From: Ginglymostoma cirratum
Taxonomy: Eukaryota
Direction of reading: 5' to 3'
Assembly: GCA_024137785.1 (NCBI GenBank)
Contig: JAHRHZ010000016.1
Span: 57,365,650-57,429,649 of the forward strand
Length of the DNA: 64,000 nt
Shown: positions 1 through 64,000 of the stretch, in pieces
Numbering within the stretch: position 1 is the stretch's first letter
Layout: the number at the start of each line of letters is the position of its first letter
Program-made: the position numbers and the translations under genes
Notes under the pieces: generated by a model
Told to the model about the DNA's origin: nothing
Databases searched by the model: none
Seen by the model: only the letters and a program-made list of their open reading frames with translations

Positions 1-130
1 CTTGACGTTTTGGGCCTAAACCCTTCGCCCGAAACGTCAAGTTTTCCTGCTCCTATGCTGCTGCTTGACCTGCTGTGTTCATCCAGCCCCATGCTTGTTA
101 TCTCGGATTCTCCAGCGTCTGCAGTACCTT
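1..130. mobile_element. Penelope-derived terminal repeat with palindromic junction and hammerhead 3' half
   Basis: cttgacgttttgggc/gcccgaaacgtcaag inverted pair (1-41), followed by the cctgctcc...ctgctgtgttcatccagc...ttatctcggattctccagc arm also seen at 35839, 55627, 56107 and 62025. Confidence 0.7.
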
Positions 131-544
131 TTTATCTCTGAAACATTTCGATAAGCTGGGCTAACAACCTAGCACGGTATTGAGGTGCATCTTTCTGACG
201 ATAGGTTAAGCTGTAACCCACTCTACCTCTCTCTGGTTGACATAAAAGATCCCACAGTGCTATTTTGAAAAAGAGGGGTGAGTTATCTCTGCTCTCACGA
301 CCTTTTGAAAATGCAAAGACGGTATCTTTTTATTTTTCTGTACCTTTGCTTGTGGACTGAACTGAATAAAAGGCTGTTTTATCCGCCGAGCATTTTGGAA
401 GGAAATTGCCGTACTTTTGTCAAAAGCTGGCTATTGACCATCATTAGAAGTGCTGTTTATACCGCTGTTCGTTCCAATGGCCAGAACCCCAGACTAATTG
501 TCTGGGCACATGAGTTCAAATCTCTCAATGGTAGATGGCAAAAT

Positions 545-1690
545 TTTTCATACAGCACGGAAACTGACCCTTCGGCCCAACTCATAAAATCAACCAAGTT
601 TCCGTAACTAAAGTAATCCCATTTTTGCCTGCACTATCCCTCTTAAATCTTCCCTATTCATATAACTGTCCAAAGTGTCTTTTAAATGTTGTGACTGTGC
701 CTGCATCTATCACTTTCTCTCTGGCCATTCATTCCATATACACACCACCCTCTGTGTGAAAATGTAGCCCCTAATGCCCCTTTTAAATCTTGCTCCTCTC
801 TCACTTTAAAAATGTGCCCCCTAGTTTTGAATTCCCCTAGCATAGGGAAAAGACCTTTGCTATTCACCTTATCTATGCCCCTCATGATTTTATAATCCTT
901 CAAAAGGTTACCCCTCAACTCCCTACACTCCAGGGAGAAACATCTAAGCCTATCCCGCCTCTCTTTATAACTTAGAGTCATAGAGCTATACAGCACGGAA
1001 ACAGGCCCTTCAGTCTAACATGGCCATGCTGACCAGATATCCTAAATTAATCTTGTCCCATTTGTCACCTTTTTTTTTTCTGCCCATATCACTCTTAGAC
1101 CCTTTCTATTCATGTATCCAACCAAATGCCGTTTTAAATGTTGTAATTTTACCAGCCTCCATCACTACTTCTGGCAGCTCATCCCATAAATGCAGTACTT
1201 TTCTGTGTGGAAAAAAAAATTACCTCTTGAGTCCCTTTTTAAATTTCTTCCCCCTCACCTTAAATCTAAACCTTCTAGTTTTGGACTCCCCTACCCTGGC
1301 GAAAAGATCTTCGCTATTCACCCTATCTATGCCACTCATAATTTTATGAACCTCTATAAGGTCACCCCTCAGCCTCCAACATTCTAGGAGGGACAGTAGC
1401 CCCAGCCTATTTCAGCCCGTCCCTATAGCTCAAACCCTCCAACCCCGGCAACATCCTTGTTAATCTTTTCTGTACTCTTCAAGTCTAACTCCATGCTTCC
1501 TATAGCAGGGGGATCAGAATTGAATGCAGTTTTCTAAAGGTGGCATAACCAATGGTCCTGTACAGCCACAACTTAAACCCTCCAGTTCTGGTAACATCCT
1601 TGTAAATCCTTTATGCACCGTTTGCAATGTAATAATTTCCTTTCTACAGCAGAGTGACCAGAACTGTCTGCAATATTCCAAAAAGTAACT
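545..1690 (-). mobile_element. Stacked CR1/HER1-type LINE 3' ends (about 3 fragments)
   Basis: Minus-strand translations SLECRELRGNLLKDYKIMRGIDKVN...TRGH.FK are typical of the CR1 ORF2 C-terminus; repeated tail acagcacggaaac...cccttc. Confidence 0.85.
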
Positions 1691-3094
1691 GCAGATGAAC
1701 TGGAGCCAGGCGTTAGTAAAAGGTGATTTGGCCAGCGACAGCTAGCTGATTGGTCTGTAGAGTGGTGACCAGTTGTCCGTGACAAAGGACTACCAGGAAC
1801 AATGTAATTGGCTGTTGGGCAGCTGAACAGCTTGTGGATGTAAACAATAGGCTTTGGATCTCTGGAAAGGGAGAGGCTGTCTTTCTCTCTGTAGTAAAAA
1901 AAGCTCAAAATCTGTGGAAAACCAATTCCCTTTCCCTCACTGCTTGCTGTAAGTTATTTGTTCTGAACAAATAAGTCAGAGACTTGATATGTTGTGAACC
2001 AGGCACTCTGCGCCTCCACATAGAACATACCTGGAAAAGAGAGATCAAGGTGCAGCACATTCTGGCAAGCCAGAAGGATCACCTCAGTGAACCCTGTGGA
2101 CAGGGAACATTGAACTGCTTTCCCGTTCTTTCCCTCCACCCAGATCACCAATGTCTTTATGTTTGTTCGTATAGAGGTTGTTTTATGAAGGAATTAAAGC
2201 ATTGACTAGTAGAGGTACATGTTGAGGATTCACAATTATTTACCTGTCGCTAAAATCCTTAAATAATAGCTCTTGTTAAGAACAGAAAGTTGGTCCATGG
2301 TTTCTTTCAACCCGAGGCTAAAAACAACCACATAAATTGGGGAATATTTCAAAGATAATTTTGGTGACTCCGATGAATAGTAGGGCTTAATCTCCAGAGC
2401 ACTAACCCAGTGGAATGTAACAGCTAGCATTACTAAAATGACAAATGATCAAACTTTTAAGGTGACAGCTCTGTCTCAGTTGGATGTTCTCTTGTTTCTG
2501 AGCCCAAAGGATATGGGTTTGTGCCTCCCTCCAGAAAGGTAAAGTCAAGGCTGATACCCCAGAAGAAACTTGGCAGATAAAACACTGAGATTTTGTTGCA
2601 TTTTGGATTGGACTTTACGCTGAGATTCCATCTGTCCTCTCGGATGCACAGAAATGCTCCTTTGAAACGATTTGAAGTGGACTGTGGCTGCTCTGCTGAA
2701 TAGTTATTCCTTGATTTCATTAATACAGATTTTTATTTAAGATTCATTCACTGGAAGTGGGCATCATTGGCTGGCCAAGCATTTGTTGCCCATCGTTAGC
2801 TGCTGTTGAGAAGGTGTCCGTGAGCTGCCTTCTTGAACTGCTGCAGTCCATTTGGTGTAGGTAGAACAGAAAATGCTCTTAGAGAGGGAATTCCAGGATT
2901 TTGACCCTTCAATTCAGCTGCATTGGGTGCTGCAAGCCAGACAGAACCACACTGACACCTGGTTGCAATAGAAAAGACCTGGATAGAGCAGACAAATGTG
3001 GACTGTAAAATATTCATTGCTCGCGATGCTGAAATCTGGTTTGCCTTATGGGGACGAACTGCAGCCTCTGTTGGTTCTGATCGTAACAAAAAAA

Positions 3095-3420
3095 AAAAAT
3101 TCCGGAGAAACTCATCTGTCTAACAGCATCTGTGGAGAGAGAGACAGAGTTAATGTTTTGGGTCCAGTAACCCTTCTTTGGAACTGGTAGCCAGGAAAAG
3201 GTGGTAAATCTGCTGAAGGCAGGGGTGGTGAAGACAAGGATAGGTGTGTGATGGAGTATTTGATAGGTGATGAAAACAGCAAAGGGATAGCTAATGGTAA
3301 GCCTGGGGAGGGGAAGAAGCTGATAATAGGGAATATTAGTTGGTGAAAATAGGTTGGCTGCAGTGGAAGGGGTCCATGTAATGACAAGGTTTGGGGTAAA
3401 GACGTAGGAACAGAAATTGG
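3095..3420 (-). mobile_element. Penelope-like element terminal fragment
   Basis: ggagaaactc...cagcatctgtggagagagagacagagttaatgttttgggtccagtaacccttc arm followed by a purine-rich body, as at 41950-42180. Confidence 0.6.
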
Positions 3421-3424
3421 GCCT

Positions 3425-6400
3425 TTCAATCACGGCTGATAAGTTTCTCAACCCCATTCTCCCGCTTCCTGCCCATAGCCGTTGATCCCTTTGACAATCA
3501 ACAACCTATCTATCTCTGTCTTAAATGTACTCAATGACCTGGCCTCTATAGCCTTCTGTGGCAGTGAATTCCATTGATTGACCACATTCTCTGGCTGAAG
3601 AAGTTTCTCCTTATCTCCGTTCTAAAAGGTCTTCTCTTTACTCTAAGGCTGTGCCTCTGGCCCTAATCTCTCTGACCAATGGGAATATCTTCCCAACATC
3701 TATTCTGTCCAGGCTATTCAGTATCCTGTAAGTTTCAATTAAATCCCTCCTCATCCTTCTAAACTCCATCATGTATGGACCCAGAGTCCTCAAACGTTCC
3801 TCATATATTCAGCTTCCTGGGACCATTCTCAAACCTCCTCTGAACCTGCTCCAGGGCCAGTACATCTCTCCTGAGATAAGGAGCCCAAAACTGCCCACAA
3901 AACTCCAAATGTGGCCTGACCAGAGCCTTATAGAGCCTCAGAAGTACATCCCTGCTTTTATATTCAAGTTCTTGCAAAATAAATGCCAAAGTTGCATTTG
4001 TCTTCCTGACTACTGACTGAACCTACAAGTTTACCTTGAGAGAATCCTGGACTAGAACTCCCAAGTCTCTTTGCACTTCAGATTTCTGAATTTTCTCCCC
4101 ATATGAAAAATAGTCCATGTTTTTACTCTTCTTACCAAAGTGCATGACCTCACACTTTCCCACGTTGTACTCCATCTGCCACTTCTTTGTCCACTCTCCT
4201 AATCTGTCCAAGTCCTTCTGCAGCCTCCCCACCTCCTCAATACTACCTGTCCCTCCACCTATCATTGTATCATCTGCAAACTTAGACCGAATGCCCTCAG
4301 TTCCTTCATCTAGATCATTAACGTATAAAGTAAGAAGTTGTGGTCCCAATACTGACCCTTGTGGAACACCATTAGTCACCAGATACCATCCTGAGAAGGA
4401 CTCTTTTAACCCCACTCTCTGCTTTCTGCCAGACAGCCAATCTTCTATCCGTGCTAGCACCTTGCTTCTAACACCATGGGCCTTTATCTTACTTAGCAGC
4501 CTCCTGTGTGGCACCTTATCAAAGGCCTTCTTGAAGTCCAGGTAGATAACTTCCATTGGCTCTCCTTGGTCTATCCTGCTCGTTACGTTCTCAAAGAATT
4601 CAACAGATTTGTCAGGCATGACCTCCCCTTGATGAAACTATGCTGACTTTGGACTATTTCACAATGCACTTCCAAGTATTCAGAAATCTCTTACTTCACA
4701 ATGGACTCTCAAATCTTACCCGTGAGTGAGGTTAGGCTAATTGGCCTGTAATTTTCAGTCTTTTGCCTTATTCCCTTTTTAAACAGGGGTGTCATGTTTG
4801 CAATTTTCCAGTCCTCTGAGACCCTCCCTGACTCTAGCTATTTCTGAAGGATCACCACTAATGCCTCCACTATCTCTTCAACTATCTCCTTTAGAACTCT
4901 GGGGTGTAGTTCCACAGGTCTAGGTGATTTATCCACCTTCAGGCCATTCAGCTTTTCTAGCACCTTCTCCTTAGTGATGGCCACCATGCGCAGCTCTGCA
5001 CCCTGACTCTCGAATTTTTGGGATATTAATTGTGTCTTCCACAGTGAAGACTGATGCAAAGTAACTATTCAGTTCCTCAGCCATTTCCTTGTTCCCCACT
5101 ACTATCTCTCCATCATCATTTTCCAGCAGTCCAATGCCCACTTTTGCCCTCTGACGTGGGCAGTGAGATGGCAGATGCAGTTTAATCTGGAAAAATGTGA
5201 GGTAGTGCATTTCAGAAGGTCTAATCCAGATGAAAAAAAAATACAGTAAATGGCAGAATGAGGGATCTGGGTGTACAGGTACACAGGTCACTGAAAGTGG
5301 CAACGCAGGTGGAGAAGGTTGTCAACAAGGCATACGGCATGCTTGACTTCATCAGCCTTGGTATTGAGTTTAAAAATTGGCAGGTAATGTTGCAGCTTTG
5401 TAGAACATTAGTTCGGCTGCATTTGGAATATTGTGTTCAATTCCGGTCGCCACACTGCCAGAAGGATGTGGTGGCTTTGGAGAGGGTACAGAAAAGATTT
5501 ACCAGGATGTTGCCTGCTATAGAGGGCATTGGCTCTGAGGAGAGATTGGAGAAATTGGGTTGTTCTCACTGGAACGACGGAGGTTGAGGGGCGACCTGAA
5601 AGAGGTCTACAAGACTGTGAAGGGCATGGACAGAGTGGACAGTCAGAAGCTTTTTCCCTGGGTGGAAGAGTCAGTTACCAGGGGCCATGGGTTTAAGGTG
5701 CGAGGGGCAAGGTGTTTTACACAGAGTGGTGAGTGCCTGGAACTCATTCTTGGGGGAGGTAGTGGAAGCAGATGTGATAGTGACTTTTAAAGGGTGTCTT
5801 GACAAATACATGAATAGGATGGCAATAGAGGGATATGGTCCCTGGAAGGGTAGATGGTTTTAGTTGTGATGGGCAGCATGTCAGTGCAGACTTGGAGGGC
5901 TGAAGGGCCTGTTCCTGTACTGTAATTTTCTTTGTTCTTTGTTCTTTATTCTGTTGGTCTTTACAAGCTTCCCAAACATCTGGTTTTTAATTGCCTTTTG
6001 CCACGTTATATACTTTCTCTTTTCCTTTTATGCCAACCCTGACTTCCCTAATCAGCCATGGTTGCCCCATTGACCCTGCACTATGCTTCGTTTTCCTAAG
6101 GTTTAATTTTTGCTGTGTGTCCTGAATTACTCCTAGAAATTCCTGCCATTGCTTTTCCACTATCTTTCCTGCTAGGCTCCTCTCTCAGTCAATCCCCAGC
6201 TTCTCCCTCATGCCTCTGTAGTTGCTTTATTCAGCTGTAACACCATTACCTCTGATTCTATTTTCTCCCTCTCAAATTGCAGAGTAAATTCAATCACATT
6301 GTGATCGCTGCCTCCTAAGGGTTCCTTCACTTTAAGCCCCTTTATCAAGTCTGCCTCATTGCACTACACTAATCCTGTATTGCCTGTTCCCTAGTGCTCC

Positions 6401-8010
6401 AAAAAGCCATCTCATAGACGTTCCACAAATTCCTTTTCTTGCAATCCACTACCAACCTGGTTTTTCCCAGTCCACCTGCATATTGAAATCCCCCGTGATC
6501 ATTGTAACTTTGCCTTTCTTACACCAGGCTATGGAAAATGGAGTGTATCTTGTGCCCCAGGTCCTGACTACTGTTTGGACCTGTACATAATTCCAACTAT
6601 GGTTTTTTAACGTCTGTAGTTCCTCAACTCTACCCATACAGATTCTACAACATCTAACCCTACTTCGTCTCTATTGATTTAATTTCATTTCCAATAAGGC
6701 AATCCCACTCCCTCTGCCCACCTGCCAATCTTTTTGATAGGATCCTTGGATATTCAACTCCCAATCTTGATCCCCATGTCTCCGTGATGCCCAACATCTG
6801 CCAATTTTGATCTGCACCACAAGCTCATTTACCATATTCCTTATACTGCATGCATTCGGACAGAACACCTTCAGTCCTGTATTAACCATCCCTCTTCTCA
6901 TGGTCACTCATTTATCCAGTGTGCTTGAAGTTTGATCCTTAACCCTTTCCCAACGCTCTGTCCTATTTGTGTCTGAGCTGGAGACTTTAATAACCTCTCC
7001 TGAGTTCTCCTTTCCTGTCGTTTTTTTTTCATATTTTTCCAAACAGTGGTATCTGACCCTACAGATGTCCGCCTGTTGCTTTGTTCCCCACTAGGGGATG
7101 TTTCACCATTCCCTTCCCACCCCTCCCCATACATTCTAGTTTAAAGATCTGTTGACAAGCCTATTTACCCTTTTCGCTAGAACATTCCATCTGAACCAAG
7201 CTGGGATCAGACTGTACCACTGGGACAGATCCCTCCTGTTCCAATACTGATGCCAGTGCCCCATGAAAAGGAACCCCATTTCCCACACCACTCCTTTAGC
7301 CACATGTTTACTCCCCTTATTCTCATGTCCCTATGCCAATTTGCACGTGGCTCAGGCAGTAATCCGGAGATTGTAACCTTTGAGGACCTGCTCTTTAATT
7401 TAGCTCCTAGCTCCTGATAATCCCTGAACAGGTCCTCCTTCTTAATATTACCTACATTGTTCCGACATGGACAACATCTACTGGATCCTGTCCCTCCCTC
7501 TCCAAATATCCTTTCAAGCCAGTCAGCGATATCCCTTACCCTGGCACTGGGCAGGCAACACACCATGCGGGACTCTTGATCCTGCTTACAAAGGATACTA
7601 TCTGTTCCCCCTAATTATGGAATCCCCTACAACTACCACTTGCCTTTTTGCTCCCCCCTCTTGAATAGCCTCCCATGCCACGGTGTAGTGGTCAGTTGGC
7701 TCATCCTCCCTGCAGCCCCTTTCCTCATCCTCACAGGGAGCAAGTACCTCGTACCTGTTGAACAAGGGCAAGAGCTGAGGCTCCTTTGTTGCTAACTGCA
7801 GGATCCGTGTACCTGCCTCACTTACAGTCACACCCTGCTATCCCTGGCCACTGACCAAATTTGAATTACTTAATCTACCAGGTGGGACTGCCTCCTGAAA
7901 CAAAGCATCCAGGTACTTCTCTGCCTCCAGGACGTGTCGCAGTGTTTGATGCTCAGATTCCAGCTCATCAACTCTGGGCTGAAGTTCCCCGAGCAGCCAA
8001 CACTTTCTCC
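3425..8010 (-). mobile_element. Near full-length decayed CR1-type LINE (ORF1 esterase plus ORF2 EN-RT), interrupted
   Basis: ORF1 fragments VVVGDSIIRG and MVCCLPSARVRDI (SGNH-esterase-type CR1 ORF1). EN fragments ITGDFN and DQDWELNIQG. RT motifs YLDFKKAFDKVPH, GVPQGSVLGP, KFADD and LYKALVRPHLEFC. Frameshifted. Confidence 0.92.
5153..5947 (+). mobile_element. CR1 3' fragment inserted antisense into the larger CR1
   Basis: WQMQFN...RDLGVQVHRSLKV...LVRLHLEYCVQF...RLRGDL, ending in a (ttctttg)n tail. Confidence 0.88.
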
Positions 8011-8149
8011 ACAAACCCCTGTTTGGTAGGGGAACTGCACCAATGCAAATCTTCACCCCAACCACCAATCAGTGTCATTGCCGCCCTCTGCTGAATGCTT
8101 GATTTCACGTGAACTCTGAGGGTGTCTTGCTGAGGAGGAGACGCTGAAG

Positions 8150-8680
8150 CTTTAAAAAATTATTGAACTCTGTTGAGTCCTGAAGGCTGCAGGGTCCCCA
8201 AGTGGAAAATGAGGTGATGTCCTTCCAGCTTGCGCTGAGCCTCACTGAAGCGCTGCATCAAGCCTGAGACAAAGATGTTGGCCAGGGGACAGGGTGGTGT
8301 ATTGAAGTGGCTGCCAACTGGAAGCCCACAGTCATTATTGTGATCATTTTTGCTTTCTCTAAATAAACGGTTGCATTTGGGATTGTCCAATTGCTTTCCT
8401 GTACGTGATGGACCCGTATTGGAAAATGATAGAAGGTGTAAACTGTGTGGTCTCGTGATTAAACAGTGACTCAGATGTGAGAAGGGGCTCTGTGTGTGAG
8501 GAAATCTCAGCTATGTAGGCAATGTTCCATGCGGAGCATAGTGGCCTTCCAAAGATGACGTGGATGTGAGGGATGCCAGTCTTTTGGATATTCATTTGAG
8601 TGGCATGTTATTCTGGGAATGGTGTGTGTGTGTCAGGATGGGGCTAGAACGGGACTTGAGCAATGTTGTAGATTCAGGGT
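8150..8680 (-). mobile_element. Penelope-like element GIY-YIG fragment
   Basis: LPVGSHFNTPPC...RKLEGHHLIFHLGTLQPSGLN, typical of the Penelope endonuclease C-terminus. Confidence 0.75.
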
Positions 8681-9399
8681 AGGCAGTTAATGAGGCAAAT
8701 TTGGCAAGATATGATGGGAGAACTCCTTTGGCCTTGCATTGAAAAACCTCCAAAACTTAGGACATCAGGTTGGCATGGATGAGTTGGACCAAAGAGTCTA
8801 TTTCTGTGCTTTACAACTCCATGACTTTACAACCTTGCTGTAACTTGGACTCAACCTTACAAAAAGTTAAGCTCCCAGCTGACCTTTCCCCCTGTTGGAG
8901 AAGGTAGATCTATGGGGCCGAGTTAAATAACACGGTGTCTCCCATTTTAAAATAGACAGAGGAAATGTTTTCTTTTGGAGTTGAGTCGGAGAGGAGTTAA
9001 AACCACAATCAAATCAGCCATAAGCTTATCAAACGGCTCAAGAAATGACTTTCCAAATCCAGTTCAAATTCATGTTGGGTAGTACATGCTGAACAGATAA
9101 TCACATTGCAATAGATTTACTTTCCATACATCAGAGCAGTGGAAATTTAAATCTATCTATTGAGAAAAGGGCATGGGGTAACTTCCAGTTGCCCTATGCC
9201 AACCTTCCTAACTGAAGTAAATTATCTGCTACTTCCTTTTCATTGTTGATTTTGGGGGCTGCTGTGTACCAATGGAATGCCATGTTTCCTAAATTACAGC
9301 TGTGATAGCACTTTCACAGTAATACACTTGCTGCAATCTACTTTGGAATGTCACACAGTCATGAAAAGGGCAATGAAAATGCAAGCTTTTCTCCTGCTT

Positions 9400-9955
9400 C
9401 ATTATTTCCATGGGATGTAGGCATTTTTAGAAAGACTAGCATTTACTGCCAATCCCTCATTACCCTTGAACTTAATGGCTTTCTTGGCCATTTCGGAGGA
9501 AAGTTAAGAGTCGGTCTTATTGCTGTAGGTCTGGAGTCACGTGTAGGCCAGACCAGGTAAGGATGGCAGTTTCCTTCCCTAAAGGACAGTAGTGAACCAG
9601 ATGGGTTTTCATGACAAGTAATGACAGGAGGTAGATTCATTCTGGTAATTGCACCGGCTTAGTAATCCCCTGGTTATTGTCCTTGGGATGTAGTTTAAAT
9701 TTTATCATGGTATATGGTGAAATTTTAAATGGAAAAGAAATTGGAGTTAAAGCTTGATGAATGATGACTATGTTAATAATTTTGATTGACGTAAACACCC
9801 AACTAATTCATGAGTTACCCTTTAACTAGTCTGGCCTACAGGTGTCTCCAGAGCTACAGCAGTGTGGTTGCTTCGTAACAGTCCATTGGGCGATTAGGGA
9901 TGGGCAATAACTGCTGGCCTAGCCAGTGATGCCCACATCCGTGAGCAAATAAAGA
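9400..9955. mobile_element. Head-to-head pair of tRNA-derived SINE copies (GGGCAATTAGGGATGGGCAATAAATGCTGG-tail family)
   Basis: Minus copy ~9400-9640 and plus copy ~9645-9955 share ggtctggcctacatgtgactccaga and the tail motif. Confidence 0.7.
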
Positions 9956-10999
9956 AACTGACGGTTTTCATGATTGCCATTGCTGTCTTTCTTTTGTTCA
10001 TGTACCTCGGTGCCCAGTCAATAACCAGAGAATGTAGATGTAAAATCCTTGGAAGCTCTAAAGTTAGATGAGGAGATAACTTATTCACTTCGTTATTGGG
10101 ATTTGGAATGCTGTGTTTGAGAATTCGGGTCAAAGCTGACTACACAAATAATTTTAAAAGGGAGTTTACAGATAGTTGAGGATAAGGGGGTGGCAAAGAA
10201 AACAAATGAGGCAGTGGGACTAAATGTGACAGAATACGAATGATGGGCCCAGTGGCCTTCTGTAAGTTTATATTATTTTTGCACACATTCTATTGAATGT
10301 GCACAATGTGCTGGTTCTACATTCAAGAAACATGATGAAAATGATTGTCGTAGAGTTTGCGTCTGTGCTGGTCATTGGCCGTCCAACTATTTTAGTCCCA
10401 CTTTCTAGCAACTGGCCTATAGCCTTGTATGCCATTGTGTTCATCTAAACAGATCTTCTTCAGATTGTGTGCTAATTAGGTTGATCAGCAAACACAGTTT
10501 CCAGCACAACTGCAGGACAAAAGGGAAATCTTTGCAAAACTTGGGCGTTAATGTTACTGTATTAGGGAAAGTAAATGAATGGCTTCTTATGATAATTAGA
10601 CATGATTTGCAGATACAAATTAGCTCAGTTACAGAGAGACTGAAACTACAAAGCATCATTATTTCCCTGTTGACAGGCAGTATTACTGCTTGACAAGGTT
10701 GCACTGCAACTGAATACGTTGTGCCACATTTTACTTTGTAAACAACTACTTCAGAGTCACGTTAGCATTTGTGTTAAAACTAGTTTCATTGCCGCGGCAC
10801 TGTCAGCACAATTTATGAATTAATGATTAGAAATTAAAAGTTGCTCCTTCTGCAAAAACACTGTCAATATAACGGGCATTCCAACCTCTGGGAAAAGGAA
10901 TTTATGGAACTCATGCAGGTTAGGTGCAGAATCAAAGACTGGTCTGGACTATACAGGGTAATGGAATGGGGGATTGACCCTAGTTTAGTGAGAAGATGA

Positions 11000-11325
11000 G
11001 GCTTCAAGCTCACAATCTAGGCTAACGCTCCAGTGTAGTACGGAAAGAGCAATGTGCTGTCAGAAGCAGTGTTTATCATTTCGATATTCAACTGATGGGG
11101 TTGCCGTCTTAAAAAAAATTAAACCATATTTCACTATGCAGAAAATAGCATGGGATTTCTATTAAATTTTAATCCTTCAAATGTCTTCAGAGCAGGTTAT
11201 CTGACCACTATCTCTGCTGTCTGTAGGAGCTATTTGTGTAAATTGATGACTGCATTCCCTACATTGCAAAAGGGTCTCTGCTTCATTGGTCGAAAAGCTT
11301 TTTGGGATGTCTTATGATTCTGTAC
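11000..11325 (+). mobile_element. Deu-domain SINE (SacSINE1/AmnSINE-like), decayed
   Basis: ggttatctgaccactatctctgctgtctgtaggagct...cctacattgcaa...cttcattggt. Same family at 15380-15680, 28625-30520, 39480-39720, 47460-47760 and 62240-62470. Confidence 0.6.
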
Positions 11326-11865
11326 AGTATTGAATAAATTCTGGTCTCCCTGCTATAGGAAGGATATTGTGAAACTTGAAAGGGCTCAGAAAAGATTTAC
11401 AAGGATGTTGCCGAGGTCGGAGGGTTTGAGCTATAGGGAGAGACTGAATGGGCTGGGGCTATTTTCCCTGGAACATTGAAGGCTGAGGGGTGACCTCATA
11501 GAGGTTTATAAAATCATGAAGGGCACAGATAGGGTAAATAGACAAGGTCTTTTCCCTGGGGTGGGGGAGTTGAAACCTAGGGGGCATAAGTTTAAGGTGT
11601 GAGGGGAAAGATTTAAAACAGACCTAAGGGGCAACTTTCTCATGGAGAGGGTGGTGCGTGTATGGAATGAGCTGCCAGAGGAAATGGTGGAGGCTGGTAC
11701 AATTACAACATTTAAAAGGCGTCTGGATGGGTATATAACTAGAAAGGGTTTAGAGGGATATGGGCCGAATGCTGGAAAATGGGACTAGATTTATTTAGGA
11801 TATTTGGTTGGCGTAGGCGAATTGGACCCAAGGGTCTGTTTCCTTGCTGTACATCTCTATGACTA
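11326..11865 (+). mobile_element. CR1 LINE 3' end
   Basis: ttctggtctccctgctataggaagg...ggctgaggggtgacctcatagaggtttataaaatcatg...ctctatgact tail. Confidence 0.88.
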
Positions 11866-12279
11866 AGTGGTTTTTAATGCTGTTATAGAACCATAGAAAG
11901 GTTACCCCCAGAAGATGGCCATTCGGCCTGTTTTTTCTGTTCTGGCTATCCCGAAAAGGAACTCCTTATTGAGTTCCAACCGCATAGCACATTCCACCAC
12001 GCCTCCACATCCTTTAAACTGTAACTCTCTGAAAAGTTTTTTCCCATTACACAACTATCCAATTTGGTTTTGAAGACCTCTTCAGGCAGTGGATTCTGGA
12101 ATCCAGCCACTTCTTCTCCTCGTGTTGCTTTTGCTTCCTTTGGCAATCGCTTCAAATTCATGCGATCAGTTTCCTGATCCCTCCTCCAATGGGAGAAGCT
12201 TCTTTCTATCGACCCTGTCCATACCTATTATGACTTATGATCATTCTGATCAAAACCATTCGTATTCCCTCTCCTTTAG

Positions 12280-13030
12280 AAACATGGAAGACAGAAGCAG
12301 GATTAGGCCATTGACCCCTTGAGCCTGCTCCACCATTCAATACGACCATGGCTGATCACTGAGCTCAGTGCCCTCATCCCCCCCTCACCCCATATCCTTT
12401 GGTCCCTTTAGCCACAAGAGCTATATCTCTCTCCTTCTTGAAAACACAGACTGCTTTGGCCTCGATCACTTCCTGTGACAACTAGCTCATCATTCTCTAG
12501 GAAGTTTCTCCTCATCTCAGTCCTAAACGGTTTACCCCTTTTCCTTAAACTATGACCCTTGGTTCTGGACCCCTCCACCGTCGGGAACATCCTACCTGCA
12601 TCTAATTGGGCTAGTTCCATTTGAATTTTACAGATTTCTATCACAACCCTCCCCCATTCTTCTGAATTCTAATGAATACAATCCTAACCGACTTTATTTC
12701 ACCGCATACATCAGTCCTGCCATCCCAGGAATTGATGTGGTAAACCTTTGCTGCACTCCCTTCATAGCAAGAACATCCTTCCTCAGATAAGGAAGCGAAA
12801 ACTGCGCACAATATTGCATGTGTGTCCTGTATAATTGCAGCAAGACATCCTTGTTCCTCGACTCAAATCCTCTTGCAGTGAAGGCCAACATACAGTTTAT
12901 TTTCTTTTACTGTCAGCTGCACCAGCATGTTTAATTTTAGCAACTGGTGCATGAGGACACCCAGGTTTTGTTAAACATTCCCCTCTCTCAATTTACAGCT
13001 ATTCAAATAATAATCTGCCTTCTTATTTTC
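12280..13030 (-). mobile_element. CR1 LINE 3' fragment
   Basis: LAFTARGFESRNKDVLLQLYR...YLRKDVLAM and SRTKGHSLRKRGKPFRTEMRRNF. Confidence 0.85.
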
Positions 13031-13289
13031 TAAGGAGAACGGAGCCAGTTTCTCCAATCTCTCCAAGTAAAATTGCTTCCTGTTACAGAGAAGATGGCAA
13101 TTAGCTCTGGGAAACAGGAAAAACCTAGAACTCATCGAGAAAAAGACAAGTACTTCCTGCAGTAGGCATTCTTCCATCAAGGTGCCATCCCTCACCTCCC
13201 AACGACTACCAAAGCTTAACCATTACTTAAAAAACATGTCAATCTCTGAGGTATTAATAACTTGCAAATAGTTACAGTGCATAGACAAC

Positions 13290-13935
13290 ACATTATGACC
13301 ACGCTATGGCTTTAAGAGGTCTATTTGGTCCTGGTTTTTGCTTTTTAAAGAAAGGTTTAAAGACAGATGTCCATTGAAAACTCAAAGGAAATAGCTTGTG
13401 GGGCCTTGGGTTATTTTTCAAAAGTTGGAATGACAGAAGCAGCCTGAATAGATGTGGTCAAGCTCTCACAAAACCAGGATTTTTAATTGCTTAATTTTTC
13501 AGTCATAGCAGTTGTTGCTGCATCTGCTATTACAGTACATTTCTCCCTGTTACACTCTTGAGTTTTCTTGATGATTTTCCTCTTGGACAGCTGAAGTTGC
13601 ATGTGAGACAATCTGGTTTCTGAATTTGCTTTTTGTCAGGGCTGGGTTTATGGGATGTTGCTATATTGGAACAGTTACTGTTTAGTAGCTAACCAAACTA
13701 TTATTCTGCTAAGTTCTCCAAAAGAGTTACAGCTAAACCAGTCCTTTTCTTTATTTTTCTCTTGTATTTTAACTAGAGTGAGTGAATGAAGTCTGTTTTG
13801 CTTCAAATCTGGTGGTTTGATAAATCAAATTACATCTGGAATGCAGCATCCTACACTTACCTTTATATTAAGAAAAAGTTAGGGTCGAGGCGACCCTCTT
13901 AATACATTTTGAGGGGTTTGGTCTCGTCCATAACA
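13290..13935. repeat. Possible solo LTR-like repeat
   Basis: Begins ttatgacc, ends gtccataaca (TG...CA-like termini). Composition and ending similar to 56190-57400. Confidence 0.3.
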
Positions 13936-13977
13936 ACATATAAACAACACTCAAGCATATTTAAGAAAAAAAACTGT

Positions 13978-13996
13978 TTTATTGTAGTTCTTTATT
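13978..13996 (-). terminator. Tandem polyadenylation signals (AATAAA x2)
   Basis: Plus-strand tttatt at 13978-13983 and 13991-13996, followed on the minus strand by a U/GU-rich tract. Confidence 0.5.
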
Positions 13997-16844
13997 ATTC
14001 AATGCACTGGTACTATAATTAAGCCCTCTTTAAGAGAAGCAATCATACCAGTGCATACAATTATTATTTATACCGAGACATTACATTTAAAAAGAACAAA
14101 AAAATACCAATAACAGATTAATGTTTGTACATTTAGTATTAATGTTTCCAAATGAACATACTAGTAACAAAAATGCATTAACTGTGCAACACAGCTGAAA
14201 TACAAAGCGAAACAGGCAGGTTATATTTCATATTTAAGCCAAAGAAGTCAACCTCTCACAGCTATACAGAGATGAATCAATAGCTTAACATAATTACATT
14301 TTAGCTCTCTGTACAAAAAATTCATAACTTACCAAAACAATTTTTTTTTTACAAGGATAGACAACAGCATGCCTGTCAAACAAAGTCAACTTGTGACGTT
14401 TGGGCTGAATATGTTAGTGAGTGTCTTTCAGTTCCTTAATCTCTACACTGGATTCCTCTTCCCATACCCAATTCCTTTTCCCAGTGGCAGCATGGTAGAA
14501 AAAAATGGTATAGTTCTGATCCAGCCTTTGGTAAGTTGCAAATGCTGAAGCAACCAACAGATAATGAGCTGGATAGGGCAAGACATAAGCTTAAGTGATG
14601 GTGCAAAGTGATAAAAAGGGAGAGACGGAACTGAGCTTGTTGAGATGTCCTTGAGAAAATCTCTTTGAGTAGGCAGTGCATTTATCAACATTTGGCAGTA
14701 ACAGATTGGGAGTGTGCAGATTCTTTACTCCGAATGGAGTTTTGATGAGCGAAATGAAAAAAAGAGACTTGAAGAGGGAAGGCATTATTTACAGTGACTT
14801 GAGTGGAGATGCTTGATGTGACTAGACTGCACCAATGCAAAAAAAAGAAATAATTTAACAATGATAAGACTAATAGGCTGGATAATTGACACACATGTCA
14901 AAACTCATCAAAACCTTGGCAGACATGGTTTACTGTCAGAAATTATCTGCTTATCCATCACAGCACTTAATATCACGATAAATAATTTTTCAAATTGTAG
15001 TTTTATTCTATAAAATGTCCTCAGTTTGATTTTAAAAATGTAAGAAACAAGAGTGTTTCAATGTATACCGAACATCAAAATGAATGGAAACCCCTTGCTC
15101 CCCAGTAAAACTGGCTTGGTTTTGCTACGTTTCATTATCTACAACATGATATGATTGAAAATGACCTTATTCTCGGTGAAAATGCAAAGTTCGAACTAGA
15201 ATCGAACCACTGAAGAACACGTGCACTTAGTTCAAGCATTCCTTCATTCAATCTGAGGTGACTTTATAAAGAAAATTAGAAATCATTCCTCTTTTTGTTT
15301 CTGTTGAGTGATCTATGATTCTCCTCCTTACAGGTAGCCAATCCTGGTGGGAATCCCACAGAAAGAAAGAGGCATGCTCTAGATGACAACTGAGGTCCAT
15401 CAGTTCTCGGACGTGGATGTAAAAGACCTTCCAACTATATGTCAAACAAGAGTAAGGAGTTCTCCTCATGTCCTGGCTAATATTTAACCCTCAATCAGCA
15501 TCATGAAAGCAAATTAACTGATCATCATCATACTGCACTTTGTGGAGGGGGGCATTACTGAGCATAACCTGGTTGTCGTGTTTTGAAATATTACATCAGC
15601 TCCAACATTTCAATGGTACTTTGTTGGCTTGGAACACCTTGAGATCATGAAAGGTGCTATATAAATGCAAACTTTTTTTTGCCATACAACATGTCCTGGT
15701 GTGTTTTATATCAACCCTGCCTCCTCTACACCAATTTGTAGTCAACTTTGTTCCTATTGCACTGTAGATAACGTTGACATTTTGAAAATAAAGTCCACTC
15801 ATTGGAAGGCCTTTTCCTTGTCGTTTGGTTTTAATTCACACCTTTTTAAATATCTAATCTATCTCATTGTTAAGCTAAATATAAATACCCTGTACTCTAT
15901 TCTTTCTCCTACTACAATCTATCAAAGAGTATATCTTTTTGAATTTACTGTTTAGTGTGCAATTCTAGCCACAGTAAATGATTGCAGTGGAATATATTTT
16001 AGGCACCCGACACTTGTAAAGAAATTCCAAGCAGTCAAAGCTTGAACTTCAAAGAACGTCACTATCCAATCTCTGAATCTTTGAAAATTTAAGATGCAGC
16101 TTTTTGGAAATAGAATTCCGCTGGTTTTAAGGTCTTGATTGTAAACTTAGTTTTGAACTATACTTGAGACCTGTACATTTTTGCCCTCATAATTCCCTTT
16201 TGGAATGCAAAATACTGCCAATTAAAGAAAAAGGTGACTGGGTACAACATCTAGAAAAGCAAGGCCCCTGTAGCCACCCCTTCACAATAAAGCAGGTTAC
16301 CTGTCATTTTTTATCTGATCAACATAGCCCATCATGTCATCTAACCACAGCTAATTGGTGACAGTAATGTTAAGGGTCTTTTTAAAATGCCCCAAAACTA
16401 AAAGCAAAATGCTGCTGATGCTGGTGATCTGGAAAAAAAAAGGAAGTCTGAGGGGTAGAAAAAAATAATGGGCAGAACCTTAAAGGGGGCTGAGTGATGT
16501 GTGTTATGTCTCAGTGTCAGGAGCATCTCACTGTCCATTCCTTCATGCTTTTGACAAGCACAATTAGCATGTTTCTCACTATGCAGCAACAAGTTGCCAA
16601 TTAAGGGCATTATTGCTCGTTAAACACCTTTGACAGACCAATTAGCCTCATTAATATTCAGTTTCCTAGCTCACTAAACTCACAAAACAAGCTTAGATGT
16701 TAAGAAAATGCAGCCTGAAAATCAGAATGGGTACCTGGCATATTCAGCTCATTGCTTGCTCTGAACATGTTGGACACTGGGCACCAGTATCTCAGGGTAT
16801 GCTCCATAGGTATTCGCCACACACTATCCCACATCCACCAGATT

Positions 16845-17198
16845 AACAGATTCCCTACTGTGTGGAAGCAGGCCATTCAGCCCAGCAAGTCCATACTGGC
16901 CCTCCAAAGAACATCCCAGTCAGACACAGGCCCCAACCTATCCCCTCAACCCTGCATTCCCCATGGCTAACCCACCTAGCTTGTACAATCCTAGACACTA
17001 TGGGTAATTTAGCACGGTTAATCCACCCAAACTACATATGTTTGGACTGTCAGAGGAAACTGGAGCACCCGGTGGAAACTCACACAGGCATGAAGGGAAA
17101 GTGCAAACTCCACACAGACAATTGCCCAAAGGTGAAATTAAACTTGGATCCCTGGCGCTTTGAGGCAACAGTGCTAACCACTGAGCCGTCGCGCCGCC
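16845..17198 (-). mobile_element. HE1-type V-SINE
   Basis: tRNA-like head GGCTCAGTGGTTAGCACTGTTGCCTC, V-domain GTTTCCACCGGGTGCTCCAGTTTCC, CR1-like tail. Confidence 0.88.
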
Positions 17199-18506
17199 AC
17201 CAGCACTGGGACCTGATTTGTGCCAACCTCCAAGAACCGCCATTGCACATCACCAATCCATTTACGGGATGCTTCAGCACTTAGAGTCAGAGAATTACAC
17301 AGCATGAAAATAGACCCTTTGGTCCAACTGTCCACACTGACCATGTTCCCAAACTAAACTGGTCACACCGGCCTGCGCTTGACCCAATTACCTCCACACC
17401 TTTCCTATTTGTGAACGTATCCAAATGTCTCTTAAATGTTGTAACTGTATCTATACCTTGGTGGGAATTGGTTACAGCAGCCGATATAAATTGAAGACGA
17501 AGTAGTAGAGAGAAGAAGGTAGTGTGTACACTTGGCTGAGACTGCTGTAACATGGCTAGTAACCTCCAACCAAGCTGGCATGATCCACAGCATGGCCTCC
17601 TCTGGTGGTTTCTGGGTTAAGAGGGGGTCCTGCCCTATTCCTGATCCACAAAGCAGTGAGCTGATTTCCCTCTGACCACCATGTCTGGGGCAATTATCAG
17701 AAGCCATGTCGGGCAGCTCCTGACTAGCAGTGCCTACCTGGGTACACAATAAGCTTTTAAAGGTGCAAGGGATGCCTGAGATCAGTGTGCGGTAAAATGA
17801 GGACAGAATTGGGTTTGGAGATCATATTAGGGATGGGGAAGTAGGCAATTGGATGAGTTTGGTAAGTCACAAGAGAAAAAACTTGCTAGGCCTCATCCAA
17901 ATGCAATGTGATTCTTCTTCAGAAGGATACTCATATTGCACTTCAATTGGTTCTCTCTCCAGGCCTGCTGATTTTTGTTTCCCAGTGATTTCTGCTTTTA
18001 TTTTGAAATATTCCTATTTGTTTTTAATCTGGAACAGTTTCTGAGAAATCCGAGCACTTAAAGTGAAATTCAGCCTTTCGTCCTCTCCTCACCTGAAAAC
18101 CAGTGAAAAGTCCTGACGGAAAGTCCCATTCACTGGCACTCGCTGATCTCCATTGACTCCTGTTCCACCAAAGTGTCAAACTTAAAATTTATTCACTATT
18201 GTTCAAAATCTCTCTGTGGCCTCTTCTTGTCCTTATCTCTGTGACCTTTCGCAGCCCCACAGCCCTCCATGTGCACTGTGCTGCTTCGATTCTGGCATTG
18301 TGGATACTCCCAGTTTAAATCACTTCACCATTGGTGGCCATGTCACCTATTGGTTGGGTCCTGAGCTCCAGAATTCTCACCAAATCTTTATAATTTGCAA
18401 ACTGCCTTTCCCTTAGAGACATCCTGGATAAGACTTGCTTTGTTCATCTCCTTCTTTGTTTCAGTGTCCATTTTCCACAGATTTTACTCCCGTGAAGTGT
18501 CTTTCG

Positions 18507-18850
18507 ATCACAGAATCCCAACAGTGTGGAAGCAGGTCATTTGGCCCATTGGTCTCCGAAGAGTAACTGAGCTAGACCTAGCGCCCCCTGCCCAAGCCCT
18601 GTAAGCCTGTATTTCCCATGGCTAAATTACCGAGCCTGCATATCCCTGGACACCACAGGGTAATTTAGCACGGCCAATCCACCTGCACATCTTTGGACTG
18701 TGGGAGGAAACCAGAGCACCCGGAGGAATCCCACGCAGACACGGGGAGAATATGCAAGCTCCGCACAGGTAGTTGCCCAAGGGTGGAATTGAACTTGGGT
18801 ACTTGGTGCTGTGAGGCATCAGTACTAACCACTGAGCCACTGAGCCACCC
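18507..18850 (-). mobile_element. HE1-type V-SINE
   Basis: Same head, V-domain and tail as 16845-17198. Confidence 0.88.
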
Positions 18851-19794
18851 TCTGACTTCAGGGTCACAGAACTGTTATGGTGCTGGAGGAGGCTATTCAG
18901 CTCATCATGATGCACCATTCTAAAACCTAGTGCCAATCTCCTGCCTTTTTTCCCCATTATGTTGCACACCATTTCTATCCAAATAATCATCCAATGCTCT
19001 CTTGAATGTGAAGGTGATAAATCAATCAAAGTTGTTTTAATTTGATAATCCTGGTGTGAATAATTCCTTAAATGCAATTTACAATGATGAAAATATTATA
19101 ATTAGTTCTCTGAATGCTTTGACATTGACAAACTTTGAAGCTGCAATTTGTGTCACTGTTGTGTGCACAGAAATTCTTATCCAATTTTAAATCCGCATGC
19201 ATCATATAAGTGCAAATGAAACCTGAACATATTTTGTATGTGCGTTTTTTGTAGGACTGTTTGCAGCAAAAGTGGTTTAAGTTTAAGCTTTCAACGTTGT
19301 AATACAACTTTCACGTACACAGTACCAAGAACGTAGCTAAACATCTCGAGGGCATTCAGCATTATGGACCAGGTTCAAATGATGGTTGGTTTGACCTTCA
19401 AAGGGAATGATGAAAACCTCACTGCAGCTGCAGATGGTTGTTTCATTTTCACCTGGCTACCAGGCAGGCTGCCAAACTGCACGGCAAGGGTTGCGAAGCC
19501 AAGGTGGGGCGAGCTAAGTGTCATGGGTATATGTGTGGAAACTGACCCACGTTTATAGATAATACTCATGAAACATCTTAATCCAGAGAGTAGTGGGAAT
19601 GTGGAGCTCGATTACTGCAAAGAGTAACAGAGACGAATTGCATTTAACATGTAGATACATAAATACAAGGGAGGACAGAACAGAAGATAATGCTGATAAA
19701 GTTTGATGAAAGGAAGAGGTATCGGTTTAGCATTCGCACTGACATGGACTCATTGAGTCAAATGGTCTCTCCCGGTACTGGTAATTCCATTTAT

Positions 19795-20102
19795 TTTTAT
19801 TCACACAGAATGTGGGCTCCGGTTAGGCCAGCATTTATTGCCCATCCCTAATTGCCCAGAGGGGAATCAAGAGTCAACCACATTGCTGTGGGTCTGGTGG
19901 TACATGTAGGCCAGACCAGGTAAGGATGCCAGTTTCTTTTCCTAAAGGACACTTACCAGATGGGCTTTTCCCGATAATCGGCAATGGTTTTATGGCCATC
20001 ATTGTGCTGTTAATTCCAGATTCTTTACCCCAGGTCCCCCAGACATTAGCTGAGATTCTGGATTAATGGTTTAGTGATAATACAACTAGGCCATGCCTCC
20101 CC
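19795..20102 (-). mobile_element. tRNA-derived SINE (GGGCAATTAGGGATGGG-tail family)
   Basis: gcatttattgcccatccctaattgccc...ggccagaccaggtaagg. Further copies at 27230-27540, 38455-38795, 42960-43210, 47765-48100, 52220-52430 and 58190-58570. Confidence 0.8.
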
Positions 20103-21404
20103 TGAGCCAAAGACATTCTTGTTGCATGCATGTAACATCAAGATGAGAAATAGGAGGTGGCTAAGGGGAATGGATGCAATAACATCCAGAACAAAGGGGC
20201 ACTTGGCAATATTTGTGGCAACTAGTTCTATCAATGACAATGAGTTGAGTGAGTGACATCAAGAAAGCATTGGAATTTGACTCACAAGATTCCCAGGTCT
20301 GGTAATAAAATCATTTACCTCTGCACATTCTCACCTATTATTCCCCTGGTTAAGAGATAATTAGTTAGGCATGCGCGAGTCACTTCAGAGCTCCATTATA
20401 TTAGCACAGAGTAGTTGTAATAGCTCCTCCATGGTATTCCAATGTTGTCTTCATCGCATCAAGCTCTTTCATTGTATTTGCTTCATTACATTTAAATGTA
20501 ACTTTTAATTACATTAAAATTGGATTTGGTGATGACCCTTAAAAAGAACCAAAGTGGAAGCTAGTAGAGCTTTTAAAATGGTGACATTCCTTTGCAATGA
20601 CTAGCCTTCCATGTGCTGCAGTTAAAATATCCTCTGGCTAGATCTCCATCAGAACTAGAACATTTGTAGCAAGGCCTTCCTGCTTTCTAGTGAATGGCTA
20701 AAATGCAGGCAGTGCTTATAATCATAGCTTCCATAAAGTTTACTTAATTGATCAGAAGAAATTCCGAAGAGGTGTCCCTGAAAGGTGTTAGGTGAGAAAG
20801 GGTTACTGCAGTAGCTGGGGAGGATGTGAGATAGGGATGCACTATCTAAAAGATGGTAAACTGATGGTCCACTTTCATCCTTCTTCTTATACCTTAACAA
20901 CATTAACAGAGCAGCTACAGCTATTATTAGGCCCCTACTTAACATGATAAAGAAATTCAGGCCATCAGTTTCTGTTCCCCTGTCAAGACCTATCTAGTTC
21001 TGCCCAATTAAAATAGAATACAGCATAAATCTTCATCGGTCCAATTAAATGCCAGAAAAGAAAGTTTTGAGACTATCTGTTGAAAAATTTATTTTTAGGG
21101 TGACTGGGTACATAGGAGGCCATTCTGCCCATCATTTCCTTGCCAGTTCTTTGAAAGAGCTATGAAATTTGTCACAATCTGTTCTTTGTTCCCTGTAGCA
21201 CTGCAAATCTTTCCCTATTAAACATATATTCACAACATGTGAACTGGATCTTTATTTCTCTGTCATTAAGCTTTAGACAATAGCTTCAACTGGTGCGCTC
21301 CCTCGGCATTGGAAGGAAGGAGCTGATCTTGGTCACCATACGACATTCAGAAGTTTTATTTCCTCTCAATGCATTCGCAGATATGAAAATAAGATCTGCT
21401 GAAG

Positions 21405-22095
21405 AAAGGCACATTTTGTCAAAGATTTTTGTTTGTACTCGTCAGGACAATTCACAAGAAATACTGCTCAGAGGACAGTGGTGATTGGTCAGCAAGTGGA
21501 CTCTGATTGGTAGAAGTGGTGTTGTGGAAGATACAACCATCTTATTGATATGCAGCTAGCAAGGTATTGACCGCATCCAACCAGCTGCTCTTGCAAAATG
21601 TATAACATATTACCTAACATTAGATAGAATTTTACAATTGGACGACATTTGTTGAATAATCTCAAGTGTGCAATGAATTATGCTGACAATAGGATTGTCA
21701 GCCAAGCTCACAGTTCTTGTTAGTACTAGAAGTGATACATATTCTTACAAATGGCCCTGTTCTTCACATGAATAGGCACACGCATTCCACCTCTTTCAAC
21801 TTGACAAAATAGGTGATAGTCACTCATTGGTTAATGTTTCAGGACAATGCCTTGACAAATCAGAGTAAACATGCATTGTTTGAAATTTAAGCAAAGTCCG
21901 GCAGTTAACTGCCAGTTATCATTTTACATGAGCATTCTCCATGGCAATACCTTTACCAATCGGAGTCTGCTTGCCAACCAATTAGCACTGCCCTCTCCAA
22001 AATGTTGGTTTTACCCTAAAATTGCTATTCTTGTGAATTGCCCTGACGAGAAAAATGAATAGCTTGGACAAAATGGGTCTTTTTATCAACGATAC
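21405..22095. mobile_element. Element with inverted termini, each carrying a decayed hammerhead-like motif
   Basis: ~21410-21530 is a diverged reverse complement of ~21940-22080 (ttcttgtgaattgYcctgacgag...gacaaaatg; ccaatcRgagtc). Confidence 0.6.
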
Positions 22096-22989
22096 TCAAG
22101 TTCTGTACCACCAAATGGTATAAAAATAAATTAGATTTGTCTTTTTTTTGTGTCCAAGAAGGCCCACAATGCAAAAATAAATGATTGCTAGATGGGTAGG
22201 AATGGCAATGAGGTTTCCTGCAGTTTAGAAAACGTGCTCTTGTGGAATAAGTGGGATCTTGGAGATGTTGTGGGTCTCCCTGGCTGGACAGAGACCCTTG
22301 CTGCCCATATTCAGGGAGGCTCGCTGATCCACAAGCCAATTGGCCTGTGGTAAGTCTACTGGGAGGCCTCCCCCTAACTTTGAGATCCTGGGAACCGAAT
22401 CAGAGACTAGAAGCTCTTGTGCTTGGCCAAGCAGGACAGGAAACCATGGCTGTTGCCATGGGAATTCAGACTGAGGGTCCCAGTGCTGCGGAGTGACCCA
22501 GGCCTTGGGAACATAAGGAGGTGAGGCCTACCTGGAGGGGGGGGAGTCAACAGCATGGTGCAAGGGTGATACCACAACCCAGCCACCCGCCTTCCACTTC
22601 TTGATTTCCAGGCCCTTGATCAGACAGCAAGATTCTTTAATCACAGGACTGACACCTCCTCATGGGAGACGACAATCTGGTTGCTTGACGTTCAGCCTGC
22701 CTGCCACTGGGTTAATACAGGCAGCAGTAGGATGGAGCTTTAAAGCAGCCTCTAATTTGCAATCCAAAGGCCTCAGTGGATGGCAGACTGACCATGGGGA
22801 CAGTAGTGAGTTTCAGTATGGCACCACCCTGATTTATTAAAAACCCTTCCCACCTCCAAGCTTACCACCAGCAACAGCAGAAAATTCTGCCCAGGGTCTT
22901 TTGAAAACAGCAATCACGTCTGGAGACTGAACAAACACCCGTTATTTTGAGTCTTGCCCACGGATGTGACTGCAAGTTCCATAGTTTAT

Positions 22990-23020
22990 GAAACAGAAAC
23001 AGAAACAGAAACAAGAAACA
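22990..23020. repeat. (GAAACA)n microsatellite
   Basis: gaaacagaaacagaaacagaaacaagaaaca. Confidence 0.85.
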
Positions 23021-24834
23021 ATGTCTTACTCAACTTGGCTGTGCTTTCCAAAGGTAATAAGGCACAGACAGCCTTTGTAACCAAACCTTACTGATGTCTG
23101 CATTTGTAAGATCAAAGCATCTAGCATGAGATTTCCTTTTAAAATCTTGTTGCATCGTGTTTTGCTTCTGAAGCTCAACCAATATTGACGTAATGGACAT
23201 TACATTAATGATAATTGCAACTTTTAGCAGACACAGGCTCAGGAATGCTTTAAGCACAACTCTAAGGACTCAAAGTTAAACAAACCGATATTGCATGTTA
23301 TGTTCCACTAAAAATTACCTCCGGCTGGCTCCATAAAAAACCTTAGATGAGATTCCCATTAAGTAAAGAGGGTTCCTTAAGCCTTCTCTCTCAGATACTT
23401 TATGCTTCATTTTGATGGAACTTGGCATCAGGGATCTGTATCAGGTTTGAGCAGCCTGTAGTATTCTGGGTGAAAACCCTGATCTCTGCATGCCAGCATT
23501 TGATGCCTCCTTCTGTACTCTCTCTCTCTCCACTATTTAAGATGAGATGTGAACCCATGTCTTTCAAACAAGTTAACAGTTCGCTCCCACTAACAATAAG
23601 CATTGAGGAAGATCAGATGAGTGCTTTTAGAAAGCGCTTGGGAGTTAACTGTCCACAATGCAATTCCAAAGTCCTTTCTTTTTACACTTTCATCCGTCTT
23701 GGGTGAAAGCTCTCGACTGTTGAACATCCTTCATTGTTTCTGTCCTTGGACCATCGATTCACAAATTGTTCACCATCAATTTTGTACAGGGACTGTTTTC
23801 TTCTGGATTTAGTTGTAGGTGGACATGTTGTATTTGACCGTCAAGGAAAGACTGCAAGACTATGAAGGAAAGAAAGATCTTCCTGGAATGGAAAAGATAA
23901 GAGGGTTGGATATATCCGATGGTCTTGTCATGTAAATTCAAAAGATTGAACACCACTTTTAAGGATAAAACAGTCTCAGGATTTGAGTCTTCCCTCATAA
24001 ATGCAGAGGCTACGAGCATGGAATTCTTTCTTCACACTCCAACTCGGTGTCAGGACTTACATCGTAATAAATATTCTCAAAAAAAAAGTGCTTGTGATCA
24101 CAAATCTCTAAGGCATACCATACAACATGTAAGATGATGAGTTTTCACTCCACGGAAAATACGGACAGAGCACTTCAATTTAATGCACAATTTTCCATTT
24201 TTATCTGTGTAGGTTTACTTTCAGCTTCAAAAAGAGGGTATAAAATACAGAGTCAAATGACTCCATCATGTGTCAGACTCTCAGTTTTGACCTTACGCCT
24301 CAGTCTGACCCCTTCAGCAGTCTGTCATGAAGCAGCATGTTCTTCACATGGGCTGGATGATCCAAAGTGCGAGACAACGCAACAAATGAATTCTTCGGGA
24401 GCAATTCTTCTCGCAGTTATCGAGCAGGGACTCAACATACGTGCTTTCTTCTCAGGCATTTCACTTTGTCTTTTTCTCTCTCAGGCACTCTTTTGTCTCC
24501 ATCTCAAACACAGTCCTGATTAGACACGACCTCCAGGCAGTGCGGAAGGTGGCGAAATGCCTCAGGAATCTGTTGTTCCGAAGAAGCCAGTGAAGTTCCA
24601 CAGAAATGTGTGATGTCGGCGTTTTGTTTTCTTTTGAAGTACTACGTACAGGTCCCTCTGGTGGGAGGAGCATCAACCAGCTCCACAACATAGCCATGAG
24701 TCTGAAGGACGGCTGGAGGAGGCCCCGATGTCAGTGACTCAATTCGGAGCTGCAGAGCAGCAAGGGGTTCCACCAGTCATGGTCCTGGCAGAGGTAGAGA
24801 CAGAAATGCAGAAAAGGAGTGCACAGCACAGTCA

Positions 24835-24956
24835 CTATAATAAATGAGCTTCGACCCTCAGCCAATGCAGTCCCTGTCGAGTGTATCTAACCAAGGTAGT
24901 CATGTTGCTGTGCTGTGTCAGTGGTCCCATCAGTGTGTCCAGCTCATGAAAAAACT
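24835..24956 (-). CDS. AFF2: AFF2 last coding exon to stop
   Basis: cactgcag|[41 protein letters not shown], then [17 protein letters not shown] and AHLL* match the AFF2 C-terminus better than AFF1/3/4. Confidence 0.96.
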
Positions 24957-26094
24957 CTGCAGTGAAGGAAAACATGAAACATGAAGTGTCACTGTACTGC
25001 ACATTTACAGCAAAGTGCAATTCACAACACCCTGAGATCTCATCAATGATGCTGTTACATTCCAGTGTTCCAATATTATTTTACCATTCTTACATCTTAC
25101 TTTCGTTAGCTTGTAAGCTGCTTTATTTTAAATCCCTTCCCTAAGACACATCATGTTTACACTTTGAGATTATCTTTGATATTGCACTTTCCAACTGATT
25201 TGCAATTAACTGCATCTAATGAAATACATTCGATCGATATTATCCCTTGTTAATTCTCAGAGCAGAAGTAGGTATCATTCAGCCTTAACTACTGTGCAAA
25301 CAACATCACTCATCTATAATATGCCTTGATAGAAAACCTCTTAACTTTAAACTTTTTAATTAAATATCACAAACAACCGTTCAAGTGCTTTACATGATCC
25401 AGCATAATTTAGTTGGAATTCATTTTTTTTTAATGAGATTTAATATCCCATTTCACTTGCTGAGCTGGGAATGCCACGATTCACAGAAATAGTATTTATT
25501 TGACCTGCTGGAAGCAGAACTGAAAAGGGAAATTATACCTCTGGCATCTAATCAGTTCTGAAGAAATTGTGAGAGGATTATAACTGTGTGTGAGCACGGT
25601 ATTACAAGTAATATATTTTAAAGCAAAAACATTTTCTGTTTAGAAAATGAGAATGTACATTTTGCTTCTTTTTTCAAATCTTTACTTATTAAACTAAAAT
25701 GATGTAAAGACAACCTTTACATCAACATTAAATCTGGATGAGGAAGATAGTTATCTTTGTGTTATCTTTGGCCCTTAGTCAAGCTTCTGATGACATAGTT
25801 GCATCATCATTAAAGACTCTCCATCTCCAAAAAGCACCATTACTGCCTCAACTCCTCTGTTGCTGAGAACTTTATTCATGCCTCTGTTACCTCTTGATAG
25901 CTCCAAAAGCCCAGCCTCTGGTACTCTACCCTCTATAACGTGATGTCATCTAAAGGTCTTTGTTGCCAAATTGGATTTGATTTTGCTCTGAATGTCTCCC
26001 TGTCCTTGGTTCTCCCACCAGAGGATGTAAATCCTCTGTCACTGTCCTCGCAAATCCATTCACATAATAAACGCTAAAATAAGACAAAAAAACT

Positions 26095-26300
26095 GTGTAT
26101 GCAGGAAATCTAAAATGAAAAACAAAATTGCTGGAGAAACTCAGCAGGTCTGGCAGCATCTGTGGAGAGAGAAAATCAGATTTAATGTTGAGTCCAGTGA
26201 CCCTACTTCAGAGGAAGCGTCACTGCCCTCAAAATGTTAACTGGGTTTCTCTCTCCGCAGATGCTGTCAGACCTGCTGAGTTTCTCCAGCAATTTCGGTT
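26095..26300. mobile_element. Palindromic two-arm Penelope-derived element
   Basis: ctggagaaactcagcaggtctggcagcatctg ... cagatgctgtcagacctgctgagtttctccag inverted arms around degenerate hammerhead halves. Confidence 0.8.
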
Positions 26301-26322
26301 CTTAGTTAACATTTTAAATGGC

Positions 26323-26460
26323 ACAGTTCTGAGGAAGGGTCACCAGACCCGAAACTTGAACTCTGTTTTCTCCTTCACAGATGCTGCCAGACCTGCTGAG
26401 CTTTTCCAGCAACTTTGTTTTTGTTCCTGATTTACAGCATCCGCAGTTCTTTTGATGTTT
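26323..26460 (+). mobile_element. 138-bp hammerhead-headed non-autonomous element with 12-bp TSD
   Basis: TSD attttaaatggc at 26311-26322 and 26461-26472. CTGAGGA-A-GGGTC-acca-GACCC-GAAAC at 26329-26355. Confidence 0.8.
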
Positions 26461-26661
26461 ATTTTAAATGGCTTGATCAGATCACCCCTCTATTCTTCAA
26501 AACACGCTTATGTAACTAACCTTCATAACTGGACTCCCCTTATCATTCTGATGAATCTGCACCGATATACTTACACTTTCTGAGACATACACCCAAATCT
26601 TAACACAGCATATTACAACAAGGAACACATGCATCACTTTAGCTCATGAAATAGTTCTGAC

Positions 26662-26885
26662 CTTTGTTCTCTCTGCCCAGCTTGTCAGCCGTGTCCCAGT
26701 GTTCGTAACTCCTGAGGATGTTGTTGGTAATGTTGACGTGACTGGCAGCCATGTGATGGATCCGCTGTGGAATGCTGATGGTCGCTGAGGGAGATGAGCC
26801 AGTGGTGCTTGTGCTGCTCCCATGAGACCCGACTGAACTGACGGGAGATGGGCTGGGAGATAAAGGGGAGGCTGTTCCTGTGGTT
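26662..26885 (-). CDS. AFF2: AFF2 penultimate coding exon
   Basis: cttcctgcag|[25 protein letters not shown]...[40 protein letters not shown]|GTCAGA. 224 nt. Confidence 0.96.
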
Positions 26886-28149
26886 CTGCAGGAAGACAAG
26901 CAGAAACAAAATCACCATCTGAGCTTATCAAACAATTTTTATTTTCGTTTCGAGGTTTGTTTCTGATCCCTGATAGTCTTTCAGAAAGTTAAGAGTGAGT
27001 TACTAATACCCATATGCTCAGGGTACACACACCACCGCTCTGTTACAAGGGATTTCCAGAGTATTGACCCACTGAAAGTGAAGGAAAGATTATACAGTTC
27101 TGAGTTAATGTTTGCCTTGCAGAGAAACCTGCTGCTCGAGGTGCATCTGTGCATCTGCTGCCCCTGCCCCTCATGGTGGAAGATATTGCAGGTTCGTGAG
27201 AGTCTATTTTTGATTTTTGTCTTTGATTATTCATTCATTCATGGAATGTGGGCATCACTGGATAGGTCAACATTTATTGTCCATCCCTAATTTCTCAGAA
27301 GGCAGTTAAGAGTCAGCCACATTGCTGTGGGTCTGGAGTCACACGTAGGCCAGACCAGGTAGGTACAGCAGTTTGCTTCCTCAAAAGACTTGAGAGAACC
27401 AGATGGATTTTTCTGATAACAGCTTCATGGTCATCAACAGATTCTTAATTCCAGATATTTTTCCCAATAAATTCAAATTCCACTATTGGATTCAAACCCC
27501 AATCCCAAAACATTACCTGGGTCTCTGGATTAACAGTCTATGTGAGTGACAGGGTTTTATTTTAGGCATATAATTGGTCTTGAAGTAAACAACCCCCACC
27601 CACATCATTTTTCTGAAGGAACAGCCCTGCTTTTATCACAATAAATTGTTGCAGTTTTGATTATGATTTCTTTTTGTTGTCATTGGTAATGACTGTTTTT
27701 TAAGTTGACTCTGTAGACTGTTAGCTGTCTTGAAACTGCATGTTTGCTGAGCTAAAGCAATTTTTTGGTGTGTGGTCTACCATAAGCCACATCCTACCAA
27801 AAGCCATGTCCTGTCTCCAACTCAATGGTTGACATTAGTTTCAATAAACATCTGATAATATTTTTGCATGGGCTCTTTACTCAGAACCGTAGACTTTTAT
27901 AGGTCAGCAGGGTGACTCCATGATTTACCCTGTGGCATGAGAAAATTACTCATGGGAGATGTGCTGAAATGCCAGACTAATTTATCTGCTCGAGTCTCAA
28001 AGTACAGCCAAGCCCCTAAACATATAACTTGGGAGGTAGCTAGGTAGGGGTGAGAGTATTGGTAGTAAGGGATGGGCATTGAAAAGCATAATCACAGAAT
28101 CAAGTTAACCCAGGCAACAACTCACAGGTTTTCTGTCCTCTATATAACA

Positions 28150-28460
28150 TCATGGGTATCCTTACACAGCTACGGTTGCTACCATCTAGAAGGACAAAGG
28201 CAGCAGATACATGAAATACCACCAACTTGTAAGTTCCCCTCCAAGCCACTCACCATCCTGACTTGGAACTATATCACCATTCCTTCACTGTCACTGAGTC
28301 AAAATCCTGGAATTCTCTCCCTCACGACATTGTGTGTCTACCTACAGCACATGGTCTGCAGTGGTTCAAGGAAGCAGCTCACCACCACCTTCTCAAGCCG
28401 ATTAGTAATGGACAATAAATGCTGGTCCAACCAGGAAAAAACACACCCTCTGAATGAATA
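28150..28460 (+). mobile_element. LINE 3' end whose tail is shared with the GGGCAATTAGGG SINE family
   Basis: aagttcccctccaagccactcaccatcctgacttgg...gcagtggttcaaggaagcagctcaccaccaccttctcaag...gacaataaatgctgg. Related pieces at 2740-2910, 45900-46250, 54600-54850 and 61130-61740. Confidence 0.7.
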
Positions 28461-28726
28461 CACAAAATTTCCAATTCTTGTGCTCTCAGATTTGACCCCT
28501 GGTCTCCGCTGACGCAGCTGATCTCAGCTCAGAGTGTTTGGAACCAGCCTTAGCAATCCAACTCGGTGAGGTAAAATCACCTGGTTTAAACCCCTTCAAT
28601 AATATGGGGGGGGGGGGGGGTTCTCCCAGTGCAGTACAGACAAAGTGAAACACTCTTAGAAGACATTACTTTTCTAATGAGATGTTAAACAGAGGCTACT
28701 TCTGTACATGTCATTATTTTGAGGAA

Positions 28727-30018
28727 TCATAGAATCCCTACAGTGTGGAAGCAGGACATTTAGCCTATCAAGTTCAAACTGACTCTCTGAACAGCATCCC
28801 AACCAGACCCACTCTCCTACACCATCCTTGCAACTTGACATTCCCCATAGCTAAACCACCTCGCCATTCTGAGAAGGACCCTTTTATCTCTACTTTCTGC
28901 TTTCTGCCAGGCAGCCAATCTTCTATCCATGCTAGCACCTTGCCTCTAACACCGTGAGCCCTTATCTTACTCAGCAGCCTCCTGTGTGGCACCTTGTCAA
29001 ATGCCTTCTGGAGATCCAAGTAGATCATATCCATTGGCTCTCCTTGGTCTAACCTGGTTGTTACCTCCTTAAAGAATTATAACAGATTTTTCAGGTATGA
29101 CGTCCCTTGATGAAACCATGCTGACTTTGTCCTAGCTTATCATGCACTTCCAAGTAATCAGAAATCTCATCCTTCACAATGGACTCCAAAATCTTACCCA
29201 CGTCCGAGGCCAGGCTAATTGGCCTGTAATCTCTCATCTTTTGCCTTACTCCCTTTTTAAACAGGAGTTTTACACAAGTGATTTTCTAGTCCTCTTGGAC
29301 CTTCCCTGCCTCCAGTGATTCCTGAAAGATCACCACTAAAGCCTCCGCTATTTCTTTTATCTCTTTTAGAACTCTAGGGTGTCGTCCATCCGGTCCAGGT
29401 GATTTATCCACCTTCAGACCTTTCAGTCTTTCTTGCACTTTGTCCTTGGTGATGGCCACCATACTCACCTCTGCCCCTTGACTCTCTTGAATTTTTGGGA
29501 CGTTACTCATGTCTTCATCCATGAAGACTAACACAAAGTTCTTGTTCAGTTCTTCCACTATTTCTTTGTTCCTTATTACTCTACTTCTTCTCCAGCGACA
29601 TTTTCCACTGGGGCCAATGTTTACTTTTGCATCACTTCTTCCCTTTATCGATCTAAAGAAACTCTTGCAATCTTCTTTCGTATTACTTGTAAGCTTACCC
29701 TCCTTATTTCTTCTTTAGTTGTCCTCAGTTGGTCTTTGTAGGCTTCACTATCCCCCAGCTTCCCACTGCCCTTCGTCACATTATAAGTTTTCTCTTCTGC
29801 TTTTATGCTGCCCCTGGACTTCCCATGTCAGCCATGCACAACTTTGGATTGTGGAATGAAATCAGAGCACCCGGAGAAAACCCATGCAAATACAGAGAGA
29901 ATGCACAAACTCCACACAGGCAGTCACCCGAGGGTGGAATCGAACCCGGGTCCCTAGTGCCATGAGGCAGCAGGGCTAAGCACTGAGCCACCGTGCCATC
30001 CCCATGTGTGTCTCATAA
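28727..30018 (-). mobile_element. HE1 SINE containing an internal CR1 ORF2 fragment (28861-29828), flanked by a 15-bp TSD
   Basis: TSD cattattttgaggaa at 28712-28726 and 30019-30033. HE1 tail 28727-28860; HE1 V-domain and head ~29829-30002. CR1 motifs IYLDLQKAFDKVPH and LKVDKSPGPDG lie between. Confidence 0.85.
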
Positions 30019-30058
30019 CATTATTTTGAGGAACAGCAAACAGGATACCTCTAATATA

Positions 30059-30278
30059 CAGGTAGTTCTACTAGAATGCGTGTTTAGTTATGTGAATTGG
30101 CTGTAATACGATTGACGAATCATAGATGCTGTTTCAAAAACGCAAACTTTCTTTCCTCTGCTGTACATGTATAGCAATTTTCTATAGCAATTTCCCTACA
30201 TCACGATTTTCTATGGCAATTTTCTATAGCACGAGGTCACACAAGAAGGCAACTATCACGTTATAGGAGAACTACCTG
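30059..30278. mobile_element. Tc1/mariner-pogo (Tigger-like) MITE
   Basis: TA|CAGGTAGTTCT...AGAACTACCTG|TA. 22-bp TIR with 4 mismatches, TA duplication, internal (atttttctatagc)-like repeats. Confidence 0.85.
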
Positions 30279-31759
30279 TACTGGCCAATATTCATCCTCC
30301 AAACAACATCACTGAAACACATGATCTGGTCATTAACAAGTAAAGCTGACCCACCCTCTCTGAACACTACCACACAGATGATTATGGCATCATGCTGTGT
30401 ACATTTGCTATCACATTTCCCATATTACAACAATGATCACACTTCTGAAAAATGCTTCATTGGTTTCAAAGTGCTTGGGGATGCCCTGTGCTTGAGAAAG
30501 TCGCAATATTAATGCAAGACTCCTGTTCTGTAATTTGCCTTCAAAAAGATAAAAGATGTTGTTGACAACTTGGGCAAAATAAAACTGTGCTTGGCCATGC
30601 AGTTTTGAACATTGGCACAGCTAGTGGTGCTACATGCTAGCAGGTGTTGATGAAGTGACCTGGCTCTTGCAGACCAGAAGGTCAAAACTGGAATACGGCA
30701 GACAGCTAGACAGGCACTCCGTAGAGAAAAAGCCAATTGACTGACTCAAATCCAGCCTGTTTATCTCCTTAAAATCTTAATATAATTAGGAAACAAACAG
30801 TCATATTGGAGGAAACAGATGCTGCTGAACCTGTAGGCAGTCCCTTTGTTCACTATGTTAGTGGGCTGCTTTTGTGATCAATATTTTAAACAGCTTGCAA
30901 ATGCTCAGAGGGGCTTGATTAACACTCTGATGCATGATTTTATTTTATGAATCAATCAGAGCTCTGTTATTTCATTCATAATAATTACACTCAATCCCTC
31001 CTTATTGGTTCTGACAAGAGCCCTGAATAAATGTTGTATTGAAAAACATTTAGGCCAGATTAAATCCAGCTAAATTCTCAGTCATAATCACAATCACTAG
31101 GCATTGTAAAAGTGATGGCTATTTGCTGATCAACCGTGACTTGGATTGCTTTTAAACTAGATCTTAACATCTATCAATAAAATATGCATCAGTCCTTCAG
31201 CAAATCTAAACATTGTGACTCTGAGACTAAAGGTCGATATTAAATTGAAAGATGGCAGCTCAGGAGGCGAGTAAATCACATTAACTGTTGACAATTCTCC
31301 TTTATCGAAGGCAGCCAGTGTATTGCAAGGTTATATCAAGTCCCTGGACAGGAGAAAGGATCGCGTGTTAAATATAAAGACAAGTGTGACTGAAAGTGGC
31401 TGGAACACGAGAAAGCTGGCCTGGTTATACCCTGATCACTCCTGAAGCAAAGACAAGCTCTCTCAATGTACACAATGAAGGTAGCTGAGAAAGCTTGGTA
31501 ATCTCATACGGTTGGGATCTCCTATATACTTGGCACATGAATGATGCAGACTGTTATTAATATGCAAATCATCCAGCAACTTGTGACGAGTGAGGGAAAC
31601 CCCCCGAATTGTTAATTACTACAAGGTGCAATTTAATTTGGGTCACCCCACTGTTATTTTTGCTAAAAAAAACTCTCTTGCCCTTGACCCAATATCCAGG
31701 AGTAACATCCTCCTGAGGAAGATTTGCTCGCACTCTCAGGGAGGAACTTTAGAACGAAA

Positions 31760-32990
31760 ACAAATTGCTTATAGGAAATAGAAAAGCTGTAAATGAAATA
31801 GTAAAGCAGCAGAAACAAGTCCTGGAATCAACCAGGGTCAAAATACAGAATAGTATTAAAACAGCATGATAAAAAAAACACTCTATTTGAATGCACGCAG
31901 AATTCACCAACAAAATAGGCAAATTCACGGTGCTAGTCAAATTAGAAGTGTATGATTTAATTGTCATTATAGAGATGTGGCGGCATGGTGACCAAGAGTG
32001 GGAACCAAACATTAAAGGGTATTTGACATTTAGGAACAAGGGACTAAAAGGGAAAGGAGGCAGCAAGTGCTGATAAATAAGGAAAGGTATTGATATATTA
32101 GTGAAAGAACATCCTTGGAAGAATAGGAATCTGGGTGGAGCGAAGAAACAGCAAGGGACATCAAACACTGGTAGCTGTGGTTTTTAGGTTACCAAATAGT
32201 AGTACTCATGTAAGGCACAGTATAAATAAGGATATTAGAACGTATGTAGCAAGGGGAAATGAAGTAATCATGGCTGACTTCAATGTGCTTACAGGGTGGA
32301 CAAATATAACAAGCTTCAATGCTGTGGAGCATGAATTCCTAGAATGTGTTAAAGAAAGTTTTCTGCAGTAATAAGTTAGGGAGCCAACTGGAAAACAGGC
32401 TATTTTAGATCTATTATTATGCAATGAGAAAAGGTTCATTAAAAGTCTTGCAATAAAATGACTTTTAGGGAATAGTGACCACAGTATAATGGAATTTTCC
32501 ATTAAGTTTGAAAATGATGTAATCCAATCTAAAAGTACGGCCCTTAAATCTTAGCAAGAGCAATTACAGAGGTAAGAACAGCTGTCTGTGGTGGATTGGA
32601 AAATACATTAAAAAGTTTGATAGGTAGGCATTGGTCACATGTTTAGAAATACTGCTTGTTTTTCAAATTAAAATCATATAATACTATAAGTCAAAATAGG
32701 AAACAGGAAAAGCGAAAGCGCAATGGTTAACAAGGAAAATTAAAGATTGCATTAGATCAAAGGTGGAGGATTATAAAATTGTCAAAAAATATTGTAAGCC
32801 TGAGGATTGGGAGAGAGTCAGCAAAGGGGAACTGAATTGATAAAGACAGAGAGAATAGAATGTGAATAAAAAGTAGAAAGAAACATAAAACGTGAGTGTA
32901 AAAGCTTCTGTAGGTATTCATAAGAGGAAAGGGTTAGCAAAAGTGTATGAGTCTGTGACAAGTAGAGGCATGAGAGTGATCATGACCAGC
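31760..32990 (+). mobile_element. Decayed CR1 endonuclease-region fragment
   Basis: YDLIVIIEMW..GDQEWEPNIKGY, VAVVFRLPNS, VIMADFN, LGNSDH. Confidence 0.8.
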
Positions 32991-33319
32991 TAATCTATTT
33001 TTTGACTTGTTGATTGAAGGATTCATATTGGCCAGGATACCAGGATTACCTCCCCTTCTTAAAAGAAAAGCCTAGGATTGTTTACATCCACGGACGATAG
33101 CTAATTTTGCCTCAGTTTAACATCTCATTAGAAAGATGACAATGCAGCAACTGGAAAACCTGTGTCAACTTGTTTGTGTTATTCGGCTCTGGCGTCGGAC
33201 TTGAACCTTGAACTCTGCAACTTGTGGGCAACTGTGCTGCCACACAGTAATTGGTGGTACTGACAGACACGTCATTCCAGCAAAATTTGGTCCCTGAGAA
33301 TTACAAAGGGGGAACTTAC

Positions 33320-33369
33320 TTTCCATTTGTTCCCCAAGGCGAAGGAGCTTGCGAGGCTTTTGAGGAACT
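33320..33369 (-). CDS. AFF2: AFF2 small coding exon
   Basis: ttttctattacag|AGT, SSSKASQAPSPWGTNG, AA|GTAAGT. 50 nt, phase 0 to 2. PSPW motif. Confidence 0.92.
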
Positions 33370-33810
33370 CTGTAATAGAAAAAGTCATGCATGAAAATAC
33401 AAGAGACCTCTACTGGTTTTCCAATGAGCAGTAAAACATATCCAGTTTAAGATCATTTCTTCGCATGGGGAAGTGTCATGCTGCAACATACATTGCTATA
33501 TTAGTTAAAATTAGGTGAAAGAGCAACAACATATTGAAATATATCCATAAACATTACAAGAGAAAACTTCTTGGCTGCATTAACAATGGATGCCATAATA
33601 TTAATAGTACGACCGCTGCTTGAATCGAACAGCATCATTGATGCAGAGAAGAATCCCAAGGTATGTTACAAAGGGAATATAGGATACGGTAATACTGAGT
33701 ATAAACAATGAACTAAAGGCAACAAGTTCAAATCTTGCTCTGGAAAGCTATAAATCTGATGGTTTGTGGATTAGCCTCAACCACTTTCTGGAAGGTTTCA
33801 AAAGCCAACA

Positions 33811-34041
33811 CTCAAAACAAAAGCAAAATACGGCAAGTGCGAGAGATCTGAAATGAGAACAGCAATTGTTGGAGAAATTCAGCTTGTCTAACAGCATCTG
33901 TGAAGAGAGAGAGGCAGAGTTATTGTTTCAAATCTTAATTCTGAAGAAGAGACATACTGGGCTTGAAGCGTTAACCCTTGATTCTTTCTTCACAGATGCT
34001 GCCAGGCCTGCTGATTTCTCCAGCACTTTCTGTTTCCTTTC
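33811..34041. mobile_element. Palindromic Penelope-derived element with 12-bp TSD
   Basis: TSD caaaagccaaca at 33799-33810 and 34042-34053. Inverted arms cagcatctgtgaag/cttcacagatgctg. Degenerate core ctgaagaagagacatactgggcttgaagcgtt. Confidence 0.75.
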
Positions 34042-35438
34042 CAAAAGCCAACAGCTTGACTAATACCCCAACGCAACCATATCATTGACCTTTAGTGACC
34101 CTTGAAGTGGCCCAGCAACTGCTCATTTCTAATAGGATTGCTTCATGAAGGAACACTTACACACGGTGGACAACAAATATGGCTGCCTTTTGTGCTGTCT
34201 GATCCTGGTGAAAAGCTTACTGCAGAGATAACCCAGAAAATTCTACCTGGAATTGACGTCAAAATAACCAAGGGTGGGCTGATGTATCCAAAGGGACCAG
34301 AAGTCCACTAGGAAACATACTGCTTGGATCAGAATATCAGTCAAATGGCAGTTCAGAACAGACAACCAGCAAGTGCTAACTACTCAAATATTCATTTCAC
34401 AATTCACTCCAGACACAATGTGCTGCTGATGGATAGATGTTGACAAAGGTTTTTGGAGAACTGGGTGTCAGATTGAATTTCAAGTGCTGACCATTAAAAA
34501 TAAAATCAACAAAAACATTTAATCCATTTCACAAATGTAGTTTAATACTCTTTAGAATAAATGGAGACTGGAAGTTACTGCTGGGATCAAGGAGATGCTA
34601 AAGTATAGCAAAGCTATGGATACTTAAAGCACGTCCACCAACAATTTGCATTTCTACAGCACCCTGACAGCAAAATATCCCAAGGTGCTTCATGAGGACT
34701 CTGTTAGTCAACATTTGACACATGTTAGGATAGATGGCCAGAGTTTGGTGAAAGTCACAGCTTTTAAGAAGCATCTTACACAAAGATGGAGAGTGGAGGA
34801 GAGGTGAAGAGGTTCAGGGAGAGAATTTCAGAGATTCAGCCCAGGGCAGCTGATAAAAATAGCCACCACTAATTGACTGATTAAAATAAAGAGGCCAAAA
34901 TTCAAGAAGTTCAGGGTTAATGAAGGCTTGTCGGGCTGGGGAGGTTACAGCAGTCCTTGCCAAATTTTCCAACTTTGACCCCATTTTAAGGTTTAAAAGT
35001 TGATGTGACCCATTCGTGAGAGTGGAGGAACTGCAGGCTTGTTTGAGGGGGAAGGCGCAAACTTATAGCTTGGCCAGAATCTATTGTGGCAACTGCCATC
35101 TCAGAGCTTACAACTCCAAAGTTTCTGCTTGCAACTGCACTTGGGGCCCGTCTCCCCACTTTTGGAAGCCCTGGTTTACAGAGCTAGCAAGGTGCTAGAC
35201 TGTAGAGGTGTTTGAAAACCATGATGGGAAATATGAAATCAAGGTATTGCCTGACTGGGAGCCATTGTAAGTTAGTGAGCACAGTGGGCAATGGGTAAAT
35301 GGAATTTGGTACTGGTTACGATACATTAAGAGGGGCCCAGAAGGAATGGACTTGAAACACTGATTCTATTTTCTCTCCACAGATGTTGCCAGAGCTGCTG
35401 AGTATCTCTAGCACTCGCTGTTGTTGTTTCACGTCAAC

Positions 35439-35838
35439 NNNNNNNNNNNNNNNNNNNNNNNNNNNNNNNNNNNNNNNNNNNNNNNNNNNNNNNNNNNNNN
35501 NNNNNNNNNNNNNNNNNNNNNNNNNNNNNNNNNNNNNNNNNNNNNNNNNNNNNNNNNNNNNNNNNNNNNNNNNNNNNNNNNNNNNNNNNNNNNNNNNNNN
35601 NNNNNNNNNNNNNNNNNNNNNNNNNNNNNNNNNNNNNNNNNNNNNNNNNNNNNNNNNNNNNNNNNNNNNNNNNNNNNNNNNNNNNNNNNNNNNNNNNNNN
35701 NNNNNNNNNNNNNNNNNNNNNNNNNNNNNNNNNNNNNNNNNNNNNNNNNNNNNNNNNNNNNNNNNNNNNNNNNNNNNNNNNNNNNNNNNNNNNNNNNNNN
35801 NNNNNNNNNNNNNNNNNNNNNNNNNNNNNNNNNNNNNN
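35439..35838. other. Assembly gap (400 N)
   Basis: Run of N; the right flank is the Penelope-derived arm. Confidence 1.
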
Positions 35839-35939
35839 TTCCTGCTCCTATGATGGATGCTTGGCCTGCTGTGTTCATCCAGCTCTACACCTTGTTATCT
35901 CGGATTCTCCAGCATCTACAGTTCCTATTATCTTTGATA

Positions 35940-36470
35940 CAAATGCAGAAACAGACCCGTCGGTCCAAACAATCCATGCTGAACATAATCCCAAAATAAA
36001 CGAGTCCCACCTGCCTGCTCTTGGCCCGTTTCCCTCCAAACCTTTCCTATTCATGTATTTATCTAAGTGTCTTTTAAATGCTGTCATTGTACCCACATCC
36101 ACTACTTCATCAGGAAGTTCATTCCACAGGCAAACCACGCTCAGTGTAAAAAATGTACCCATGTCTTTTATAAATCTCTTTCCTCACACCTTAAAAATAT
36201 GCCACCTAGTCTAGAAATCCTCCATGCTGGGAAAAAGACACCTACCATTAACCCTATCTATACCCCTCATGATTTCATAAACCTCCATAAGGTCCCCTTT
36301 CAACTTCCTATGCTCCAGTGAGAAAAGTCCCAGCCTTGCTTTATGACTCAAACCTTCCACACCTGGAAACCTCCTGATAAATCCCTTCAAAACCCCCTCC
36401 AGCTTAATAATACCTTTCCTATAACAGGTTGACCAGAACTGGATACAGTACTCCACAAGAGGCCTTGTCT
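35940..36470 (-). mobile_element. CR1 LINE 3' end
   Basis: EYCIQFWS...LFSLEHRKLKGDLMEVYEIMRGIDRVN and VVCLWNELPDEVV. Confidence 0.88.
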
Positions 36471-36834
36471 AGCAAAATCTAATAACCTCAGCCTTGAATG
36501 TTCCAAGTGTCCCCAGCATCCATGGCCATTTATGAGAAAGAGTTGTGGATTCTCACTACCTGTTTTTAAAGGGAAGAACTGTTTCTTAATTTCTTCTTTT
36601 ACCTAGATTAGCTATAATTGTAAGATTATGCCTCTTCATTTTCACTATTGCCTATTTGAGGAAATGCATTCTAACTTGTCCATCTGGTTGCTTTAGCCCA
36701 GTAATGTTGCTTAGAAACCAAGGTTTACCACTGGGGGAAGGCAGCTGGACTCAGCAATGTACAACACTTGAATAAACACTGCTATGACGACAGCGTATTT
36801 TAAATACATACTCCACCCCCCACCAAAATCATTA

Positions 36835-36939
<105 letters not shown>

Positions 36940-37279
36940 TCAAATTAGAGATACATTTTGTTAAGGTTAATACTCAGTAATGCAATATAATTTACATAAA
37001 TGATGTTTCTCATGCTGGCTTATTGAGGAACACAGTACAGATAGATTGACACAAAGTCAAAATTGCACATATTGCCTGTTTAAGCAAAGTAAGGAATTAA
37101 GGTAATGAATAAATGTCACAAAATAGCATTGCAGAATCTTCTATAATTTCTGAATGTGAGAGAAGGTAAAAATTTGCTTCATTAATTTATTTTCTTGATG
37201 AAGTAATGATACACTTATAACATCACAAAGTAGTTGGCTGGAAGTTCATTCACCTGATAGCTGACTCACTGAAACTCAC

Positions 37280-37351
37280 CATAAGACTGCTAGTTTCTTA
37301 TCAGCTAATGTGGCCATAGAACCCGTGAAATTCTTTAACCTCATGGCATAC
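37280..37351 (-). CDS. AFF2: AFF2 coding exon (CHD)
   Basis: tttctttcccaag|G, YAMRLKNFTGSMATLADKKLAVL, TG|GTGAGT. 72 nt; not in the ORF track. Confidence 0.95.
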
Positions 37352-38889
37352 CTTGGGAAAGAAACAACAAACAATCAATGATCCTGACTGGTGTGCAATG
37401 TGTGAGCATCTTTTATTACTTTTTCAGAGATAGGGGAAACATACGGGCAATATCTGTCCTTTGCACAAAGTGACACATTGGTCTAAATGTACAACCGTCT
37501 GGATTTTCCAACTGGAATCAAAATATACCCTTGCAGACAAATCCCACTCTTGGCTAGGAGTGAGAATGTTGCATTATCACATCCATCACCCATTCTACAA
37601 TCTGCCAAGTCTCTTTTTTTACTGAATCCAATGAAAAGGAAAAAAGATAGGGAGCGATGTACAATGTCCAAGAGTCCTAATTACCTCCCTACTGTGAGGC
37701 ATACACACAGCCATTTGTAGCTATGCAGAAATGCAACTCTGGGCTGATCCATGAAAATTGACAGCAAATAGCACACTCGCATTGTTCACTGCACAGCGCT
37801 AAACCCATTTTGAACCATTCAGGTGTGAAAATACCCACATTGTAAGATCTAAACTCTCGGCTTCAAGTTCATTTACATGGCATTTTGTGAGATGTGCCCA
37901 CACATCATCACAGGTGCTCTGGAAAAGGGACTGCATTATTGTTGAATTGAGCTGTTAAGCTTGATTCCTTGTGTGTAGCAATGTGAAAAGCAAGATGAGA
38001 TTTTGTTCTACATTCTACAGCCTGAGGAACTGGTGTCATCAGGCACTCAGTCACTGTGACATCTCAACTTAATATGATTTTGTAGCTTGGGGACGTAAAA
38101 GGGAAACATTTGCATCAACAAGTCTGATCTCTCAATTTTCATCTTGTTGCAGTTACTAAAATTAGACATCATGTCCCAGCTAATGAAGGAAGTGACCTTT
38201 TATATTACGGTGCATCAACGTCACTTCATGTATAGCTGAAAAAAATAGCTACAAACATATGGACACATAAATAGGAAAACACTAAATTCACAACAAGCTG
38301 CAGAATGAGTTATTGATCTCTACTGGCGCATCCCCAATTATTTTTCTGGGTGGCTTATATACATTTCTGTTGAGTAAGGAAATCCGAAATCAAGACAGGT
38401 AAATGGACAGGTAAATGCACATCAATCATAATCAAAGATGTGCACTTTTTTTTCCTTTATTCATTCACGGGATGAGGGCGTCGCTGGCTGGGGCAGCATT
38501 TATTGCCCATCTCTAATTGTCCAGAGGGCAGTTAAGAGTCAACCACATTGCTGTGGGTCTGGAGTCACATGTAATCCAGACCAGGTAAAGATAGCAGTTT
38601 CCTTCCCTAAAGGACATCAGTGAACCAGATGGGTTTTTCCCCAACAATGGATTGATGGTCATCATTAGATTCTTAATTGCAGACATTTATTGAATTCAAA
38701 TTCCACCATCTGCCGCGGCGGGACTCAAACCCAGAACATTTTCTGGGTCTCTGAATTAACAGTCCAGTGATAATACCACTGGGGCCATTGCCTCTCCTAA
38801 ACTAAACTGCACTTAAATTGCACCTTGCACATTCTCAGGATATCCCTTTATTTTGCAGCCAATAAAGTACTTCTGAAGAATACTTCGAG

Positions 38890-39480
38890 GATTAAGCCAT
38901 TCTGCCCCTTGACTCTACTCTCCCATTCTAGTTCATAGCTCATCATCTACCTCAATGTGATTTTTTTCATTTTTCCCATGTCCCTTGACATCATTGGTAA
39001 CTAAATATCTATTGATCTCAATCATGAACTTACCTCATGCTTGAGTCCTCTGCGGCAGAGAACTCCAAAGATTCAGTAAACTCTCAGTGAAGAGGTTCTT
39101 ACCTGTTTCAGTCCTTGCTTCTCATTTGAAGATGGTAACTCTTAGTTCTGGAGCCTATGGGAAGTATCCATTCCGGTTCTCCCCAGTCCAATCTTTTCAA
39201 AAATTTGTGCACTTTTAATGAGATCTCACCTCATTCTTTTCAACTGTAGATAATGTAGGCCCAATCCCCCCAGTCCACCCTCATAGGACATCCCAGGAAT
39301 TAATCTGGTAAATCTCTGCTGCTCTTCCTCTAAAGTAGGTATCTTTCCTTAGGTAAGGGACCGTGACTTCACCCATTACTCCAGGTGCATACCACCATGG
39401 TTCTATACAATTAGAAGCAAGACATCTCTGCTCCTGTACTCAAATTCTCGTTATAAAGGCCAACATACCGTGTGTTTTCC
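38890..39480 (-). mobile_element. Old CR1 LINE 3' fragment
   Basis: Similar to 12280-12900 (caggaattaatctggtaaatctctgctg...caagacatc...aaggccaacata). Confidence 0.7.
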
Positions 39481-40629
39481 AAGCTGCTTGTGCTGTTGTG
39501 ATGTTTGAAACACAGCAGCTAATTTGCTCCCACAGATAAACAATGTGACTATGGACAGACAATCTGATTTAAGGGTTGCCTGAGGAATAAACATTGGCCT
39601 AGATTACTCTGGAGAGCTCCCAGCTCTTCTTTGAACAGTGTGCTGTAATATTTCACATCCACCTGAGAGAACATAGAGATTCTCAGTTTAACAACTCATC
39701 TAAAAGATGACACCTTCCTTTTCCCGATTCCCTCTCCTATTCCATAATTAAGGACCATCTAAACTTTATGCTACCCTCCGGTTCAGTTAAGAACTTGACA
39801 CATTCTGGCTGTTTAATTATCAGTGCAAGTTGTGCAAACAATACTTTGTTGCTGTAGGAAATCAGGCTATTGATAGGAGTTCTGGATTGGGCCTTGGATT
39901 CATTTTCTTTCAAAAATCTGAACAGCCAGTCAAGGGAGCATTTCATGCTGTTACTGAGCTATGGTGACGTGACTGATATTTTACTCCATAAGGATGCCAC
40001 CATAAGTCAAAAAATAATTTTCCACCAGCCACACAATTGAGCAACATCAGGCATGAGTTTCAGTGCTGTTAGGATGTTGGGTATATTGACAGTATGCCCA
40101 AACGATCAGGAAATTGAATCAAACAGCATGTTTTCTTGCTTATTTGTAAGCGATAGCAAAAAGACTGTACTCAAATGGCCCACGCTTGCGAAAAATAACA
40201 GGAACAAAACTTTTACTTTTGGATGTGTTTCACAATTGGGCAGCGCTCACTGAACAATCCCGAATGCAAAATGCTATGTAAGTGCAAACTGTCTTTCCCT
40301 CTTTCTTCCTTCTAAAGTATGTGACCTCTCCTTTCTGAGTTAATTTACCATATGCGTTACCTAGCTTCTCTGAAGTTAGGTATTATCTTCCACAGATTTG
40401 GTGCAATGTGAACTTCTTATTTGGTCACATAGTTAGTCAGGTGATTCCAAACATCATGAAATAATAACATACATAAATTATGAGGGAACAAAATAGCATG
40501 TGTTACAAGTCACTTTAAATATTAAGTTCTGAAATATGACATCACTGTATAGATCTTAATCTTCTATCCTGATTTCCTCACAGCAGGTTATTAATTATCA
40601 TCTAAAAATGATTAGTAAAATTATCTTTA

Positions 40630-40881
<252 letters not shown>

Positions 40882-40892
40882 CTATTAATTTA

Positions 40893-41027
<135 letters not shown>

Positions 41028-41949
41028 TCATCAGTCACAGTCAAGCGTCTGTGCTTTTGGAGAGTTGAACAGCCAGTCTCTGTCATACCCGGGGACGGTA
41101 ATCTGTTCTCAGAGGTCAGCAGAAAGGAGTGCTGAGTCTAATGTCTCCCCACCACTGCCACTTGTCACTTACTGTAAAATCACACTTGCTGCTTGGAAAG
41201 ACAAGACACACAGCCATGCAACGGCTTTGTCCTAGTGAACTCAAAAGACAATTGTCTACTTGAGGAGGGAAAAATAATCACCTGGTCCTGGCATTATCTT
41301 TGAAGTGGTTGTTTTTATTTAACATGCTTTTGCACTGGTACTGCTGCAAGCCTGTCTGAACAGCTGGACAGAAGTAAATAAATGTACCAGCTGTTCAATC
41401 CTCAACCTCAACACTTTGCAATCTGTACTTGTAATAGATTGCAAATATAATTTACACCCAACCCATTATACTAATGCACTGCTGCTCATAGAGGCATCAT
41501 TAGCATTACCATGAAGGTCGTGCCTTCTCAACCTTCACACTTGCCTGAGGCACGGTGACCCTCAAGTTAAACTCACCACCAGTCGTCTCTCTCTAATGGG
41601 GGAGCAGTCCTACAGTGCTCTGGATAAAGCGGAGTTCTATATTGTTTAAGAACTGCAACGTGTGTACAGTGATTAAAATGATATGAGAGAAGGGGAGACA
41701 AAGCTCTTGGAAATCACCATTATTTATATATGCTCTATTATCTACGAAGGTGAGTGGGGGTAAGTTCAAAGGAGAAGTGAGGGGCAAGTTTTTTTTTACA
41801 CAGAGAGTGGTAGGTGTGTGGAACTGGCTGCCTGCAGTGGCGGTGGAGGCAGACACGATAGGGGCAATTAAGGGACGTTTAGATAAGCGCATGAATATGC
41901 AAGGAATGGAAAGATATGGACCAAGGGCAGGCAGATGAGATTTATTTAA

Positions 41950-42830
41950 GTCAATAAATGTGGAAAAGCACAGCAGTTCAGATAACAGGAGCAGGGAAGT
42001 CAACGTTTTGGGCTGAAACCCTTCATCCGGGCTGGGCAGGAGTAGAGGAGCCCAGAGATAAATGGGAGAGGGGGTGGGTGGGTGAGATGGAGATAGGTAG
42101 AAACAGGTGGGGGATATTGTGGTTGGTCAGTGGGAAGGGTGGAGTGGATAGGTGAGTAGGAACATGGACAGGTTGGGGAAGGAGAAATTTTGAAGCTGGT
42201 GAAGTCAATATTCAGGCCATTGGGCTGTAAGCTCCCAAGGTGAAATATGAGGTGTTGTTCCTCTAGTTTACGTCTGGCCTCACTCAGTGGGGGAGGCCAG
42301 GGATCGGCATGTCACCAGGGGGAGTTAAAGTAGATGGCAACCGGAAAGTCAGGTTGGTTGGTATGTGCACAGCAGAGATGCTCCGCAAACTGGTCCCTGA
42401 ATCTGCATTCGGTCTCCCTGATATAGAGGGGACCACACCCGGAGCAATGGATACAACAGATCAGGTTTAGTTGAAGTGCAGGTGAATCTCTGCCGGATCT
42501 GAAAGGATTGTTTGGGGCTTTGGACGAAGGTGAGATGGGGGGTGAGGGGGGGAATGTAGGGGCAGGTGTAGTACCTCCTGAGGTTGCAGGGAAGGTTACC
42601 AGGTGTGGTGGAGAAGTTGGTGGGGAGTGTGAAGCTGATGAGGGAGTCACGGAGTGAACAGTCCCTGCAGAAAGCAGACTGGGGTGTGCAGCGAAAAATC
42701 TTTTTGGTGGTGGGGTCTGATTGTAGGTGGCGGAATTGTCGCAGGATGATTTGTTGCATTTGGAGGTTGGTGGGATGGTATGTGAGGACTGAGGGGACTG
42801 TATCCTTATTGTTGTTGGGGGGAGAGGCAT
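41950..42830 (-). mobile_element. Penelope-like retroelement 3' fragment (GIY-YIG endonuclease plus hammerhead-bearing terminal repeat)
   Basis: Frameshifted FQIRQRFTCTS / LICCIHCSGCGPLYIRETECRFRDQFAEHL...PVAIYFNSP (YIGET-type GIY-YIG). The terminus reads ccggatgaagggtttcagcccaaaacgttgacttccctgctcc on the minus strand. Confidence 0.85.
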
Positions 42831-44113
42831 CATGTTCAGCCCAACATCGTGGGCCGATGGGCCCATTCCTGTGCTGTACATTTCTATGTTATGGGTTTTC
42901 ATTATTCATTCAACACTACTATTAATACATATGCTCTAACAGACACACACTACGCATAAAACAGCTACCCGGTTTGTTAATATCCTCTCTGGAAGGAAAT
43001 TTATCCTTGCTACTCTGCCTGGCCTACATTTGACTCCAGACTCTTAGCAACGCAGCTGACTCTTATTTTCCCTCTGAAATGATGTTATAAGTTACTGAGT
43101 CGTACTAAAGTAAAACAGTTATGATTCATGAAGCTGGATCTACACAATTACTTCAGGGCAATTAGGGACAGGCAATGAATGGTGCACTGACACCCACATC
43201 CCATAAAGAATAATCATCAATGGCATGACTATATGCCCCACTTTATTAATATGTGTATCAGCATTATCAATATATATGTCTCACTATCAAAATAATGCAC
43301 CATTGTTATTAGCATATGCCCAAATATTATTGGTATACATGCCACTATTATTGAGGTCATCCAGCCTTTAAAAGCCAAACAACACTCCTAATCTCCCTAT
43401 GCTTCCCTTGCAAAACAGCTAGTCTCCAACTGTGGCTGTAAATAGGCAGACGGAAGGACCAACTCGGACTGAACTGAAAAAAACCTTGCATCTGTTGCAG
43501 CCTTGAGCTCCAAAACATGTTAGTCTTGGCAAGTACTGCATTGATACCACTTCATCAAGATGGAAATAGCACTCAATATCCCACTGCTTTCAATAAGCAC
43601 TGTTCCTTCAGTAGGCTCCTGCTACTCTATTGAACACAGTGCTATGGCGTTCAGATTAATTCCAGTTACAGGAGAAATTAATGACCCTAAGTGAACTTAT
43701 CTAAAGGGAAGGATCTAGGATGGAACTGATGAAGTGATTTTAAGCAATGGCTTAAATCATTATCAGATCCGTAGATTTCAAGGCAGAGAAAGCTATGCAT
43801 AAAGATCACTGAGCAAAACTTGAACTGTATCCAGTTTTGGCTGAAGGAAAGATTAAAACCCGTCCCATAAGTTTAGAAATATGGGCCTCTGCACAAAACA
43901 TCTTCATGCCATTTCTCCAAGATTTCTGTAACCCTTCTGTCAAAGAGACAACAGATAAAGGAACGGGAGTTCCCCACCACACTTCTGCTTAAACTGGCTT
44001 GAGGCTATGACATAATTAAGAGGTAAGACTCCAGTTAACTGAGGAAGTTTAGTAGGAGAGTTAATGTTTCAGAGTTATGTGTTAACAATAAAGTCACATG
44101 AGTCAAAACATAC

Positions 44114-44241
44114 GTGTCATCAAAAGTTAATTTCGGTCTTCTTGACTCTGAATGACCATTGGATACTAACGTCCAGGGGTCCATTTGTGACTGGCCGTTT
44201 TCATGGCTAATGTTAGATGGGTTCGGATGTGATTCAACCTC
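44114..44241 (-). CDS. AFF2: AFF2 coding exon
   Basis: ttattgcag|GAG, EVESHPNPSNISHENGQSQMDPWTLVSNGHSESRRPKLTFDD, AC|GTATGT. 128 nt, phase 0 to 2. RRPKLTFDD motif. Confidence 0.93.
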
Positions 44242-44413
44242 CTGCAATAAAGAGTTGGTTGTTAGTGTAAGAAGCATGAAATCCCTTTTAACAACAAGCT
44301 CAGGTCTCGTGATATCTGTACCTGTCTGTCACCATCCTCCGTGAGACAGTGATATTTTCACTGATACTAATATTATTACTGCTGCTAACGATTAAACAGA
44401 GGGATCAGACAAA

Positions 44414-44630
44414 GATAAACAGAAACTTCTGGAAATTTCGACAGGTCTGGCAGCAGTGTGAAGTGAGAAACAGAGTTAACGTTCCGAACTGAAGTTGATG
44501 CTTCCTCTTTGGAACTCGAATCGTTAACTTTCCCCGTGGATGATGCTGCCAGATCTGCTGAGTTGCTCCAGTGCTTTCTATTTGTATTTCAGATCTCCAA
44601 CATCCACCAGATCTTGCTTCTCGTTTTAGG
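44414..44630. mobile_element. Palindromic Penelope-derived element with 9-bp TSD
   Basis: tcagacaaa at 44405-44413 and 44631-44639; inverted arms caggtctggcagca/tgctgccagatctg. Confidence 0.7.
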
Positions 44631-44750
44631 TCAGACAAATTACTGACTCACTTTCTCAATGTCTGACCGTTGAATGGAGGAACTATTACTCTTCACTCTG
44701 TTTGTCTAAGGGCTGTCACTTTAAGATCCCGATCATGCGACACAATAATG

Positions 44751-44842
44751 TCCTGATGAAGGGTGTAAACCCGAAATGTTGAATTTCCTGCCCCTCTGAT
44801 GCTGCCTGACCTGCTGGGTTCCTCCCGCTCCACACTGTATTG
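44751..44842 (+). ncRNA. Minimal hammerhead-ribozyme-like motif heading a short Penelope-derived element
   Basis: CTGATGA (44753-44759)-A-GGGT-GTAA-ACCC-GAAA-TGTT; stem II is closed by a GNRA loop. Possible TSD acaataatg/acaatgatg. Confidence 0.65.
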
Positions 44843-47800
44843 ACAATGATGACATCATTGGCCAGTTTGAGCAGGCAAACAGCTCTCCCTAACCTTTTGC
44901 CTGTAGAATGAACACCTCCATTTTAAAGCTCCTGCTGTTTCAGGCTGCCGACTCCTGATCCTTCTTGGAACTTAACACCAATTCCTAGCCGAATTGAGTC
45001 CATGTCATACAATGGGCTGTCATATTTATTGATCTGTTGTGGTAAGTAACTCCCACCCAAAGACAGTTTCAGTTTGCCATCAAGTATCGAGCATTCATCA
45101 GGTCAATACTGTGCGAAGCAGTGAAAACACAAGGGAGTGACAGAGGTGAGGAAGGGCTGGAAAGCTCAGTGAGTTCAGACAGATCTTTATTTGTAAGTGT
45201 TACTCATATAATCCTATGAATGATCAGGGTGGGAAATGGTCTGTTTGGTTTGGAATTACAGAGGATAAAATTTAACTCTGGTGGAGGCTCAAAACCTGAT
45301 GGTGGTGAGGCGCAGTGGAGAATATTACATCAAAATGTTGTGTGTCGATCATGGCTTTTCTCCTTCAGTGGCTTCATGACAGTTACTTCAGAGAACCAGG
45401 GTAGGCAGAATGTTTAATAGTGTATCTAAGACAGCACCGTATCTGGCCTGAGAGGTCAAAGACATCACTCTGTATGTGAGCCACAATTAACCAAGTGTGG
45501 CCAATGTTCAACAGGTACAACACAATCTAGGTCTAAGAGGGTATTACAAGGCAAGTGAAGGTTTCTGCAGAGGCAAACTTGCCCAGAGGGCAGGCAAGGC
45601 TTCAAGCACTCTAGGAATGATATAGTACAGTAGGATACCTGGCTAAGAGCACCTTGATTCAGTTCCTCTCTCTTCCTGCCAACCTGTCAAAGATATTAAC
45701 TTCTGTATTAGAATTATGAAACAATACTGTGTAGACACAGATTAAAATATTCCACTGATGTAGATTTAGTACAACTTTCTATTTTCTTTTAGTCATTCAG
45801 TGTTAGTTGCTGAATTGAAAAGGACAAAAATGGGGAATTTGCATGGCTGCAAGTGAAGAGGGGTGTGGGATATAATCCAACAGCTCTTCGAAAGAGCGAG
45901 TACAGGCTTGCGAGACTGAATTCAACCATCACTAATGGCATTTAGTATTGTTGAAGCTCCCACTATGAACATCCTGGGGATTACCATTGATGAGAAACTG
46001 CCTAGACATATAAATACAGTGGCTACAAGAGCTGGTCAGAGGCTGGGAATTCTGCAGTAAATGAACTCCTGATTCCTGAAGGCCTGTCGGCCATTGACAA
46101 GGCACAAGTCAGGAGTGTAACAGAACTTTTCTCCACTTGCCTTGAAGGTGCAGCTCCAACAACACTCAAGAAGGATAAAGCAGTCCACTTGACTTTTATC
46201 CCATCAAAACAGATCTCACCAAATGCTGGCTCAGCCAGTGATACCCACACCTGTATGATATATAATTGTTTGGTGTTTCCTTCTATTTAGCTCTGAAGGA
46301 CTCTGCACCCAGTGTGATCTGTGCTGTATCTCTCAAATCAAGGTCAGTCACACAATTGATCATTTAAATTATACAAAGGCTCATTGAAATTGATAGTTAT
46401 TAAAATGATGTATGAGTTTCAAGCAACGTCAGCAAATAAGGGAAGCAGATTTTCACACCACACCTCTTGAACAGTTGGGGACAGCACTGAAGGGAGCACG
46501 TTTCAGTTAAAAAAGAGATAACGCTGCAGTGTAATTTTCCCAATTAGCATTGTCCTTTGAGTGCAGGATTGAAGTGTTGGGATTTGAAGGTTCACTCAAT
46601 CAACCTTTAAAAGCACATCATACAAGCAGTAAAAGTCATTTCATCCTTGAAAGTTCTCTTTCAGTTTAGTGGTGACTTGGACCCATTTATTGCAAAAGAA
46701 AACAATCAATGATTCCATTAAAATGGTGAAGATTGGGCTTTCAGGTGTGCGTTTGTTCACTGGAATCCCACCATATTACTGCTACATCCATGAACAAACA
46801 AATGTTCTTTTGCCAACATTTCTTTTGCAATTCTAAATATTTTCACCAGAAAATATCACCTTGTGGCAAAAAAGCAGCAAAATTAAATTACTGCAAACAA
46901 AAACCCAACAAAATTTTTAGGAAATGTTGAAAAAAAAGAGCATTATACCATCTGAAAATGAACAGCCTTATCTCATCTGTGAAGAGACTGAGCAGGCCAG
47001 GGCTATTATGATAATAGCTGAGACTTAACTGAGCTGTTACTATAGCAACAGAATCAATTCAGGTTATGTCCAAAGATGCTAGCAGAAACTGTGTAGTGCA
47101 GCCTTACTAATAGTGATATGTATGAATAGTTCAAAGGTATAATCTTAATATGAAGGATTCTGTGTGAAGGTGCCACACAATTTACCAGAAACATAGCTAC
47201 GTTCTCTTTAATCAAATCAGGCTGTGCTTCATGTTAGGCTTTCAAACAGGAAACAGCACCATCATCCCTTTTTATTTTAAGCGTTTCAGCATGAATTTAT
47301 TCAACGCATAAAAAACATTTATTCCACTTGGTTACGAGTGTGTTAAGCCAGCTACTGGGAGCTGGCCATTTAACAAAATAACACTTGAGTTATACAGAAT
47401 CTAAAATGAGAAAAAAAAACACAGATGGTTTTAGCTCTAGGCACTTTACTGTTAAATCTTACGCAATGAATTTCTGCATTTGTATAGCACCTTTCAGAAC
47501 AGCTTAAAGCACTTTGAAGCCGATGAAGTACATTCGAGTGGTGTCACTGCTCTGATACAGTAATTGTGCCAATTCACTCACAGCAAGGCCCTCAGATAGC
47601 AATGTGATAATGACATGATAACGTGATTGTCAGTGATGCTGGTTGAGGGAAAATTATCGGTCAGACGACTGGGGAATAATTCTCATCTACTTTTTCAGAA
47701 TAATGGTACAGAAGCATTTATATCCATCCAAGACGACTAACAGAGCCTTGATTTTATTCTTTGTATTATCACTGGACTGATAATCCACAGACCCACCTAA

Positions 47801-48500
47801 TGTTCTGGGGAGCTGGATTCAAGTCCTGCCATGGTAGATGATGGACTTTAAATTCAACAAACAAAAAAATCTGGAATTAAGAGTCTAATGATAACAGTGA
47901 CTCCACTGAGAATTGTCAGAAAAACCCATCTGGTTCACTAGTATCCTTTAGGGAAGGAAACTGCCATCCTTACCTAGTCTGGCCTACATGTGAGTCCAGA
48001 CCCACATCAATGTGGTGACTCTTAACTGCCCTCTGGGCAATTAGGGATGGGCAATAAATGCTGCCTGGTCAGCGATGCCCTCATCCCGTGAATGAATTTA
48101 AAAAGAATGCTGACATTATATCATTACGGTGTGATCTTTCAGCTAGTAGATAAAGCAATATTGTGTTTAAAATGAGAGACATGTTCTAACTTAACAATAA
48201 AAAAGCCCAATAAACTATAGTTGCTGGAAATCAGAAGTAAAATCAGGAATCACTGCAAAAACGTCTCATTCAAAAAAAACGGCACCTCTGACAAGACAGG
48301 CCTCTCTCAATAGTGCATTGGGAGCATACATTCAGGTATCTGGGGTGAGACCCAAGGCAGTCCCCTTCAGACACAGAGATAAGGAAGGGCTGGCCCACAG
48401 AGGACATGAGCCTGCAGTATTTTCTTCACATATGGATTTGCTCTGTATTTTCCACCATTGCTCATCTCCAGGTAAGAAAGAATTAACAGCAGTAACTCAC

Positions 48501-48717
48501 AATGGGGTTTTTTACATAGGAAGAGGACTTGCTGTCAGCTTTCCGGTGCTTGTATTGTGCGGACGACTGTGAGGCACTGGCTGATACGGTGTTGCTGTTG
48601 TTTTCCTGGCTCAGGGGGTTACTCTCACTGTTCCATCGCTTGGGTTCAGGCTCATCTGGCAAGGGTGACAGTGGAGGTGGGAACTTCCTCTCCCTCTTTG
48701 TTAACTGCTTCGATAGC
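48501..48717 (-). CDS. AFF2: AFF2 coding exon
   Basis: tctctgtag|G, LSKQLTKRERKFPPPLSPLPDEPEPKRWNSE...YVKNPI, ATT|GTGAGT. 217 nt, phase 2 to 0. FPPPLSPLP matches AFF2. Confidence 0.92.
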
Positions 48718-49589
48718 CTACAGAGAAGGAAGACCGAATATTTGAGGGTCTGATAAATATTGGGATAAGTCGTACAAACACAGAATGGTTCATTAGTTCA
48801 TCAAGAAAAAGAATGAATGCTCGAGGATAGGATAAATATTGGGATAAGTTATACAAACACAGAATGTTTCATTAACACAAAAAGCCACTTGACCATCAAG
48901 TGAATCCTTTTCCATCTTCTAGGCTCATCTCATTCTTCGATTCACTCCCTGTATCTTTTAACATTCTTCCTGGAGGCAAGACACTTGTTACAACATTGAT
49001 TTTGAACAGCCAATATTGAGAGGAATCTTTGCAATGGAAAGACTACAAAAATAATTCAGTCCTCAAATACTTCCCAATTACACTGATGCAGTTGTAAATG
49101 AAAGCAAAATACTGCAGATGCTGGAAATCTAAAATATAAAAACAACAGGACTCTGAAGAAGTCACATACAACTCTTCAACATTAACTTCAATTCCCAATC
49201 ATAAAAAAAATGTTAGAAAGTAGAAGCAGGAGAAGACCATTCAGCCCTTCAAGCCTGCTCTATAATTCAATGTGTTCATGGCTGATACCCAGCTCAGTCA
49301 CTGTTCCCAGTTTCTACCCATAACTTTTGATCACGGCTTCAAGAATTATATCCAACTCTACGAAAACATTCAATGTTTTGACCTCAGCCACGTTGAGGCA
49401 TAGAATACCACAGGCTCAACAATATCTGGATGAAGAAATTTCTCCTCATCTCAGTCCCAATTAGCTTACCCCCTACCCTTAGACAAGAGTCCCCCGGGCT
49501 CTGGACACCCCAGTCATTGGGAACAGATGTTCCCAGACTTGTCACATTTTCCAGACAATTTCTGCTCCTTATTTAAACTATTTTTTTCT

Positions 49590-49708
49590 AATCAACCTGG
49601 TTCAGAGATGTTGTTACACACCTCTGCAGCAGATGGGACTTGAACCTGGGCCTCCTGGTCCTGGTCCGGGGAAGGGACACTACCACTGCGCCACAAGAGG
49701 GCCCCTAA
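49590..49708 (-). mobile_element. Short tRNA-derived SINE
   Basis: GTGGCGCAGTGGTAG (A box) ... GGTTCAAGTCCC (B box). A second copy at 57536-57662 has a 16-bp TSD attcctgYttatatct. Confidence 0.7.
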
Positions 49709-50273
49709 TGACAGAAATGTGGATCATTGTCAGCAGGATTTGAATCTATGGCGGGGTAACTCCAATGGATTTCTAATCCATCGTCTTGGCCCTTCGTGCA
49801 CAATTGCATTTCCTGTTTTCAGTTCATTCAGACATAGATTGCTGACGATTTTCATTAATATTTGTCATGAACAGCAACTTTCAATACCATTCCTCAATTT
49901 ACTATGATTGCTACAAAAATCGGATTGGAATATCAAAGTCGCCTCCTGTTCCTCACCTCTCTGTGGCAGCAAATCTCACATTTTCATCACTGCTGGGATA
50001 GAGGTTTCTCCTAATTCCTGACTGGGTTGATTAGTGACTAATGCTATATTCATAAACCCTAATCCTGAGCAAAGACAAACGTCTGTGTCAACACTCTCAA
50101 GCCTTTGCATAACTTCAAAGATCTTTACTATCTCTAAGTATTTTATCGAACGAGATATTATTTAAAATGGGAGAACAAAAACAAATTTCCAGAGAATAAA
50201 ATCCCCTTTACAAGTTACAATGTTAAATTTATTGAAATGAAAGTCAAAAGTGATGAAGTCGGAAGGTACTTAC

Positions 50274-50398
50274 TCTTTGCTGCTCAGAATCTTGTGACTG
50301 GAAGGAACAGGGCAGCTGACAGGTATAAGTGTCGGGGCAGTTATCTCCCTTTCTACACGCTGTTTCTTGCTATCGCAGAGAGCTTCTGTATTTTCCAC
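50274..50398 (-). CDS. AFF2: AFF2 coding exon
   Basis: gagcag|GTG, VENTEALCDSKKQRVEREITAPTLIPVSCPVPSSHKILSSK, GA|GTAAGT. 125 nt, phase 0 to 2. KKQR motif as in AFF2 EKKQRLE. Confidence 0.9.
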
Positions 50399-50633
50399 CT
50401 GCTCAAAGAAAGACAGTAATTGATTGTGAAGGACAGTGAATACAATGTGCAGAGAGATCAGGAGGCGATATTGTCCCGTGTTATGGTGCTGCAAAGTACC
50501 GTGGAAATCGATGGATGTTTTTCATGGACCCGACGAGCAGTGAAAACTGCACAGTGCATTTCGTTAACTTTAGGCCACCATACCCACACGTGCCAGCACA
50601 GAAAGTCTTAGAGCAAGGGATCATAAAGGATTC

Positions 50634-50768
50634 TGTTCTGAAGGAGGGTCACCAGTCCCGAAACGTTAACTCTGACATTTTCTTCACAAACGCTGCCAGA
50701 CCTGCTGGGCCTTTCCAGCAACTTCTGTTTTTGTTCCTCATTTACAGCATCGTGTTTCTTTTGGCTTT
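50634..50768 (+). mobile_element. 135-bp hammerhead-headed non-autonomous element with 11-bp TSD
   Basis: TSD ataaaggattc at 50623-50633 and 50769-50779. CTGAAGG-A-GGGTC-acca-GTCCC-GAAACGTT-aac. Confidence 0.78.
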
Positions 50769-50813
50769 ATAAAGGATTCATGTTTGACAGATCATGCGGT
50801 TCTAATTCTCTAT

Positions 50814-51158
50814 TCATAGAGTTCCTACAGTGTGGAAGCAGGCCACTCGGCCCATCAATTCCACACCAACTCTCTGAAGAGCATCACACCCAGAGCCACT
50901 CCCCTACCCTGTCCCTGTAACCCTGCATTTCCCACGACTAATCTACCCAGCCTGCACATCCCTGGACACTATGGGCAATTTAACATGGCCAATCCACCTA
51001 GCCTGCACATCTTTGGACTGTGGGAGCAAACCGGAGCACCCGGAGGAAACCCACGCAGACACAAGGAGAACGTGAAAACTCCACACAGACAGTCACCCGA
51101 GGGCTGGAATTGAACCCGGGTGAGGCAGCAGCGCTAACCACTGAGCCACCATGCGGCC
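50814..51158 (-). mobile_element. HE1-type V-SINE
   Basis: ccggagcacccggaggaaacccacgcagacac V-domain plus tRNA-like head. Confidence 0.9.
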
Positions 51159-52962
51159 CTTGTTTGGTGGGAACCACCTATTACAAGAAATAAGTTTGGA
51201 TTTTCTGAATACAGCAGGCTGACCAGGTTGGGGAGTAAGTCTTTAAACCAACGTAGGGCCTTCCATTAATGGACATCCGAAATTTAATCATCACTTTAAA
51301 CATTTCATAGAAATTTAACAAGTTTGGGCAGGAGCTGCCTACTGGCTGAATTGATACCTCTTTCTATCTCAGGAAGATCACATTGCCTAGTGTCGTCTGT
51401 AGCTTGCTTCAAATTATCTTGCTTGCTCGTTAGCCATAATCTTTACAATTTCTTCTCTTAAAGGTCTCTCTGATAGCCTTTCTAAAGATATATAATTGGA
51501 GTTACAGGGGTATTAGCAGACCAAGGATTAGCAGACTGGGCAGAAGAAACAGCCCCTACACCAGAACCAAGCTGGCTCGTCCACTGTTGGGTCTCATTTA
51601 CATTAGACTGTCAAACTGCAAATATATCCTGCATTGTCACTGGTGAAGAGGCCATGAATTAATGATCTAATAAAGGAAGACAATGGTGAGTGGAAAAAGT
51701 CTTCAGGACTCTTGAGGAGGCAGGTGGAATAGAATTCACACACAGAAGTTTTTTTTTTTAGGGAGTCCACCTATTTGGAAATAAGAAATAAGACCAGGTT
51801 TGGGATTAAGTCTTGAAACTGACACAAGGCCTTTCTCTAATAGACACCCAAAACTTAATCATTGTATTAAATGTCTTAAAAGAATTTAACAAGTTTGGAC
51901 AGGAACTGCCTAGAGAAAAAAAAACAATCTCAATTATTACCACTAAAATAGAGGAAACCTAAATTAGGAGTAAGCTGCTTCTGGGAGACAGAGAAAAAAA
52001 ATATACTTTTCCTTTTCGTTTTCCTGACTGGAAAAATCTCATTTCCACTGCTGAGAATAGACTGGCTGAGATTATTTATGCTTATTTAATAACTGTTCAC
52101 TCGCAGCTGGATAGGAACTGGAAGAAGCCATTCGGCCATTTCGTCCAGTGCTGTCACTCAGTGGGTGATCTGCTTCTCAACTCTTTGCTCTGTATCCTTT
52201 GTAACTTCTGTCTCTCCAGGTCCCACGTGGGCATCACAGGCAAGACCAGCATGAAGGGCCATTGAGAAGGTTGTGGGGAGCTGTTTTCTTGAATACAAGT
52301 TGAGCAGCCAGTTGGGCCATTTCAATGAAATTGTTGTGGGTTTGGAGTCACATGTGGGCCTTAGAGGATGGGGAAAGCAGGATGCCATCTCTAAGGGACA
52401 TTAGTGGATCGGACGGGCTGTTAACACACAGACGAATGAGGTAGTGGAGTAGGCCCTTCCAGCCTGCTTGCCTTTCCAAATGTTTCCTCATCTCTGCTTT
52501 TAATAGGTGAGCCCTTATTTTTAAACGATGACCCCCTAGTTCTCACTATTACTGATTCTTTCTTCAAAACAAAAAGCTCCAGATGTTATTTTGTTCAGTG
52601 AATTTAAGTTCCCCGGATGCTATGTTAAGATTCAAATGCATGGACTTTTCAAATTTCAATTCTAATGCTGTTCTTGCTCCTGTACACCTACCATGCAGCT
52701 GTAACCCTGTATTCCTTACTCTGTCTAAACGCCCGATGATCGATATGTCCTTGTATGTTATGATCTGCCTGTACTGCTCACAAAACAAAACTTTTCACTG
52801 CGCTTAGGAGCATGTGACAATAATAAATCAAATCATGTCTTCCCGATAATGACACCAGGTCTCTGATTACTGGTCCATTAACATACTCATTATCTCTACA
52901 GTGTTTGAGAACTTTCACTGTCAAATTTCCTTGTGTCTGCCCTTTCGAGAAAGGTCACTAAC

Positions 52963-53949
52963 CTTATGTTTCCGTTTGGTTTTGATGGTGTTTTTGTCTG
53001 TCACTGCTGTAGGGGACTGATAGCTGCATTTACTGTTGGACTCTCTGACCTCAGGCTTCACTGGGGTTGTCTCTGCTGGGGTCTGTCCAGGAATCCTGGA
53101 CAATAGACTGAGATCAAACTTCACCCAAAGTGATTTAATTTCCTCGTAATCTCTCAGGGGCGAAAGAAGTTCATTTTGCGGTAGTGGAAGCGGTGAGAAT
53201 GAGGGTTCCTCTAAGTCAGTAGTAGGTGCCTCAGCAGCAGTGCTACTCGGACAGTTATTGACGCTCCCGCAATCTTTAGGTTGGAGCGAGTTTGTCGTGA
53301 TGGTAGACCCCGCTGGGATTTTCACTGGCATGTGTTCTTCTTGATCTGTGTGGGAATCGGACGAGTCTGTCTCCACAAACTCTCTCGATTTAGGCACAAT
53401 CTTACCAGGCACTCTGTGCTTTTTCCTGTCAACAGCAGGCACCGTGCTGGTTCTTGGCTCTTTCCTGGGTCCCGTTTTGTTAATGGCTGCTCTCGGCTTT
53501 GCTTTGGGTTGTTCAGCTGTAGCTCCTCGGCTGTCTCTTTCTTTGGGAGTACTGCTGGGGTTATTTGGCTTGGCCCAACTCTGTTCCTCCAAGCTGGGAG
53601 TGCATTCCACTCTCCTGGGCTGCTTCTTACCCGTGGTCTTCCTTGGAGGAGCTGGCTCATTGGGTACAGGGGACTTTTGCTTCACACTTTTCCCTTCGGG
53701 GGTTTTCTGTGCAGTCCTTGGTTTAGCTTTCTCCCTGATGGGACTGAGTAAGACCCTATCTTTGGAATCTGGCTGAGGCTGTGATATGGTCTGCTTCCCT
53801 TTGATCTCTTTGTCATTCTGTTGATTGCTTTGAGGTTCAGAATCACCAAGTCCATCACAATCGGTTTGGTTGTTGACGATGGTCTTGTTGTGCGAGTGGA
53901 CTTTGAGCCACTTATCCAATTGCCATTTATTGGTCGATGGTGGTTCAGG
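52963..53949 (-). CDS. AFF2: AFF2 large central coding exon
   Basis: ttctcccag|CCT, 987 nt open frame PEPPSTNKWQLDKWLKV...GKKQP...PGKIVPKSREFVETDSS...ELLSPLRD...LWVKFDLSLLSRIPG...KRKHK, then AAG|GTTAGT. AF4/FMR2 family motifs; IREKAKPR and KIVPKSREF are AFF2-like. Confidence 0.97.
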
Positions 53950-54194
53950 CTGGGAGAAGCAAGAGGAAATGTTACTTCGTCACATTCTGACAACACATAG
54001 TGGCAACAGTCATGACTTCCTGATTCACAACTTTTAAGTTGGAGGAAAAACTCAACTTTTCACACAGCAGATATCAGACAGTCACTCAACCATTTCCCAA
54101 AGGGCTATACACACCTTCCTGATCCCAACACAGTTGGTTATAAAACTGCCCAATCACCCTCATGTGCTAAACTGGGATGCACCCACTAAGTGAT

Positions 54195-54420
54195 ACCTTA
54201 GTCAGGTGGCTCAGTTGGCTGGACAGGTTGTTTGCAATGCAGGATGACACCAACAGCAAAGGTTCAATTCCCACACCAGCTGAGGTTACCATGAAGAACG
54301 TGCTTTCTCAATCTCTCCCCTTGCCTGTGGCACGGTAACCCTCAGGTTAAACCACCACCAGTCATCTGTCTCTCTAATGAGAGAGCAGTCCTGTAAGGGG
54401 GTGGTGACTTTACCTTTCTG
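54195..54420 (+). mobile_element. tRNA-derived SINE (third family)
   Basis: gtggctcagttggctggac...ggttcaattccc...caggttaaaccaccaccagtc. Also at 41510-41625 and 62715-62925. Confidence 0.7.
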
Positions 54421-54939
54421 TTAACTGTCCCCTCAAATAATTTTCCCTGTTCAGGAAAATATCTTGATCCAGAGCTACTGGTGGCACTCAAATCTAACCC
54501 TTCAAACGCAGAGCTTTCAAGACACTTTCACGCATGAGGCATTGTCTGTGTTAACGGGAATCAAGTGCCTATCTGAATTGTCTTTAAAACACGATCTCTC
54601 CTGAGATGTGGGCAGTGCTGACAAGACCGGAATTTATTTTTCCATGTCTAATTGTCCTCCTGAATGAGGTGATCAACCTTTTTCTCGAACTTGCCATCCA
54701 TCAGCTGAAGGGTCACCCACAGTGCAGTTAGGGCGGGATTTCCAGGATTTTGACAAAGCCACGGTGATGGGGTGGTTATGTGTGACCTGGAACAGAACTC
54801 TGTGGTCTCACACCACTGCTGCTCTTTACTATCTGAATGGCAGAGGCAATGAAAACAAAATAAAAAGCAGGACGCGTTCATTTCCATATGAAGCTGTCTA
54901 ATTAGATGGGAGAGTTATCAGACTGGTGAATGGATTCTC

Positions 54940-55130
54940 TAGCCTCAAATAACATTGACCTCGCAAACGTTGCTCTCACTTAGTGCACACCCTGTGCAAT
55001 GTAACCTGTATGCCTCTGTCTAAGTCTTTTTGATCCGTACATCCTTTGCTTACTATGATCGGCCTGTACCACTCATAAACAAAACTTTTCACTGTATTTC
55101 GGCACACCTGACTACAAATCAATCAATCAC
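54940..55130 (+). mobile_element. LINE 3' tail (L2/Rex-like) ending ~15 nt from an AFF2 donor site
   Basis: acaaaacttttcactg...acaaatcaatcaatc. Related copies at 52640-52835 and (minus) 58575-58850. Confidence 0.55.
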
Positions 55131-55145
55131 CAATCAGCTGTGTAC

Positions 55146-55308
55146 CTCTGGCGTTGCACTGCGGGAGTGTTCGTTGCACTCACTGTCACTGGAGCTGCTT
55201 TCGCTGTCTGAGTCAGATTCCGAGCTGCTCCCGGACTCACTGGAGCTGCTGCATCCACCGCTGGAATGGCCGGAGCCTGAAACGTGGGAATTCTGCAAAG
55301 TGATGCTG
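55146..55308 (-). CDS. AFF2: AFF2 coding exon (Ser-rich segment; first exon found in window)
   Basis: ttttag|C AGC ATC... encodes SITLQNSHVSGSGHSSGGCSSSSESGSSSESDSDSESSSSDSECNEHSRSATPE, then GAG|GTACAC donor. 163 nt, phase 2 to 0. Resembles AFF2 SSSESESSSESDSDTESS...ATPE. Confidence 0.93.
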
Positions 55309-55626
55309 CTAAAAGAAAGAAAAGGAGAGTTAGCTCAGCCATTTCCGAAACTGAGCAAGCTTTGTGTTTGATGATCCTGCTAATAGGATGCCTGTGGAAA
55401 AATTGGGTCAATTGAAAGCTTGGACATGATTGGGTGTAGCATCAGAGGTGCGGGACATGGGTGAACATTTGTTTGATGTTAGGGGTGAGGGATGATGGGA
55501 TAAATGGTCAGGAGAGACCACTTTGGAACACCAACAGCATTTAAGAAAGCTTTGCATCCTCCAATAACATGTCCTCACACTAACATCACTGACTCCCTTT
55601 AAAACATACTGCAGCTGTGATGAGAT

Positions 55627-56178
55627 AACAAGGTGTGGAGCTGGATGAACACAGCAGGCCAAGCAGCATCATAGGAGCAGGAAAGCTTGACGTTTCGGGC
55701 CTAGACNNNNNNNNNNNNNNNNNNNNNNNNNNNNNNNNNNNNNNNNNNNNNNNNNNNNNNNNNNNNNNNNNNNNNNNNNNNNNNNNNNNNNNNNNNNNNN
55801 NNNNNNNNNNNNNNNNNNNNNNNNNNNNNNNNNNNNNNNNNNNNNNNNNNNNNNNNNNNNNNNNNNNNNNNNNNNNNNNNNNNNNNNNNNNNNNNNNNNN
55901 NNNNNNNNNNNNNNNNNNNNNNNNNNNNNNNNNNNNNNNNNNNNNNNNNNNNNNNNNNNNNNNNNNNNNNNNNNNNNNNNNNNNNNNNNNNNNNNNNNNN
56001 NNNNNNNNNNNNNNNNNNNNNNNNNNNNNNNNNNNNNNNNNNNNNNNNNNNNNNNNNNNNNNNNNNNNNNNNNNNNNNNNNNNNNNNNNNNNNNNNNNNN
56101 NNNNNNTGGCCTGCTGTGTTCATCCAGCTCCACACCTTGTTATCTCGGATTCTCCAGCATCTGCAGTACCTACTATCT
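55627..56178. mobile_element. Young palindromic Penelope-derived element spanning an assembly gap (N 55707-56106)
   Basis: Perfect inverted arms gagataacaaggtgtggagctggatgaacacagcaggcca / tggcctgctgtgttcatccagctccacaccttgttatctc. 18-bp direct repeat ctgcagctgtgatgagat at 55609-55626 and 56179-56196. Confidence 0.8.
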
Positions 56179-57404
56179 CTGCAGCTGTGATGAGATTATT
56201 CTAGTAACATATATACATATATATATAGTCACTTTTTGAAGATTTTGAATTTTGACCTCGTGGCTATGGGTGTTGGTCTATTTTTATAAAGGGCTTTAAA
56301 ACTAAGTAGGTTCATTTTACAGGAACTATGATTTTAAACTAGAATTCGTCTCCAGGAGTGTCAATGGAAATTTGTTTATGATAGGAGAGAGAAAATATGA
56401 AAGATACAAGTTGGTTTTGTTCAGAATAATCAAGAATTGATTTTAGCTTAGGAAAACCCAGAGGCTGGAAAGCTTTTGGGAAGACCGGACTGAAGTCAGA
56501 TGCAAGCACAGCCTATCCTAGAAAAAGGAGAGCTGTTAAGGAAACAAATTACATCAGCAGAAGAGTTCAGTTACTGCAACATCCAAACCAGGAGTGTTTG
56601 GTTAGAGACCTTTATTATTGGTTATTCAAAGCTGAGGAAATCTAGGATTTCAATTGTGTGAGATTTTTTAAGAAAATTGCAGGGTTACAGGGATAGAGTA
56701 AGGAGGTGGGTTTGGGTGGGATGTTCTTTGGAGGGTCAGTGTGACTTGACAGGCTGAATGGCCTGCTTCCACACTGTAGGGATTCCACGAAAAGGCATTG
56801 CACGAGACTGGAAGTAAGAAGAGGCAGTTCAGTCGAACCTGTACATTTGATAGGGGAGGGAAATTTCCCTAATTTTTTACCCAATAACTGTAAAGTGATG
56901 ATGTGGAGTTGCTAAGTTTTCGTTTTGTCATCTATTTTGAATCTATTCAAACTGAGTTATATTTAGATTGTTTAATTTCATTTATTTTGTTTTTTATTTC
57001 CTTTGTGCAATGAACTTCTATCTTATTGTTAAAATCAACCTCACCGCCTTGTGTGCTTATGTTTCAGTGAAGATTCACCACGGTAAATTAAAACAAATAT
57101 GATCTATCAAGCCATAATTCATTTTGGGACCAACACAGAAAACACTGGACAGGCACAGAAGGTCTGGAAGCATCAGTGGAGACAGAAATAGAGTTAATGT
57201 TTTGAGTCCTGTTCACTGCTGTAGAACCACCAAACTGGACTCGGAATATTAACTTTGTTTCTCTCTCCACAGATGCTGCAGTTTCTCCAGCAATCTTTGT
57301 GTTTCACTTATCTAGAATCTGCAGTACTTTGCTTACATTTGGATGTTTCGTTCTGAGATCTAATTTGTCCAGCAGTAACATCAGCTGGGATCATAACACA
57401 TACC

Positions 57405-57775
57405 TGAAATAACTCCACAGAGGCCAGTCACCAAGACACCCTTTATTTACACGTGGAGAGTCCATGACACTGATCCAGCTCCCTCAGAGCCAGCTTACAG
57501 AGTGAACAGAACCCCTGACATTCCTGCTTATATCTTTCTTTTATTTAACCTATTTATCCTAATCAACTTGTTCAGAGGTGCCATTATACATCTCTAAAGC
57601 AGGTGGGACTTGAACCCACATCTCTTGGTCCAGGGGTAGGGACACTTCAACCACAAGACGGTATTCCTGTTTATATCTGTCAGCCAGGGCTCCCTGATTG
57701 GACCAGGATAACAGCCCCAATCAGGGAACTCAGATTCTATGAGATCCACTTGGCTGACCTCGTTACAATAACAAT
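57405..57775. repeat. Possible solo LTR interrupted by a tRNA-SINE
   Basis: tgaaataact...ttacaataaca termini, internal tttatt and ctgattgg/ccaatcag; TSD-flanked SINE inside. Confidence 0.4.
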
Positions 57776-58849
57776 GTAAAATACTTTGACAATCACCATA
57801 AATAGAATGAAATTCTGTCTTTTTTTGGCCTTTTGACTTTATTCAAAATTTTATTGCATTACATAACACCTGCAAAGAGATGTGAAGTTTAACCTCTGTT
57901 GGTGCTCAAATTTTATTATGGCTTTGGTGCTGTCTAGAAATTCAACATTTCATCTTTAAGTATCAGTTGAGCTCTCTTCACTTAAGTAGTTTAATGATAC
58001 TGTTCTGGAAATGCCATGGCCTGTTCGCTCCTTACTTCAATAACTGACACTCTCTTATCCAAACCATTCACAAAGAGTACACCTTTTTATTTTCGGTAAT
58101 ATCCGCAGAAAAAGATAGAATGGACTGAACCGGCACAAAAACTGAGGGACACAGGGTGGGAATTTAAACATCAGTTTTATTTTTCTTATTGCTTCATGGC
58201 ATGCAGGCATCACTGATAAGGGTGGCTTTTATTCCTGACTCCCATTATGCCTTTGAGAAGGGGGTGGGTGAGCCTTTTGCATGAATACAATGCGATGGCT
58301 TTTGAGGCTATTTCAGGTTGCAGTACTTAATCAGTTCGCCATAGCTATGCATGTTCATTCAGACCAGATTAGGTGAGGACAACAGATTTCCATCCCTAAA
58401 GAATGTTCTTAAAGCCAATGGGTTTTTCATAACATCCTTGTTATTTCACTATTACTGATACTAGTTTTTTTAATTGCAAATTCGATAAAATGTATTTTAT
58501 TGAAATTAATTTTCCACCTTCTACAACAGCATTGGGAACTTATGGTATCCTCATCATTAGTCCATATTGCTAAGGATTTGATTTGATTTCTTATTGTCAC
58601 ATGTACCTAGGTAGAGTGAAAAGTTTTTGCGTGCAGTACAGGCAGGTCATACGATACAAAGTGCATGGGTTATAGAACGGAGTGAGGAATGCAATGTTAT
58701 GGCTGCAGTGAAGGTGCACAAAGACCGAGGTCAGCATTAAATTTTAAATTTGGGAGGTGCATTCAAAAGTTCAATAACAGCGGGGAAGAAGCTGTTCTTG
58801 AACCTATTGGTGCATGTGTTTAACCTTTTGTATCTCCTGCCTGAAGGAA

Positions 58850-59520
58850 GAGGTTAGGGTGGAGAGGTGGCAAGATTGAGGAACTTGAGAGCTTGGTCAA
58901 AAAGCAAAAAAGGGCAAAGGTAAGATTCAGGAAACTAAGACAGACAGAGCACTTGAAGAATACAAAAATAGCAGGAAAGAACTCAAACAAGGAATTACAA
59001 GGGCTAAAAGGGCCGCAAAATGTCTTTGGCAAACAGGATTAAAGAAAATCCCAACGCGTTTTACCCATAAGGAACAAGAGGGTAGCGAGGAAAAGGATAG
59101 TGCTACTCAAGGGCGAAGGAGGGAATTTATGCGTGGAGTGAGAGGCAGTCAATGAGGTCCTTAACGAATATTCTACATCGGTGATCACAATGGAGAATAA
59201 CATGGTGAATGGTTAGTGTCAGGAGGGTTATATTGTTATTCTAGGACATGTCAATATAAAAATGAGGGAGGTATTGGGTGTTTGAAAAGCATTAAAGTAG
59301 ACAAGACCCCAGCACCTGATGGGACCTATCCCAGAATGCTGAGGGAGGCAGGTGTGGAAACTGCAGGGGCCTTGTACAAAATCCTTGTGTCCTCTTTGGT
59401 CACAGAAGAGGGGACCCAGAGGGTTGGGAAATAGCCAACATTGTTTAAAAGGGGCAACAGGGTTAAAATCTGGGTCAATGAGCCTTACGTCAGCAGTCAG
59501 GAAATTATTAGGGAAATTTC
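58850..59520 (+). mobile_element. Decayed CR1 ORF2 linker fragment
   Basis: LKSIKVDKTPAPDGTYPRMLREA...SLTSAVRKLL. Confidence 0.8.
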
Positions 59521-61129
59521 TGTTTTTGTGTATTTCAGATCTCCAGTACCTGCAGTTCTCTGTTGTATTTCCCCAGAAAATTACCCGACTCTCTGGATTA
59601 ATAGTCTAGCAATAATACCACTTGGCCATTGCCTCCCACTACATACATTGAAATCTGAAATGATTTAGTGTAGATCTTTAAAATACGTTTTCAATGATAT
59701 GAAATTATATTGTCCAGAGGTGAAGAGCTGGACACTTTGATTAAAAATTCTTACCTCTGTGCTAAACCTATTTTGAGCTGTATTAATAAAACTACATCAA
59801 GTTATCATACTGAAATACATTACGAATCACAACTTAATGGACAGAGAAGAATGCAGGAAGTGATTCTGTTTTGTTGCATCAACTGATTGTACTGTCTTAT
59901 GCAAGATTTTACGTTTGTGATTATGCAAATAAACGTTAGCACAGAAGTGAAGCCTAACACAAGCAATGCAAAGTCAAGCACATTTTTAGGCCAATTTTTC
60001 AATTGTGGCCAAAGTAGAAATGTTGCCCCTATCATTTCCTGCTAGTGCTGTGTAGATCAGAGAGGCTGATAGTTTTCAAATGCTTCACGAGCTACAGAAC
60101 TCACAGTCGTTCAGTCTGCTAACGACGTGGATCAGGAACAATTATATGCAACAACAGAGAACAGTGAAATCAGGGTCAGTTAGAATTACTGATTAGGCCC
60201 GAGACGTATTAAATTCTCGCTGATTTATTTTTAAGATTTTTATTCTATCTGGCATCAGTCCCTAGCCAGATGTGCAATGCCTTCTGACTATTACACTCTC
60301 CAGTCCTAAGCAAATGTTTCTTCTGGACCATTACGGTCACTGAGATGAGATTTCTTTTCCACCAGAGAAACCTAAACGGGTGATCCATAACATCCATGTT
60401 TTCTGTGCAACCACTCCAGCATAAGCATGCTGTTATTAAATGATCTTCAACACATCATTTACTATAATCGTGTGATAAATTGCCTTGAAGAATAATTTCT
60501 GCACTTTCAGAGATCATAATGTGCAATGACTTGCCTTAAAAATCATTAAACGTCTTAATATATTAAATTATTGCTTTCACACACTGTAATTGTGTAAAAT
60601 CAACTGTTATGGCTATGCTATAATGTCATGATATTCCTCAGAGGGGTAAGATTCGTCAGCTAAATCAAACGTATCGTCGTGAAATTACGACCAATTAAAT
60701 TTAGTGAAACCAATTAAAGTGGTCAGGATTTATTTGATCGATCACTCTGGTTTGAAATCATGCTAATTCACTTAAGACCTTTCTCCTTTCTCTGAGCTAG
60801 TGGTAGAATGAATCCATAATCACTGCACTCCACAGAAACCCAGCATTGTCACAGAACCTGGAAGCAAAATATTTGTTAAAATCATCGCTGGGTGGGCCGC
60901 AGTGGGTGTGGGGGGCTGGTTGAAATCGTTTACTATGCAGGTTCTGAGGGTCTGTGGGATTAACGCTTGCATTCTCTGTTACTGAATCCTGTCACCTCAC
61001 TCATTTTCAAACATATTACGCTGACTAGAGATCTGCCAGAAATGAAAAGACATATTTTGTACTCATCTCTTGTTGTTCATGACTTCAGATCATCCCAAAA
61101 TATTTCCTGGCCAATGAGGAAATTTCTTA

Positions 61130-61740
61130 TTTGTTTGTGGGCATTCCTGGCTCGAACAGTTTGTAGTGCCCATCCCTAACTGCCCTGGAGATGGTATGGG
61201 GGGAACTGCTTTCTTGAATCACTGCAGCCCTTGAGGTGTGGGGTCATTCAGTGAGTTTAGGGAGGGGGCCCCAGTGACAGTGAATGGATGGTGTTATGTT
61301 TCCAACTCTGGATGGTCAATAGCTTCGAGGTACTGTTCCCATGCAGCTGCAGCCCAGGTCACAGATTTGGAACATGCTTCTCTTTAAGGGGGGAGTCTTG
61401 GTGAGTGAATGCAGTGCATCTTGAAGATGGGACACGTTGTTGACATCTTGAGCCAGTGGAGGAGGGATTCAAGCGGGCCACTTTGTCTTGGATGGTGTTA
61501 AGCTTCTTGAGCGTTGTTGGAGTTGCAGTCATCCAGACAATTCGGCAGTATTCCATTACGCTCCTAACTTGTGCTTTGTGGATGGTGGGCAGGTGTTGGG
61601 GAGTCAGAATGCCAGTTTCTCGTTGCTGTACCCCTAGCCTCTGACCGGCTCTGGTAATTATATGGCTAGGCAAGTTCAGTTTCTGGTCAATGGTGCTCCC
61701 AGGATGTTGCTAGTGGGGAATTCAGCGATTGTAATGTAAA
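61130..61740 (-). mobile_element. LINE ORF2 C-terminal fragment plus 3' tail
   Basis: HKAQVRSVMEYC..VWMTATPTTLKKLNTIQDK, then tail gggcagttagggatgggcactacaa. Confidence 0.75.
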
Positions 61741-62844
61741 GCAAATACACTCAGATTCTAACTCACTGGAGATGGTCATTACAAGTACAAATGTTTATAA
61801 ACTGTTTTGCTATAAGAACATCTGCAGTCCACTTGTACATAGTAAATTTGCAGAGGTTTTTGACTGATTTTTTTTCGAGGATGACTTGCCTTGCCTTCCA
61901 TGAAATAGTGCTGTGAAACTTTTGCTTTCATTTGAAGGGGCAAACAGAGCTTTGATTTAATGTCCCTAAACACCTTGCTGTCTTCCAGGATCTAAAATGA
62001 ATCTCACAACTGAGTGAAATAAATGAGATAACAAGGTGTAGAGCTGGATGAACACAGCAGGCCAAGCAGCATCAGAGGAGCAGGAAGGCTGATGTTTAGG
62101 GCCTAGACCCTTCTTTTTATTGCTTGACCCATTTCATGAGATTGGTTATGTTTTGATGAAGGTACGTTTAAATTCTCTCACTGATACTGCCTTTGGTGAG
62201 CTTAGAGAAAATGCTATGCTTTGAATGCCTTTATAAACAGACCTGCATTTATATAGCACCTTTAAGATGCCAAAATGCTTTACAGCCAATCAGGCGATGT
62301 ATAAAACATGGAAGAAAATTTTGCATACAGCAAGGTCCCACAAATAGCAATATCATTTTTTTTTTAGTTGTTGAGTGTAAGCAAAGACATTAGGGATAGC
62401 TCCTCTGCTTTTCCTTGGAATAGTGCCTTGGGATCTTTTATGTACAGCTAAGAATCTGGACAGGGCCTTAGTGCGACAAGGAGCACGAACAGTTGGCCCT
62501 GGCAGACAACAAAGAGTTAGGAAGCCAAATGAAAGGTTGACCTTCATTACAAGAGGATTGGAGTTCAAGGAGAGAAAAGTCTTTCTACAGGACTTGTATA
62601 GGGCTTTAGTCAGACCACACATTAAATAATGACCGTGATCTTGATGTCCATTTTAAAACAAGGATGCACCTGTATTGGGGACAGCATAGCAAAGATTGAT
62701 CCTTGGGAGGGCTGAGAGATGGTCAGTTAGCTCGGTTGGCTGGACAGTTGGTTTGCATTGCAAAGTGGCCGCAACAATATAGGTTCAATTCCTGCCCTGG
62801 CTGAGGTTACTATGAGGGTCTCTCCCCTGTATGGTGACCATCAG

Positions 62845-63072
62845 GTTAAACCACCGCCAGTCATCGCTCTTGAAAAAGTGAGAAACCTTATGGTCTGGTA
62901 GGACTACACTGACCTTACTTTAACATTTTACTGCAATGAGGGAGTGCTACATTGCTGAGCTATGGTCCATCACTCCCTCATTGCAGTAAAAGGTTAAAGC
63001 AAGGTCAGCATAGTCCTACCAGACCATAGGGTTTCTCACCTTTTCAGGAGAGACAACTGATGGTGGTTTAAC
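62845..63072. repeat. Inverted duplication (102-bp arms, 24-bp spacer)
   Basis: 62845-62946 is the reverse complement of 62971-63072; the inner 21 bp are perfect. Confidence 0.9.
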
Positions 63073-63279
63073 TAGTTATGCTTTTTGAGCAATATGAGCG
63101 TTATAACTTATATGATTCATACCTTCTAATAAAAATTCTGTTTTGGTATTCTTACAATCAAAATGAACAATCTCACACTTCCCCCATGTTACACTTCATT
63201 TGGTACTGGGTTGGTCACTCACTTAACCTGACTCTACCACTTTGCATGTCCCTCGCAGTTTACACTGCCACGAATCTTT

Positions 63280-64000
63280 GTTATCATTAGCAAATGTAGA
63301 TGCACTATTTTCTGTCTCTTTGTCTAAGTCATTAATATTGATTATAAATAGTTAAAGCCCCAGCATTGATCCTGGTGGCACTCAGTCTGCCAACTTGATA
63401 ATGCCCCTTTATCTCCGTTCTCTGTTTCCTGTCTGTAAATCAATGTTCTATCTATGCCAATATATCATCCCCAACTCTATGAATCCTTAGGTTGTCTATT
63501 AAGCTTCAGTGTGACACCGTATTGTGTGCCTTTTAGAAATCCAAGTGTACAATATCTCCCTGATCTACCCTTCTAGCTGCATCTTCAAAATACTCCAAAG
63601 GATTAGTCAAGTAAGATTTCTCTTTTGTAAAAAGATATTGGCATGTTCCAATCATACTATGATTTTCTCCAAGCATTGCTAAAAAGAATTCCTTAATAGA
63701 TTCCACAACTTTGATGACAGGCTAGAGGGCCTGTAATTCCCTGTATTCTCTCTTTCTCCTTTCCCGAAGTAGTGCTACATTTCATAATTTCCAATCTGCT
63801 GGGACCACTCCAGAATCTAGGGAATTTTGCAAAAAACATAGCCAGTACATTCACTCTCTTTTGCATCCTGAGGATATCAAGTCCTGGGGATTTGTCAGAT
63901 TTTAGTCCCTTGTGTTTTGCCAGTATCTTTTTTTTTTCTGCTGATATTAATTACTTTAATTGCATCACTCGTATTAAGCTTTGGTTATTCCCTATTTCTG
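63280..64000 (-). mobile_element. Old CR1 RT fragment
   Basis: Degenerate counterpart of 4260-5030 (gccttttagaaatccaagtg corresponds to YLDF.KA; aggcct-gtaattccctg). Confidence 0.7.

Follow-up and report, generated by a model that had tools for sequence, protein, structure and literature searches.

A 64,000-nucleotide stretch of the Ginglymostoma cirratum genome (the window) contains a short insert that opens with a hammerhead ribozyme motif, which raises the question of what kind of element this is and how it was written into the genome. The account that we consider somewhat better than even is that this insert and its relatives are solo and head-to-head terminal repeats (pLTRs) of a Neptune-type Penelope-like element (PLE), written by the PLE reverse transcriptase (RT)/GIY-YIG protein from RNA that was uncut at the hammerhead.

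The insert has well-defined boundaries. As described in the first-pass annotation that flagged it, 138 bp lie between perfect 12-bp repeats (Table 1). In a boundary-anchored test this target-site duplication (TSD) scored 12, and none of 1500 random boundary pairs reached a score of at least 10. The hammerhead layout that had been read at its head is likewise present, with CUGAGGA, one extra A, a 5-bp stem II, GAAA and 4 bp of stem I pairing. The copy reads GAA-ACUU-G, which breaks the stem III palindrome and places a G at N17 in the standard hammerhead numbering scheme. A G is not known to be tolerated at position N17 of a hammerhead, and from this G together with ACUU we therefore predict that the ribozyme of the flagged copy is inactive. 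The insert directly follows head-to-head pair P2 (window 26059-26322), and a degenerate repeat that overlaps its TSD may be the duplication made by P2 itself (p = 0.4); it is possible that one target site was reused by the two.

Table 1. Positions of the arm family, its flanking repeats and the associated ORF remnant in the window.
Feature	Position	Strand	Remarks
Head-to-head pair P1, subfamily B	1..139		Cut by window edge; core deleted at junction; right arm long
Single arm, subfamily A	3081..3187	-	About 210 nt of pyrimidine-rich sequence before arm
Head-to-head pair P2	26076..26308		Left arm long, right short; TSD not significant
Left TSD of flagged insert	26311..26322	+	12 bp
Flagged solo pLTR, subfamily A	26323..26460	+	Long (tailed) form; starts 6 nt before C3
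Minimal type-I hammerhead motif of flagged insert	26325..26362	+	Predicted crippled; stem I; core 26329-26335; extra A; stem II 26337-26350; GAA 26351-26353; ACUU; G17 at 26358
Right TSD of flagged insert	26461..26472	+	12 bp
Head-to-head pair P3	33796..34053		Left arm long, right short; 15-bp flanking repeat, 1 mismatch
Single degenerate arm, subfamily A	35340..35435	+	Ends at N gap
Long arm, subfamily B	35839..35935	+	Head inside N gap
3' pLTR of ORF remnant, subfamily C arm	41952..42035	-
Penelope-like ORF remnant	42051..42822	-	5'-truncated, frameshifted; thumb/linker with CX4CX2C-like motif, GIY-YIG end
Head-to-head pair P4	44405..44639		Left arm short, right long; 9-bp TSD
Solo pLTR, subfamily C	44742..44851	+	Short form (44751-44842); best preserved core; flanking repeat 8/9 bp, not significant
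Solo pLTR, subfamily A	50623..50779	+	Long form (50634-50768); perfect 11-bp TSD; A9 to G
Opposed subfamily B arms P5	55609..56196		Left short, right long, across 400-N gap; 18-bp flanking repeat
Head-to-head pair P6, old	57130..57336		Left arm short, right long; TSD not significant
Single arm, subfamily B	62023..62114	-	Short form; TSD not found
Hairpin-forming pairs	26076-26308, 33812-34041, 44414-44630, 57130-57336

The flagged insert is one member of a dense family. An nhmmer search of the window returned 21 matches, 19 of them with E < 1e-7, and the reversed-window control returned none; with one further arm cut by the window edge this amounts to 20 arms in 63 kb, well above the dozen or so in 64 kb that had been estimated. 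Three subfamilies of different age were assigned by eye from the alignment and a core identity matrix. Group A is older and holds the flagged copy, the 50634 copy and most of the pairs; group B is young, with 88–95% identity among the three cores compared; and group C comprises the 44751 and 41961 copies. Older, decayed remnants of the family, outside the count of 20, lie at 49090-49193 and 17915-18007.

The arm is the pLTR of a PLE, as revealed by an ORF remnant that carries a subfamily C arm at its end, and the Penelope origin first proposed for the arms is thereby supported. The arm is on the strand of the GIY-YIG homology and lies about 160 nt beyond its end, with a pyrimidine-rich stretch between the two. 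The best match of the remnant is a Mobula hypostoma protein (57% identity), a ray match that agrees with an elasmobranch host, and in tblastn the remnant aligns with an RT + GIY-YIG protein at 56% and 42% identity (E = 2e-29 and 1e-25). None of four PLE remnant frames was recognized directly by Pfam; their PLE identity comes from homologues, in which the GIY-YIG domain scores above the Pfam cut-off (P0004) or just under it (P0001). A profile built from 35 of the 63 full-length RT + GIY-YIG relatives returned found only two remnants in the window, this one and another at 8163-8510, of which the GIY-YIG remnant (8163-8333, minus strand) has no arm downstream. The CX2-5CXXC linker, a marker of the Neptune and Nematis groups (PMC8557442), is present in P0001 and in 35 of the 35 relatives checked (of 63), and one Cys of it is replaced in the window remnant 42051-42822. 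This marker in the relatives points to a Neptune-type element. The link to an ORF is seen for one of the 20 arms, in subfamily C, and for none in A or B; the core of the linked arm is 73% identical to that of the flagged subfamily A copy.

Taken alone, the hammerhead motif is weak evidence, and it is the family context that makes it convincing. A strict scan of both strands for core plus stem II gave two matches (26329 and 44753) against 1.2 expected, or 0.17 expected when stem II has at least 5 bp. Rfam returned no match in the whole window at gathering score, and in E-value mode it returned ten weak matches in 26000-26600, none to a hammerhead family; these are chance matches of the hairpin type that fall on the palindromic pair. 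When single heads were folded freely the hammerhead fold did not appear, as expected for a motif without stem III. Across the family, however, all of the features are present: the CUGANGA/GAA core, stems I and II, a palindromic stem III and an NUH site. The stem III tetramer is ACGT in 6 of the 17 arms that could be anchored on G12, and ACGT or a CpG-decay product in 12, while position 17 is U in 12 arms, C in 4 and G only in the flagged copy. The palindromic ACGU said to replace stem III therefore holds at the level of the family, with U or C at N17 in 16/17 arms.

No copy in the window retains a fully intact ribozyme. The 50634 copy has A9 changed to G and one mismatch in stem II; the 44751 copy has an intact core, a stem I of only 2 bp and AUGU in place of ACGU; and the remaining arms have a changed core or G12, or have lost the head. 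Positions 1-41, previously thought to supply the cleavage triplet, are the centre of a head-to-head pair with a deleted core. Covariation in stems I and II is suggestive only. It was assessed on a 7-copy head alignment from which 8 of 15 sequences had been dropped, as the 15-sequence alignment was too degenerate. One clean change speaks for covarying stems, the first stem I pair being U-A in five of the seven copies and C-G in two, and the structure outscores all slid controls on cells paired; it is weakened by the shuffles, of which 20 to 407 of 500 reach the five whole-structure measures on these seven copies. The covariation count is weaker when stem I is taken one pair shorter. A covariance model from the same alignment gives 19 matches at E ≤ 1 in the window, and among five inspected beyond the known arms only 49147-49193 resembles a further old remnant.

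Three features had been overlooked in the first-pass annotation: the ORF-linked copy, the head-to-head arrangement of arms and the presence of two kinds of 3' end. Twelve of the 20 form six opposed pairs, with heads inward and tails outward. Tabulated over nine insertions, TSDs are significant in five and range from 9 to 18 bp: 26323 (12 bp), 50634 (11), P3 (15, one mismatch), P4 (9) and P5 (18), so that three of the six pairs are included. They are not significant in the other four (44751, 62023, P2 and P6). Of the two sibling inserts also described as TSD-flanked, 50634-50768 is confirmed by its perfect 11-bp repeat, whereas the 8/9-bp repeat around 44751-44842 falls short of significance (p = 0.11). 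In P5, 5 bp of the flanking repeat (55609-55626 / 56179-56196) coincide with the end of the short arm, and these shared bases are possibly primer-template microhomology.

Two classes of 3' end can be distinguished, separated by about 35 nt, which matches the tail known from PLEs. Counted from G12, those defined by TSDs lie at +69, 69, 71 and 73 or at +108, 109, 112 and 118, one of the eight resting on the weak 44751 repeat. In subfamily B the extension of the long form is 33 nt in two arms, about 32 nt in a third and absent from two. All five scorable pairs combine one short and one long arm (p = 0.03), with the boundaries and short/long calls of P2 and P6 set by eye from alignments. At the other end, the start points of those three solos that have flanking repeats are -6, -4 and -2 from C3, and pair junctions fall at approximately -5 to +22, differing in all five pairs with a visible centre. 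The hammerhead cleavage site lies at about +30 from C3, and none of the 18 testable arms starts there (the other 2 of the 20 have their heads in gaps). Head-to-tail arrays of the arm are absent from the window, and neither circularly permuted copies nor copies exceeding one unit were seen there. Within old pairs the two arms resemble each other no more closely than they resemble arms of other pairs; this may or may not reflect their age. Four of the head-to-head pairs (Table 1) can form long hairpins on both strands (-65 to -125 kcal/mol), and if transcribed they could possibly serve as double-stranded RNA substrates.

Because the 5' ends lie at the head of the hammerhead, no testable arm starts at the cleavage site and there are no arrays, the template would have been uncleaved RNA. 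Its 5' boundary would coincide with the beginning of stem I and would probably be a transcription start within the pLTR. The enzyme would nick the target, and reverse transcription would begin at either of two internal sites, about 70 or about 110 nt past G12, as has been demonstrated in vitro for an anole PLE. An RT that started on the 5'-most pLTR would run off after 90–140 nt and leave a solo pLTR, much like a strong-stop cDNA. Were both target strands primed, one per start site, the two cDNAs would meet head to head and form a palindromic pair with a single tail, and priming from both flanks would turn tails outward and heads inward, as is seen in the pairs. The hammerhead would be inherited cargo, cleavable in the parent element only as a dimer and now decaying in the present copies.

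Much of this scheme has precedent. In the anole PLE, reverse transcription starts at two internal sites, and these define the tail; its protein cuts both target strands and extends them, is predicted to dimerize and can dispense with hammerhead cleavage (PMC11167929), although that element belongs to the Poseidon clade. Penelope and Neptune insertions share the inverted, 5'-truncated copy with an optional 30–40 bp tail at one end (PMC8557442), the head-to-head pLTRs, TSDs of about 8–10 bp and solo pLTRs (PMC3846280), and also assembly gaps at such structures (PMC3846280, PMC8557442, PMC11167929). In contrast to those insertions, the body is usually missing here: most copies are solos or pairs that lack an ORF, and 5' ends cluster at stem I. 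Arkhipova et al. ascribed head-to-head junctions to self-priming on an antisense template (PMC3846280); theirs was the only paper returned by a search for a twin-priming account of PLEs, with no instance of the term itself. The 5' RNA boundary at stem I is the weak step of the by-product model. In D. virilis, transcription is reported to start 46 nt plus an intron upstream, and the intron end maps to helix I. A pyrimidine tract and CAG directly precede stem I at 42030-42075 (-) and 3182-3225 (-). Judged against the initiator consensus, the CAGT that precedes stem I could serve as an initiator, or it could be a splice acceptor following the pyrimidine tract.

The solo pLTRs might instead be independent non-coding masters, transcribed and mobilized in trans by the PLE protein in the manner of SINEs, with a ribozyme head in place of a tRNA. 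The claim that there is no tRNA head stands, as the window contains no tRNA gene, and none of five arms tested matches the Pol III A/B box consensus, which sets the arms apart from tRNA/5S/7SL SINEs and counts against a SINE-like master. Otherwise the arms resemble such SINEs and the hammerhead-bearing, SINE-like schistosome Sm-alpha (PMC6765202) in being short, non-coding and TSD-flanked, and in that they would depend on a borrowed RT. An independent life is suggested by the 19 of 20 arms without an ORF link and by the discrete unit lengths and 5' ends. It also agrees with reports that insertion in vitro can be obtained with just a short RNA containing the RT start region (PMC11167929), that pLTR sequences are all that integration in trans requires in a rotifer (PMC3846280), and that non-autonomous PLE derivatives are known in Chlamydomonas (PMC8557442) and proposed for animal retrozymes (bioRxiv 10.64898/2026.07.22.740005). 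However, the same arm ends an ORF remnant, junctions differ from pair to pair, and the anatomy recurs in three subfamilies of different age, as expected of a recurring enzyme by-product. We therefore regard independent masters as unlikely and favour by-products of autonomous PLE RNA. The two readings are compatible, as a by-product that kept the promoter and the RT start sites could turn into a master.

If PLE insertions were truncated at random from the 5' side, or if direct pLTRs recombined, solos with no special boundary would result, and we consider this improbable. PLE copies are mostly 5'-truncated (PMC8557442), dispersed minimal hammerheads were interpreted in 2014 as truncated PLEs (PMC4209133), and in the window one arm runs into an ORF and one perhaps into a 3' region, the sequence upstream of the 3081 arm having no significant homology to the PLE 3' region (p = 0.24). 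Truncation does not predict three TSD-bounded solos that start within 5 nt of each other, nor pair junctions limited to so narrow an interval around C3. Recombination would also yield a TSD-flanked solo with a fixed 5' edge, but it cannot make head-to-head pairs.

More doubtful still is that the inserts are monomers of non-LTR retrozymes, excised through dimeric hammerheads, circularized and reverse transcribed from the circle. Animal retrozymes are similarly non-coding and derived from PLE pLTRs, with a type I hammerhead, short length and long TSDs (PMC7229834; bioRxiv 10.64898/2026.07.22.740005), and the 2026 preprint that traces them to pLTRs reports one positive chondrichthyan genome and monomers dispersed in Xenopus (bioRxiv 10.64898/2026.07.22.740005). 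By its definition, however, retrozymes are head-to-tail repeats with at least two hammerheads, which are processed into circles. With no tandem array of the arm and with ends that lie off the cleavage site, the inserts of this window fall outside that definition, and the label "retrozyme-like" is not supported. Nor was any circularly permuted copy seen in the window; the ribozyme is minimal and not canonical, and opposite-strand pairs are unable to form a dimer in cis. Finally, we give hardly any credence to a reading of the pairs as MITE-like DNA transposons, with the solos as fragments of them. Inserts of 200–230 bp with long inverted arms and TSDs would fit, but the two arms of a pair are unequal, only one having a tail, neither the junctions nor the TSD lengths are constant, solos carry TSDs of their own and the arm ends a retrotransposon ORF.

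A link between ribozymes and PLEs has been established since 2014, when dispersed minimal hammerheads "probably related to truncated PLEs" were reported together with opposite-strand pairs (PMC4209133). For other animals, publications already cover minimal hammerheads in dispersed form, opposite-strand pairs and solo pLTRs. The shark motif has the same CUGANGA core, unpaired nucleotide between 9 and 10.1, G10.1-C11.1 pair, short helix I and palindromic 15.2-16.2 as those minimal hammerheads, which likewise occur mostly as single dispersed motifs (Cervera and de la Pena 2014, PMC4209133) and number thousands per genome in coelacanth and Xenopus. Supplement file 2 of that paper has no shark, skate or Callorhinchus entries and, unlike for the shark arms, TSD-bounded solo units and two 3' ends are not described in the portion available to us. 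A whale shark repeat annotation lists Penelope. We did not find a description of this elasmobranch family in the literature searched, and Repbase/Dfam or the chondrichthyan retrozyme families of the preprint may include it.

The origin of inverted pLTRs and tails and the role of the hammerhead are treated as unresolved in the PLE literature we consulted. A dense family with sharp ends and TSDs offers a large natural record in which competing PLE models can be counted genome-wide: twin priming against antisense self-priming, cleaved against uncleaved template, and by-product against independent master. A bolder reading, which we think unlikely, is that solo and palindromic Neptune pLTRs of elasmobranchs have turned into self-propagating, Pol II-transcribed, hammerhead-headed short elements that rank among the commonest small repeats of the genome, and that the constant 5' edge, the two kinds of 3' end and the single tail of each pair record twin-primed, strong-stop PLE integration without ribozyme cleavage.

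The family also bears on annotation, as arms lie beside both assembly gaps and long hairpins lie near exons of an AFF-family gene. A large exon of this AFF (AF4/FMR2) family gene is at 52921-53979 (-), with PF18875 at its cut-off, and further probable AFF exons were noted by eye near 48483-48797 and 55127-55441. Self-BLAST reveals many other repeated segments in the window. RT fragments of other non-LTR retrotransposons, which we take to be of CR1/L2 type, are found at 4023-5587, 28774-29714 and 61359-61709 (PF00078 for 4023-4637). Both 400-N gaps (35439-35838 and 55707-56106) adjoin young subfamily B arms, as would be expected if palindromic repeats break the assembly.
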